Assembly: GCA_051362555.1 (NCBI GenBank)
Contig: CM120641.1
Span: 43,778,401-43,842,400 of the forward strand
Length of the DNA: 64,000 nucleotides
Reading direction: 5' to 3'
Origin: Lingula anatina
Taxonomy: Eukaryota > Animalia > Brachiopoda
Shown: piece after piece, positions 1 through 64,000 of the stretch
Layout of the letters: the number at the start of each line of letters is the position of its first letter
How positions within the stretch are numbered: position 1 is the stretch's first letter
Notes under the pieces: model-generated
What the model was told of the DNA's origin: nothing
Databases searched by the model: none
What the model saw: the letters and a program-made list of their open reading frames with translations, nothing else
Made by a program: the position numbers and the translations under genes

Positions 1-60
1 ATTCCCATTGTAAATAACTTCAGGTTCTGTTACAGTTTTGTATGGATTATCTATTCTGAC

Positions 61-3000
61 TCATAAACCTCTTAGGAACCCTTCCATCCTTAAAAAGGAA
101 CTATTCTCATCATCAGAATAAAAGTCAGATTCAGAATCAGAATCTGCATATTTATACTGATCTCCAACAGTTACATCATCTTCCTGATTTACAACTGTGT
201 CTGTCACATTCTGCACTGCTACTGCCTTGTCATCTCCAACTCTCACATCATCCTCATCATCACTTGCAACTGTGACATCCTGATCTGCAACTGCCTTGTC
301 ATCTCCAACTGTCATATCATCATCATCATCACTTGCAACTGTGACTGTCACATCCTGATCTGTTTCAGCCTGATCCATTTGTGATTTTCTTTTCTTGTAA
401 TTAGATCTTCTACTTGGTGTCTGGGTGATAAAAAGTACAACTGCATTACTTCACAATTTGCCTTTAAAAAAAATATTATTCAGTTACACATATATTGGTT
501 GAGTTAAAATAAACTATAAGAAAAAAAGCTGTAAGATGGTACTTACCCACCAAAGAGTAATAGCCCCCATGGGATCAAAAGTATCTGGAGTGGCACCCTC
601 CAGTTTAATCTTCAAGAGATTGTTGAGGGTGGCATTACTCAGGCGCTGCCTTCTGTCTGTGAATAGTAGCTTCATATGAGAAAATGACACCTCACAGGAA
701 ACTGATGTGGGTGGAAGACTGTGAACAACATCAACCATCTTTAACACATTTGGGAAATCATTCCCCAATGTGTTGAACACCTTGTCCCATTGTAGGGTGG
801 AAATACTATCAAATCTGAAAGAAAAGTTTATACAGTTCTTCAACAACCACATCTGTATAAGTGTAATTGGATCAACATGTGCACAAGAAGTTCTACTTGT
901 CAAATCTAAAACAAAACAATAAGAATTCTTACATCAACTCTGTAAAAAATCATTTTGTGAATTAATTTGTTTTAGTAAAAGTACTTACGTCTTATAAATT
1001 ACTCCTTTGAGGAACCGCCACTCGGATATTGCTGTGGAAGCAGAAAACGGGAGATAACTACTAAATCTCTCCAAGACACATGGAATTTCTTTGTTGCCAA
1101 AACCTGAGAATAGTAATATTGCATTATAACTCTTTGGATTAAATTGAACAATTTAACACTATTGTTATAAATTCTGCAATATCGTATAGTATATCTGTAA
1201 AATCCAAAAGATCAGAAGAATTTTCAGAGGACAGTGAAATTTAAATTTTTAATAGAAAGACTAAAAAAACATATCAAGTATTGTTTCTTAAATATTCAGA
1301 AATATTGTTCAGTATAATCAAGGCATGCTAGTATAATTAATTCACACATTATTTTTAAATTAGTAATAAAACAAATTGAGCTGAATCAAAAAAAAAAAAT
1401 CATCAAATATGTAACTGAAAGCAAAAAATGTGAATTGGTAAAAGCAGCTGCATAACTTGACATGCAAAACTTTGAACAAACAAATATATAATATATAATG
1501 CTGACATGCAACAAGATAATTTCATCAAATATAAAACAGAAAAACTTAAAAATGCAACAAATAAAGTGAAAACTGAAAGAGAACAAAGTCAATAATCAAA
1601 GTTCCTAACTGGAAATGGCATTGGTGTCTTCCTTGTCTGGCCACTTCCTAAAATTGAAGACCTGCAGGTCTTTTACTATGGGATCCCCACTGCCAGCCAT
1701 GCGATCCGTAATAGCTTGGCACAAGTGTGCCAACATTTTGGCTCTGTACTCCATCTTCGGAGCAGTTCCCATCAGGGCAACACCTCTAAAAGTCCCTGTT
1801 GAAAGCATTTCATCGAGCTCTTCCAACTGCCTGCATAAAATCAGTAGATAGTAAATATCATGCAAGCTGACTTTTGCTTTTAAAATTAATTGATTAATTA
1901 AAAACACAGCAGACTGAAATGTTCTTAAAGCTTGAACATACCTGGTCTTTAAATCCACCAACTCATCAAGGGTCACTTCAACCCAAATACAAATGTCTGG
2001 TATGGTGACATCCTCTCTCTGGAGTTTGAGAGAAAGCTTGCTTAAGACTTCTAAGATTTCCTGAAAAATATGAAGCAAAAGGAAAAACAACTATTTGGAA
2101 GTTTGTTAGAGGACAATTTTAAAAGAGCTTTGGGACAAGCCATGATGGTTAATGAGTGCTTTTTAATGCCTGACTGGCTCTATTTAATGTAATTTACTCA
2201 TAGTATCAAATAGAATGTTAACTAAAGTACCTTCACCAAAAGTAAACATGCAACTACTTCCTTCGACTTCAAAAGCCTGCAGATGCCTTCAGCTTTACTG
2301 TTGTCTTGACTGCTGCTTGAGAGCTGTACATCTAAAGCAGAAAAAGATCTCACACATGCAGTGGTGGCCTTCCTCATGTGAGGTATCCATCTAAAAAAAA
2401 TCATTTTAACTTAAATACCAGAACATGTTAAACATAAATACTTTTAATTCTGTGTTAAATTATATAATTTATAAATTTACATAAATTTCTTTGGCCACTC
2501 TTCATAAGAAGAAAAAATTAATTAACTTAATTAAATTAAGGCCAACTTAAACAATTCATTTGACTGTTCCAAGAAGTAGTTTACCTAGTACCACCTGCTC
2601 TTGGTGGTATAACCCCATCAATTTGTAGCTCCTTGAAAACCCTTAACAACTGGGCCTTCTGTTTGCCGGATTTATGGTAAAAGTAATAGAGGCAGGTGAG
2701 CAGGTTTTGGGTCTAAAAGAGAGGAAACATGTAAAATGAAGCATGTTAAAAATGCTAATTGAAACAAATATTACATACTACTGATAGTTATATAAAGGAG
2801 GTAGTATCTGAGGTCACCTTATCGACAATCTTGTAGTTCTTCATAGCATCCTTCAGGGCCAATTCCAGACGGTGAGCAAGACAGTGCCATGTAAATATTT
2901 GAGGATGGTCTTTTTTCAACAATGCAGCAACTCCCTTTCGCTTTCCAATCATGTTGCTTGCTCCGTCTGACGTCAGTCCAATAATATTCTCTGATGGCAA

Positions 3001-4570
3001 GTTGTTTTCATTCAAGACGGACATTGCATGTTCAAATATATGTTGTGAGCAGGTGCTCACAGGAGTGCCTATATGCAAAAAATGTGTCACAACAACCCCC
3101 CTGTGGCTGCATCTGACGTACATCGATTCCTGCAAGAATAATTACATATTTATTTCTGATTACATCCTATTGATTGACAAGATAATCAAGATACGACTTA
3201 TATCTCTTTGCCTGTACATCTGACTGAATGTTTTATAATGCCATGAAAGCAACTTACAGTTGCCAAGTGTCTGAGAAAATCAAGTAACAAATGTTATATG
3301 AATACAAAAGGATTTTTAAAAAATAGTTCTGCATTTAGAAAACCTACATACCTGTTCTGTTCCACTCATATCTGTTGAGCCGTCCATCACAATACTATAA
3401 ACTTTGTTCTCAAATTTGTTTTTGGTACTGTTTCTCATATCATCAGCAATACATTCAACAAACTTTGTGCAGGAGGTTCTATTTAGGTGAGATGTCCCCA
3501 GTTTTGTCCCTTTGGCAATATCTAAATTGCAAAGCCATCTGAAAGATAGTCAAAGGTATATTTGTTAAATTGTTTTTATCCTCACAACAAATGAGAATAA
3601 AAGCTTAAAAATAAACCATAATTAAGAACATATAAGACTGCCACAATCACCTGAACAAAACTATATTAACAATGGATCATTTAAAAATTAACTTCACCTG
3701 TAATCACTGAGGGGCCGACCCATTTTGGCAACAAAATGGGCATTCCTAAATAAGACTTGATACTTCTGCAGTGCACTCTGGTGTAACACCTGCAGAGTCT
3801 TGGCAGCAGTGGACTCAGAGGAAGCAAGGCACTTTGGTTGTGAATTGGACAACGATGCCTGTACATGAGCTGATGACTTCTCATGGTCGTCCAAGGCAGA
3901 CTTACGAAAGTTGCTAGACCCTGAACATAAAAAGAAGATTTATAAGAATATTGTTTCATCAGGGATGAATGTGAATAACTTAGCACTAACTTTGCTGTGA
4001 CTGCTCCTATTTAAAAAAGATAAATTATGAAGAGGTGTAAACATAATTCACTGTGGCTGTTTCTTTAAGCAAATATTTTGTTTTGTCAACAATGAAAACG
4101 AATGCAAATAACTGTCAACAAACTTAACTGTTATTACCTTGCACAAAGGGATTGTTACTCTGACTTCCTTGAGAGCGACAATACGTGCATACCATCTTTC
4201 CTGATTCTAACTGTAACCACGGTCTTCCCTCCTGTGAAAAGAACCAACTTTTAACACCGTAAGCTTGGAACTACCGCTGTGAGTTGCCTAAAGTTGAAAG
4301 GAGATTTAAAGCTTCCCAAAATTACACCGAATTTGATTAACTACGACTTCAAACCAAAATAAATAAATAAATAAAAACACGTGTTCAGTTCAGTTCATAA
4401 ACCACCTCTTTCACTTATTTACTAGAAAATTGCAGAGCACTTACTTTCCATCTCTCCTCAAATTTCCTTTCTTTTCTATGTAATTCATATTTTTGGTGGG
4501 CTGAACTTAGCTTTGGGTTAACTTTCTTGCCGGGCCTCGCACCCTCCGACCACTTCAAGAATGCAGACAT
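61..4570 (-). CDS. hAT-superfamily transposase (ZNF862-like: TTF zinc finger, DUF4371/RNase-H-like DDE core, hAT dimerisation domain, acidic tail), 12 exons, ~770 aa
   Basis: Phase-consistent GT-AG exons: 4570-4445, 4231-4138, 3920-3698, 3538-3352, 3129-2818, 2712-2585, 2390-2231, 2060-1942, 1830-1610, 1103-989, 814-547, 420-61 (2313 nt, no internal stop). Motifs: RKFEERWK-EGRPWL..MVCTYC..HEKSSAH (TTF Zn finger), SIVMDGSTD, LTSDGASNM, WHCLAHRLEL, GGTRW, LPPTSVSCEVSFSHMK..RQRLS. Confidence 0.9.
130..378 (-). repeat. Coding tandem repeat (~3 units of ~69 bp) forming an acidic C-terminal tail
   Basis: Units encode VTVASDDDDDMTVGDDKAVADQD / VTVASDDEDDVRVGDDKAVAVQN / VTDTVVNQEDDVTVGDQYKYADS. Confidence 0.85.
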
Positions 4571-5387
4571 GTTTGACCGTAAATCATCCTCCAAGCAGTG
4601 GAGAGTTCCGTAGCTAGGGGAAAACCCCTACATTCGTTTGAAACGGATACTACGATTGGCTAGCGTACATTTGTATGTTATTTGTGACAAGGTGCGATCG
4701 ACTTTTACCTTTTGTTTAATTAGTAAATGAAAGAAAAACGCTATGGCTTGGATAGAAATTTATTTGTGAGGTACGTCGAGCGCTGACTGTAAATTCAACA
4801 TGGCGGCTCTTAAAAATCTTGCCGGTCCTTTGGACCGACCAAGTCCAATTTTTTACCGGTCCAGACAAATTTTGCCGGTCATGACCGATCGGACCGACAG
4901 TTTCAGCATGTCTGTAAGTTGAGGGTTCAAGTTATAAAAAATAAACTTGGACATTCTCAAACAAAAAAATGTGTGACCTTTCCAAGCCACTGCATTTATC
5001 ACTTGCATCTAAAAACATTTGTGGTTCACTGTTATATATGTACAGTACTCATCCAAAAACCCAGGACTGTCCTTCCTACAAAAGCACCTTCGAAATAATC
5101 GTAAATACCAAACTGTTCTACAAATAATGCAGCATGTCAGAGTAAAATCTCTAAATAGAACTGCCACATATTTTACATAATGACAAAATTACCTTGCTTG
5201 GAATAATAATAATGTGAGATATAATAAATCATGTGAATTAAAAGTGAAAATCTTATATCCCGTTCACACTACAATCTGAAATATCCTAATATTTGCAATG
5301 CAAATTACAGGTGAAAAATCTGATTCGGTTGTCTGGCCACACACAGCAAAGGGAAACTGAATTGTGCACTGAAAATCCAGATGGAGG

Positions 5388-5415
5388 TTCCGGTTTGAAG
5401 AATCGCGCATGCGCA
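5388..5415. promoter_or_regulatory. Candidate promoter: ETS core (TTCCGG, 5388-5393) next to an NRF1-type palindrome (CGCGCATGCGCA, 5404-5415)
   Basis: Near-consensus NRF1 site with retained CpGs in a CpG-poor background, next to an ETS core. No host gene starts here. Confidence 0.4.
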
Positions 5416-5707
5416 GAATCTATGAAAACCTTGGGCTATGTCATTGTAGACATGCTGATTCCTCTTCTTTGTTAGGCTTTTTTGGTGCTTATCCTACCTC
5501 CATATGTCAATCAAACAAGAAATTTCTTTGTGGGTCCACTGACCTGGCATGTTGCTTTTCTTTCCCGCGAGATTTGCTGGTGCATTCTCGATCAGCCTAA
5601 GCTGACCAGCCAAGGAATCAATACACGGTACTCATCACTAGAAATACTCCTTCCCAGCATCTACCCTTGACCAGGTCGTACCCCTCCTGGCCAGCAACAT
5701 GGTGTTC

Positions 5708-7991
5708 TTACTCAACATTGGGCCCCAGCCGGTCTAAATACAACCAACGCCCATTCTCCACAGTGATCTTGAGGATGTCTTCCCAGTCACACCCACGAAT
5801 TCTTGCCACGACTTCTGCTACTTTCCCCAGGAAAGCTGGAGTTGACTTATTCCTTGTTGGAAATCCGAAGTAGGGAGCATCAGTTTCCAGCAATAACCTT
5901 TGAGCAGGCATCCACTGTAACATCTCCATTGCTCTCCTACCCCTAGACATATCCATATACCTCCTAAAGATAGCAGTAGCTCCAAATTCGGTATTGGAAA
6001 AATATTGTACTCACTTCTCTGCCATCCTCCTGGACCCTGTGAAACATTGACAGTGAATTAATTGATCACTTTTCCCATTCTCAGCCAATCAGGGAATGTT
6101 TAAAACATGTCCCCAAACCAGGTTAGTAGCTGAGTCATCCTTGGGCCCTCGACAGTGGAGCACTAGTACCTGGTCTTCTCTTAGCAACGTAAGAGTTCTT
6201 TCCAGCACTTCACACTGCGCTTCCCACTGCCATGATGAGGTGGTGAAATCCACACCAATCTCACCCAGAACAGACACTTCCGGGTTGCTGGCTGCCTGTT
6301 CAAACTTTGTCCAGCCCTCTTGGTCAAACTCGTGTCTGGGGTGCCAACCCACCGACACCACGGCTCCCTCTGCCTTCAGAGAAGCCACCTCCTCAGCACT
6401 TGGATATGTTGCTGGGTCACAGAATATAACAGTAGCCCCGGGAACTGTTATTTCCTTGTCATCCACCTGTCTGGCCTCGATGACATCCTTCAACCCAGCT
6501 GTTGCTGATAATTCCAAGTGCTGGCGCACACGATCCACATGAGAATGACTGTCATATCCCACTGGAGGCTTAGGAATAGCCAGCTCTTCATCCTCTTTGT
6601 TGGAACATGTGCTCCTATACGCCTCCAGATCCGACGGCCATAACCGACGGCTATCAAGCTCAGCAAGGGTTTTCACAACAGCAGGGATCCAACTCTGAGG
6701 GCATACTCGCCTGATAACCCCAGGCCTTGGATAAATTTATCCACACCCTCCTTTCTACGCGGAGGAATCTCCTGATCCCTCTGCTCCATAAAATCACAGG
6801 CCTGGCATAACCTGTCCAACTTTGCCTGCATCCCAAACAGCCGAGTTGCGAGAAGGTGAAGAGCTCCAAATCTTCTTATCTCCATTCCCTTGCCGTCAAA
6901 CACCGGATGAAACACAGGAGGGATGTGTTTAGTCCATGCATGTTTCTCCGTTAAAACGCTATTACATCCAAACATTGGACACATGTTAGGACTCAGCGCA
7001 CTAGGTCCTGCGCCCACGGCACTGGTAACTCCCCCTTGACTGGAGCAACCACTCTGCCTTTGTCTCTTAGCGTGGGCCCATGTACCCAGCTCCTAGAGAC
7101 CACTCTTTGAAGGTTTAGTTCCAACCTTGCTCGATGAACTTCCCTTGGAGTCATCCCGTCTGCTCGATGAACTCCCCCTGGAGTCATCCCGTCTCGCCTT
7201 GGACACATCTTTACGCTTTCCTTGAAAGTGGGCAATCCCTGACTATGTGCCCCAGTTCAGAACATCTGAAACACCAATCCTCCTCAGACAGAGTTGGACA
7301 CTTTCGAGCCACATGCCCCACTTTTTTGCACCTGAAACACCTTTTCTCCTCATCCTTCTTGGGAACTTTAGAAGGTACCTTAGGAGGTGCTTCATGCCTT
7401 GTTGATTCCTTGGTTTTTTTAACAAACCCTGCCCGACTCTTAGGCCGTGGTTGGTAAGAGCCCTCAGTCTTAGCTGACTTTTCTCGACTCTGTAACGCTA
7501 CCAAACCACCTGGACTTGGTTTCTTAACAGCCTCCGCGTACGTTAGCTTTTCCCGCAAGTCCATCTCATTACCCCAGCTGGTAAGGGTAGCCCTCGGTGA
7601 CCTCCTCACCGGACTTGAAGGTGTATCCACCTCCATTGACTCAGTAGGAGTCCTCAGTATACTGTTTGATACTGACCCCGACTCCTCACTCTCCCCTCGC
7701 ACTACTTCCTCTAACCACAGTGCTCGGAGTCACTATATCCACCCTGTGCTCCAAAGTAGGGTCCTCTTGAAGTCTGACATCTCGATATGTGGCATGCCAC
7801 GCCTCTCGAGTAACCTTCCCTTTTCTGGGAGTGGCAACCCTGGCAACATGCTCACATACCCAACTGCAGGATTGAAAACCCACAGACAACAGGCCCTTAG
7901 CACAATCTTTGTGCCAAGCCTACGCATCTCTCTCCCTAGAGAGTGCCACCTGCTTCAGCAACAGTGCCTCAGCATCCCCCTGCAAGGCCAT
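5708..7991 (-). pseudogene. Disrupted intronless ORF: gag-like double CCHC zinc knuckle + Cys/His motif + C-terminal TatD-family nuclease
   Basis: Consecutive ORF pieces joined by frameshifts and stops: CFRCKKVGHVARKC and CFRCSELGHIVRDC (7211-7702); CPMFGC..KHAWTKHIP (6673-7017); TatD motifs GYDSHSHVDR, IFCDP, VGWHP, LGEIGVD, LVLHCRG (6089-6676), IHCQCFTG (~6030-6060, followed by a stop), RLLLETDAPYF..ITVENGRWLY (5708-5956). Putative ATG at 7991. Confidence 0.8.
7128..7193. repeat. 33-bp tandem duplication inside the zinc-knuckle/TatD ORF
   Basis: TGCTCGATGAACTTCCCTTGGAGTCATCCCGTC followed by TGCTCGATGAACTCCCCCTGGAGTCATCCCGTC; encodes DGMTPGGVHRA/DGMTPREVHRA. Confidence 0.9.
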
Positions 7992-8617
7992 TCTAACAAT
8001 ACTGGATTGAATAATATTGATGGGCTAACCACTACATGTTTTGTTGAACAAATTGTAAGTTCAAAATTTATATTTCTTAAAATAACTTTATGATCATGCA
8101 TGTTCTGTAACTACTTGACTAACTTTGATGCATTGATTTCCTCAAACATGTCATCTGACATTGTCTACTTTGGCACAGTTGTCCATTTACATTTCTTAAC
8201 ATTAACTTTTTTACATCAGGTGTATACATTGGGTGTAATGTCAATGTCACGAGTCATAATCATTGAAAACTTGTCCAAAATACAAAACTAATGCAATGAA
8301 TCATCAACTTCTAAAAGAGCAATGAGGTGTGACATGAGCATTAATATCTTTAAGTGTTAAAAGAAACTGTGCAGAAGGTTTCCTCGTTGAAGTGGTTGCA
8401 CAGCTTTAAATTAAGAGAAACCAAAGCCAATCATAATTAACATAACATCATATGTCGTCAGTATTTAACAATGAACATCACATGCTCAACAAAGTAACTC
8501 ACATATAAGTCTCAAGTACCTAATTATCTGTTATGTATACTATACACCATGCATGACCTACTGAGTATGACTGGGATAGACCCACAGATCCATTTGGCAT
8601 ATGTTTGTTCATGAAAA

Positions 8618-8940
8618 TGAGGGATCACCCTCCGATACGAAGCACTTGGGCGTGATATGTCCTGGTACGTTGCTGCAAATGCTCATGCTCCAAGTGCAGT
8701 TTCACACTGTGGTTGGAGTTTTTCACAGGTGGTAGCAGGCACTCGATATCGAAGGTTGCCTGATAAGGGCATTATCTATCTTCCTTGGGGATAACCAGAC
8801 CGTAATCCGCCAGTTTGTCAAAAATTGTTGGAGGTGTATTGTACGCTTTACCTGGGAATCACTATTCCACACTAGTTTCACATGTCCATTCGTGACGATG
8901 AAGATCACCTTTATGCTTGAACATTTTGTCGCCTTTTGGG
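8618..8940 (-). mobile_element. Polinton/Maverick (adintovirus-like) protein-primed DNA polymerase B fragment, degenerate
   Basis: Reading through stops and one frameshift: KGDKMFKHKGDLHRHEWTCETSVE**FPGKAYNTPPTIFDKLADYGLVIPKEDR*CPYQATFDIECLL...EHEH / SICSNVPGHITPKCFVSEGDP. This matches the Zn-finger + ExoI (FDIE) region of Polinton pPolB. Confidence 0.75.
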
Positions 8941-9300
8941 CTGGCTGAGAGGCAGGTATGGCATAAATGTGCAAAACGACAGTTCCTCATGCCACATCCC
9001 TGTCTTCCGTAGAAATTCAAGCGCACAGGACGGCCTGAGATGGGGTCTATTTTATTCTGTCTTGGCTGTCTTGTGCTCCTTTGATGTTGTGTAGGGGTTT
9101 GTCTGAGCGTAAAAAGTAGCTGCATCAGGAAGACGTTGTCTGTCCCCCATTGGAAACCCTGAACTGCCTGGAGCTTCTGATACTCTGCATCATATTTGAG
9201 CAGGGACGTCCAAGTAAAAGTCTGGGCCATACACGCTATTTTCATGACATATCCAATGTAGCTACTGTGTTTCTGACGGGGTCTCTTGTTGAGATGGACA
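8941..9300 (-). mobile_element. DIRS/tyrosine-recombinase retrotransposon ORF1 (gag-like) C-terminal fragment
   Basis: YIGYVMKIACMAQTFTWTSLLKYDAEYQKLQAVQGFQWGTDN...NFYGRQGCGMRNCRFAHLCHTC: the W..YD..R..Q....W block plus terminal Cys/His finger typical of DIRS/Ngaro-type ORF1. Confidence 0.65.
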
Positions 9301-9391
9301 TGTTCTCTTAATAACACTGAAAGTAACATATAAAAAGGTAAAATAACTGCACTTGGACCAAATCTCGTATATAGTTCAATCAAGTATAGTA

Positions 9392-10560
9392 CTAAGTAAC
9401 TTTCTTTACTTTGACACACTTTAAGTGGAACCACTCAATCTCACAATTGTCACTGTCAAAGGCAATCGTGGCATCCAACTCCTCTGGTCCATTGCAAACA
9501 CAAAATGACTGTGTTGAAGCTGTTTCTATAATCTTAGGTGATGAGTAATATTTACACAGCAATTCAGGGATTACTGCACTGGTGAAAAACTCCCTCGCCT
9601 TGCATACCATATTACTCTACATCAAACAGTTCCTTGTAATTCTTTCAATATGAATGTCTCCCTCTGTCCATACCACAAAATCGCAAAACTCAACACCACA
9701 CGTGTAGCTGTGTTTGGACCTGGAACATATACTGGTGGTGGCGTATGAGATGCAGCCTTCCTCCACTGAGGTATACGCATGAATTGGGATTCTTGGCATA
9801 TTCTTCAATGGTGTCGTGTCTTGCACAGAATGGGCACTTGATATCCAGAACACCAGCGCCACAGCAATCACACGATGTCTGTCCATCAGGAGATGCACCG
9901 ATAATGGGATATTGGTATCAGTTCCGAAACCCTAATGATTTAAAACAAAATTCTCCTGACTTTCCTCCAATAATTTCAAGTACTCAGTTCTAGCCTGCTT
10001 CTCATGTGTGCAACCCCATCTTGTAGCTGGTGATGTGAAAGATGAAGACTGAAGATAGCAAATGTTCTGAATGAGTGACCAGGATGGAGAATCTGGATTT
10101 GAGTGACACACCTGTCTCATTCAGAGATATCTATAGCCTGACACTTGTAATTCTGCCAGCTCTAAAGTTGTGCCACAGTTTGCTGTCAGCTTGATCCTTA
10201 GTAGCCTGCTCTACAGCACTGACTTCAGCCGATGTGACAGAGATATCTATAGCCTGACATTTGTCCAACAGATCTGGAAATGAGATATCACCAAAGTCCT
10301 TGTTATAGAGTTCAGTCAGTTGAGCTGGTAACTGTTCCCTCAGTGTGGTGGGGATGAAGTCAGTGCTCTGTCCAGGAACAGTACGTAAGATGACAGCTTT
10401 TGAATTGATGGTTTTCGGTTTAGAAAAAAGGTCCACAAAGCAGGTGGTACCGTCCGACTTGACCTTTTTCAAAGTGTTTTATCGCCCTCATCTGTCATGA
10501 GAATCTTCCACTGCGCTTCACTGGAGGAACACATAACAATTTAGGCATGATACCCTGCCT
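9392..10560 (-). pseudogene. YqaJ/lambda-exonuclease-like PD-(D/E)XK nuclease + PHD finger, transposon-derived, degenerate (copy 1)
   Basis: QADSKLWHNFRAGRIT, SPATRWGCTHEKQAR, IGASPDG..SCDCCGAGVLDIKCPF, HQYMFQVQTQL..CDFVVWT, then CVCNGPEE..DNCEIEWFHLKCV (PHD). Multiple frameshifts and stops. Confidence 0.8.
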
Positions 10561-10579
10561 GTGAAATACTCTTGCCTTA

Positions 10580-11872
10580 GAAGAAATATATATTCACAGT
10601 AAAAAATCTTTTCTAATTCTCTTGCAATGGAAAACATGAAGAGACCATACAAAAAAAAATTACAATAATCTAAATCTGACACTAACAGTTGCATTTGAAC
10701 TTGATAATAATACGAACAGTCCTTCTTTATCTGAAGTTCCCCATCTACAGTTTCAAGCCTGAATGCAAGATGTATCTTGAAGAGAGGAAGGACATCTGAT
10801 CTCCAAGAGACCCCAGCTTGCAGTATTCACAAAAGAAAGCCCATTAGGGCTGGCTCCAAACTCAGGGTAGTCTGGGTTGATTAATAGTCCACAGGCCTCC
10901 ACTTTAAATTCAACATTTAAGGGTGACATATACTTCACATAATCTTTCCTTGGCACATTTCCCTTCTTTATTCCCCATTCTGTTGGTGCACTATGAAAAA
11001 ACTGGGGATAACACACAGATTTCACAACAGAAATAGAAGGGTTAGTCAAATCAGTGTGCACAACAGAGCACAACTTTGACGCTGTGATGCGGCCGAGTCG
11101 ATACTATCTCCAGTAAAGTGACTTTGTCTGTTCAACTGTACTCTCTGCTACATAACCTGCCTGAGCCTTAGTTATAGATATAGCAATACCTATTGTACAT
11201 TGAAGAATGTCCTCTATATTAGCAAAGTCTGGGTTTCTGACTGTACTGAATTCCATGGGTCATTGTCCAAGGAGAGCTTTCGGCCTAAATTTGTGAGCAA
11301 ACTGGGGATTTATTGCCAATACACTTGCATTACTCACATGAACCTGCAGTTCCTCAAAACAGTTACTCATTTCACTCTTTGTAGGGGACGAAAAATCATT
11401 CTTCAGCACCACATTACTGTTCATGTCTTCCATTTTTTTTATTCTTTTTGTCCCAGACTGGAAGTCCATGTCCTGGACATGCTTGTATGGCTCCTTTAGA
11501 TTACTGGAGGATGAAGCCACAAAGTATGCAGGCACATCAGTAACTGACTTTTCCTTCCTGACTCTAGTCCAGGTTTCCAGTGCAAAAAGCATTGATAAAA
11601 ACTAAGAGATTTGAAAAATGCCTACTCTTGTGAATGTAAATAAAAACAACATCAAATTGATTTTACAAAGTTATAATCTGAGTTTATTCAAAATGTTTTA
11701 ATACCTTAAATTTCAACAAGTGAAGACCATTCACTTTTTTGTGTAGGATGTCTTTCGCCCATCCATCCTGGAACAGTTTATAAGCTTTCAGTGACTTATA
11801 GTTCCTCATTTCCTCCTTAGAGCATGGTGACTTTTGAAAGATCAGAAAGTGAATTATGTCTACAATGTTCAC
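10580..11872 (-). pseudogene. YqaJ/lambda-exonuclease-like nuclease, degenerate (copy 2, divergent from copy 1)
   Basis: N-terminal DIIHFLIFQKSPCSKEEMRNYKSLKAYKLFQDGW, LFALETWTRVR..SVTDVPAYF, YRLGRITASKL, APTEWG, CGLLINPDYPEFGASPNG..GLLEIRCP, YYYQVQMQL..YCNF. Intron-like segment at ~11600-11705. Confidence 0.8.
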
Positions 11873-12100
11873 CTCTGGTCATGAGTCTTTGTTCCTGCTG
11901 TTGTGACTTTATTCACAATTATAGTGACTGGCTGTCTTTCCTTGGATATAACACCTCCTTTGAGAGCAGCCTTTGCTGGTATAGTTGCATCTTTATGCTT
12001 TTGTGTATCATAGTAAGTATTAACTGATGGTAAAATAACCTGCTCTTCTACCTTGCTCCCAGGCGTCATTATGTCATCATTAACAAAATCTACTTATGTC

Positions 12101-12240
12101 CTACTCAACTTTCAGCCAATTCTCTTCTATTTTCAACCTTTTCTTTTCCAGTGCTAACCGTTCCTCCTCTATTATAACCAAATGATTTTCTGTTTTGGCT
12201 TTCTCTGCCATCCAGCAAGATCTGTCCCCAACTCTTTTAG
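12101..12240 (-). pseudogene. Short coiled-coil coding fragment, resembling the C-terminus of MSANTD4/Harbinger Myb-like accessory proteins
   Basis: Translates KRVGDRSCWMAEKAKTENHLVIIEEERLALEKKRLKIEENWLKVE*. Only the ERL.LEK.RL.IEE pattern supports the call. Confidence 0.3.
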
Positions 12241-14315
12241 CCTTGACTTGGGTAGGACGTGCTTGTTTGGAGGCAGGCTGTTATACTCCCTCCTCTTTGT
12301 GCATTGAAGAATTCATTCTTTGTTTTTTGTTTTTTTTTTTGTTTTTTTTTTTGTTTTTTTTTCATTCCAAATACAAAGCCAGAAGATATGTCAGACACTT
12401 CAACCATGGACGTTTTTGCCCCCCCAATTTCCCACTCCCCCCTGACACACACTTTCAATTTCCATCAATATGCATATGATTTTTAGAAGTATAAGTAAAG
12501 ACAATTAGTCAGTCTTTTATTATATAATATTCAGATCACCTTAATGTCAAGGTCCTCTCATGATTACATCAAAAGTTGCAACATCAGTGTTATCTGACAT
12601 TGTTGTTGTCTGACTGATAAGGGTTTTCTTTTCTCTGATTGGTCAGGAATAGTGATGAAGTCTTTGGTCAATATTATGATTAGTGATTATGTCACAGGTC
12701 AACATTTACAGACCTTGGATTAACTGATATAAAATCATAGTCTATGCCAATATATAATATATGCAAAGTATATTGCACTTAGTTTATCAATATGTTACCT
12801 TCATGTTAACAATGCAAAGCACTAGTTGGTTCATCACTTGAACTCCATAAACAACACTAATAATAATAGAATTTAGCTGTTGATAGCTTAGTGATACCTA
12901 GCTTTGGGCAGAACCTCAGCAGCAAGAATATCACATCTCAGATACACTTTTCAGCTAATGTTGCTTTGAAATAATCTTAAATCTGGTGAAAATTTAGTTA
13001 TAATGTCTAATTTTTAATTATTAATATAGATGTAAGTTAAAGCTGTATATTAAAACAAGCGAGTTTTGGTTTGGTCCATTAGACAAAAATGTGTGGGTTA
13101 TGATATTTATTTTGTACCAAAAAAATAAAGAAAATAAAAACACTATTATAATCATCTGAACTGTCCCTTTTATTCTGTTAAATATAGGGCAGTGACATAT
13201 GTCACATTGCATAAATGTCATTTTTATCACATCTATGATAATGGATAACACTTCCACAAAAAGTATCGGAATAGAAACTACTACTTGAAGGCACCTTCAC
13301 CCACAACTACGAATGTACAAACAACAGAACTGTGCCAATGTAGAAACAAACAAAATGTACAAAGAAAAGTGAAAAAAAGAAAAGAAAAAAGCACATCATC
13401 TCCATACTTTTATACAAAAGTACTGGTCCTCTAATTCTTTGTAGTATATTAAACAAAAATATAACGGATATATTATTAAGTATCTACACTTGAAAACAAA
13501 TATTACAGTAGTTACAAATAAGTAGTATAGGCAGAACACTTGTAGACTTAACACAAATCCCATATCCATAACAAAAAAATATTTATTTGTTAAAATTCTC
13601 TTGAACAATATTGTGTATATTTGTTTTAATTGTCTAAATGCATGTGGTGCAGTGCTTAAATATAATAAACTTAGTGACATACTATTAATAAAACAAAAAA
13701 TAGAGATTTTAAGTGCATATTAAACTTATAATACAACATGAGATTTTTTAAATTATCATTTAATCAGACAAGTTATGAGATTATGAAAAAAGAAACGTGT
13801 CTGGCATAGATAAAAATTTCAGGCCCCATGATAAGCTCTTGTAATACCCTGCATTATTATATTGCTTCAAAATGCTCTGAGATTTTTAAAGAATTATTAT
13901 TGCTACAATACATCACAACTCTCCTGAATACTGTTACTGAGGTGTGTTTTCCAAAAATTCTGAAACCAGATATTCCTCTGCATATATTCTTATAATGGAC
14001 CCCTAAATAAGTAAAACTGCTATTCACCGGTATATGGGCAATAACCCCATAACTCTCAATTGTCCTAGAATCCAAATCACCAAATTCTGGCTTTTTACAT
14101 ACTTGCTTTAAGATCAGGAATTAAGTCTTGATTTAAAAAAAAAATGTACAAAGAATGTAAAGTAAATTGTAGATAAAGACAAATGCACCGTATGAGAGAT
14201 GCACCATTTCACAGTTGCATTTGTCTACGAAAGAGCCCTGACCTCTTCTTCACTAATATGTGATCAATCTGTATAAGACTTCAGTTGAGTTGTAAGTCCA
14301 CAGTAAATTTCTGTT

Positions 14316-17300
14316 CTACAGCTGCAAATCCCTGGCACCAGATGAAGGCTTGCACACGTAGAATGTCGGCTCCCCCTTGTATTTGCTCTGGGATAAAGAG
14401 ATAGTGGGTAGTACACATGTAGGATTGTTAACAGATAGATTTGATTACAAAAGGCGAGACATGATTCAAATTCCCAATTCTAAACATCTTTGCATACTTT
14501 TAGTTCTGACGAATAACTATTATCATGACATTTATCCAACATTACCTACAAAGCTATTGTGAGAAATAATTCAAATTTAATGTATGCTGTGCAACATAAA
14601 GGCCACAGAAAGAGGTGATTTTAATTCTCATTTCTAATTATCTTTGCACACTCAAGCTCAAACTGATATGGAAATTTATATTATATAATCATATTATAAA
14701 CCTTAACTAAATTTTTATCTCCTGATACCATTAGACTAAAATGGGTTTTGATTCACATTTTATCTGTTCCATACAGTATACAAGGCTACTGAAAGAATGA
14801 AAGTGATACAATTTTAATTCTCATTTCTACGCATACCTTTATATTCTGCATTGTTTTCTCTGCTGCATCAGACTTGACCAAGGTCACTGTGCAGCCTCCA
14901 AACCCACCCCCGGTCATCCGGGAACCATACACACCGTCCACTTCCAAGGCTGCTTCAACCAGCTGGTCCAGTTCTGGACATGAGACCTCATAATCATCTC
15001 TAAAATGTAAAACGTTGTGAGAAAACATTATTACAGACAAATGATAATAAACCACTGAAGAAGTAATTTGGTACATTTTTAGATATTTACATTATTTTCT
15101 TTTTACTTTTTGATTCCTGATTTAAAAACAAGTACAGTGTGTGTGTGTATTTCAGCCAATTATCAGACAAATCGGGGGACAAAACAAAGTATGAAACAAT
15201 GAGATATAAATAGATAAAATGTGATAAAAAACGATGCAACTAATCAAAAGAAAATACCAGTTTTGTGGAAAGTATCATCAGGGTTACCAATACACCAAAT
15301 ACGATAGAATTCTGGTGAAGTTGCTAAAACAGCTAACCTCAGAGAAATGTGACTTTCAACCATCAGCTTGCCGAACAAAACAAAGTCTCCATTCTCCAAT
15401 GCCTGGGCGCCCTCTTCAGTTCTGAGGTTCTCTTGGATCACGTGTCTGGCTCTACGGAAGACCACTTTGTCAAGCTCGTTCTTTGCAGCTATAAAGCATA
15501 ATTATTAGAAATACTAGTAGCATGCTAAGTAAATTTTTGTCTCTTTATTCAGATTTGTCAAGAAATAATCCGTAACATTACTGAGATTAATTTCCATTTA
15601 AAGTATTTTCAATAACATTTTCCCTCGAGCCACAACTTCATACTTTTCCTGTGGTTAGTAATGACACAGGTCATGATGTAACTGAGATATCTAACCGTTT
15701 AAAGTATTTCCAAAAAGTTGAAATTTTCCAAGGCCACAGCTTATTAAAAGGATCAAATTAAATTATTTGACTGGTTTTCTAACTCGGATATCACACAAAA
15801 CATATTATCCTTTTCAATATTTCTTCTTTTCAATGTTGTTTGGTTCAGTGGACTAGTGCTATTTCCTTTTTGGTAACCAAATATCTTGTAATTATCAGCC
15901 AAATCATTTATCTTGAGTTAAGGCAGTTACCATTTAGTAATGAGGTGACGTCAAGAATGTATTACCACTTCAGATGTTATCATGACTAAATGTTACACCA
16001 GTTGACTTAGTGATAATGAGTTGATAATTGAAAATGATGAAATTATTGGCAATAAATGAAAAATATCACCTTGAATGATTCACAAACACAAATCACAAAC
16101 TAATTTTTCAATCAAAAAATGTATATCTCCAGTTTTTGATCCTCACATTCAAGATCTTCCATGGTGGCATCCCTGAGGCTCTTCTTCCCCATCTTCTCAG
16201 CTGCTACTCCACACTGAGTTTTCCTTGTGGAGTACTCGCTGCCTGTCAGCTCATGGCGAACATTGGAATTAGTCACCAGGACAGTCAGGTTGGAATCTTT
16301 TAGCGGAACCAACTTTGACTCCAAATGTCTTCATGCAGGAGAGACAAAAAATATTTTATTATGCATGGAGGTGTTTGGGAGAAAAAATGATTGAAATTGA
16401 TTTCAAAGGATATTACATTGAGTATATAGTATCATATCCTGTAGATATTTCTCATATATATTCAAAACATGCATGTGTCAAATGTTTAGTACACACTCAC
16501 TAAGCTTGAAGCTATTAGCAGATATTTCTTATTATAATATTCAAGGTCAATCAATTTTGGGTCACATAATATCAAACAACATAGTATTTTAATACGATTG
16601 ACTTTAAACATGTAATACATTAAACATGTAACACGCATACCTACAATCTATCAACAAAGCATGCCCTTCCTTGGCCATCATAGACACAAACTGATCCATG
16701 ATTCCACAGGGAAGGCCTGCAAAATCATTCTCAGCCTTCTGACATGCTAAGGCTTTGGCTTTTTGGTCCATGTGGTTTGTGGAGGGGGAGAGCTGGTCAA
16801 GGAAAATGTATGTGGAGACCAGGAGAGCTGCAGAGCTGGACACTCCTCCACCCAGAGGCACTGAGCTGTGGATTATGGCATCAAATCCACTGAGATTTCC
16901 TGTAAAAATATCGTTTTAGTTGTTTTTAGTTCTCAGTTGCAATTAATTTTAAATATATATATATATTCTCTACTGAATGTTAAGACTCCATTAATTAATT
17001 TACTACTAGTTTCTTTGAGACCAAATACTTTGACTTCAGTAGCTGAGATTTCCCCACGATATAAAATTTAATTTAAACACTATTACAACTATGTACATAT
17101 ATGATCATTGTAAGTTGATAAGAAGCTGTTCAGTATATTGTTTTACATGCAATATCTTTAATATGAAAGTACAGTCACTTCACCAAAGGTAGGTATAGTA
17201 TATCATGCAGGTGCTTAACTATATAAATACACATTAAGAATAATAGCAACCTTCCTAGCCTATCACGTACAGATTTAAATATAGTTCAATCAATTAATCC

Positions 17301-20300
17301 AACAAATCTATTCACTTTCTGCATAATAAAATGCAGGAGTGGAAGCAGATTGCACTTCTTTGCCAATAAATTATATTCAGATATAACCAGTTTTTATTTC
17401 ATAAAATTACAAAATGATTTTAAAAATTCTAACAAAACTAAGGTTGGTTTTATTTCTGCAATATGAAGGGGAGGGAATAATAAACAGAACTTTACCTTTA
17501 AAATGGGATATAACTCCTTTGACATAATTTGCCCATAAAGGTTTCCCCCTCTGTAGTGGGTTGTCCTTTGTGGGCACAGGGAATGATATAGACTTTGGCT
17601 CATCTGCATGTTCTTGTGTGGTCACAATATTTATAATGCCTTTCTCAGTTTTGCTGCCAACAAATAAGGTAACCAGAGGTAAGGCCTAAAAAGAAGTTGT
17701 GAATAAATAAATGTTAATATTAATAATTATGAGATGGCTTAAATGTTATTTTTACTTAAATTTGCTTTTAATTAACAGTAATTTTATTTACAGATACATA
17801 AAAAGCCAGCGTCAATTCCCACTTACACATATAAACACTTCAACTAGCTTCTTATGCAACCAAAATAAAATTGACATTCCAAGTCATAAACAAAATATCT
17901 AGTTCAGCCATAAAATAGCTTTAAAGCTGCACCTTCACATTTCTGGGCGTAAATTGACCCATTTATCTGTTCCTCCAGTTCATAAAGGTCAGCGAAATGA
18001 TGAGTACTGCACGCCCATTGCATAAGTATTGCTCTTACTCCAATGTACTAGTAAATGTATGTGCCCACAACTGCATTTCTATTCAAATGAGACTACTGAG
18101 GGATATTTATAGTGCAGAGGACAACCAGAATATATATATATATCTCCATTCTACTATCATTTTACGGGAAATATGAAATAATGTCCTTTTGTATTTCTCT
18201 AGGCAATACAATATGAAACAATATGTTGGTGTTTGTTTGAGTTTCGCTGCAAACATTTGACTTAAGATGCATCTTTAATTTATTTGTTGCCATGCTTTAC
18301 AAGTTTTTTTTTTCTAAATGTTTTAAATCTTTCTTTTTTCACAAGGAATAAAGATCACATTCTATTTAGGCAGCATGTTTTGTATCATGTGGCACATGTA
18401 TATTTAGTTCTCTAATGCAAGGTAATGCATACTTCATAAAAAGATTAATGGTACGTCTGCCTTTTTATAGACTGGTAAAGTCGGTTATGTTAGAGCCATA
18501 CGTATAATTCATTAATTTACTATACAGTATACATGCTTTCCTACATGTGTATTATAACCACCCTGGGTTTCAGTGGCTACTCTATAGCGGATGTCAGGGT
18601 CAATTCCTATTAAAACTTTTGTTCTTTGTAAAAAATAAAACTATTGTTCTACGTACATAGATCCAGCTCTGCAGGGACTCTAGCTGAATGCAATCAGATT
18701 AACAGATTAACAAACCCCTTCTTGTTTCCAACTTACTTGTCTAATCAGGGATCGATGACAGAGAAGAAATGTCAAAGTTTCAAGCCAAAAAGGGGGGGGG
18801 GGGTATATTTAAGGAGGAATTAAAGAAAGTGATAAAATCAATGAAGGATGCGAAGGCAACTGCACTAGATGAACTACCAGCAGAAGCGCTTAAAAGCCCT
18901 TGATGAGGATTATATTGATGTTAACATTATAACCTATTTGTGTAACACCATCTACAGCAGTGGAATAATCCTAACTGAAATGAAACACTCAATATTTGTG
19001 ACTCTTGAAGAAACTAAAGCCCAACATTGTACTGAATTAAGAACAATAATTTTAATGAGTTATAATATTAAAAGTTTTTATTGAAAGTAATACAGCAAAG
19101 AATAGCAGACAAAATTAAATCTAAGAAAATTAACTATTTTTGACCACATCATAAGAAAAGATTATTTGCAGTGGTTGCTACTGAAAGGAAAGTTAAATTG
19201 GAAAAGACCAAGAACAACATGGATGGACAACATAAAAGAATGGACTTATCAAAAATAATAATAATAATAATAATAATATTTATTTCTTAAAACCGCACTA
19301 CACTAGCGTCTCAGTGCTGTTTACAGGTAAAATTATTAGGATTACAACTTATTATATATATAATAAAAGCTAAGGTTAAAAAAAAAAAACAATTAAAATA
19401 ATTAAAACTTTTTTCTGATAAAATGAGAAGATATTAATTAAAATACTGTGCAAATAAGAATGTTTTTAAATCTTTTTTAAAAACCTCAACACTGTCAATA
19501 GTCCGAATGTGTGAGGGTAATTGATTCCATAAAATTGGTGCTGAAATTGAAAATGCCCTGTGGCCGTAGGTTTTGGTTGTTTTTTATTATCATTTCTGAT
19601 AAAACAAGGAGTGGAGGTGGATCTGGTAGACCTGGTGAGACTGGGTGTACTTGGATGTAGCATCGAGTTAAAATATGAGGGGCATTCACCTCTAGTGAAT
19701 TTAAAAACAAACAACAGTAATTTAAAAACAATTCTCTGTCGTACAGGAAGCCAATATAGTTCGAATAAAATGGGTGAAATGTTTGATCTGAGAGGGATTT
19801 TGGTCAGTAGTCGTGCTGCAGCATTTTGGACAGATTGCAATTTTTCAATTTGATAGGTAGGAAGACCATACAGTAAACTGTTTCCGTAGTCAAGATGTGA
19901 AGTTATAAAGGCATGGACAAGCCTCTCCATTTGACTTTTATCAAGGATGTGGGATAGTTTGGAAATTTTTTTAAGACCATAGAAAGCGGCTTTGCATTTT
20001 TTGCTGATGTCGGCAGCCATATCGCACCTATTATCAAAAATTACTCCAAGGTTTTTAACCTCATCTTTTACCGTGACTGTACTGTTTCCAATTTCTAATA
20101 GTTCTAGTTTTTCCGCATCCTTAGAAAAACGAAATATAGTGAAAGTATACTAATGACACAAGATATTGTACACAGGCATGGCGATCCTCGACAGCCAACC
20201 TGCTGATCATGAGAGTCATATGGAGAATGGATGGCACCCAATGATGATGACATTATATTAATATATTAAAAAATAAATATAGCTAAAACATATAATACCA

Positions 20301-23300
20301 ATACAGGCAAATACATCATCTGTCTTCCTTCATGTAGAAATACATTACTAATTATTTCATGTCATATTACATATGTGGGCATATCAACTAATCTTAATAA
20401 AATTTTCATTGCTGCCAATCTCTGGACTACTGCTGCAGGGAAATAACAACCCATATAAATTGAATTTACAACATATAGATATTTTTCATCATAATCTGAT
20501 CTCATGAAGATTTAACATACATAGAGTTTCTCCACTACACTCTGAACCTACTCTCCCATTTTCTGGTTTCAAACCAGCACACTGAAGCATGTGGGTTGCA
20601 GCATTTGAACCAATAGATAGGGCAAGATTTAACAGCATGCTTTAAATATCCCCATGTGAATGTTGCAGTCAATTTTCACAACCATTATTGAAGATTTAAA
20701 ACACTTGTAGCATGGGAACATTTGCCCAGAACTTTTTGATTACACAGGCCCGTAGCCAGGGGGGTTCGAAAGAACCCCCCTTTTGCAGGGAATAGGTCCC
20801 CTCTGGGTGAAGTTTAATTAAGGTACATGAAAGTTTCATGGTAAAAGGTCCACTTTTTCAGAAAAAGAACCCCCCCTTTTGAAATTTCTGGCTACGGGCC
20901 TGTTACAACTTGGTGCCCTTTTGAAATTTCTGGCTACGGGCCTGTTACAACTTGGTGAACCTCAGTTTTTAGGGCGTAAATGTATTTATAGTGGCCTGGG
21001 TGTGGATTACACATATGATATAATCAAATTACAGCTGGTTATTTAAGTGAGCAGCTGGGAATTCAATATACCTGTCTGACTGACCAGCAGTCTAGCACAC
21101 TGAACTGGCCTAAATATAAAGGCTTGACCTGGTCACTGCTGTGATATTCTGCACAAATACAGTTGCCCAATGTTCACTGTCTGGTGAAAATCTGGTGCAA
21201 GTATCCAAAGTTTGTTGGTGTGTGTCATAATTAACATGTAACAATATAACTGTATTGCCTGTATTACAAGAAATTAAAAAGATTAATTAAATTTGTGCCT
21301 GGGTTTATTTAAGATATTATAATACCTAACTGTCTACTTATTCATGATGAATTGTTATGGTATCGAGCTCTTAACCTTTTGAAAATTGTTTTTTACTACG
21401 TACTGTGGAGACAATGGCAGACTCACATATGTCTGCAGTCCCTTAATTGTGCCAGAAGTAAAGGATATTAATGCAAACTAGAAAAGTACTCAGAAAGTGA
21501 AGACCTTCAAAGCAGCTCAATTCTCATTAATATTAATTAACTGTTAGTTATTTATCTTAACTATCATTACTGATTAGCTATTAATTATCTACTCCATTAG
21601 CTAAATTATCATTATTTATCTATTAAATCATCAGTTATTAATTATAAGTTTATGGATAATAATCTCCTATAAACACTGTGCACAATAGATTAACATTGTT
21701 TATTTTTTATTATTTATTAATTTAACAGACACTTCTTGATTTGCTAAAATCCTAATAAGATTCAAGTTTATTAACTGTAAAAATAAATATATTTTCTTCA
21801 CTGGTGCTGTTTTTATATTCATTTAAAGTGTGACTGAAGTGGCAATGAAACTAACTGCTACTTAAACTAGAGGCCCTTCCAAAGGAGATGAGGTATAGAA
21901 TTTGTTTAAATGTCATGCTTGCCCTACCTATATATATATATCAAGTATACATATAGAGACCGTCTATGACGGCAACATCTTGGAATACATTAGCATTTAT
22001 CCTAGATTAATGAATGAATGCCTGTCTGAAAACAGCAAGAGGAGACAGATAAATGGTTATTTCTTTGACCTTTGAAATGTGCCTTTGAAATGTGTGGGTT
22101 GGCATGAATACCCTGTTCATTGATGACTTTCTTTGAAGCATGATAAACAAAATTCCATGTTAGAGGGCACTCAGAACAAGTTGGTCCCCAGACTAAATAT
22201 GGCCGACTCACTTAAAAGCAGTGCCAACTAATTCCCTGCTGACATCTAACAGGATCGGTCCATCTCCATGGGGTTTCCTGCTGAATTGCTTTCAGCTTAG
22301 TGGCTAAGATGTCTGGGATGCCTACGTAAGCTGCTGTAGGATAGTTAATTACCCCCTAACAGCTTCAGTAGGCGTGACAGACATCTAGGCCGCTTAAGTT
22401 AATTGCAATGAAGCGAGAATCCCCAAGGATTTGATTTAAAGTTAGTACGATAACTCTGGGAATGGTCTCTTAGTCTGTTAGATCTGTTAGACCATCAGGG
22501 GTTTAAGCAGCTCTGCTTTCAAGTGGGGTCAGCCATATTTAGTCCGCAGATATGTCCGCATATCATCTGTTCTGAATGTGCTCTTATATAACATTTACTC
22601 CTAAAGGCAAATAGTGCCAGTACTGAGTAGGTAAGGTGCGTTAAGGGATATAAGTATGGCTTATCTAAAAGTTAAAGGAAGCAAATTGCATAAGGTGCAC
22701 TAAGGGCTTAAACGTGGCTTATCTACAAGTTAAAGGCAGCTGATTAGATAACAATTTACTATACCGAAGCTACGCAATATATGTATCCCTTATTTCAGTC
22801 CAAAATTTCAAATTAAGGATTTGAACCAAAGTTTAAGAATATGGCTCTAAGTATGGCAAATATAAAAAACGCTTGTTAAGAAAACTGATACAGAATTTTC
22901 TTTTTAAAGATAATTTTAAAGACAAAAATTTGTGAAATAATCATAAATGTCGCTTTTATATTTGAATTCACCCACACTTGATGCTGGAATGTCAAAATGA
23001 AACCACAAGGATGTTATCAGTGTGGTTAATTATTTTGTTTGAGTACAAGTACTTGTCTAGACATTCCAGGCTCACACGCTGATGTCTAAAACATGTAGAT
23101 CTAAAACTACATGTATTTACTCTTATTGGAGCAGAGGAAAATATTAAAAACCTTTCATGGCAATTGATACTAGATTTGTTTTTGATCACTTGCCAAGTTG
23201 GGTAGAGTCAATTTGTTTGTGTGTGTGTGTGTGTGTGTGAGGTATTACATTGGCAATGGTCAGGTTTGGCAATCAAAAAGTCAGTCATGTACTCTCGGAA

Positions 23301-23989
23301 TGAAGTAGTCATTTCTCTTCATTCAACAGCTAGTATTGAAGAATTGTTGCCTTTAAAAAAACAGTGATGTTCAGCTTTTTCAACCGTTAATAAAACACTA
23401 ACTGAATAATAAACAGAATTATCATTCATAATATTCATTTACCACTTGGCAACAAGGCCTCAGACTAGAGGCATTTATTTTATCCTTTGCGCTGTACACA
23501 TGCCGATGGAAGCCCTAGTAAAGGACAGCCTTTTAAACCACTTTTTAAAAATTATTTTTGATGTATAAATTAATATTTGGGTATATATGACAAATAAATG
23601 AGAATTAGAGTACTTTGATTAAGACGGAACAATCTGACTTGGGAGCGACGGCTCAATTTTCGGACAAGACGAGGATGTACGTTTTAATTCCTTGATAATT
23701 TTTTTAATGCACAGTGGAAATACACTGTTGATGGTGTCTTCCATCGACATGACAGTTTTAACAATATTTCATGTCTATAACTAAATTTTAACTTAGCATT
23801 ATTGGGGAAACCTACCATCGGAAAAACAAATCCCTCATTATAGTCGGTGTGTTCTCCTATCAGGTTTACTCTTCCAGGCGCACATGCAGCTAACGTTGGC
23901 TTGTATCCATAAAACCTCTCAAACTGACTCGTCGCATTTTTCAGTAATTCTTCCACTTTCGGAATCGGTTGTCCACTTCCACATGCCAT
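14316..23989 (-). CDS. GALK1: Galactokinase (GHMP kinase), 7 exons, ~396 aa
   Basis: Exons 23989-23816, 17685-17496, 16899-16641, 16328-16147, 15488-15338, 14999-14837, 14387-14316 (1191 nt, phases consistent). Signatures [60 protein letters not shown]. Confidence 0.97.
18807..20250 (+). mobile_element. RTE-clade LINE remnant (RT fragments + 3' end), split by an L2-type insertion
   Basis: [26 protein letters not shown]..., [26 protein letters not shown] (to ~19250); resumes at ~20131 with [21 protein letters not shown] and a (TGA)n tail at ~20240. Confidence 0.7.
19252..20130 (-). mobile_element. L2/CR1-group LINE, 5'-truncated 3' end
   Basis: ORF 19466-20020: [54 protein letters not shown]; 3' UTR ends in an (ATT)n tail at ~19255-19280. 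Confidence 0.85.
20745..20957. mobile_element. MITE (hAT-like) 20745-20902 with 15-bp TIR and 5-bp TSD, followed by a 42-bp tandem duplication of its right end plus flank
   Basis: CAGGCCCGTAGCCAG...CTGGCTACGGGCCTG flanked by TTACA on both sides; 20874-20915 is repeated at 20916-20957. Confidence 0.85.
22161..22586. mobile_element. Foldback/palindromic MITE (PIF/Harbinger-like termini)
   Basis: Ends GGGCAC-TCAGAAC..GACTAAATATGGC..CACTT vs AAGTGGGGTCAGCCATATTTAGTC..GTTCTGAATGTGCTC, plus nested internal inverted arms (22267-22430). Confidence 0.7.
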
Positions 23990-24434
23990 AACGTTGCAAA
24001 AATCTGTTCTGTTCTGGTTTTCCAAGTTCTTTTCAGTTATGATTTTTTTCGAAATCTCTCCGTTTTTAGATGACACACCTCTTGGTTTCTCGATCCCTTT
24101 TGTTTATGTCTAGTATCGGATGTTGGAAAGTGTGGCGTAAATGCCGCGTGGCAAAAGATTTGATTTAATCACCATTCTATTAAAACTGTGTACACGTGAA
24201 AGGTTAAATGATTAAAATGTTAACATCATTTTAATTTATAACCGCCAAAATCTGTATGATTTTTTACTCTTTGCAAACGAAACCGAAACAGATTGCATTT
24301 TACGACTTTACAAAGTACCTACTTCAGAAGGCGGCATTGATTTAGTTTCCAAAGTACAATCAAGAATTATCGTTATATCGGCTGATGTCCACCGGACATG
24401 TACGGCGTGACAGAGGATTTGTCTGGAATTAACG
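23990..24434. promoter_or_regulatory. Bidirectional promoter region between GALK1 and the RUN-PDZ-PTB gene
   Basis: Divergent ATGs 445 bp apart; CpG density is locally elevated. Confidence 0.75.
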
Positions 24435-25159
24435 ATGTCTGTGAGTGATCCTTTATTAAAGAAGTTAAAAGGTTAGTAGAATTTATGTTCTGGACGTGTT
24501 TATATGGACAAGGAATAACTTAATAAAGATCCGCCCCCTGCGAATGTTATTCATTGTCGCTGACGATGCGGCAGCGATGTCGCTGGCCTACAACAGATGG
24601 AACATCAAATCTTATTGAGAGATTTTTTAATTTTAATCTTTCATTGGTTGATTTTTGTATCAGTATAGCTGTTTATATGTTTCTCAAATGCATCTCGACT
24701 TGCCATCTGTATACATGCAGTAATCTGTTGGTGCTTTGTTGAAAACTTATAAAAATGTCATATTTGATCAGTAAGCTTGGTATAGATTAATTATTGATAC
24801 TGATTTATTTAAATGAAAGTTTGAATGTAAAGTGAAAAATTAAAAGTGATTAACACAAAAACAAAAACAAAAAAAAACTGTACAGGAAACTGTTCCAAAC
24901 TAAACAGTATAGTATACAATTGTCAAATGCACACATACTACAGTAGTACTACTAGTATACATTCATTCATTCATGTACACAAGCACACACCTACTCACAA
25001 TGGACAAAACAAGCTCCATTTAAGATCACACATATAGGTACTAGTAGATACCAGTGAGTTGAAAACAACTCAACTTTTTCTGGCAGCTGACAGCTGAATC
25101 AAATTTGGAACAATACTACAGTCTGTACTTGTCTACAAACAAACCTGGGGTAGCGCTAG

Positions 25160-25204
<45 letters not shown>

Positions 25205-28200
25205 TAGCCAAATCATCACTTTTTTGTCAATTTGTTATGAAAATGGTTTTAATTTGACTAAAATTTGTCAAATCAAGTCCTTTTTGTTCAGCCAATTTAA
25301 GTCAGTTTTAGCATTTGGCAAGTGCTAGCGCTACCCAAGCAAACACTAATAGTTCTATATATTGTTTTATACATTCTACTACTGGAAATAGTCATTTTAT
25401 TTTCCCTTGAATTTAGAATATTATAAAAATGTTTAGCTCTCTTAGAATCTTTTTGTCAATTTTAGTAAGCATTGTAGTGTATTTGACACTATGGGGAGCT
25501 CAATTTTTCTTGCAAATTATCAATATCCATTTATTAAGTTTTTGTCATTGCGAATAGAAATATTACTACTACATGTAATTAAATCTAGTGAGATTCATAC
25601 TTGGAAATATAACATATTCTTCCTCAGGTTTTATCTATGAGTTGAGAACAGGAGAAGGCCCAGTTGAAGATGAGAACACTTACTTGAAACCACTCTGTGA
25701 AACCATAGAGGAAATTCTCAGGAAAGGATTGAGTAAGTTTGCACGAATGTGTATTGAACTGCATTCATATCAGTTTTAAGACAAAATTGTTTCTCACTAT
25801 ACAAGAACCAGAAACCAGGGACCACCCCTTTTATAATTTCTCAAACCTATAGGAAGTGTTTATACAGTAAGAAACATGTAACTTGATAATTACTGTATAA
25901 ATTTATTTTTGCTTTATGTAGAACACCTTACCCTGCGGCAGCTTGTTTCAGTGGATGTCCATTATACATATTGGACCCTGGGTTAGCATTAATTTTATAA
26001 AATGGGCTACCAATCCATAAATTGTGACAAGACAAATATTAGAAATGCTGACAATTTTAAGATTTTATCACCTTAATAGTACAATGTGAGTGATTTTAAA
26101 AAATTGTCATTTTTAAGAATATTATTAATCATTTTCTAGAAACAAGTGGGATGTTTCGGCTCAGTAAGAAAGATTATTGGCACTGGATAGATTCTCTACC
26201 TAACAATACAAACATCAGGTACAGTAAGGCTGAAAGAAGGAAAAACAGTGACATCTACCATTCTTATCTTGCCATTAGATGCTATAGGCATTTTAGTGTT
26301 TGGTGATGTACTAACAGACCTGGGATATTATGTTGGCAAATGTATTTTGTGATGCAGGGTAGCTTTATTTTAATCAGATTTGGGATGTATTTGGAAAATT
26401 TCAGCATTGATTATTTTGTCTTTCATGCAGTTAACCTTCAAATCACTGTCACAAGTAATCCCAATATTTACATGAAAAGTTGACTTGGGCAGATTAAGTG
26501 ACATTATGTAGTATATAATACATCAGTTAACTTAATTTCCTCGGCCTGCATATGGCAAATTACTTTTTAAGTGAGAAAATTCTCATGTTATGGTTTGGTA
26601 GATTTAAGGAATGAGTGGTTAATCTGTTTCAAATTCCAGAGTGAATCCTATATTTTCTATGGCAGTGGAATATGTTCGCTCATCAAAAAAGGTACATTTG
26701 CATTAAGTCCTTCAAGTCTTTTGTGTGAGAGTTACTGGTTAGTTTGAAAGTAATTGTCATAAATTTATGAATGCCTTGATATAATGATTGGATGTAAATT
26801 GACCTTGACTTTTGACAATTTAGCAAAGCATTCAAGGACACACGTGAAATTTAAGAAAGTAATGTAGCATTTGATGAGTTGAGACTTACAGCCATTCTCT
26901 ATAAAAGAACGAATTTCTTGTACATGTAGCCATTCTATAATGATGAGAGGCATAATTACATATAAGACATTGAAGGAAGATATAGTCATCAACAACCATG
27001 GGAGAGAAACATGTATCTGTAACTATTTCACAATCAAGGAAGAGATAATCATTCCAATTAAAGCATATCAATTGTTTTGCAGCTAAAAACAGCCCAAGGT
27101 AGAGGCAGGCTGTTTATCCGCAGTGCTCTACAGAAGAAAGTTCTGTCTGTGCCCCTGGAACAGATCTTGAAGAATCAAAAGTTACTAGAGGTATGTACTA
27201 GTACATGTGCATTGTGAAACCATGGATATGAAATGATCCCTCAGTTTGTCATAGTTATTCTGCCTCATTTTCCATGTGCAGCTTCTCACTCTCTGTCCAG
27301 ATATTCAGTTCCATATATCATGACTTGAGGAGATTTTTTTTGCACCATTGCCCAAAGTTTCTATCAAAACAACATGGCATTGATCCCAGGGGACAGCAGA
27401 TTGCAAGTGTTGCTGTAGAAAAGCGTTCAGGGGAAATGTATTGATTACAATTAGAAAGTGAATGTGTTTCATTGATTTGACGTTGAAAGCAGTTTAAAGA
27501 CCACAGAACAATGAAGGCTTAGGTAAACTTGCAGCTGACAAAGATTGTCTAAGTTGTCAATAATTGATGGCTTTGTCCAGGGACTTGATGTGTTTATGAT
27601 AGGGTGTTGAGAGTCCATTATTTCTGAAATGTCTTTTATTTTGGAGGCACACATTTTGATCTGATCTCTGCTGGGCTCATTCTAGGATAAAATTTCTTCT
27701 AGACAAAAAGTGGGGTAATTTTAGCCAGACCTGATATTGGAATTTAAGTAGTTGTAATTTGTAGATGTATTTGAATCAAGTTGACATGTCAATTAATTGC
27801 AACCTAACCCAACCAAATGCAATTATATAGTTTCTAATAGCATAATATAAAAAAATACCTATTTGAAAAGAGTATCATTTCCTCCCGCCCCCCCCCCCCC
27901 CCACCCCCACCCAAAATGATATTTTAACAGAGACTTCCTGCTTATTTCTGTGCGTGCTATATATGTAACTATCTCATTTAAGTAATTATGCTGTTGCGTG
28001 CACAGCAGGGATGCAAACTGGAGGGATGGATAAATAACTCAATTTTACGACCAGAAATCTGAAGAAGGTGAAGTTTGAAAGCTTCTTTTTTGGCTGACCA
28101 AATGATTGATCTGGTTTATCCTTTGGCATATGTCTTAATTTGAGTCATGTAAAAAACTGCTGGTAGTAGTAGTGATATATACAATGTATGTATTACAGCT

Positions 28201-31200
28201 AGTACAAGTAGTAGTGATGTATATGTGTTACAGGGAATCTATGCTCACTTCATATGTAACTTTAAATAAGTGAACTCATTTACATTATTCCAAACTTAAT
28301 TAAAATGTGTTTAGCATGTGGTAAAAATTGACTGTGCTTGTATGAGCTCTGCTTGATGAGGCTAAATTTGCACCTGGTAAAAAACACCATTGCACTGATC
28401 ATGCTGCCCTTATGTTCAGCATATGGCAGATACGTATACTTTATTGGTCACAATAAAAGGATTTATGTGGTATGATGTTATCAATATGTTTTAATATTCC
28501 CAGGGAACCAAATTATTACAGCCAACAAGCCTAATGATGAGAGACTCCCTTGAATTCAGGCACGCATAATGTACCTTCACAGCAAATACTAGTACCCAAG
28601 GCAAATTAACCTCATTCTGCCAATGAAATTCACTCTGTCATAGATTTTCCAACTGCCAAAACATGTACATGTACATGAGCATCCATATATTTCCTTACAG
28701 AAACAGTCAGGTTCCTTTTTTTCTTTTCATTATGAAATGTTTTTATCACATAAATTCAAAGCATGGGGGATTTTTAAGCACTTGGGTTTCTGAATCAGTC
28801 TTTTGAATTTATAGTAATTAGGTGTCTTTCTTTCTTTTCTAGCAATGGTATGATCCCACAGAGTCCATCCTACACAATGAAATATTGTCAGGTATGGGAG
28901 ATTGATGATTGATAAATAATAGTAATACTTGCTTTTCAGTGACTTTTAATATATTAGTTTAAAAGCGTACAATGTACATTTACGTACATGTAGCAGATAA
29001 AGAAAAGTATCAGAATTTCTAAAATTATGATATAAACACTTTGGTGTAAATTTCTATTTATTTCCACTGATAACAACAACAATAATAATGATGATGATGA
29101 TGATAATAATAATAATAATGATATTTATTTATTATTCAGAAATCTTAATGTCTTTGCTGTTTGAGGCCACTGAGATACAGTTTGACCTTAATACTAGGGT
29201 GAGTCCTGGAACTGGTTGGGAGTGAAGAAAGTGACATCATGTGATCATTTCAGTCTGTTTTTATTTATTTATTTATTTATTTTGCAAATGAAAAATACAT
29301 TTAGAATAAATTATGGAATAATTTCAGTGTTTAATTCAGTATTTTTAGAATGAATTATAAATCTTGCATAATAACTAGTTTCATTAAAAGATTTGTCATT
29401 GATTTTCAGAATTCCAGTTTCCTTGATGAGACTTGGTATATTTCTGTAAGTTTGTTATACGAGAATTGAAGTATATAAATTAATTTTCTTTTTTTGCATT
29501 TTGTAAATAATTTCAATTTAATAAATATACACAAGTTTATCTTAATAGTCTGGAGATATTTTAAGATGAAAGTTTGTTAGATTATAATCTTGAGCAAAAG
29601 CTTTTATGGTTAGTGACAATTGAAAAGAAGTCATCTTAGTGACAAGGAAGTCAATAATTATTTAACAAAAACTCATCCTCTGTTTTTCTGCAGTGGTGAA
29701 GAGAATATAAATTTGTCCCAATGTGTATTTAACAAAAATGTATCTTCTGTTCTTGCAGCGATACAGAGACTATGAATTTGTCCCTTGTGATAACCTAGGT
29801 GTTCATGTAAAGTGAGTACAGTCAATGCCAGTCAGTCAGACCCAGCACAACACTACAAATTAATATATAATTTAGTCCAAAAATAAATTCTATAGACTAT
29901 GATAAAATGATATAAAACAGACACCGAAATTTCCTTATGTCCAATCTGACTAGTCTCTTTGTAAAAGTTTCTTTTTTTGTTATGCCAAATCTGTCATTTA
30001 TTGAAAGCTGACATGCTGAGTCTGTACTGAGAAGATTGGCATAAAAAGGCAACAAGACTGAAGAGCACAGAGTGCTTTATTAGTACAAATATTAGAACAA
30101 ACATTAATAGCAGTAGAAGATGCTTAAAAAAGTAAATCATTAAAAGTGCAGCTGATCGGAGCAATATAGAGAGAGAAGGAGAGAAAAGTGCTTACATTGC
30201 TTGATATTTTTTATCACAGCTACAAACATGTTTTGGAATTAGTTACCTGTTTTACTGTACCATGATAAGTACTATTTTCACTTCAGTTATATCAGTAACA
30301 GAGCCTTTGTGATAGCTGTAGATGAGAACAGTGTAGCATCAGAATATGTGAGTATGAAATGCAAACCATGCAGTAGTTAAAACAAATATTTCATGTGTTG
30401 GGTGGATCCATTCACTATAATATACAGTACCTTGTGTTTAACAAGTTTGAAAAATGAGATTATTAATACTTTTATTATAATTATTATTTCTGTGTATAGT
30501 AAATTTTCCAAATTGTATCAGCTGCTTGTTATTTAAACTTTAATTTAACATTTCAAACCACAAGTATTTGCATTTTGAATACTGTAGTCCTAGATGTTGC
30601 ATAACATGTGCATAAAGTCACCAGATGTGTAATTAAATGATCTTTTTATCCATGCATCCTTAGTATAATGTTAGGCCACATTCAGAACAAGTTGATCAGC
30701 TGACTAAAAGATCTGCCAATCAAATATGGCCAACCCACTTGAAAGCTTGCCTTGTAATCCCCATGGTGAATCTATTCAGTGTCTATTAGGGGATTATGCA
30801 GCAAGCTTTCAAGTGGGTAAGCCATATTTGATCTGCAGAACAACTAATTCTGAAGGTGCCCTTAGTTAACACAATATCAACTTTTCAGCATCGAATTCAG
30901 CCAGGAGACATACTTGATGAGTTATATGGAGAGGCGTTGAAAGGTGTCAAACAGGGAAGAGTAAGTTAATCTAGTTTCACTAGTTACTAATAACTAGTTA
31001 GGCATGATTTCAAAGGAATACAGTAGTATATATAAGGAGATTTTTTTATTCAAAGATTCAAAACAAGTGAGCTGATGACAGGACGTTTATTTAACATGTT
31101 TATAAGTCTAGAATGATCTGTGCCCTGTGTAATTAGTTCTACATGTATAATGTGTCTGCACAAGTGTTTTTATGTTGTTTCAGATTCCAAGTTTACTCAG

Positions 31201-32923
31201 GCAGAACAAAGGATGGCCAATCACTTTATCTGTTATCAAGGTAATGTGGCTCTGAGGCCTATTACCCAAAATAATTAAACAACTGAAATAATTCAGACTA
31301 AAACATTAACTTCATTTCAGGATAAATCCACAGTAGTCCACTAAATAAAGAAGTAACTAGACTTTGTAACCAAAGATACAGTTTTGACCTAACATTAATC
31401 AGTTAAATCCAGTATGATCAAACATTACAAATTTTTTTATGAAAACTGGTGAAAAACTAATGTTACATGTAGTTTAGAGCTCTTTTGATAAGCAGACCAG
31501 ATATTAAAAAACTTGATCATTAATGCATTGCTGCTCACCTTATTGTCAGTGTCACACCCAAAACACAATCACAACTGGCACAATCTTGTCAAAGCGACCT
31601 TGGGTGTGGCTGTCATGAATAAGATGATACAATGAGTGCTTGAAAGTTCACAGAAGCAATAATTGCATCATTTATGAGGAAGTTTTGTTGATAAGACTCC
31701 AAACTCTTGAAAGCAGTGTAATAAACATGACATATATAAATAACCAGTAACAAACAATTTGAATGAAAAACATATATCGTATTGATTGGGTCAAAATATT
31801 TTTCATTTTTAGTGCAAATATAAAGATGGCCGCCTCTTCCCTCCTATAGCAGAAATGCTGCGATGCATGGATACTGATCTTCCCTCCCTGTCCTCCATCA
31901 TCAAACATGCACGTGAAAACAAGGACGAGGTGGATTTGAACAAGAAACCTCCCCATGCAGTCCTTCCAGAGGATGGATACAAAGACGTCCCTATACAGAC
32001 ACCAGAAAGCAGGTGCTGAAATGTTTTTATTTGCAGACATATTGTTTCTTTTTTAATTTATTTAATCATTTTTTTTTTTTTGGTTATTTAGTAATTTAAT
32101 TTATCAATATACTTTTAATTTTAGTTTTTAAAAGTTTTTAATTGAGAACACTTGAAGTGGGATTTTGTACCTGTGTCTTAATCATTGCAGACTGCCATAA
32201 CAGGTTTTGCTGTAATAAAGCAAAAGACATAAAAGGATGGGACACTTTGAATGTTAAGAGGATATTTCTTGTTTATTTATTTATTTATTTATTTATTTTT
32301 AATTTATTTTTATATTTATTTATTTATTTTATTATTATTTTTGTATTTTTTTTTTTTGCGGGAGACTCTGAATGGTAAGAGTTCAAATGTATTTATACAA
32401 GCTACTTTTTATGTATTACAGAGCCAGGTACAGAGTGCAATATGTGGGAAAGACTCATGTAGGTCAGGTATGTACTCTTGAATCTAAAAACCTCAGTCAC
32501 ATTCAGTAAAGATAATCAACATCTTTTCAAGCAGCTGAAGGTTATATATTATACCATTAGGATTAAGATTATTTTCAGGATAATCAGTTATTGAATACAT
32601 ATGTTTATGCATAAATTTGCAATTCATTGAGACAACTATTTATTTAGTTAGTTAATTTTTGCTTTTGCATTAATTTTTTTTCATTTATTTACTTTCAGAG
32701 ATAAGATAATTAATGTTCATCATATTTTATTGATTGATTGCTGAAAATTTTAATTATTATTGTATTTTTCACATTTCATTATTTGCTGAATGTCTGATGT
32801 ACAATAACATATTTAATACCTATTTTATCAGGATGGCAGTATGTGCCAGATAGAAAATGCAGTGGCTACTGTACTTAGCAATAATCCTGACCACAGGGTA
32901 AGAACTTTAATTAATTAATTAAT

Positions 32924-32966
<43 letters not shown>

Positions 32967-35319
32967 TCATTGTGGCTACTGTATAAATAATCACTGTGAT
33001 CAGAATGAGTAAGAGAATTCCTATGTGAGAAAGATTTATGCAATAAATTTTTTTTGTTTTGTTAAATAAATTGAACAAACCAATTATTTTTTCATTCGAC
33101 ACATCATTTCACAGGGTTGTTTAAAATACAGCTAAAATGTTACAGATCAAAGTATTTAGAATACTTCTCTGTGAGTGTGTTATTCTTTGAACTTTATAAA
33201 AAAACATGAAAAATATTTTTTATTGTTTCATATCACACAGTTTTATCAGGTAACCTTGAATTTTGCACAAGTTGGAGAAAATTTTATGTTAAGTTTTCTG
33301 TACACTTTTAGGTTTGTGTGCGGTAGTGTTGGAAATTGCTGGTTTATTTTTGCAATTGATTTGTGTCATTAGATCTTTTTATTTGGTGTGGCCACACCCT
33401 TATGTGTACCTGTATAAAACACCTCCTATAGGTCTGTCAGGTGTGTGTATGGGTATGGTTACCCCCATGTATTAATTACTAAGTACACAGCACTCAGCAC
33501 TTTTTGAATTTGTCAGTTTTACATAATATGTAAAAATAGCACAGTTTTTATGCAGTTTCTTCAGTTACTTTGTGTGAATGTGCACAGCTAGTTATTTGAA
33601 AACTGTGTTATCGGTAATTATGACATTTTTGTTTGCTTTCATCTTAGCCATAGATACAGTACTTAGATCTAAATTGAATTTGGCATGACAAGTGCAATGT
33701 TACCAACATTACTTTTTGTTCACAAAAACTACACCACAGTTCAAAGCATTTTACATTGATATATATGAATTAACTTTATTGTTTTCATATTTCATCACAA
33801 GAATTAAGATGTGTCTGCTCAGTATTATTTAGAAAATTTTACTGTCTTTGTAAATGCATATTTTCCCAAATTCACCACCAAATCACTCATTCAATTCGTT
33901 CAAGTTTGTGAAATAATACAAATCGTAGATAAGAAGGATATATTTTACTTAATATATTAGATGATTTTTTTTCTCAACTCAGGATGTTGATGTGGAGCTG
34001 GGGGAGACAGAGGTGATCACAACTATTGTGGAAACAAATCAGGTATCCACCAGCTCATGTTGTACTTCTTTTTCATTTCAGATTATTATTTCAACCAAAG
34101 TTGGGATTCTTTGAGTTCTTCTTTAAATTTTTGAACACAAAAAAATTGATAAAAAATATTGTACATAATAGTAAAGGATATTAAGTATTCCCTAGTTTCA
34201 CCATTCTTTTCTTTTAATTCTTTTGGCCTGATATATGCATGCTGAGTTTAAAAAAAATTGACCCCACTTTAAAAAATCTCTCTCATCAAAATGTGTTTAA
34301 ATCAGTTTTATCACAGCATTCTCACAGGGTTAATGACTCTTTGCCTTTACGTATGTTCTACATGTCATTTTAGGTGTTCTTCTTCTGTTAATAACATGTC
34401 AAACAATAGTGTGTATGCATTTTGTTCTGTTTTGTTGGCAACCCCGTGTTTGTCCCATTAGTAGCTAGTAGAGTACAACAACTTGCATTAATTTCCACTT
34501 CATTTACTTAAGTGCAGTATATCTATATGTTTAAAAGCCTAAGAAGATCAACCCACCCAATATAAGCACTAAATATAGCAGAGAGATATCCATTCACTAT
34601 AATCATCATCACACTAAGGCATTAGATATAAGCTGATTGCTAATAACAATATACTGTGTTGTTAGTTCTGTATTACCAAAACAAGCACATTTTAGGAGTT
34701 TCTTATTCAGAGCACAAAAAATTTAATTGATCAAGTAAAAAACAAATCTTTTTAATGAGCAGTGTTGTGTTTACATAACTACATGAGTCACTGAAAGCAT
34801 GTTTGCCTGCATTTTTTGTATCTGTAGAAACAATCTTATTTTTGAATTACTGATTTTTTTGCCATCAACATTTTCTTCATTTTTGCTTTCCACATAATGA
34901 TTCATTATAAAATAATGGAACTATAACCACCTACCAATTCTGTTAATATCAATATTTAATTTTGAATAGTATTTTATGAAATAAAGTATGATTATGATAT
35001 TTTAAAAGCAATTTTGAACCTAATACATAGTAAAAAAATAGAACAATATTTTAGCTATAACCATACTCTCTTACCCTTATTATTTCCACTTATATTTTTC
35101 AGGAAAAGTTGCGACATGCATACCCCTTGATCTCATCATGTGGCAGAAGAGAGGACAGTTCTCAGTACTTCGGCTATATAGCTGGGTAAGTGGACACTGG
35201 GGAAACTGTGGCACTGTTGATTCCTTAGGCATATCATTGTGCACAAACAGTAATTGTGATTATTAATAAAGCTGTAGGGGAGCATACAGCTGTTAGTGAG
35301 AGCATGTGCATGCCCCCCC

Positions 35320-35367
<48 letters not shown>

Positions 35368-36333
35368 GATCTACCTTTGCTATTTTGCAAGTAGACTGCA
35401 ACTTTTAATATCACATCAATGCTAGATTTGGAACAACAGAAAGAGATTTTTGATATATCTTTCTTGTTTTTTTTTTCTCATGGAGGTTCACCACTATCAG
35501 ACAAACCAGGAAGGGAGGGTACATATAACCCCAGTAATTCTATATGATGACACATCACAGTATGTTTACTGTTACTGTTCCTATTATTGTTATTATTGCA
35601 ATTGCTATATTGTTGATATTGCTGATATTGCTTTCCCTATTGTTATTATTTCAGAGAGACAACCTGCACAATGTCCAAGGATTTTATCTGCTATGTTTTC
35701 AAAGCAAACTGTGATAATGAGGTACAATTACAAACAGTATATTTTGTCTCAGAAAAACATATTTTTTTATAAAGGAATTCCCTCAAAATATTTTGATATT
35801 CTTTTGATATTCAATAACAACTTATTGAATGTAAACTTAATTTGTATCATTTATACATGTTTTATGCTAAGTATAAAATAGTAAAAATTTGAAAATTATC
35901 TACTTTATAAGTAACACAGCCTTGTGTGCAAAAGTCTGTCAAAAAGTTGAATTGTTTTTATTACATTGTTTTTTTTAAACGTGTGTTGTACATCTTTGTA
36001 GGCGAGAATACTCTTATGTGGAATAGGTGAGTAGTGAAAAATAAGATGAGTTTCATGACTGCAGTATTTCTGTGCTGTAACACAGTAAAATAACCCAATA
36101 TACTAGTATATATGATGGCTCCATGGGGGCTGAGAAATAATTGAGTGGAAGCAAATATATGTGAATGTATTGTTTAATTATTACAATACATCAGTTTGAA
36201 TGACAATTGATTTCAATATCATTCAAGAAATGTTGTTGTATATTCAGATTCATATCTGTTTCAACTTGTATAGGGGAGTTCTTTGTTTTTTACAACAGCT
36301 CAAGGATTTGGAAGAACACATTGGTTTGTATAA
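24435..36333 (+). CDS. RUN + PDZ + PTB(PID) domain protein, 20 exons, ~449 aa
   Basis: Exons 24435-24471, 25628-25732, 26140-26218, 26640-26691, 27083-27190, 28843-28891, 29140-29198, 29410-29445, 29759-29811, 30287-30347, 30889-30960, 31184-31240, 31813-32012, 32422-32467, 32832-32897, 33983-34042, 35103-35185, 35655-35721, 36002-36026, 36299-36333 (1350 nt, phases consistent). RUN: LCETIEEILRKGL..DYWHW..TAQGRGRLFIRSALQKK..WYDPTESIL. PDZ: LGVHV..VIAVDENSVA..IQPGDILDELYG. PTB: YRVQYVGKTHV..ISSCG..FGYIAG..FICYVFK..ILLCGIAQGF. Confidence 0.88.
25145..25339. mobile_element. MITE with ~17-bp TIR, internal poly-T and 5-bp TSD
   Basis: CTGGGGTAGCGCTAGCA...TGCTAGCGCTACCCAAG flanked by CAAAC on both sides. 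Confidence 0.8.
30671..30864. mobile_element. Shorter copy of the palindromic MITE family seen at 22161-22586
   Basis: GGCCACATTCAGAACAAGTTG..AAATATGGCCAACCCACTTGAAAGC...GCTTTCAAGTGGGTAAGCCATATTTG..TTCTGAAGGTGCCC shares arms with the 22.2 kb copy. Confidence 0.75.
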
Positions 36334-37009
36334 CAACTCTGGAAACACTAAAGAGGATACAGTAGTGACATTGCCATATTGGATCTTGTCTCTTTATCCA
36401 TATGCTCACACCTAGTGGCCAAAGACCCCAATCTCATACAGCTATAATCTTTTGTTTTGTTTTGTGGAAAGTGGAATCGATATGTTTCTATTTTGGCAAT
36501 GGAAGGGATGTGTTCCCATAGATGCTAGTCTTATAGGTAGAATTCTCAGTTTTTGGAAGTGGACGGAATAGAATGTGTGTTGCCACAGATCTCGCATTCT
36601 TAAATATTGACATTTCAGTTTACAGGAAGTGTAAACAATATGTTGCCATGGATACCAGTCTCTTGTAGACTGAGATATGAGTAGACATTTCAGTCCTTAG
36701 AAAGTGAAAGTGATATGGCCTGAAACCAACTAAATCTCCACATTTAACATTTGAAGAACTTTTTGAAGTTTGTCAACTAGAGTTATGCCAAAGATATTAA
36801 TTTTGTATTTAACCAGAAAGAAGTGATATATCACAGTCTCTTGGAAAAATTATTAGTTTATAGGAGATGGAAATATCAATAATAGAATTAAGATTATGCC
36901 AAAGGTACTTGCAATTAAGCCGAAAGGAAACAAAGTTGTTCAACCTGTTCAACCCATTCATAGATATTGGGACAAAAAATACCAATTTTGGTTATCAAAT
37001 TAGTGCTCC

Positions 37010-40000
37010 CATTTTTATGTACAGACACAGATGTGTCTGTACATATTGCCATCACCTGCGTCTGTCGTCGCCGATGCCGATGGCGATGCCGATGCCGATG
37101 CCGATGCCGTGCACTTTCCTTGTAAACACGATAAGTGGAGGGCAGTTTTACTTTTTCGATTAATATTTACAGAGCTGGTGAATATTCATAAAACGCAGGT
37201 CAAGTTCGAAAATCAGCATGATCGGGCCATTATTGTAGAAGTTATGCTGTTTTTTCACTTTTCAGCAAATTTTTCACATTTCCTCAGATTCAATTCTTAG
37301 GCATGTTAACAGTCTCATTATTAAACTAATAAGATACGTAAAAGTTTTTGTTTGACATTTCCTGCATCTTTACAACATTGTTAGTTGATTTTGTAAAAAT
37401 GATGGTAAACTTGTTATCGTGTATTGTGTAATAAAGTTTCAAAAATGGAAATAAACTCATATCATTGCACTTTGTCAGATTCAATCATTCACTATGTTCT
37501 GAATCTCAGAATGGAAGAAATTGGACATTTAACACTGCTTTATTGATATTTTTCCCATCTCATCAATTGTCTTAGTTGATCATATAAAAATGGCAGTAAA
37601 CTGTTAATTTTGTTTTATGTTAAAAATTGTTAAAAATGGGGAAAAAACATTTCAGAACAGTGCTGTCTTGTTTCCATTTGGCATTTTCAAGTTGTGACTT
37701 TGAAGTTCTATGGGCCTGAAGACCTTTGCTAGTCACATTTTCTGAATATCCATGATACTAATATTTTATTATTAAAAATTGATGGTCATTATGCTGTTAA
37801 ACATTATGTAATATTGCATCAAAATTTGAAAAAAACCTATTTTGGGCACTGCTCCCATGATGACCATTTAAGAAAAACCATGTCACTTACTGTTCTCAAA
37901 CAGTACAGTAAATATATATATATAGATGTGTCTGTACATATTGCCATCACCTGCGTCTGTCGTCGCCGTCACCGCCGTCACCGGCGCCTTGCACTTTCAT
38001 TGTAAACACGATAAGTGGAAGACAGTTTTACTTTTTGGCTTTATATTTACAGAGCTGATGAATATTCATAAAACGCAGGTCAAGTTCGAAAATCAGCATG
38101 ATCGGGCCATTATTGTAGAAGTTATGCTTTTTTATGTACAGACACAGATGTGTCTGTACATATTGCCATCACCTGCGTCTGTCGTCGCCGTCGCCGTCGC
38201 CGATGCCGGCGCCGATGCCGGCGCCGTGCACTTTCCTTGTAAACACGATAAGTGGAGGGCAGTTTTACTTTTTGGCTTAATATTTACAGAGCTGATGAAT
38301 ATTCATAAAACGCAGGTCAAGTTCGAAAACCAGCATGATCGGGCCATTATTGTAGAAGTTATGCTGTTTTTTCACTTTTCAGCATATATGCAACCCTGTA
38401 AACACATTTTAAGGAAAACCGTTAGGCCTGTTGTCATGAAACTCACAGGAGTAATTAATCTTACTAAAACGCAGGTCGAGTTCGAAAATCGGCATGATCG
38501 GGCCACTATTTTAGTAGTTATACTGTTTTTTTCATTTTTCAGCATATATACAACACTGTAAACACAATATTAGAAAAACAGATAGGCCAATTGTCATTTA
38601 ACTCACAGGAGTGGTCAATCTTACTAAAACACAGGTTGAGTTCGAAAATCAGCATAATCGGGCCATTATTTTAGAAGTTATGCTGTTTTTTCAAATTTCC
38701 TCAGATTCAACTGTTAGGCATGTTAACAGTCTCATTAATGAACTAATAAGATACGTAAAAGTGTTTGTTTGACATTTCCTGCATCTTTACAACATTGTTA
38801 GTTGATTATGTAAAAATGATGGTAAACTTGTTATCGTGTATTATGTAATAAAGTTTCCAAAATGGAAATAAACTCATATCATTGCAGTTTGTCAGATTCA
38901 ATCATTCACTATGTTCAGAAACTCAGAATGGAGGAAATTGGACATTTAACACTGTTGTATTGATATTTTTCCCATCTCATCAATTTTCTTAGTTGATCAT
39001 ATAAAAATGGCAGTAAACTGTTAATTTTGTTTTATGTTAAAAAAAGTGTTAAAAATGGAAAAAAAACATTTCAGAACAGTGCTGTCTTGTTTACATTCTG
39101 GCATTTTCAAGTTGTGACTTGGAAGTTCCATGGGCCTGAAGACCTTTGCTAGTCACATTTTCTGAATATCCATGATACTAATATTTTATTATTAAAAATT
39201 GATGGTCATTATGCTGTTAAACATTATGTAATATTGCATCAAAATTTGAAAAAAAACTATTTTGGGCACTGCTCCCATGATGACCATTTAAGAAAAACCA
39301 TGTCACTTACTGTTCTCAAACAGTACAGTAAATATGTACAGATGTGTCTGTACATATTGCCATCACCTGCGTCTGTCGTCGCCGTCGCCGGTGCTGACAC
39401 CGTGCACTTTCATTGTAAACATGATAAGTGGAAGGCAGTTTTACTTTTTGGCTGTATATTTACAGAGCTGATGAATATTCATAAAACGCAGGTCAAGTTA
39501 AAAAATCAGCATGATCGGGCCATTATTGTAGAAGTTTTGCTGTTTTTTCACTTTTCAGCATATATGCAACACTGTAAACACATTTTAAGGAAAACCGATA
39601 GGCCTGTTGTCATGAAAATCACAGGAGTAATTGATCTTACTATAACACAGGTCAAGTTCGAAAATCGGCATGTTCCACGGGCTTGAAGACCCATGCTAGT
39701 CACATTTTCTGAAAATCCATGATACGTGTATTTTATTATTAAAAATTAACGGTCATTTTGCTGTTAACCATTATGTAATATTGCATCAGAATAGAAGAAA
39801 ACACAATTTTGGGTGCTGCTGCCAAGATGACCATTATGGGAAAACCATGTTACTTATGATTGTCAAACTTTCAAAAAAGAAATACAGGACTAAAATGCAG
39901 AGTAATTGATCTTACTAAAACGCAGGTCAAGTTCAAAAATCGGCATGATCGGGCCACTATTTTAGTAGTTATGCTGTTTTTTTCATTTTTCAGCATATAT

Positions 40001-40160
40001 ACAACACTGTAAACACAATATAAGAAAAACAGATAGGCCAATTGTCATTTAACTCACAGGAGTGGTCAATCTTACTAAAACACAGGTTGAGTTCAAAAAT
40101 CAGCATAATAGGGCCATTATTTTAAAGAAATGCCGTTTTTATGTACAGACACAGATGTAA
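37010..40160 (+). repeat. Composite array of non-autonomous Helentron (HINE/DINE-like) modules with ~155-160 bp internal tandem units and a ~1.42 kb higher-order duplication
   Basis: Head TTTTTATGTACAGACACAGATGTGTCTGTACA (hairpin) + (GCCGAT/GCCGTC)n microsatellite at ~37011, 37922, 38128 and 39335, with a head remnant at 40136. Recurrent unit AAAACGCAGGTCAAGTTCGAAAATCAGCATGATCGGGCCATTATT. 37270-37990 recurs at ~38695-39400. Confidence 0.8.
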
Positions 40161-43100
40161 TTTTACCTGTTGAGCATAATTAAAATTTGATGTTGAATTT
40201 GCAGTTTAACAAAATGTACTTTTGCATCAGAATTGACAGTAGCCTTTTTTGTTATTTCCTGCTTTTTGTCTGTACATTTGACAGCTTTGCTGCCTTGTGT
40301 TAATTTACTACCACATCAGTAGCATGTTGCTTCATAACTATAGCACATGTATTATGCATTTTTTTATTATATATAAAACACCAGTAAGATGTTAACCATT
40401 AAAATGTGTATCACATGAAAATCTGTTTACATTGTGAAGCACGTTCCTGTACTACTAGTTGTTCTGTCTTGCACATACATGTATATAGTATTAAATACAA
40501 CACAATGCATTCCAATGTATTATGATACATCAAATCTGTATTTGTGTCTATGAAGGTTATTAAACACTCAGCAAAGATACTGTTCACACTTTTTCTACTC
40601 CTCTGGACTAGAAATATATTAAAACGTGTATTTCCAAAAAACAGGTATATATATATATCCATTGACTAAAATGAGACATGTACATAACCATTTGCCACCC
40701 ATCCAATACAAAAAAGTATTCCTTTCTTTATTTTACTATCATTATCATGCTAAAATATAGAAAAATTACTTAGTATATATTCAAGCCAGTCACTGTAGTT
40801 TTTCATCTTACCTGTGTCATATAGAAACTGAAAGTGCATTTTTGTGAGAGTGTCCTATAGAATTATCTTAATTATATGGGACTATTATTTCTCTATGCTC
40901 CAACCAAACATTGTTTTATTCTATATGAGTGCAATACAACCTAGTTTACTGTACTGGTATAGTGCAATAGAGAATGATATTTTTCAAGTCTTTTCAGTTT
41001 GGATGGATTTGTCCTTTCAGAACAAACATTAGAGCAGTTCCTAAGAGATTTTTTAGTTGGGGTTTTCAGTCCGTGAGCTAAATTGTCTGAAAATTTCTTA
41101 ATTCTATTTGCTCTGTGTTATTCAATGTACTGTATGTGAAAATTGTGTATTCTTATAGAATTTTGTTGACTAGGGAGTGTCCTGTCTGTGTTTGCTATTG
41201 GAAGGTGTACCTATGTATTATTTATTACAAGTTATGGAGCAATTATTTTGAAAATTGTTTAAATCTACCTCACCTCACATTGTAGATGCTGTCATTTATG
41301 CAGTTACACTGTACATGTGTTGCACATTGATTTGCACTGTATTATGTATAACATTAAACTCTCTCTGGTCATCCTGATTCAGATTTTGCTCATAGTTGCA
41401 ACTTTTTAATAGCAACACTTATCAGTTTATTTCAGCAGAAAAGGGTGTGCCATAGTTCGTTTCTGTTCATTTTGTTGACATACTGTATTGTTAATTATCC
41501 TGTAGATGCTAATTTACTGTTATACTTTTTATGTTATTGAATTTATATAAAATATAAAGTTGCTATTATTCAGTTGGAAACATGCAGGTGCCGTGTGCAA
41601 TACATATTTATATATTAAGTGTGGAGATAATTGAGAAATCTGTCTAAAGTCACCTGTCTGCACACTGACTATACAGATGTACTAGTTCTTGTTTTGAAAT
41701 TCTCAAAGTTTGAAATAATTCCGATTTATCTATTTTTTAAATTGTTTGCACATTTTTGTATAATTTTGTTTATTTTGAAAAGATATATTTATGGAAAAAT
41801 AGAAAAAAGTGCAATACATGTATATGTTGATGAAAGGGGACATGGTGTTTTGTATTGTAGTTTTTGTAGAAGAAAAATAAAGGAATTGAATTTGAAAATT
41901 TTCGTTTAAGGACAAGTTTTTCAAATTATCGTTGCATATGCTGGTGTATTGTAAAGAGCTAAGCGCGAATTTATTTTTAACTCGAACTTAAGGAGTTGAG
42001 AAAAAATTAAAGATTCCCAATATACTGAATCTCCTTCCGCCGCTTCCTTTATTTTTCATTATCTCATAAAATTCTTCATTTTCCGTAGTCGCAGACGCCC
42101 CTTGTTTTGAAACCATGGGTATTATATGGGCGTCTCTTCGAGGTGGGTGTCAAAATGAACATTAACATTTAATAACGAAATTGAGATGAAAATGTTATCG
42201 TTTCACCTTCGGTATCTTGCTGTCTCTTGCATTGTTCTTGGATTTTGGACGGGATTAGGGCAGCCCGAGATTAGGAGTTTTCAAGAAAATGAGCGTCACG
42301 CGCGACGTCAAAGAAGACAGTGAAATGATGGATATGTTTTCCCACAAGCTAATCAGACGTGCTGAGTGTTTGTGCAAACATGCGCGGACTCAAGTTTGTT
42401 GAGTGGACAGTTTGTGAGACGAGCTAATTATCATTCTTCGCTACCACCAGACCACCAGGCCTCTTTTGGGTGTTGAGTGCAGAAGTCACAGATATATGTG
42501 ATAGGATTCACAATGAGATTTCTGTTCGGTGAGGGAACCAGTAAATCGTGACTTTGGAGGTTAAAAAATAATTCATGAAACTTTACCCTCCGTTTTGGAC
42601 AAACTAACAAAAGCGTTGTCCCTTCATCAGACTGATCAAACGTATTAATCTGCAATGCCTATATTGATAATGTTTTGTTTAGGCTGTCCCAGTCAGAGCA
42701 ATAGTCCATAATTGAGTGTTCTGCAAACTTGGAAATAGAACAAAATCTGTTTGTATTATATCGTTTCTCTTTCCCCGACTGGTACTAAGAAGATCATGAG
42801 ATCGTAATATCAACTGTAGGGGCAGTAATATGAATACTTGTTGACACCTCCTAAAACACCAAGCTATCGGATTCGTTTTTCATAACCCAGGGTTCTAGTA
42901 GAGCTAAATTTGACTCACCGTCTATTCTATAAATTACCCTATATTAATATACATTATCCTATAATAATACACATTTTGCCTTATTTCAAGTGTGTGCACA
43001 GTATAAAGCACACAGACCTTCAAAAACTTCTGATTTTCAGTGGACTCCTGTATTAAACCTTGACCAACGCCTACAATGTAGACCTTAAAGTCATTTTCTT

Positions 43101-43978
43101 ATGTAAAAATTAAGCTCGAAGCGAGATTCTGATAAATTTTGAGCTTGCTTGGAGACCAAGATAATGAAGTCAAAACTGGCAAGCCGTTATTTTTCTAATG
43201 GTAAGTGGTTTCTTTTGCATATCAACCTGAGTGGAACCTAAACAAGGGAAGTTTTAACATCGCCATGGGTTCGTGAATTTGATATAGTGGATACCGCAAT
43301 TTTGATTTCAATTAAAGGCAACGGTTTCTGAATCTTAAAATTAAGAATTAATTGTAAAATGACAAATAAGTAAATGTCTTATGGTGCTTTGCACCCAGGG
43401 CACTTGGGGGAATATTTATATGAATTTATGAAGACCTAGATATGCAGATGCAAAGTGGCTATTTTCATAGCAAGTAAATATTCAGGGCTTATCTCTGGCG
43501 TTGCATCCTAATTGCCTTATCAGCGAGCAAATCCTTCTATTTTTTCTCATCTTACTATCCAAGTGCTAGCTCAAACAAAGTATATTTGAAAAAAATTAGC
43601 TGTGAAGATTTCACCTCAGCATTTCCAAATCTCTTCCAGATCCGTCACGTAGACACAAAACATGTTTATAATTAAATCAAAATCTGCTGTAAACCCTAGA
43701 CTAACTCAGCAATCGATAAATTCTACTGATAAGGCTGATTTATACCTCCAATAACGGCGCTGATATTATAAAACAAAACTCGAGAGAATATCATTATTAC
43801 TGCGAGACTTGTTCAACACAAGTGGGATTTTATTTTCTCTTCTTGGAGATATGTTGAGCACTTTTAACACAGTTTTGTAGCTCGGATAAAAGAAAGGAAG
43901 CGCGTTTATTAGGCCTAAAGGTTAGAAGTTCTAAGTTCTCAAAAAGCCATAGTCTGACTATGACGTACATTTTTCTCA

Positions 43979-45016
43979 ATGATATTTTATAAAAAGAGGT
44001 CTGATAACGTTCTGTTTTCTTCTATGGGCATAACGAAGATTACCATGCAGCAGACACAACAGCCACCTGCTGACGAAGGAACACTATTCGTACGGAGACC
44101 AAAAACTAAAGGAGGCAAGCCAGCCATATTGTCTCAAAAGAAATTAATATGCAGGAAACATAGATGCCGTAAAAACGACACATCATTGGACAGGAACCTA
44201 TTTTTAGAAAAGGATAACGTTGAATCAATGCAGAGCAACCAGAAGGAAGCAGGTGCTGCTCATTCCAAAAACGGAGAAGCAAAAAGCCTCGATGAAACGT
44301 TTACCTCTGTAGAAGATAATTTGACCAATGGGCAGTCTATGGATGATAAACGTGCCAATATTGCTTATATCAAAGACAATCTTGATAACGTCCCATGTTC
44401 CATCGATCAGGCTGTTAGAGCTAGATCACACAATTCACAGCCGACTACTAGAAAGCTTGATAGAGGAGATAGTCTCGAATATACCTCTGACGAAGAATCG
44501 GACATATCTAGTGATATTTTTGATGATATTTCAGGTAGGCAAACCAAGGAGTTATAACTCCTTGGGCAAACTACCAAGGTGATTTGAATCCTCTTTAAAC
44601 GGTAATTTAAAATAGAACAGTGTTTATTTATTTATTTATTTTTATTATTTAAAAAACGCTTTAGTCATATGGGGAATGATGTGGTGCATAGTAAGATGAT
44701 GCTAAGATAAAGCCACGTAAATGAAAAAAAAACTTTAATTTCACAGATAAAAGTGATCTTACATAATCACTTCATTTAGCGTACGATTCTCCACTTCCTT
44801 CGCATCTCTCCAACACGCCGCTGGCGGGAGAGACCCTAAACCAAAGAACGTACCTAGCGGCATGTCAGCGTGAGCAGGTAACCCCGTCCACCCTCGTGTA
44901 CCGCCGCCTGACAACAACCACCCTCGACCTCAGCCACCATCCTTTGGGACCTCAGGGAGCCAAGGCCCTGGCCATTGCCTTAGTAGTGAGTACCCTCAGG
45001 AACGGTTCAGAACGAA

Positions 45017-45063
<47 letters not shown>

Positions 45064-48000
45064 CTGTCCAGCGTTCGATGAACTATTCAACTTTCAGGTC
45101 TATTCTTAGATGTTCTCTAAAAACCGTGGTATGATTATTTTTCATTGGTAAAATACAAAATTAATTTTAAAAAACGTTGTTACTCATCTATTCTTCATAT
45201 TTATTACATTTTTGTTAATTATTTGATCATAACTTTCATTACGTTAAATATAACCATGCCCATTGTTTTTCGCTCACGTTAGAATAATATTCACGTAACG
45301 GACCTCCGGCTCCGAGACGTAGGACTTGGACGTATTGGTGCGTTGTACATAACTGAGATGCTGCAGGAAAACTTATTTATCACTTCTCTGGTACGTACAG
45401 TGTATGTTGTTTTAGCAAATAATGAGGTTCTTAACCAAGCATTTATCGTGTCCAAGCGCTTACGCGTGTCTGTATCACTTGGATAACCCGAAGGTTCCAG
45501 TGTTTTTACGTCCTTTTTTATGTGTCTGTTAAATTGACGAGTGTGTGAGTGCGTGCTTGTCCGTGTGTGTGTGTGTGCGTGCGTGCTTACGTGTGTGTAC
45601 TAGTTCTATATTCATGCAACTGGCTGCTTGTAGTAACCGGTGTGAATGTTTAAAGGTCAAAAATGTATATTACTAATACTGGAACCTATATAAATTCTAT
45701 TCTGTTTGTAACTCCTATTTAAAAGACAAAACGAAACCACATTTTCGGTTTCAGCAAATCTGATTTAAATTGTTTTTTATCATTCGCCAATCTTATATTT
45801 TAATCTATCTACATGTAGTAAATGTCAACCTTATTCATATATTATGGAATTCGCTATAAAAGAAACCATTTATCACTACCTTTGTTATAAAAGAATTTTT
45901 GTACTAGAAATCTGTGCCTATAAAAATTTTGCCTGATGGATATCCTTTCTGTACACAGAATCTCGCTGAAAATGATATTGGTTCTGAGGCGACTGACGCC
46001 CTGTGCAATGTACTTCAAAATAACAAGTTAATAAGGACGCTTGATCTCTCAGGTATGTTGAAAACGAATCTTTGGGGTTTTCTCCGAATTTGACTTTAGA
46101 ATTACTTTCTCAGGCGCTCGGTTTCAGTCTTTGCGTAAATTTATGAACATTAAAAAGGAGCGGTTTGTTGCCTACCCAGTTGCATATAATTTATAACTGT
46201 TGGAGTGCTATTTCAGTTTTTTCAAACTCTCAAGTCTCAAACGTAATGCTGAAATACTGTCGGGACTCTTCAAAAGAAAATATTAATAGATAATAAGACG
46301 AATAATTGCCATTATTTTTATTTGTCTGCTTCATTAGATGTAAAATTATTCCAGGGAATTTTCTAACAGACGTCAGTGCAGAGCGCCTTTGCGTTATGTT
46401 ACACACGAACGAGACGGTGCGAGACCTGCGTGTAAGGCGTAACTGTTTCTGTGAGAAAGGCGGCATTGCGTTTGGTAAAGTTTTAGGTAATAATCACTAC
46501 ATTTTGTCATATGGGATGTCATGTGAAAGCATTTTTTATACAAGTTATACTGCTTCTTTTCGTTATGAGTTCTATCTCACTCAATGTCCATGTATTTTAC
46601 GTATTTTGCGAGTTCGTTTATTCGCCCAACTTATTCCACATCTCTCACTGTTATTAATACCGCAATGTTAATTTTTTTGGTCTATTTTTAAATAAAGTAA
46701 AAACTCTATCCGTTCTCTCTTAGGCCTGCTTTACGCTGATCATGAGTATCTCGCTTAGGACTCAAGAACAGCTATAGCACTATGCCATTGATAGCTTCTG
46801 TTAGCAGTCTTCATAACTACCACAATGAGATGAAATCATTTTCTTCTTTTTTCAGTGGACAATGCGAGTCTTGTATGTCTAGATCTCAGTTGGAATCATA
46901 TCAGAAGAAAGGGCGCGATAGCAATCTGCAAAGGTATACAGGTAAATCATTGAACTTAAATTATGTTTTTAAACCCTGAGTAAATTCTTTTCCTTGATTT
47001 TGATTGTGTGTCGTTATTTATGTCACAGTGTTGACAGTAGTTGTTATGTCATACCTTCATGGCAATAAGTTTGAAAGTGAGAGCTATTTTCAGTTGATTT
47101 AATTATTATTTATTATTACACAATCTGGCAACCCATGGGGAGTTTGATGAATGTATAATGACACAGTCAGATAAAATTATAATTGATAAAAATAAGAATA
47201 TTGATAGCTGTAAAACAAAAACGAGATAAAATTCCATTTATTGATTGAAACCAGTTAAACAACCAAACTAATATGCTGCACTTGTTATATAATCAGCCAT
47301 TGAGCGTGAAGTTCAGATTTTCCGTCTTTTGAATGTCTCAGCTATCCGTAGTGTACATTTAACATTTTCTCTTGTGCAGTCTAGTGCACTTTATGTGGGT
47401 TCTTTCTCTCCTAAAATTCCAGATATAGCCAAGAAACTGAATGACTTCATTGGACAAAATATAGTAGAATTATTCTATCTCTCCTGTAGGCAAATTAGAA
47501 TATGCACAGCAATATTTAGGTAAAGTTTACTCTGATAGAGTAAGACCAGCGTAGGCCTACTGGTATATATGCCCGCTGCTTTAGAAATCATAAAAATACA
47601 TTTGAAAATTAAGATAAGAATTTGCGTAAACCCTGAAAAATATGTCTTCGTGCCGTTTACAGGGGAACTCCACCCTTCAAAAGCTGAATCTGGCGTGGAA
47701 CGGTCTAGAGTTAGACGGGTGCCGCGCCCTGGCCTTGTCTCTCTGCCAGAACGCCGCCCTGCTCGAGCTGGACATCCGGGCCAACAGAATCTCACTGGAG
47801 GCGCTCAGGGGCCTGCTGAAAGGAATCGCGAAGAACGAGACGCTCAAGGTTTTGAAAGTAGGTCTATAATTTCCATTTCCTACACTCCTTTTACTCGAAA
47901 CTATCCTTCAACATGGGCACGTTAAATGTGGAGGTTGGTTTCAAGTAATCTCTGAAACTCAGGGTGACTGCTTAACAGAATTGACAAAGATTTTACCTAT

Positions 48001-48332
48001 GGACATTGAATCACTTTTAAATTAAGTTTTACGTAATTAAATAACAATGCAAAGCGGATTGTTGAAACAGTTGTTTTAAAAATAATCCAGGATAGGTGAA
48101 TATTATAAAGAGAGGAATATTTTTCAGATTGGTGTGAACCCGCTGACAACAGATGGAGCCACTGAGATATTGCGGGAACTGATGAGAGTGGGCACGAGTG
48201 GACTACGTCACCTTGATCTCACGGTAACAAAACACAACCACAACAGCAATTTTGACAATGATTATACCGGTATTTACATTCTCATGTTGTAGAAGTCATT
48301 TTCCCGAAGGACTGTGTGAGTGTGCATGTTTG

Positions 48333-48373
<41 letters not shown>

Positions 48374-49410
48374 TCGACTTTTCAAAAAAGAGTGGGGTTG
48401 AAAATAGATTGGGATATTTAGTTTCTTTGTGAATTTTGTACACTCTCAGTTTCTAAGAGGCCAAAATTACAGTTTGTATATCCTTAATAAACGAAAGTAA
48501 AATTTCAGAACTTAAGGGTCAATATACGATACGTTGTAATTGACTACGTCAAAATTCTACATTAATTTTTCACAACAAACGTATATACAACAAATGCTGA
48601 TTATTTTAGAAATCTTTCACTCAGAAAACATTTCTTGTGTGTTATTTTTCGTAAGTCAGGTTCTGAGTTTTCCTCTTCTTACAGGATGTCTCTGTGGACG
48701 AAGAATTCGTTCTTCTGCTGCAGGAATTGCGAAACATTCGACCGCTTCATATCCAACATGGCGTCATGTTACGTCACGACGCGCTGGAGAAAGTCGAGGT
48801 GGATGACGTCGTTGACAGTGAGAATCCTGTCAGCATTCTCTTTGAGTACATGCGACAGGAAAATATGAGATTAATCGATTTGTTTCATGTCTTTGACAGA
48901 ACAAACAGTGATAATATCACCAGAGCGGAGTTCAGGGATGGATTCACGGTGAGGGTTTAGTGCTTGTAACTATTTAAAAAAAAAACAGATAAAGATCGTG
49001 TACTAGCTGCCTTTCCCCCTTTTCCTCTATTCTGAGCACACGCACACGCACGTATACACACGCATGCACACACGCGGGCACACACAATGACACACATATT
49101 ACAGCAACAACATTACACGCACACAAGTCTGTACATATTAGAAAATAAATTCAAGGTAGACTGAATCTATGAAGTATAGAAAAGTACAGGAGTGACCAAC
49201 TGCCTTCTTGGTTGATAATTAAGACGGCATCAGCTTTGAATTAAAAAAAATAGAAATGTCAGTTTACTAAAGCAAATGCTCCCGCAAAGAGACGCTCTGA
49301 ATGTTAGTGAACCAAAAACGCCTGACCCCGCAATAACCCCTAAACAAACCAGAGCACTCTTTGCCCATCCAGTTAATTTAAATACGCAAATTAAATTACT
49401 GCTTCTTTTT

Positions 49411-49455
<45 letters not shown>

Positions 49456-50241
49456 TTGTATTTAAGAATTATTATTCGCATTAAATCTATTGCTAATTTG
49501 AATGGCTTTTTTTCAGAACATTAACATAACACTAAGTAGCCGAGCACTTGACGTGATGATGAAGCAACTTGATAAGAACGGGGATGGTGTTGTGAGTTTT
49601 GAGTACGTATTAAAGCATCTTCTAATACACCGACACGTATCCAGCCTGTGTCTCTTTATATCAAGTTACGAATAAAAATCTAGTCTTGCATGCCAGAGGA
49701 ACTTCCTACACCTATTTCTCATCACTGCAAATTTTAATGCCCATTTTGATTTCTTTATCTCTGTCCATCATTTATTTATTTATTTATTTTGTCTGTGGTC
49801 TATAATAATTTTAAAGATACTTTTGAAAGCACTTAAAACATTTTGAATTCATTTTACGTCATTTTATGACAAAAACGTGGATAATGAATTAATTTAACAT
49901 TAGAGCTTCCTTGTTAACAAAATTTTTAATAGGCCTACTTTTTCAGAGAATTCATGCGAGCTCATCGTGATTATAGTCGGAAGTTACGGAGAATTCAACA
50001 AAGATCTCGGACTCCGGAGAGCGCAGCGGATCAACCCCCGGATCAAATTACGCTACTGCGGGAAAAAATCAAGCGCTTGACTGCAAGGAAAGGGTCGATT
50101 GGCGGTCGTGGCAATGACGAGGGACAAAAGGCTCTACCTGGGGGACGCAGTTTTAAACTGCGGCAAAAAATACAAGAGATAGTTGCAAAGAGAGGGTCGT
50201 TGACAGCTGTCAGTAGTAACAGCAGCACCCAAGCACAGTAA
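43979..50241 (+). CDS. LRRC74: LRRC74-like leucine-rich repeat protein with C-terminal EF-hand pair, 11 coding exons (start codon uncertain: 43979/44024/44046)
   Basis: Exons ~43979-44534, 44780-44985, 45283-45390, 45959-46052, 46355-46486, 46856-46941, 47663-47857, 48128-48223, 48685-48948, 49517-49602, 49947-50241. TYLAACQREQVTP..LDLSHHPLGPQGAKALAIALV, LDLSWNHIRRKGA, LNLAWNGL, MRLIDLFHVFDRTNSDNITRAEF, LDKNGDGVVSFEEF. Confidence 0.85.
45018..45063. repeat. (TAT)n microsatellite
   Basis: Direct reading. Confidence 0.95.
48341..48370. repeat. (GA)n microsatellite
   Basis: Direct reading. Confidence 0.95.
49415..49450. repeat. (CT)n microsatellite
   Basis: Direct reading. Confidence 0.95.
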
Positions 50242-52181
50242 TGCATTTGTTAAACACGTGCATTAACTTTTTCTTTCCCTTTCTCTTTTCCTTTGACCCC
50301 CCCCCCCCCCCCCTTTGTTTTTTCTTTATTTCCCTCCTTTTTCTTTCTTGCGTTCTATTTATCTATCTATCTAATTGTATTTCTGTTCGGTGTTTACTTC
50401 AGCCTTTTTTTCTTTTGGTTTTTTTTTTCTCAATTCCAGGCTGTATACCTTACACATTTTTTTCGTGTGATTATTGAAACGAATCGAAGATGCCTGACTC
50501 TGGGATCACTCTGGATCAAACAATCTGCCATTCCGAGGTTTTTCCCCCCATCTCTGTTGCCATGGTAACACATCGTCTCTTTTGAACTGTTACTCAACAA
50601 GGTTACCGTCTCGGGCTCCAGTCCACGTGAAGAGCACAAAGTGGACATTAAACCGAGCCGGAAATGGACAACGAGTTTTGAGCCAAACTCCTGCGGGTCA
50701 CTGAGAAACCAATTTTACTGAAAAAAGTTTTCTGTGCAGAGATCCCTTGATTATGTCACAGGCCTCTCGTGTTTATAATCAGTTACCGTGATGAAAACAA
50801 TAGTTTTGTCAACAGCAACTTGTTGACCCTGGTAGCGAATAAAGATTTTCTGTTTTGGTGTTACTCAATCGGTGTTTTGGGTACTTTGGATTTCGTTCAA
50901 GAATGTGTTGGTTCATAAGAGTTTTTTTCTTTCCATTATTTCCAAGCAGATCATGAAAAGTACATGTTAAAACTTTTGCGAAGTCTGTTGATCAACTGAA
51001 AGCCATACTTGGTTTGTTCTGACTATACTATTATATAGAATTGCGAAAATTGGTATGATTGCACATAACCTTCTCTTCATTTTCATTTTATATTTTCCTG
51101 TTTGAAAAAAAAGAGTAAATTCAGAAAGTAATGATACAGGTTAAGGATGACGGTGAGCTCTTCTTTTCTTGCTTGATCTGGTGCTCTAAAGCGACTAATT
51201 AAGGAACTGATGGTATTTACGACAAAATACTTGATATATCTGGTATTTCAGTGAAAATTTGCAACGTGCGGTCATTTTAGATATCAGACGCTCAAAAATG
51301 AATCAAAAGACGCAGAGGCAAAAGTTAAGTTACACCTTCACTGATCAAACTTTCACCAGTCACAATTAGTTAGTAACACTACCGATAACACGATGACCAA
51401 GTTCTGGAGTATCTAATTGATTAAAAGCCACGTGTGCATGTAGATGACCGGCCAGTGACCGGCATTATGTAACCACCTCTGGTAGACTAGACAGAAAAAA
51501 AACTTTGGCCTCAGTGATAAAATAAGAGACGGCGCCAATTAAGTATACGTAGCACTCACTTTCTTTCTTTTACCAAAACTAATGAAAAACTTATTTTCAT
51601 CTCACACGATCCCTCAAAAACTTTCTACAAAATGGGGGATAGCTGAAAGCAATGCTTACAGTTATTAAAAATAATAGAAATATACGAAAGTCTGGGTGTC
51701 TATGGTTGTTTGGGGATAAGGGTAAAAAGTCCAATTTAAAACCTACAGGTCATCAAAATTTAAATACAATGAATGACAGCCTTGACCACTCACTCTTTCC
51801 GTGGGCTGGAATTGCTCGTTCGTTAATTGACCCAGTTAAAGGAAAAAACAGCGCCCTGGCCATTGGTCAGTTTGCCAATATAAATAGATCGTCTGCCAGG
51901 GATTGGAAGCAGATCTTGCGTAGAAAGAGGTCACTTACACTTCAACCAGTTGACCAGACAGGTTTGTTCGATATTTTGTTTTTTATTACTGAAGTTCTTT
52001 TCATATCATTCTGTTGGCATTATTATTTGGTTGAGGTTGTAGTTTAGTTTTTTTTTACATTTGTATCTTTACTTTAGGGGGCTTACAGAGTTTTTTTGAA
52101 AGTATAATTTGAATTAACTCTTCTTACACTTTTTAATCGATTCAGTAGGTTTATGTTTAGTCTTTTTCTTTTTCAGACAAA

Positions 52182-52857
52182 ATGAATCTTAGCGTCAGTT
52201 TTTCTGTGTCATTGGTTTGCGTCGTCTTGGCGTAAGTAATATTTTAACAAATATTTTGTCTACAGCGATGTTTTGTTTTGAGAAAATAACTGAAATGTGT
52301 GCACTCTTCCAAAATTGCATGAAATCGGTTCAAATGTAACATACGGTCAACCTCAGTCTTTGTTGACATCAGTGTGCGTTGAATAATTATCATTATGATT
52401 ATTTTTACCTCCGCCAAGGAGGTGTTGGTTCTGTTTGTCTGGCCGTGTCTGTCTGTTTGTCGATCCGTCACTTAGAAAGATTATGCAAAAAGTTTTAGTG
52501 AAATTTTCAGGCTATGTCAGAAATGGTGTCACTTTTTTGAGGTGATCTATTAATTGATCAATAAGTAATGATGAGATCGGATCTGTCTTGACTGAGGTCT
52601 TCATTCTCTGAGCGATTTTGTCGTGAATGGTGCTCTCATAATTAGCATGTTTTAGACAAAATTTGGAATCATCCACAAACACTTAATAAAACTGCAAAAT
52701 GAATAAATATTCGTTCATGTTTTTCTAGCGTGATTGAAGCCGGGAGCCTCTTGGGTAAGGAGAGAAGGCTTTTTGACTCACAGGCCGAAGACTATGCGTT
52801 CGGAGAGCGTGAGGTGGGTGCTCTCTTGCGATACTGACACTCTCACATTTTTCTTTG

Positions 52858-52908
<51 letters not shown>

Positions 52909-54720
52909 TCATTGTTGATTCATTAGTCTATGTATGATAAAGAAACATTATCGTAGAAAAAAGTCAAGATATTCAAGTGACAAATATATTTAACCTCATC
53001 AAATGCGTTATTTATTCATATGTTGAATAATCAGTTTATTGATTCGTTTGTTAAAGTTAAATTACAGATCAGACAAACTCAAGCTATTAAATTAGATAAT
53101 AAATTGAGGGAAAAAAATCATTTCATGACTTTTAACAATTTAGGGGGGGGAGTTTTAACAATTACTGACACACTTTATTACTTTACATTGTTTACCAACT
53201 TGTGATGAAAAGAAGGAATCAACATGTGACGATATTTATTGTGGAATATCAAAGAGTAATATAAGATTGGTTAATGTATACTTGTATATACATGCAGTAA
53301 CGTGTGAGGTTTGTTTTATTTCGTTAGCCCGGTGCAGCAATGCAAAAGCGCAGTGTCCGATGCCCTCGTCTCCGCGGTCCGCGCAAGTTCATCGACAGCA
53401 TGTTCTTGGTTGCTGATAGAGACCAGGACGGCTATCTAGATGACGCCGAGTACGACAACCTCTTTGACGAGTTTGATAATGATCGTGAGTTTACCTGATG
53501 ACTAATTTAATACTTGTAAATGTTTTCTAGTGTGAAACAAATGCCTGATGCATTTACCCATTAGGTAGAGCTCAGAACTAACAAAAACTTGTCCTTTGTA
53601 TTCCTGGTCAAACGTTTTTGAGAAGCCTTCTGTCGAAACTTATCAGGTTTCCTTTTGAAGATGACCAAAACTTCCCACTTTTATAGTTTCAATATAGATC
53701 AAGAGAAGTGCTTTGGCAAATCTAGTAAAGAACTTAATTAACTGTTATACTTGCAGACATATAAATATTTTTTTTTTCAAAACGGCAGTCCAGACGTTTT
53801 TTGCACTCAAACATTTTGGTGTCTCTCAAAGCAATTTTTTACAGGGAATGGGGCTTCAGGTTTAAATTATCTCTCAATCTGATTTTAGTGCCTAACGTTC
53901 TCCTATTTTTACGCTGATATTGCATTTAACACTTTTTACAGACAACTCTGACGTCACTCTGGACGAGTACGTTGACCGCCTGGTTGATGTCCACCACGGT
54001 CAGCGTTCCAAAGCTGCCCTCTTGTTCCGCATGGGCGACTTCAACCAGAACCAGAGGCTGGACCTGGAGGACAAGCGCGTGGTCAAGCAGCGGCTTGATG
54101 AAAATGGTCAGTAATTTGCGTTTATGAAGATCGGTGGACCTCCGCATAATATGACATACTATAGCTCTATATGATATTTCTGGACTAAGAATTTCTGGCA
54201 ATATATGACCACAAAGGCTATGATGCCACTGGGTCACCGCCAATAGAACTTAGCTAGTTATTGGTGGTCTACCTTTTGGTTCGCCTGTGCATTGACGCAA
54301 TTAACTTATACTTCGTGTCTCATAAGACCATCTCTTTATGCGCTATTTGATAAATCTTCATTTCATTTGTGTCTTTGATTTAAAACATCAGTGAATTAAT
54401 TCATTAATATATGTGCACCAATTGATTAATCAGCTTATTCATCAATCAGTCTTTAATTTCCTTGAATATTTGGTTTTTATGATTTTACCACATTGGCAGA
54501 TATAATTATTTTTAATTTCATTTTGAGGGTTTTTTAGATTCAAACTCTTGTTTCAGGACTAAACGTTGAGTTATTTTTATGTGATGTAGTAAATGTGAAT
54601 ATTAAGACAAATACTGACATGCGTCAAACAACTGTTATGGAATTCTATTTGCATAATAACTGTGTCATACGTACATGTAGCAAGCGACTTCATAATTTTT
54701 ATTTTTATAAACGTTTTTGG

Positions 54721-54801
<81 letters not shown>

Positions 54802-55512
54802 ATTTTCACATCTGGGGAATTTCTTTCGTTTTAGGTGACGGATTAATTCACCAGTGTGAATTCCGTAAGATCTGGATGCAGGTGGGTGGATTTTCAAGAC
54901 CGATAATTTCATTGAAAATTTCATTTGCATTTCATAAAATTAATATGCTTAGTCAAAAAGATTTGTCAGTTCATTGTGCCTTATGTTGTCTTTCAACAAT
55001 CGCTTTATATAGTGAATCTGGCGAGAAGAGATGTGCTCTGTACTATGTAGGGGAGACAGGGGCTAGTTGGACCCCGGGGTAAGTTGCCCCCCCCCCCCCC
55101 CCCATCAAGTCTCTTTAGGCCTAATAAAGTTACTTTAAGATGCTAAATTATTTCATTTGGACTCACTGCAGACGCTTTCTTTGCACTATTGGATACGGTC
55201 GCTTCACAAAATGATGTGAACAATTCTTTCACTCCATAGTTATTTTGTCGTAAATTGATGGGGGGGGGGGGGCAACTTACCCCGGGGTCCAACTAGCCCC
55301 AGTCTCCCCCAGTACATACCTACACATGTGTTTTATTTACATTACAGTTAGTAAGCTTTGAAAATAAAGTTAATTGTGCGCTTTTTATCTTAGCTGAATG
55401 CCAGTTTAATTCTTTATGATATTCTTCATTATAGAATTGTGAGATAACTTTTGTAAGAGGATCACATGTATATTTTCAGATTGCGGATCGTGCCGGAATT
55501 GCCCGAATGTAA
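52182..55512 (+). CDS. Secreted EF-hand Ca2+-binding protein A (signal peptide, putative propeptide, 4 EF-hand-like loops), 6 exons, ~178 aa
   Basis: Exons 52182-52231, 52729-52813, 53328-53484, 53942-54106, 54835-54881, 55480-55512. MNLSVSFSVSLVCVVLAVIEAG..MQKRSVRCPRL..ADRDQDGYLDDAEY..FDNDHNSDVTLDEY..GDFNQNQRLDLED..LDENGDGLIHQCEF. TATA-like TATAAATA at ~51879. Confidence 0.82.
52401..52620 (+). mobile_element. Non-autonomous Helentron (HINE) remnant
   Basis: TTTTTACCTCCGCCAAGGAGG head, GTCT/GTTT microsatellite, CTTGACTGAGGTC..CTCTGAGCG tail. An inverted tail remnant of a similar family lies at ~21476-21515. Confidence 0.7.
54724..54799. repeat. (TA)n microsatellite
   Basis: Direct reading. 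Confidence 0.97.
55048..55314. mobile_element. MITE with long (~55 bp) near-perfect TIRs
   Basis: GGGGAGACAGGGGCTAGTTGGACCCCGGGGTAAGTTGCCCC..CATCAA ... TTGATGGGG..GGCAACTTACCCCGGGGTCCAACTAGCCCCAGTCTCCCC. Confidence 0.88.
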
Positions 55513-57586
55513 AAACAGGTCCGTGCAACAATCGTGGACGGAGACCAGTCATTCGGTACATAATGCACATGGATATCTGGGTTATATATAACGGATATCT
55601 TAATTACACATGTGGATATCTAAATTTTATCCATATCTGCTGCGGCACCAGATCGGGGTCAATGATTTTGCTCAGTTTACAGCGAATAACAGCATTTTCT
55701 CAATAGTTAAATTTTCTTTATATAAGAACTTTCTGGAACATTCGTTTGATTTGGCTTTGGCATCGGTCAACAGTAAATAAAGACCAGAGATGTAACTGAA
55801 AAAAATGAAAATAGACATTGTCTTAACTCTAAAACTGTAACCAAATGTTTTTTTACTCGTGTTTAATCAAATTAGTTTGATGCGGAAGTTGATAAAGTGA
55901 TTAGATGCAAACCGAGACTTGAGACATCGAATGTGAAAATATGTAAATAAAATGATTTCCAAGCGATCACACTGCTTTTTTTAGTTCTCTCTCGTAAGAC
56001 TGTTTATATTTGTGCCCAGATTGGACAAAAAACACGTGTCCACTGTGCGATAAATATTAACTTTATGTAGTGAGAAAACATGTTGCGTAAAACTACAAAT
56101 GACATTGGAACTTTAAAAGCTTGTACCTGTCTTAAAACAATAAGTTTACACATTTATTTAATTTGTCTTCAAGTAAAATCTCTTTCCGGGTGCAATGTAA
56201 AAGCAACCGAGACAGTGAAAAATACCGTTGAGAACAAAACGTTTAGTCAACGACTGGCAATGTTATCTATGCTGTTCTATTTATCCATTTCTTTCGGAGC
56301 TGGGACATCATTTATATCAGTTAGAATATCCAAGAAGTATAATATATATGCAAAAACAAGCAAAACATAGAGATACGAGATAATACTCAGCCTGGTTAGC
56401 TAGGGAACCTGCTCTTGGCTATAGATTAACTATGCTGTATTGACTTCTACAGATCAGAAAAATGTTTCACCTATTTTAGGGGTAGAGATAAACTAAAGGA
56501 TTAGATTTTGAAAGTGAAAAGTGACAGAATATATAGAAGTAGAAATTACTTTTTTTAACTAAAAAGAAAATAATAATTACGTGTGTTTGTGTTTGCTTTT
56601 TCAATAAGGCATTCAAACAGCCAACTATTCACCGAATGGTTTATTCTGACCAGTTTGTAGGTCATTTGTTCATCTAATATTTTTAAAAGTTTTGACCCTA
56701 ACGCGTGGCATTCTTAGGTGTTTTGCATTCTTAGCTGTTTTAAAATTTAAACCTTTGATTCCGATTTGATTGATTATAAGACTTTTTCACTACTATAACT
56801 ACAAGAGAAGAAACCGGTACAAATGTAGCACGATGTTGCACTTTTTTTTAAAAATCTTGTAAGTGTTCCGAATCCATTACCCAAAACTGTCGCTGTGGTA
56901 CAACACACATGGCACACACCATATGCCCTCAGCAAACTAGTTGGAGACCAAAGTTTTAGTAAACTCAGTTAATGTTTATGTAACCATTATTGTTGCAAAA
57001 CCTGTGACCTTAGGAAACATGGTAATAAAACATGTTTAAAAAACATGGCTATAAATCCTGATATGAAATCACCACCGCAGCTATTAGCTGGCGTTTAAGG
57101 CGACTGCAAAGAACTCGATTTTCATTCGCGAAAATTTGACCAGACAGGCTTTTGCAGACTTTAACTGAAGATTCTACCATCAACCAGGTTCTATATTGAA
57201 TTGGTAGGTATTAAGAAAAACTTAATTCAGATTGCATTGACTCTTTCTACTAGGTTTAGAAAATTATAGCAGTTCACAATTATTATTTTTTCCGTCTTAA
57301 CCACCGAGCACAGTGGCAAAGAAACTTTTGCACAATAATCTATCACCCTTTAGTTATTTTTATTCCAATTATATAATTCTATATCATTAAATCTTATTCT
57401 CCTTGTAATTTTATAAAGTGGCAAAGTTAATCATCAGCTGCAAAGGCTGTCTGTAAATATTATATATTTTTCGTAATTTCCGGGCATTTTATGATTTTAC
57501 ACTGCGATTGCTTCAGGTGCCTTAAATTAAATTCAGTTTATATAATTATTTTATTTTCTATTTCCTCTAGTTACTTCAAGGACAAA

Positions 57587-60500
57587 ATGAATTTTAGCCT
57601 TTCATTCCTTGCAGTTGTTGCATTTGGACTGTTTGCGTAAGTTGTACTATTTTTTCTCTTTAACTAATTTGTTCATATTACGTATTGTTTTAAACTGGCA
57701 TAGTCACGTCAATGAAATCTCAGTTAATTTTCTGTAGCATAATGTAAAATATTCTATAATAAGCAAGTTTTCTAATGTGAAACACATGGCTTACACACAC
57801 GTTCACGCACCTGCACACTCACTTAACATTTGCTTTGAAATTCAAATTGCAATATGTGCTCTATAGGATTGTTGCGTATAAAACTTCACCTTTTGTGTTG
57901 ATTTGCTGCAGTGCCCAGTGACTAGCAATTTGTTACCAAGATACAACAGTTCCTCATACTGTAGATAGGGTTTTTACCAGCAATATAGAAAATATAGAAA
58001 AAGTCATAAGTTTTCTCTTAGTATACATGTATATTTTAAAATTGAAACTTGTAACAATCGTGAACACGAGGGAGGATGCGTGAACCAGTAATGGTATCAC
58101 TTTCGAAATCTCTTTTAAGGCCGAACTAAATTATTGCGTCTTGCGAAATGGATAATATTATTAGTGTTTAGAATTATTTGCGCATGATGCGTTATCTTAG
58201 GCAGAGGTGTAATAGAGAGGAGAGGAGAGGTTCGTGTAATGTTGTTACATAGCTACACCTTACATATATATTGGATTAAGAATATGATATGTTATAACTA
58301 TTCCAAATCGTTCCTCCTGTGTTGGACTTCATGATTAGGAAGTGCATTTGGACGTAAACGATAGCGGTTGAAAGCGATAAATTTCATTTTTTCAGTTATG
58401 TAGATATATCCGTCTATTAAGTAAAAACAGTTCTGTTCTTACCCAAATATTGCGCATCTTCACGCGAATTTCAAAAGTTGTATACAGTTTTCAATTTTCA
58501 ATTTCACAGAACAATGGATTAATAGGAATGAATCACACCAGAAAAAAAGTTTTTTTTTCCGGACCGAAAACGCCTTTCAAAGCCTATTCATCAATTTCTC
58601 TCTTTTCACATTGGACGTATGTTGAAATGTGGATGGGTGGATTTTGTTTTTGAAGCCCAGGGTGTGGCTGTTTTCGAGGTTTTTAATTTTTTGTTTATGC
58701 TTTAGGCTGTTTTTAATTTTTTTGTTTATGTTTTACTGTTTGTAGCTACTGTAAGTAGCGTAGTACATACATGAACCCAGGAAAGAGGGGTCAGTTTTCC
58801 AAAATAACCTAAAACCGACAGCCGGTATTTGCATTCAGCCCCGAAATATTGGTCTGCTTCAATTTCTCTGTTGAAACACTAGAAAAAAATCCAGATTTTG
58901 ACAATTTGCCAGACGATCGAGTAAATTCACACAGTTGGATATAACAGGACAGTGCCCTCGTTTACACTGGGCCAGTGAGCATTTCCAGATACGTCATAAT
59001 GTATACACGACACAGGCCTTTGCTAAATTCCAGCGTATCGTCTGGGGCCACTGTTTTTAAACACGCAAACAGGTGCCCCAAAATAGGTATGTGTTTTTGC
59101 AATAAGCTATGGTCTAAGTATGTTTTGTTTTGGTCTAAGTATGCGCTTTACCGTATATCCAGAAATCAGATCATACGTGCAAACCTTAGTGGAAATTGAG
59201 AAGGGTGGTTTGAACCCTAGTTTTCGCTTGGGCACGCATACACACGCGCACACACACACACGTGCAGTCAAGAATATACATGTACAAATCTGTTAACATG
59301 TAACGGCATCTTTTCCTTTTTAAAACAATCAAACAAAAAAAACTAAAAAGCCCAAGGCTCCTTCAAGTTAAATGCTCGTTTGAACTTCAGTTGTGCTTCC
59401 ATTCACTTCTGCGGGAGACACTGCACCCCCCCCCCTCCACCCTTCCCCTCCTGCAGAAACCGCTATCAAGCAAAAAGGTGCAGTAGATCAAAGCCGGGCA
59501 AAAAATCCAGATATTTTTCAATTTTTTCAAACCTTATATAGTAGTTCCCATGATATCGTGTATTCTTTTATTCTAGCCTTGGTGGAGCTGCCAGACACAG
59601 CGGAGAAATCCGTTGCCCCCGTCTACCGCATTCACACAGGTTTATTAAGAGAATCTTCACCTCGGCTGACGCCAACCAAGACGGCAACTTGGACGACACA
59701 GAATATCACAAGAATCTGTTTAGAGAGTTTGATTATGACGGTAAGTAGTAGATGTGAAAAATGGTTAAAAAATAGTGCCACACTTGGAACTTGAATTAAC
59801 GTAAAAGTCATTACTTATTTTGCAGGTTTGTTATCAAATTTTTTTCGTACAATCTTCATTATTGGTTTTTCATAACTCCACATGCTTAGTGACTGGTATG
59901 CACTATTTTTTGTTTTGGTTCGTAATATTAAAATTATTCTGAAATAGCTTAAACATCGCTATTACCGAACAACCTTACTCTCAAAATATTGGAAAATCCT
60001 GTAGATCCTGTTGATATAACAAGAACGAAATTAAATTAAAATTTCACACAAGACTAGACGGTGCAGTATCAAGGCAATAAAAGAAGTATATTTTCTTAGC
60101 TGACGGACGAGTGACAAGGGATGAATTCCTCACAAAGTTCTTGGAATTGGACCAAGGTCATGAAAACGAGGCTTCGAAGCTGTTCGCAGCGGGAGATGTG
60201 AACCGCAACGGTTATCTGGACGATGATGACAAAACACTTGCTAAATACAGGATTGATTTAAATGGTACGAAATACCATTTACCTTACCTTTTTAAATGAG
60301 AGAAAGTTGATAGCTTTTGTTACAAAAGATTACTGTCGAACTTGGTTGGCGTACATTCTGCTTCGATCGCATTAACTTGTTTCTCTACCATACCGGTAGT
60401 TGGTTTCAGAAATGGATACGTGATTATGTTTTATATTTCTACATCGTTATTACAATGCACCGTGGCGCGAACCTTTCTCTCTCTCTTTCTTTCTCCCTCT

Positions 60501-61077
60501 CAATTGATAATTTTCCATATATTTTAGATGACGGAGAGATTGGAGAATGCGAATTTCAACTCATTTGGACAAAGGTAAGATTTTCTTGATACTTGCAATT
60601 TCAAGAAGTTTTAGCTACTCCCATACGTACGTTCTATTTACCTCAGTGTTTGGCCCTTCTGTGCTCCATGCAGCTGGGACAAATGCTGCGTCTGAAGTAA
60701 AACGCTCAAATCCGTTACCGGTATTCCTATGAAGGACACTCAAGTGAATATTCCAACAAATAGACTCGTTCTCAAAAATATAAATCTTTTTGGCATTGTT
60801 GTTATGTTAATTTTCAAATTAATACATTTTTTGGGGGGTGGGGGGGGGGTGATGATATTTTCCCTACACCATCTGGACTAGACAACTGAGAAAAACAAAT
60901 TGCACAGTATAGTCGTGATTTTATCCGTTAATTGATATGTGTTATTTTATATGGATTGCCTGCTGATATGCTGCCCACGTCATTGGATTAATGGCACGTC
61001 ATTGGATTAATCACAATGCCAAGACTCACAATATTTTCCTATTTCAGATTGCAGACAGTGTACAAATAGGCCTGTAA
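57587..61077 (+). CDS. Secreted EF-hand Ca2+-binding protein B (paralogue of A), 5 exons, ~151 aa
   Basis: Exons 57587-57636, 59577-59740, 60100-60264, 60528-60574, 61048-61077. MNFSLSFLAVVAFGLFALGG..IRCPRL..ADANQDGNLDDTEY..FDYDADGRVTRDEF..GDVNRNGYLDDDD..IDLNDDGEIGECEF. Three exon sizes (50, 165, 47 bp) and the downstream phases match gene A. TATAAA at ~57050. Confidence 0.85.
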
Positions 61078-61399
61078 AGATAAGGAAACCGACAGTGAGT
61101 GCCACGTGCGAAACTGTCTGTGTTGCTCGTTCGGGATCTTTTTTCCATATCACCTAAACGTGAAAATATCTATTGAAGAGAATTCATACCATGCAAACTG
61201 TGTTTATCTTCAAAATTCAAATTTATGTCTTCGAGATCTCAATTTCTGCTTTACACTACAACAGCACGAGGAGGAATAAAACGTGATTTTACACACAAGT
61301 GGCAATCTACATATGATGATATAATTATACTTTCATTCAAGTGACAGGAAGACTTGCTAGAATTGAGAATACCAACATTCGAGACCGTATACCAGAGTC

Positions 61400-61900
61400 C
61401 TGTATCACTTTCTTTGAAAAAGCATTGGCCATCAGAAAAGTCAACAGAGAAGGCATCGTGTGTGACCCATTTAACAAAGATGACTGACTGTTGATGTATA
61501 TTTTTTGTTTCAAGACAGTTAATGTTTTTTACATCTCTTCAGTCGGTTTTCACTCATTCGTTAGTTTCTATTAGAGCGACTTCCACAGATTACACCTCTT
61601 ATTTTGTTGAAATCTCCGATTAAAAAAATGTTCCTAATAGGGTGAAAAGATCATTAATTTCATCTATTTTTACGTCCTTTAGGAAACTATTGCAAATATT
61701 TAACATGTATTTTAAGAAAAATGGAAATACAAGCAATATGACAAGTTTAAAAAGATATTGAATACGGGATTTTTTGTGCAGATGATACATCTTACCGTGC
61801 TGCATGATACACCTTACAATTTTGCCCTGTTTTCAATTTTCTGTTCTTATCAACCATCATTGTCCAGTTCAAACCCCAAATATACTCTGTAATATTTTCA
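61400..61900 (-). mobile_element. Highly degenerate LINE APE-endonuclease fragment (I/Nimb/Jockey-like)
   Basis: Across frameshifts: HKKIPY..LNICNSF..INDLFTLL..FLIGDFNK..GS..N..INCL, which is the GDFN motif context of LINE endonucleases. Confidence 0.4.
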
Positions 61901-64000
61901 ACACAGACGCTGTAAGTGTCTGAGAATAGTCTGAAATCCTTGGTCTTCTTTAACAAAATCCTATTGTGATAAAACTGCTTCTCTAACGCAATAGGTATAG
62001 TGACGGTGGTTGTTATGTATGAAGTATTGTGGAGTTTGATCATAATTCTCATTTTGAACGGATTTTTCCAGAACTCCGGTTTCACAGCCTAACCTGAAAC
62101 TTACAGGATTAAAAAAAAACAAAAAAACTTAAAGCTGGTATCCCTTATATGGGAATGTGAAATTTCAATCTTATTCCAGAAACTTTGAATCTTGGTGACC
62201 AACAATTATGGAGCACCAAACCAAACGTGAAGTCCCATAAAGTGTAATGATGAACGTTCAGATGAGTTTCAAAATTAATTTTTAAAAATGGGATCCAACA
62301 GGTTCACCAAAGAGAAAAAAATTAAGTGTCAATAAAAGAACTTATTTTGCACATTCTTCTCTCAAGTATAAAAGACAGAATGGTCTGAAGTACCTTTTGC
62401 CTGTTTAGTTTTAGCACAAAAATGCACTTGTTAATAGATCAGTAATAAAAAAGCTACAAAAACAAGTTTCATTGCACGACTTTATTTTTCTCAAATTTTT
62501 CAAAGACAACCACAATACCTTAAAACATACATGTAGCACATTCACAGAAATGACACGACTGCCAGCCCAACATAAAGATAATATTAAATAAACAAAACTA
62601 ATCTCTGTATCACAGTTATTCTGTCTTTCTGATCAATAAACAAAGCTAGTAGTTATTCACAACTTTGACAAATGATAACAATCATAATAAACCAACTGGT
62701 CATATGCAATTGCCCTAACATAACCTTTTGTTTTAAACTATGAAGGATTTTTCAAATACTAGGGATGGTAAGTAAAAAGTAAATATTTCTCCATTAAAAA
62801 AGAAAAAAAAAATCTAGAAAAGGGCTGCAGTTAAAAGTTCACATTTACCCCGATCATACACACAAGAACACACACATACATCAAAATGCATTTGGAGATT
62901 TTTTTCCCCACCTCGAGATAACATTTCATGCTTTCTATTGTGAAAATATATCTAAAAAGTTTAACTAAATCCAATTAAGTCTACTGTACAGATGCTAATC
63001 AAAATTGTAGAGGTTTAATTTGTGTAATAAGATAATTTCAAAATGATATTAAAATAATGCTATGAAAGTATCTTTGAATTATTTCCTGCATCTTGGTAAA
63101 AGGTTATTCATTTAAAAGCAATATATCAAAACAAAAGATCCCCATCCTGTGGCACATTTTCTGATCGTACTTATTTTCCTTAAATGAAATTTCTTTTTTT
63201 TCTATTTCATATAACTAAAAGAACTGTGCATGATCACTTGGACTTTCGTAAACACATCTTTTTGATATTTGATGAAGCTTTAAATGTTTCTCTAAAATCC
63301 TTTGTTTATAAAACATGTCTAAGTCTTAAACCTGTCAAATTACAGCTGTTAAATATGATAAGTGACATGATTAAATAATATGTACAAAATTAGAAAAGCA
63401 GCATAAATGCCAACAACGGAGCTAAGTCCCATGTCCTGTATTGAAGTAGGTGCCATCTATGGTTGAAAACTGAGGTCCTCCATGAGTGGATTTCTAACAG
63501 TTGTTCCAAGTAGTGCACCCAAGGCAGTACGACTGTCAGAGAGATTTCACACACCAGAGAATTTGGACCTCCTGGAAATATTTACAGGAAAAGAATCATA
63601 CAAGTTGCAAAAAATACTCTTCTGGAAATATTTTAAGTTAAACCTACTGAGAAAAAATAATTACTGCAGTGCAATATTAATTTTCAAGATAAACTTGAAA
63701 AGCAGAAAGTAGCAAATTATTAATGCTGAGAGTAACCATTATGAAGCTTTTACTGTTTAAAGAAGAGAACAAGGTGAATCATTCTCTTTTCTTTTTTAAA
63801 GCCTACTCTATATCAATGCCATCTGGCATTTTTTTTAAAGAATGCTGAATCCTCGATCATGTTGGACAGAGAAACAGATACCTGAATGGCAATGATTCCA
63901 GACACAACACACCACCACACTGAAAAAATTACGCAGCACTACTTGTTGACATGAACTGAGCAAAATACAGACTTCAACAGAAGCATACAGGGAAGGCTTC

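What the first reader, a model, noticed from the sequence alone, without database searches (positions are those of the whole stretch)
5388..12480. Orientation-locked patchwork of unrelated TE/virus coding fragments behind its own promoter: candidate unistrand piRNA cluster / TE trap
Seen: in ~7 kb, at least five recognisable fragments (zinc-knuckle-TatD ORF, Polinton pPolB, DIRS ORF1, two divergent YqaJ nucleases) plus a weaker coiled-coil piece. All are on the minus strand, all decayed, with no recognisable TIRs or LTRs, and several abut with almost no spacer (e.g. DIRS/pPolB at ~8940, PHD/DIRS at ~9300-9390, YqaJ/YqaJ at ~10570). If six insertions were independent, a shared orientation has probability 2x(1/2)^6, about 0.03. 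Intronic TEs elsewhere in this window occur in both orientations. An NRF1 palindrome plus ETS core sits at the left edge with no host gene to serve. Established: unistrand piRNA clusters such as Drosophila flamenco accumulate TE fragments antisense to a single long transcript. Inference: a plus-strand transcript from ~5.4 kb would be antisense to every fragment and could act as a genomic immune memory against retro-, DNA and virus-like elements. Alternatives are fragment capture by a Helitron/Pack-type element, or chance.
Basis: partly seen in the sequence, partly recalled or inferred. Interest (0 to 1): 0.85.

Follow-up and report, generated by a model that had tools for sequence, protein, structure and literature searches.

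The report
Antisense transposon archive beside GALK1
About 7 kb of broken coding pieces from several unrelated transposons all face one way and RNA matching them is read mainly from the opposite strand, so the locus is likely a piRNA cluster, a known kind of genome defence memory, here in what is probably a brachiopod.

Summary
About 80% of 5388-12480 is decayed mobile-element coding sequence, all on the minus strand: Myb/SANT piece, near-full zinc-knuckle-TatD ORF, DIRS ORF1 end, two unrelated YqaJ nucleases, plus a pPolB-like and a coiled-coil piece that no tool confirmed. An intact-looking hAT transposase just left (61-4451) faces the same way. The junctions around the DIRS piece are bridged by contigs at about single-copy depth (one junction in 4 of 4 DNA runs, the other in 4 of 4 as well), which argues against a multi-copy composite element; other parts show local duplications and deletions. 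Corrections: the NRF1 site lies in a multi-copy repeat end, so any promoter is likely borrowed from a transposon; the start site is not mapped. Best reading: a unistrand, flamenco-like piRNA cluster (about 65%); small RNAs were not available, so piRNA production is untested. Known kind, apparently undescribed in brachiopods.

The parts
61..4914 (-). hAT (ZNF862/C17orf113-type) element, right end at about 4914; 12-exon transposase 4451 to 61 with an open GT-AG chain of about 730 codons; same orientation as the block; possibly a recent, polymorphic insertion
   Evidence: Pfam Dimer_Tnp_hAT, zf-C17orf113, DUF659; open chain; multi-copy end with loose ends at 4914
5257..5429 (+). multi-copy repeat end holding the ETS-like core (5388) and NRF1-type palindrome (5405); other copies continue past 5429 into a start-codon-like context on the plus strand; candidate borrowed promoter (inferred); left bound approximate
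   Evidence: depth 3.6-11x GALK1 and loose ends at 5429 in X2, X5, X6; motif positions
5430..5585 (-). 5' piece of a Myb/SANT ORF (PIF/Harbinger-group accessory protein, inferred), cut at 5585 where other copies continue into a second NRF1-like motif
   Evidence: Pfam Myb_DNA-bind_4 E 5e-4; loose ends at 5585 in X2, X6
5711..7992 (-). near full-length zinc-knuckle-TatD ORF, decayed; repeated family of unknown class
   Evidence: loose end at 7992 in RNA run X16 continues into the paralogue's N-terminus
7993..8609 (.). unassigned AT-rich segment
   Evidence: no Pfam hit in six frames
8610..8927 (-). piece resembling the N-terminal part of a Polinton/Maverick protein-primed DNA polymerase, broken; recalled resemblance only
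   Evidence: read from the translation; no Pfam hit; not confirmed by a tool
8940..9315 (-). C-terminal part of a DIRS-group ORF1 (Gag-like, Cys/His finger)
   Evidence: 608 relatives; relatives lie upstream of RT in 5 of 5 and tyrosine recombinase in 3 of 5 loci scanned
9416..10480 (-). YqaJ-A: YqaJ nuclease plus PHD-like end, N-terminus missing (ISL2EU-type second ORF, inferred)
   Evidence: Pfam YqaJ; tblastn to P0002/P0003 residues 272-598
10531..11899 (-). YqaJ-B: most of a second, unrelated YqaJ protein; a GT-starting 21% GC gap of about 106 nt replaces 42 residues, i.e. intron sequence likely retained
12104..12280 (-). coiled-coil piece, possibly the C-terminus of a Myb/SANT transposon protein; weak
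   Evidence: Atlas lead 0.89 NAM-associated; no homologue for a neighbouring frame
5131..13110 (+). low-level plus-strand RNA across the block, antisense to every coding piece, no GT-AG joints listed; fades near 13.1 kb where ATTAAA 13049 and AATAAA 13124/13133 lie and the GALK1 3' end converges
9544..11245 (.). segment likely tandemly duplicated in other haplotypes or copies
   Evidence: back-joints to 9544 from 10648 (X1, X6) and 11217 (X5; same junction letters in RNA run X16); depth about 2-3x inside and 0.5-1x on both sides

Best explanation
The block is a run of decayed coding pieces of unrelated transposons, all on the minus strand, with matching RNA read mainly from the plus strand, and it likely works as a unistrand piRNA cluster whose long antisense transcript would be cut into piRNAs against the parent elements. 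Steps: (1) elements insert into a transcribed region (inferred; the intact same-orientation hAT looks like a recent case); (2) only antisense insertions persist, and deletions and local duplications prune them to packed coding pieces (pieces and structural variants shown; selection inferred); (3) one plus-strand RNA, likely started in a transposon end near 5.3-5.4 kb or further left, runs to about 13.1 kb (RNA strand shown; start and continuity inferred); (4) the RNA would feed PIWI proteins, since the siRNA Argonaute and DICER2 are reported absent in brachiopods (literature; untested here).
For: Strand: first mates on minus (RNA plus) carry 97%, 90% and 88% of depth over 5131-13110 in X12, X15, X16, winning 14 of 14, 11 of 12 covered and 13 of 14 bins; GALK1 (minus-strand gene) shows the opposite 93-100%. 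RNA also covers the bins that look single-copy in DNA (9.0-9.4, 11.2-11.6, 12.0-12.5 kb). Single contigs bridge the 8940 and 9300-9400 junctions in 4 of 4 DNA runs from 3 studies at 0.9-1.0x GALK1 depth. 81% coding-piece density against 0 TE-family hits in 95 ORFs in the rest of the window. Parent families are present in the genome as related copies (P0001-P0003; raised depth). Same anatomy as flamenco-like clusters (PMC10643416) and a slug cluster (PMC11615739); molluscan clusters are enriched for hAT, Kolobok and Polinton elements (PMC6128900).
Against: No small-RNA data, so the defining product is untested. Depth is low (roughly 60-90 reads per stranded run in the block, estimated). Few reads are 99% identical (24 of 473, 12 of 156, 6 of 422, 14 of 140 over the whole laid stretch) and some continue into sequence absent here (7992), so part of the signal comes from other alleles or other loci. 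No start or end pile-up was found (table 6). Plus-strand poly(A)-signal depletion is not significant (1 seen, 2.8 expected, P 0.22). About 8 kb is small beside 227-1085 kb flamenco-like loci, and no Gypsy piece was found. Antisense bias also arises in any transcription unit by selection against sense insertions (recalled).
Confidence: 0.65

Rival explanations
1. A transposon graveyard inside an ordinary non-coding or read-through transcript: sense insertions were purged because they bring splice and poly(A) signals, antisense ones were tolerated, and no piRNAs are made.
For: Explains orientation and plus-strand RNA equally well. The start site is unmapped and the hAT may be absent in the RNA donors (no RNA depth at 1-2850 in 4 of 4 runs), so read-through from a gene left of the window is possible.
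Against: Does not explain 81% density of coding pieces from at least five families in 7 kb against none detected in 51 kb of neighbouring gene-containing DNA, nor the many local duplications and deletions. Read-through transcripts can themselves be piRNA precursors (PMC11615739).
Confidence: 0.2
2. The locus is a silent relic whose shared orientation is chance or old, and the antisense reads come from related pieces in other clusters.
For: Most reads are 90-99% identical and some run into sequence missing here; much of the block has 2-5x DNA depth.
Against: Plus-strand depth also lies on the single-copy-looking bins and the unassigned right flank; GALK1 3' reads differ as much from the window, so allelic divergence explains the identities. 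A silent locus does not predict a continuous one-strand signal that ends where GALK1 begins.
Confidence: 0.08
3. A composite mobile element (Helitron or Pack-type) that captured gene pieces in its own direction and is present in several copies.
For: Co-oriented captured pieces are typical of such elements (recalled); large parts of the block have raised depth, and YqaJ-A and YqaJ-B pieces are joined in a second arrangement in 3 of 4 DNA runs.
Against: Three bins inside the block stay at 0.5-1.0x in all 4 runs, including the bridged DIRS junctions; no Helitron hairpin-CTRR end in 4915-13300 on either strand; no bounding inverted repeat; RNA is antisense, not sense, to the cargo.
Confidence: 0.07

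Closest known systems
flamenco and flamenco-like unistrand piRNA clusters of Drosophila (PMC10643416)
   Same: Packed transposon pieces opposite to one transcript; transposon-trap logic; ongoing structural change.
   Different: There the bias is Gypsy-specific and loci are 227-1085 kb, spliced, with a host promoter; here the content is DNA-transposon accessory ORFs, DIRS, a TatD element and a likely Polinton piece, about 8 kb in view, no splicing seen, promoter likely transposon-derived.
Molluscan piRNA clusters (slug Arion, PMC11615739; Lymnaea and Crassostrea, PMC6128900)
   Same: Lophotrochozoan; one-strand production from densely packed antisense pieces (slug); enrichment for hAT, Kolobok and Polinton elements (snail, oyster).
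   Different: Those are defined by small-RNA data; this one is called from anatomy and long RNA only, and probably in a brachiopod.
Mammalian piC-DoG clusters (PMC11615739)
   Same: Antisense transposon pieces next to a host gene, read by one long transcript.
   Different: piC-DoGs are read through from the upstream gene; here the neighbour GALK1 converges on the block from the other side, so it cannot supply the plus-strand RNA; a gene left of the window is not excluded.
ISL2EU and PIF/Harbinger transposons (PMC4482050)
   Same: Second ORFs with YqaJ (ISL2EU) or Myb/SANT (Harbinger group) domains match four pieces.
   Different: No DDE transposase or paired ends remain, so family assignment of the pieces is inferred.

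Membership tests
unistrand piRNA cluster | dense transposon fragments | tested here: met
   81% of the block against 0 of 95 ORFs elsewhere right of 12.6 kb
unistrand piRNA cluster | fragments share one orientation | tested here: met
   all recognised pieces on minus, none on plus
unistrand piRNA cluster | long RNA from one strand, antisense to the fragments | tested here: met
   88-97% plus-strand in 3 of 3 stranded runs; continuity as one molecule not shown
unistrand piRNA cluster | 24-32 nt, 1U-biased, phased, PIWI-bound small RNAs | not testable with these tools
   no small-RNA run was listed
unistrand piRNA cluster | discrete promoter and start site | tested here: inconclusive
   no pile-up of read ends; NRF1-type site lies in a multi-copy repeat end
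unistrand piRNA cluster | spliced, polyadenylated precursor | tested here: inconclusive
   present in a PolyA library; no GT-AG joint listed in the block at this depth
flamenco proper (Gypsy/ERV-specific somatic cluster) | antisense Gypsy enrichment | tested here: not met
   no RT, integrase or Gypsy domain in six frames
piC-DoG | read-through from a same-strand upstream gene | tested here: inconclusive
   GALK1 is convergent; DNA left of the window not available
Helitron or Pack-type composite element | whole block multi-copy with defined ends | tested here: not met
   single-copy-level bins and bridged junctions, no hairpin-CTRR end, no bounding inverted repeat
DIRS-group retrotransposon (piece 8940-9315) | ORF1 followed by RT/RNase H and tyrosine recombinase | tested here: met
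   met in relatives: RT 5 of 5, recombinase 3 of 5 loci scanned; those genes are absent from the window
ISL2EU second ORF (YqaJ-A, YqaJ-B) | YqaJ ORF paired with THAP-DDE transposase inside TIRs | tested here: inconclusive
   YqaJ met; partner ORF and ends absent
Polinton/Maverick pPolB (piece 8610-8927) | homology to protein-primed family B polymerase | tested here: inconclusive
   no Pfam hit; resemblance recalled only

The most novel reading that the evidence does not exclude
A compact, self-assembled piRNA cluster in a brachiopod: a transposon end supplies a plus-facing NRF1 promoter (its own gene and the neighbouring minus-facing promoter both cut away), the locus keeps mainly the interior coding parts of DNA transposons, a DIRS element and a virus-like Polinton in antisense, and an intact hAT has just been trapped in the same orientation and still segregates, so cluster birth, pruning and trapping could be followed in a living population.
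Probability: 0.25. Interest if true: 0.7.

Novelty: new member of a known kind. Interest (0 to 1): 0.5.

Why it matters
Unistrand clusters are well studied in flies and seen in molluscs, but no brachiopod cluster came up in my searches. If confirmed, this locus shows that the antisense trap design also targets DNA transposons and virus-like elements in a lineage reported to lack the siRNA branch, and that such clusters can be called from raw sequence by orientation alone. Its small size, visible structural variants and possibly polymorphic hAT make the trap model directly testable: does a new insertion add piRNAs and silence its family?

Tried and rejected
No whole genome is held, so junction copy number rests on sequencing-run contigs, whose summed depth is only a rough guide. 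No RNA holder was listed by the index; raw-read runs were laid instead. Viral-contig scans for the DIRS alignment and the TatD paralogue found nothing. Rfam: 0 matches in 1-15000. Repeat scans found no LTR or TIR pair bounding the block. Helitron end scan: 0. Poly(A)-signal depletion not significant. Homologue search for the coiled-coil region found none (the frame searched was not the coiled-coil frame). The idea that pieces were captured as spliced cDNA was rejected for YqaJ-B, which keeps intron-like sequence, and the hAT keeps all introns. The 10988-12450 RNA joint is not an intron (ends CA..CA, 4-base overlap) and reads as a genomic deletion. Assembly error as the cause of the stops was rejected. 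Absence of X1 contigs over 2500-4235 is a hole without a bridging contig and proves nothing about the hAT. Earlier scan findings: nothing. The pPolB-like piece remains without tool confirmation.
Full report
Setting. The window is from an animal; the closest named relatives of two pieces are Lingula anatina proteins, so the host is probably a lingulid brachiopod. No whole genome is held. GALK1 lies on the minus strand from about 24 kb to 13 kb (Pfam GHMP kinase exons; CT..AC intron joints), so its 3' end points at the block.

Observation. A six-frame Pfam scan of 5201-12600, with stops read as X, gave TatD, two zinc knuckles, YqaJ in three frames and a weak Myb/SANT hit, all on the minus strand; the six plus-strand pieces gave nothing. 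The zinc-knuckle-TatD ORF matches an 800-aa paralogue (P0001) at 78-87% from 8021 to 5711 with 4 stops and 3 frame changes. YqaJ-B matches a 617-aa YqaJ-PHD paralogue at 53-64% from 11899 to 10531, YqaJ-A at 25-32% from 10403 to 9416; the two have no DNA similarity beyond 11 nt. The piece at 8940-9315 has 608 relatives; of 33 metagenome loci holding relatives I listed long ORFs for 7 and scanned 12 ORFs of 5: reverse transcriptase follows in 5 of 5 and a tyrosine recombinase in 3 of 5, two of them below cut-off. That confirms a DIRS-group ORF1. The pPolB label (8610-8927) is a recalled resemblance that no tool confirmed; the coiled coil has only a sub-threshold lead. Recognised pieces, these two included, cover 81% of the interval. 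Run X1 matches the window with 0 differences across several lesion-bearing stretches, so the decay is real. Of 111 ORFs of 70 aa or more outside the block I scanned 107, leaving out four plus-strand frames over the hAT; none of the 95 right of 12.6 kb hit a transposon family, so the claim that other transposons in the window lie both ways could not be checked.

RNA. I laid 4 of 9 raw RNA runs, 6-25% of each, on 1-17100 at 90% likeness. X12, X15 and X16 are stranded: over GALK1, first mates lie on plus in 93%, 100% and 100% of depth. Over 5131-13110 the sign flips: first mates on minus in 97%, 90% and 88%, winning 14 of 14, 11 of 12 covered and 13 of 14 bins. The RNA is thus plus-strand and antisense to every piece, at mean depth 0.9-1.7 against 0.5-1.3 over the GALK1 bins (which include introns). 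X18 is unstranded (50% on GALK1, 60% in the block). The signal fades near 13.1 kb, where plus-strand poly(A) signals cluster (13049, 13124, 13133) and GALK1 reads begin; depletion of such signals inside the block is not significant (P 0.22). No GT-AG joint and no start pile-up were listed. Against: depth is low; over the whole laid stretch only 24 of 473, 12 of 156, 6 of 422 and 14 of 140 reads were 99% identical; four X16 reads leave the window at 7992 into the paralogue's N-terminus, so some reads come from other alleles or loci. GALK1 3' reads differ by a similar amount, which points to high allelic diversity.

DNA. I laid 4 of 10 DNA holders (3 studies) on 2500-15500 at 85%. Single contigs span 8695-9470 (X1), 8903-9498 (X2), 8635-9498 (X5) and 8680-9645 (X6), bridging both junctions of the DIRS piece in 4 of 4 runs; that bin has 0.9-1.0x the GALK1 depth, and 11180-11613 and 12048-12481 have 0.5-0.9x. 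Other bins are mostly 2-7x. Summed depth is not a true copy number, but a block that moved as one unit could not drop to single level in three places. Back-joints to 9544 from 10648 (X1, X6) and 11217 (X5) bound a region of 2-3x depth, which reads as a tandem duplication of about 9544-11245; further deletion joints occur in TatD and YqaJ-B. The locus is therefore structurally fluid. No bounding inverted repeat or Helitron end was found.

Promoter. The NRF1-type palindrome at 5405 is unique in the window, but lies in a stretch of 3.6-11x depth; contigs of X2, X5 and X6 leave the window at 5429 into a shared sequence with a start-codon-like context on the plus strand. I infer a transposon end with a plus-facing promoter whose gene is gone. 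Copies of the adjacent Myb piece continue past 5585 into a second NRF1-like motif that this locus lacks. This fits selection for one-way antisense transcription but is anecdotal. The start site is not mapped: the four RNA runs have no depth at 1-2850, which may mean silence or absence of the hAT in those animals (X2 holds an exact hAT contig at about half depth), and a few plus-strand reads lie at 3.4-4.6 kb.

How the pieces arrived. YqaJ-B has a GT-starting, 21% GC gap of about 106 nt in place of 42 residues, and the hAT has all its introns, so insertion as DNA followed by deletion is more likely than capture of spliced RNA.

Mechanism and rivals. Best reading (0.65): a unistrand piRNA cluster. 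Shown: density, orientation, antisense RNA, single-level junctions, structural turnover. Inferred: one continuous precursor, selection for antisense, piRNA output. Rivals: tolerated antisense debris in a plain non-coding or read-through RNA (0.2); silent relic with reads from elsewhere (0.08); composite element (0.07).

Literature (passages found by term search only; no whole texts or supplements read). PMC10643416: flamenco-like loci are 227-1085 kb outside the melanogaster subgroup, promoter-driven, spliced, with Gypsy-specific antisense bias, and the trap model. PMC11615739: a top slug cluster makes piRNAs from one strand over densely packed opposite-strand pieces; mammalian piC-DoGs. PMC6128900: snail clusters enriched for Kolobok and hAT, oyster clusters for Polinton among others. 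PMC4482050: ISL2EU second ORF has YqaJ, Harbinger-group second ORFs have Myb/SANT. PMC11114477: piRNA pathway kept in almost all Lophotrochozoa; siRNA Argonaute and DICER2 not found in Brachiopoda. Searches for a brachiopod cluster (1 paper; 23 papers, 12 listed; 5 papers) showed none by title and abstract start; a search for a zinc-knuckle-TatD element listed none containing TatD. Unseen supplements and closed journals could hold cluster lists.

Verdict. Real feature, largely as described; likely a new member of a known kind, with an unusual DNA-transposon-rich content and a likely borrowed promoter. Interest 0.5.

Noticed in passing
window 61-4914: Intact-looking 12-exon hAT transposase (about 730 codons), co-oriented with the block, no RNA over most of it; may be a recent polymorphic insertion.
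   Followed up: partly
window 5711-7992: The zinc-knuckle plus TatD DNase ORF belongs to a repeated family with an intact 800-aa paralogue; what kind of mobile element carries it was not found in tools or papers.
   Followed up: partly
window 8862-9434: The DIRS ORF1 end reads in frame into the pPolB-like piece as one 190-codon open stretch; probably chance (1 in 3).
   Followed up: no
window 19466-20149: 227-codon minus-strand ORF in a GALK1 intron resembling the C-terminal end of a LINE reverse-transcriptase protein (recalled; no Pfam hit).
   Followed up: no
window 37000-40300: Nested direct repeats of 225-300 nt at 93-98% identity with about 1420-nt spacing.
   Followed up: no
window 55050-55309: 260-bp element with 50-nt inverted arms at 98%, MITE-like.
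   Followed up: no
window 44000-60300: Plus-strand gene with LRR and EF-hand exons; weak TMEM127-like hit on minus at 31616-31843.
   Followed up: no
window 12541-13680: Plus-strand RNA and the GALK1 3' end appear to converge or overlap near 13.1 kb.
   Followed up: partly

Follow-up and report, generated by a model that had tools for sequence, protein, structure and literature searches.

A 64,000-nt stretch of the Lingula anatina genome (contig CM120641.1; hereafter the window) contains a broken open reading frame (ORF) that combines two zinc knuckles with a TatD-type nuclease, and this raises the question of what kind of gene carries such a combination. A reading made from the sequence alone (the sequence-only reading) took it for a Gag-like, nucleocapsid-type protein fused to TatD, belonging to a selfish element outside the standard transposable element (TE) superfamilies or to a new virus family. 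Our analysis indicates that the ORF is a dead, truncated copy of the third ORF (ORF3) of a clade of Ty3/Gypsy LTR retrotransposons, whose TatD domain likely derives from the host TATDN2 line and would clear RNA:DNA hybrids; we give this reading as a whole a probability of about 0.85.

The intronless, GC-richer ORF of about 760 codons described earlier, with its knuckles, CP..GC motif and TatD motifs, was recovered in full on the minus strand, and Pfam agrees. It spans 2284 nt (761 codons) and has a GC content of 50% vs 35% for the whole window. Its features are as follows, with P0002 denoting the closest protein, the intact 800-aa product of L. anatina LOC106158303.

5708-7991, minus strand: decayed ORF3 (TatD cargo gene) of a Ty3/Gypsy LTR retrotransposon, 5'-truncated (tblastn with P0002; tree place among ORF3s with gag/pol context)
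7746-7991, minus strand: remnant of the N-terminal helical domain with DxRxxxxP at its end, first ~36 codons gone (match to a purpose-built HMM at 7746-7919, 72 bits)
7339-7298, minus strand: CCHC knuckle 1, CX2CX4HX4C, inside the basic disordered linker (motif search and Pfam)
7273-7232, minus strand: CCHC knuckle 2, CX2CX4HX4C (motif search and Pfam)
6611-6987, minus strand: family-specific middle domain, a putative Cx4C...H...HxP zinc site plus a helical bundle (HMM match 6691-6987)
6981-6964, minus strand: CPMFGC (motif search)
5711-6562, minus strand: class II (HxH) TatD TIM-barrel nuclease domain with two stops and one metal ligand replaced (PF01026; structural match to YcfH 6l25)
6553-6539, minus strand: DSHSH (motif search)
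6349-6338, minus strand: GWHP (motif search)
6265-6248, minus strand: GEIGVD (motif search)
6157-6149, minus strand: HCR (motif search)
6055-6035, minus strand: HCQCFTG (motif search)
5887-5873, minus strand: ETDAP (motif search)
5430-5707, minus strand: probable 3' untranslated region remnant of the element (contig depth raised at 5138-5604, with loose ends at 5429 and at 5585; PPT motif absent around the ORF)

The Pfam matches, to zf-CCHC (E 2.2e-12, two stretches) and to TatD_DNase (PF01026; E 1.3e-14 and 1.7e-11, two open pieces), are far beyond chance. P0002 is 87% identical to the window copy over the TatD part and has the same two knuckles, which lie inside one and the same ORF in this intact relative. 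Tblastn with P0002 on the window returned four collinear segments of 78-87% identity without introns, which are interrupted by three frame changes relative to P0002 (at about 7700, 7215, and 6648) and five stops (at 7922, 7095, 6675, 6091, and 6013). About 36 N-terminal codons of P0002 have no match in the window, and beyond about 8000 the GC content falls to 18-36%; the window copy is therefore 5'-truncated, and the ATG at 7991 is not the start of the family's protein. The set of TatD motifs, described earlier as complete, is present, but the metal-binding His directly before the Cys in the HCQCFTG region is replaced by Gln, whereas all 47 aligned relatives have His. The window copy is thus a dead, truncated internal fragment. 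Profile and PPT motif searches of the window found no gag, pol, PPT, or LTR: the gag/pol profiles gave only knuckle matches and weak PHD cross-matches, and the PPT motif gave one distant match at chance level. Around the ORF there were no long repeats, direct or inverted, and the 3' untranslated remnant probably stops before any PPT or LTR.

Several related copies of the ORF exist. In sequencing run X1, the summed DNA contig depth is 331-604 over the ORF vs about 68 on single-copy flanks (about 5-9 times), a measure that shows several related copies and is not a copy number; contig variants reveal that other copies carry internal deletions. PolyA reads cover the ORF at a low depth of 1-4; in three stranded runs they are antisense, as judged against the exons of the minus-strand galactokinase gene; sense expression of the window subfamily was not seen in these three runs. 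Most of the antisense reads are diverged, and other copies may be their source.

The relatives of this ORF form a large protein family. Among the matches listed, a profile search gave at least 150 50%-clusters, all at E < 1e-79, with named members from Lingula, Pecten, Mercenaria, Mytilus, Dreissena, Saccostrea, and Mya. They follow a common plan, in which a helical N-domain ending in DxRxxxxP is followed by a basic disordered linker, a Cx4C...H...HxP middle domain, and TatD. In the AlphaFold model of P0002, residues 1-90, residues 375-510, and the barrel have high confidence and the linker is disordered; the N-domain (residues 1-90) is modelled as five helices (pLDDT 90-98), and the middle domain, folded alone, reaches a pLDDT of 93. 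The C, C, H, and P of the middle domain are invariant in 93 rows. Searches with this domain gave no Pfam match, no PDB match at E<=0.001 with Foldseek, no BFVD match, no usable Atlas match, and a best Z of only 3.5 in a wide structural search with VIA; those with the N-domain gave only Atlas rows below threshold. The middle domain is accordingly a confidently predicted model without a structural match in these searches, and such null results indicate neither a new fold nor its absence. The maximum of the Kyte-Doolittle 19-mer is 1.3 in P0002 and exceeds 1.9 in 3 of 82 long members, and ORF3 is predicted to have no env-like membrane anchor.

We then examined the genomic context of the relatives. 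From 30 metagenome loci and further contigs from host-contaminated bacterial bins, we tallied 50 contigs, leaving out L030, which has a split TatD and is probably a host gene; these contigs come from few assemblies and represent many element families from few hosts, not 50 independent hosts. The ORF was linked to same-strand Gypsy gag/pol domains in 36 contigs. The link was present in every one of the 28 contigs that either extend 1.5 kb or more beyond the middle domain on its upstream side or have a permuted order (integrase and/or PHD in 27, gag in 1); among shorter contigs, four had PHD or gag upstream, and in four others gag lay beyond a collapsed LTR on the downstream side. In the other 14, upstream DNA amounts to no more than 1.37 kb, too little to show a link. 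The layout of the element is gag (HhH-capsid-CCHC), pol (PR-RT-RH-IN-PHD), ORF3 (TatD), PPT, and LTR, and its capsid is of the PNMA/Ty3 type. The complete gag-pol-ORF3 order was found in L014, L016, L020, L046, L048, L050, L054, L059, and L063, and a permuted order in L012 and L056. Of the 20 loci that were examined, 12 have a conserved PPT/LTR start, GGGGRGRAR-TGT, downstream of ORF3; terminal direct repeats occur in some collapsed contigs, in which the tRNA PBS candidates are inconsistent. Gag followed by pol (PR-RT-RH-IN), which characterizes Ty3/Gypsy, was found in the relatives and not in the window copy; the element belongs to a standard superfamily rather than to a new TE superfamily or virus family.

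The association extends beyond these contigs. An Acanthaster gene model (P0310) joins rve, PHD, and TatD. Among the matches listed (120 of 536), the same type of integrase-PHD occurs in gastropods, bivalves, sea urchins, and a crinoid, and a related integrase without a listed PHD occurs in a hemichordate; no Lingula pol was among these 120 of 536 integrase matches. One bacterial bin, titled Sedimenticola (G001; L046-L062, L066-L125), contains 118 integrase matches and many near-complete LTR elements of animal type; this bacterial MAG is contaminated with host DNA. In sister Gypsy lineages, the place of TatD is taken by an extra ORF that is SGNH/GDSL-like (L068:399-1187, L070:553-1362, and L083:1696-2472); the match of the L068 ORF to Lipase_GDSL (E 1.5e-4) is below the cut-off.

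Both phylogenies agree with this context. In a reverse transcriptase (RT) tree of 70 rows, built with a quick method, 12 of the 13 TatD-bearing elements fall in one clade (SH-aLRT 99), each with a PHD in its integrase; the thirteenth, L062, is in the sister group. The PHD is present in 0 of 57 TatD-less contigs, which were taken from 60 fetched G001 integrase contigs (of 118 matches) and some of which may end before an ORF3. L062, L134, L140, and L141 represent a second ORF3 subtype, which measures about 500 aa and lacks the N-domain; the TatD and RT trees alike place it as sister to the main clade. The integrase of L062 is without PHD.

The TatD tree comprises 64 rows, was also built with a quick method, and was rooted on seven bacterial rows; TATDN1 and TATDN3 were left out, and P0188 was dropped as too short. 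All 48 ORF3-type rows, including the window, form one clade (support 97), which is sister to eight TATDN2-like proteins plus P0023 (support 95); the name TATDN2 is the source's own for one of these eight rows, and the others were labelled by grouping. A phylogeny against TATDN2 and bacterial TatDs, part of what the sequence-only reading suggested, places the family in a clade of its own next to host TATDN2. The nearest rows to the window are two Lingula proteins; next come L007, where gag lies downstream, and L006, with an integrase-PHD on the upstream side, at moderate support (81-90). A tree constrained to place the window and P0002 within TATDN2 was 87 lnL worse (p-AU 0.0003), in a test whose grouping came from the refuting case named in the sequence-only reading and which was run after the tree was known. 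A TATDN2 orthologue or a processed TATDN2 pseudogene nested in the host family is thereby rejected, as the clade is sister to TATDN2 and not inside it. Regarding other host TatDs, TATDN1 and TATDN3 scored 62 and 54 bits in profile comparisons, far below YcfH at 130 bits, and the HxH motif excludes class I TatD according to the available part of PMC10085689. The (F/Y)C.P motif is present in 8 of 8 TATDN2 rows and is common to ORF3, whereas its F and C are found in 0 of 7 bacterial rows. This common motif fits a likely capture of the TatD from the host TATDN2 line, of which direction and date are inferred. Taken together, the tree, the AU test, and the gag/pol contexts of relatives uphold the earlier proposal of a selfish element, and we are highly confident that the window ORF is a Gypsy ORF3; for its own subfamily, the link to gag and pol is one to which its place in the tree points.

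The intact ORF3s are predicted to encode a class II (HxH) TatD nuclease. The metal ligand set (HxH, E, H, H, D) is kept in 46-47 of 47 ORF3 rows, and VIA-align superimposed the TatD part on YcfH (6l25) with a Z of 28.4 and an rmsd of 2.9 over 248 aligned residues. Its cellular kin have two kinds of described activity: in the accessible text of PMC10085689, the class II TatDs TATDN3 and YcfH have AP endonuclease and ssDNA 3'-5' exonuclease activity, and in that of PMC10711561, human TATDN2 acts on R-loops by degrading their RNA strand and leaving the DNA, and it also degrades hairpin RNA. The Ty3/Gypsy clade carries ORF3 in the env position, between integrase and PPT, and we propose that it is expressed from its own message as an active accessory nuclease. 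The basic linker, together with the two knuckles in the Lingula subfamily, may tether the enzyme to RNA or to the retroelement particle, the knuckles presumably adding RNA binding in the knuckle-bearing subfamily only. Its activity would be like that of TATDN2, a 3' exonuclease or endonuclease acting on the RNA of R-loops and hairpins, and it could remove RNA:DNA hybrids, or stray nucleic acid in single-stranded form, as the element goes through its life cycle. Such a clearing role is plausible at somewhat below even odds, and a role other than this one and the two considered next is improbable.

A possible but less probable role is counter-defence, in which the nuclease would break down RNAs that mediate silencing or scaffolds of nascent RNA, or would destroy cDNA by-products in the cytoplasm before the host senses them. 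ORF3 behaves as dispensable cargo in the env slot, where sister lineages have other ORFs or none; the two extra domains, which belong to no known family, could bind host proteins; and the antisense RNA described above suggests that the host silences the family. A silencing-related role has also been raised for the DEDDy ORF3 of rotifer elements in the available part of PMC5408684. However, no host target has been identified, and the retained catalytic set and the kinship with TATDN2 fit housekeeping clearance of hybrids equally well. A more elaborate version, speculative and rather unlikely, would be an old Gypsy clade spanning protostomes and deuterostomes that captured a TATDN2-type R-loop RNase, armed it with the two extra domains, and kept it as a dedicated anti-silencing nuclease beside a chromatin-reading PHD integrase, the knuckle pair of the Lingula branch loading the enzyme onto the element's own RNA or particle.

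The enzyme might otherwise act on DNA and, with AP endonuclease or 3' exonuclease activity, repair damaged cDNA ends or sites or trim intermediates of integration. This agrees with the activities of TATDN3 and YcfH mentioned above and with the best solved structural matches, which are of the YcfH type, but it is unlikely, as the closest cellular clade is TATDN2, which acts on RNA, and nicking its own cDNA would damage the element. We retain the hybrid-clearing role as the working proposal.

It is also conceivable that the knuckle-bearing Lingula subfamily has left the retrotransposon, either as a domesticated or retrocopied, expanded host gene family or as a non-autonomous unit, with the window copy as a pseudogene. 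Three members (P0002, P0008, and P0049) are annotated in RefSeq as Lingula genes, gag-pol is absent from the window, and relatives include the pol-deleted derivatives L013 and L029. Yet the subfamily is multicopy, decayed, intronless, and surrounded by other TE debris, and the three Lingula genes sit on two separate ORF3 branches, each among element-borne ORFs, which makes this explanation quite improbable.

The knuckles, which had been taken as the defining feature, are a rare add-on in the family. We screened 171 family proteins, 82 of which are long enough to show the linker, with 150 or more residues ahead of the middle domain; CCHC knuckles occur in 3 of these 82, two in P0002 and one each in P0036 and P0038, from which it follows that the ORF is not a Gag fusion. 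A Gag/nucleocapsid-TatD fusion at the core of a new TE superfamily or endogenous virus, suggested by the two canonical knuckles within the basic region of one ORF in P0002, is largely refuted by the gag-pol-ORF3 layout of the relatives, in which the true Gag is a separate upstream ORF, and it is very improbable given this scarcity of knuckles, the absence of capsid matches in all 171 proteins, and the lack of a relative in viral contigs (28 pattern matches, none confirmed). For the knuckle-bearing P0038 and for the integrase-PHD protein P0214, the recorded source is in both cases a JGI contig of 9805 nt, probably one and the same. The derivatives L013 and L029 have gag knuckles just upstream of ORF3, and such pol deletions are a possible route by which knuckles reach ORF3.

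Enzymatic third ORFs have precedents. The Juno and Vesta LTR retrotransposons of bdelloid rotifers encode a DEDDy 3'-5' exonuclease or a GDSL esterase as ORF3, and in the accessible text of PMC5408684 they resemble the present elements in being Gypsy-like, with an enzymatic non-env ORF after pol, conserved catalytic residues, and a function that is predicted only. In contrast, the fold is DnaQ/DEDDy there and a TatD TIM barrel with two extra domains here, and the TatD clade has an HhH-Gag and a PHD-integrase and spans brachiopods, molluscs, and echinoderms. The env of errantiviruses occupies the same slot between integrase and PPT (PMC13524379, available part), but the TatD ORF3 is a predicted enzyme rather than a fusogen and is without a membrane anchor. 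Among cellular proteins, host TATDN2 is likewise a class II HxH TatD with the (F/Y)C.P motif and a long N-terminal extension, as far as PMC10085689 and PMC10711561 are accessible, and forms the sister clade; ORF3 differs as an intronless element cargo with its own N-terminal and Cys/His domains and is about 26-30% identical to it. YcfH and TATDN3 (PDB 6l25, 1yix, and 2y1h) have the same fold (Z 26-28) and two-metal ligand set but are stand-alone cellular enzymes of about 260 aa without the extra domains.

A literature search, with Repbase, Dfam, subscription journals, and supplements outside its scope, returned no paper on a TatD in an LTR element. The available parts of PMC6238403, PMC13524379, PMC8220671, PMC12440569, PMC6338049, and PMC2836005 contain neither a TatD ORF3 nor a PHD-integrase Gypsy clade. 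As for named Gypsy clades such as MolGy1-16, Cigr-1, and the C-clade, PMC6238403 mentions no ORF3, PHD, or nuclease in its available text, supplements excluded, and the accessible portion of PMC6962438 mentions TATDN2 only as a host gene. What is new is the TatD cargo with the domain set of its clade and a brachiopod branch with an added knuckle pair, whereas the Ty3/Gypsy superfamily and enzymatic third ORFs were known; a family with TatD already catalogued in Repbase or Dfam could reduce this novelty. The finding extends the accessory genes of LTR retrotransposons to an enzyme class that is new among them. With well over 100 divergent members and catalytic residues kept across phyla, the clade appears to have been under long selection for a function. 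It also means that many genes annotated as 'TatD' or 'uncharacterized' in bivalves, brachiopods, echinoderms, and host-contaminated bacterial bins are transposon cargo. The window copy itself matters only as a pointer to this clade.

The neighbours of the window ORF are unrelated TE debris. The fragments stacked at 500-12800 (hAT, the TatD ORF3, and a YqaJ element) are all on the minus strand, and polyA reads over 5600-12800 in the stranded runs are mostly antisense to them; the stack could be piRNA-cluster-like, or the reads could come from other copies. An intron-split hAT transposase remnant lies at 500-4200 (minus strand; Dimer_Tnp_hAT, E 6e-9). It is probably polymorphic, since run X1 has one contig over 1-4291, whereas in other runs the depth is low and a joint skips 1829-2843. 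At 8690-9300 (minus strand) are short fragments, of which one, with only a weak, unrelated Pfam match, may resemble the gag zinc finger of DIRS/Ngaro elements and another the N-terminal part of a protein-primed PolB. A decayed, multicopy YqaJ/alkaline-exonuclease ORF with a PHD-like finger occupies 9400-12600 (minus strand) and presumably resembles those of ISL2EU/KolobokP elements. We considered the PHD at 9400-9560 as part of the window element's integrase and rejected it, because it follows YqaJ-type ORFs and scores only 21 bits vs 65-103 for most true integrase-PHDs. Elsewhere in the window, a host galactokinase-family gene lies at 14789-24103 (minus strand; exons 14789-15091, 16607-16915, and 23687-24103), contig depth marks very high-copy short repeats at 4670-4915, 18670-19970, 20750-20900, and 22240-22520, a complex set of local duplications spans 37000-40400, and a 260-nt MITE-like unit with 50-nt inverted arms is located at 55050-55309.
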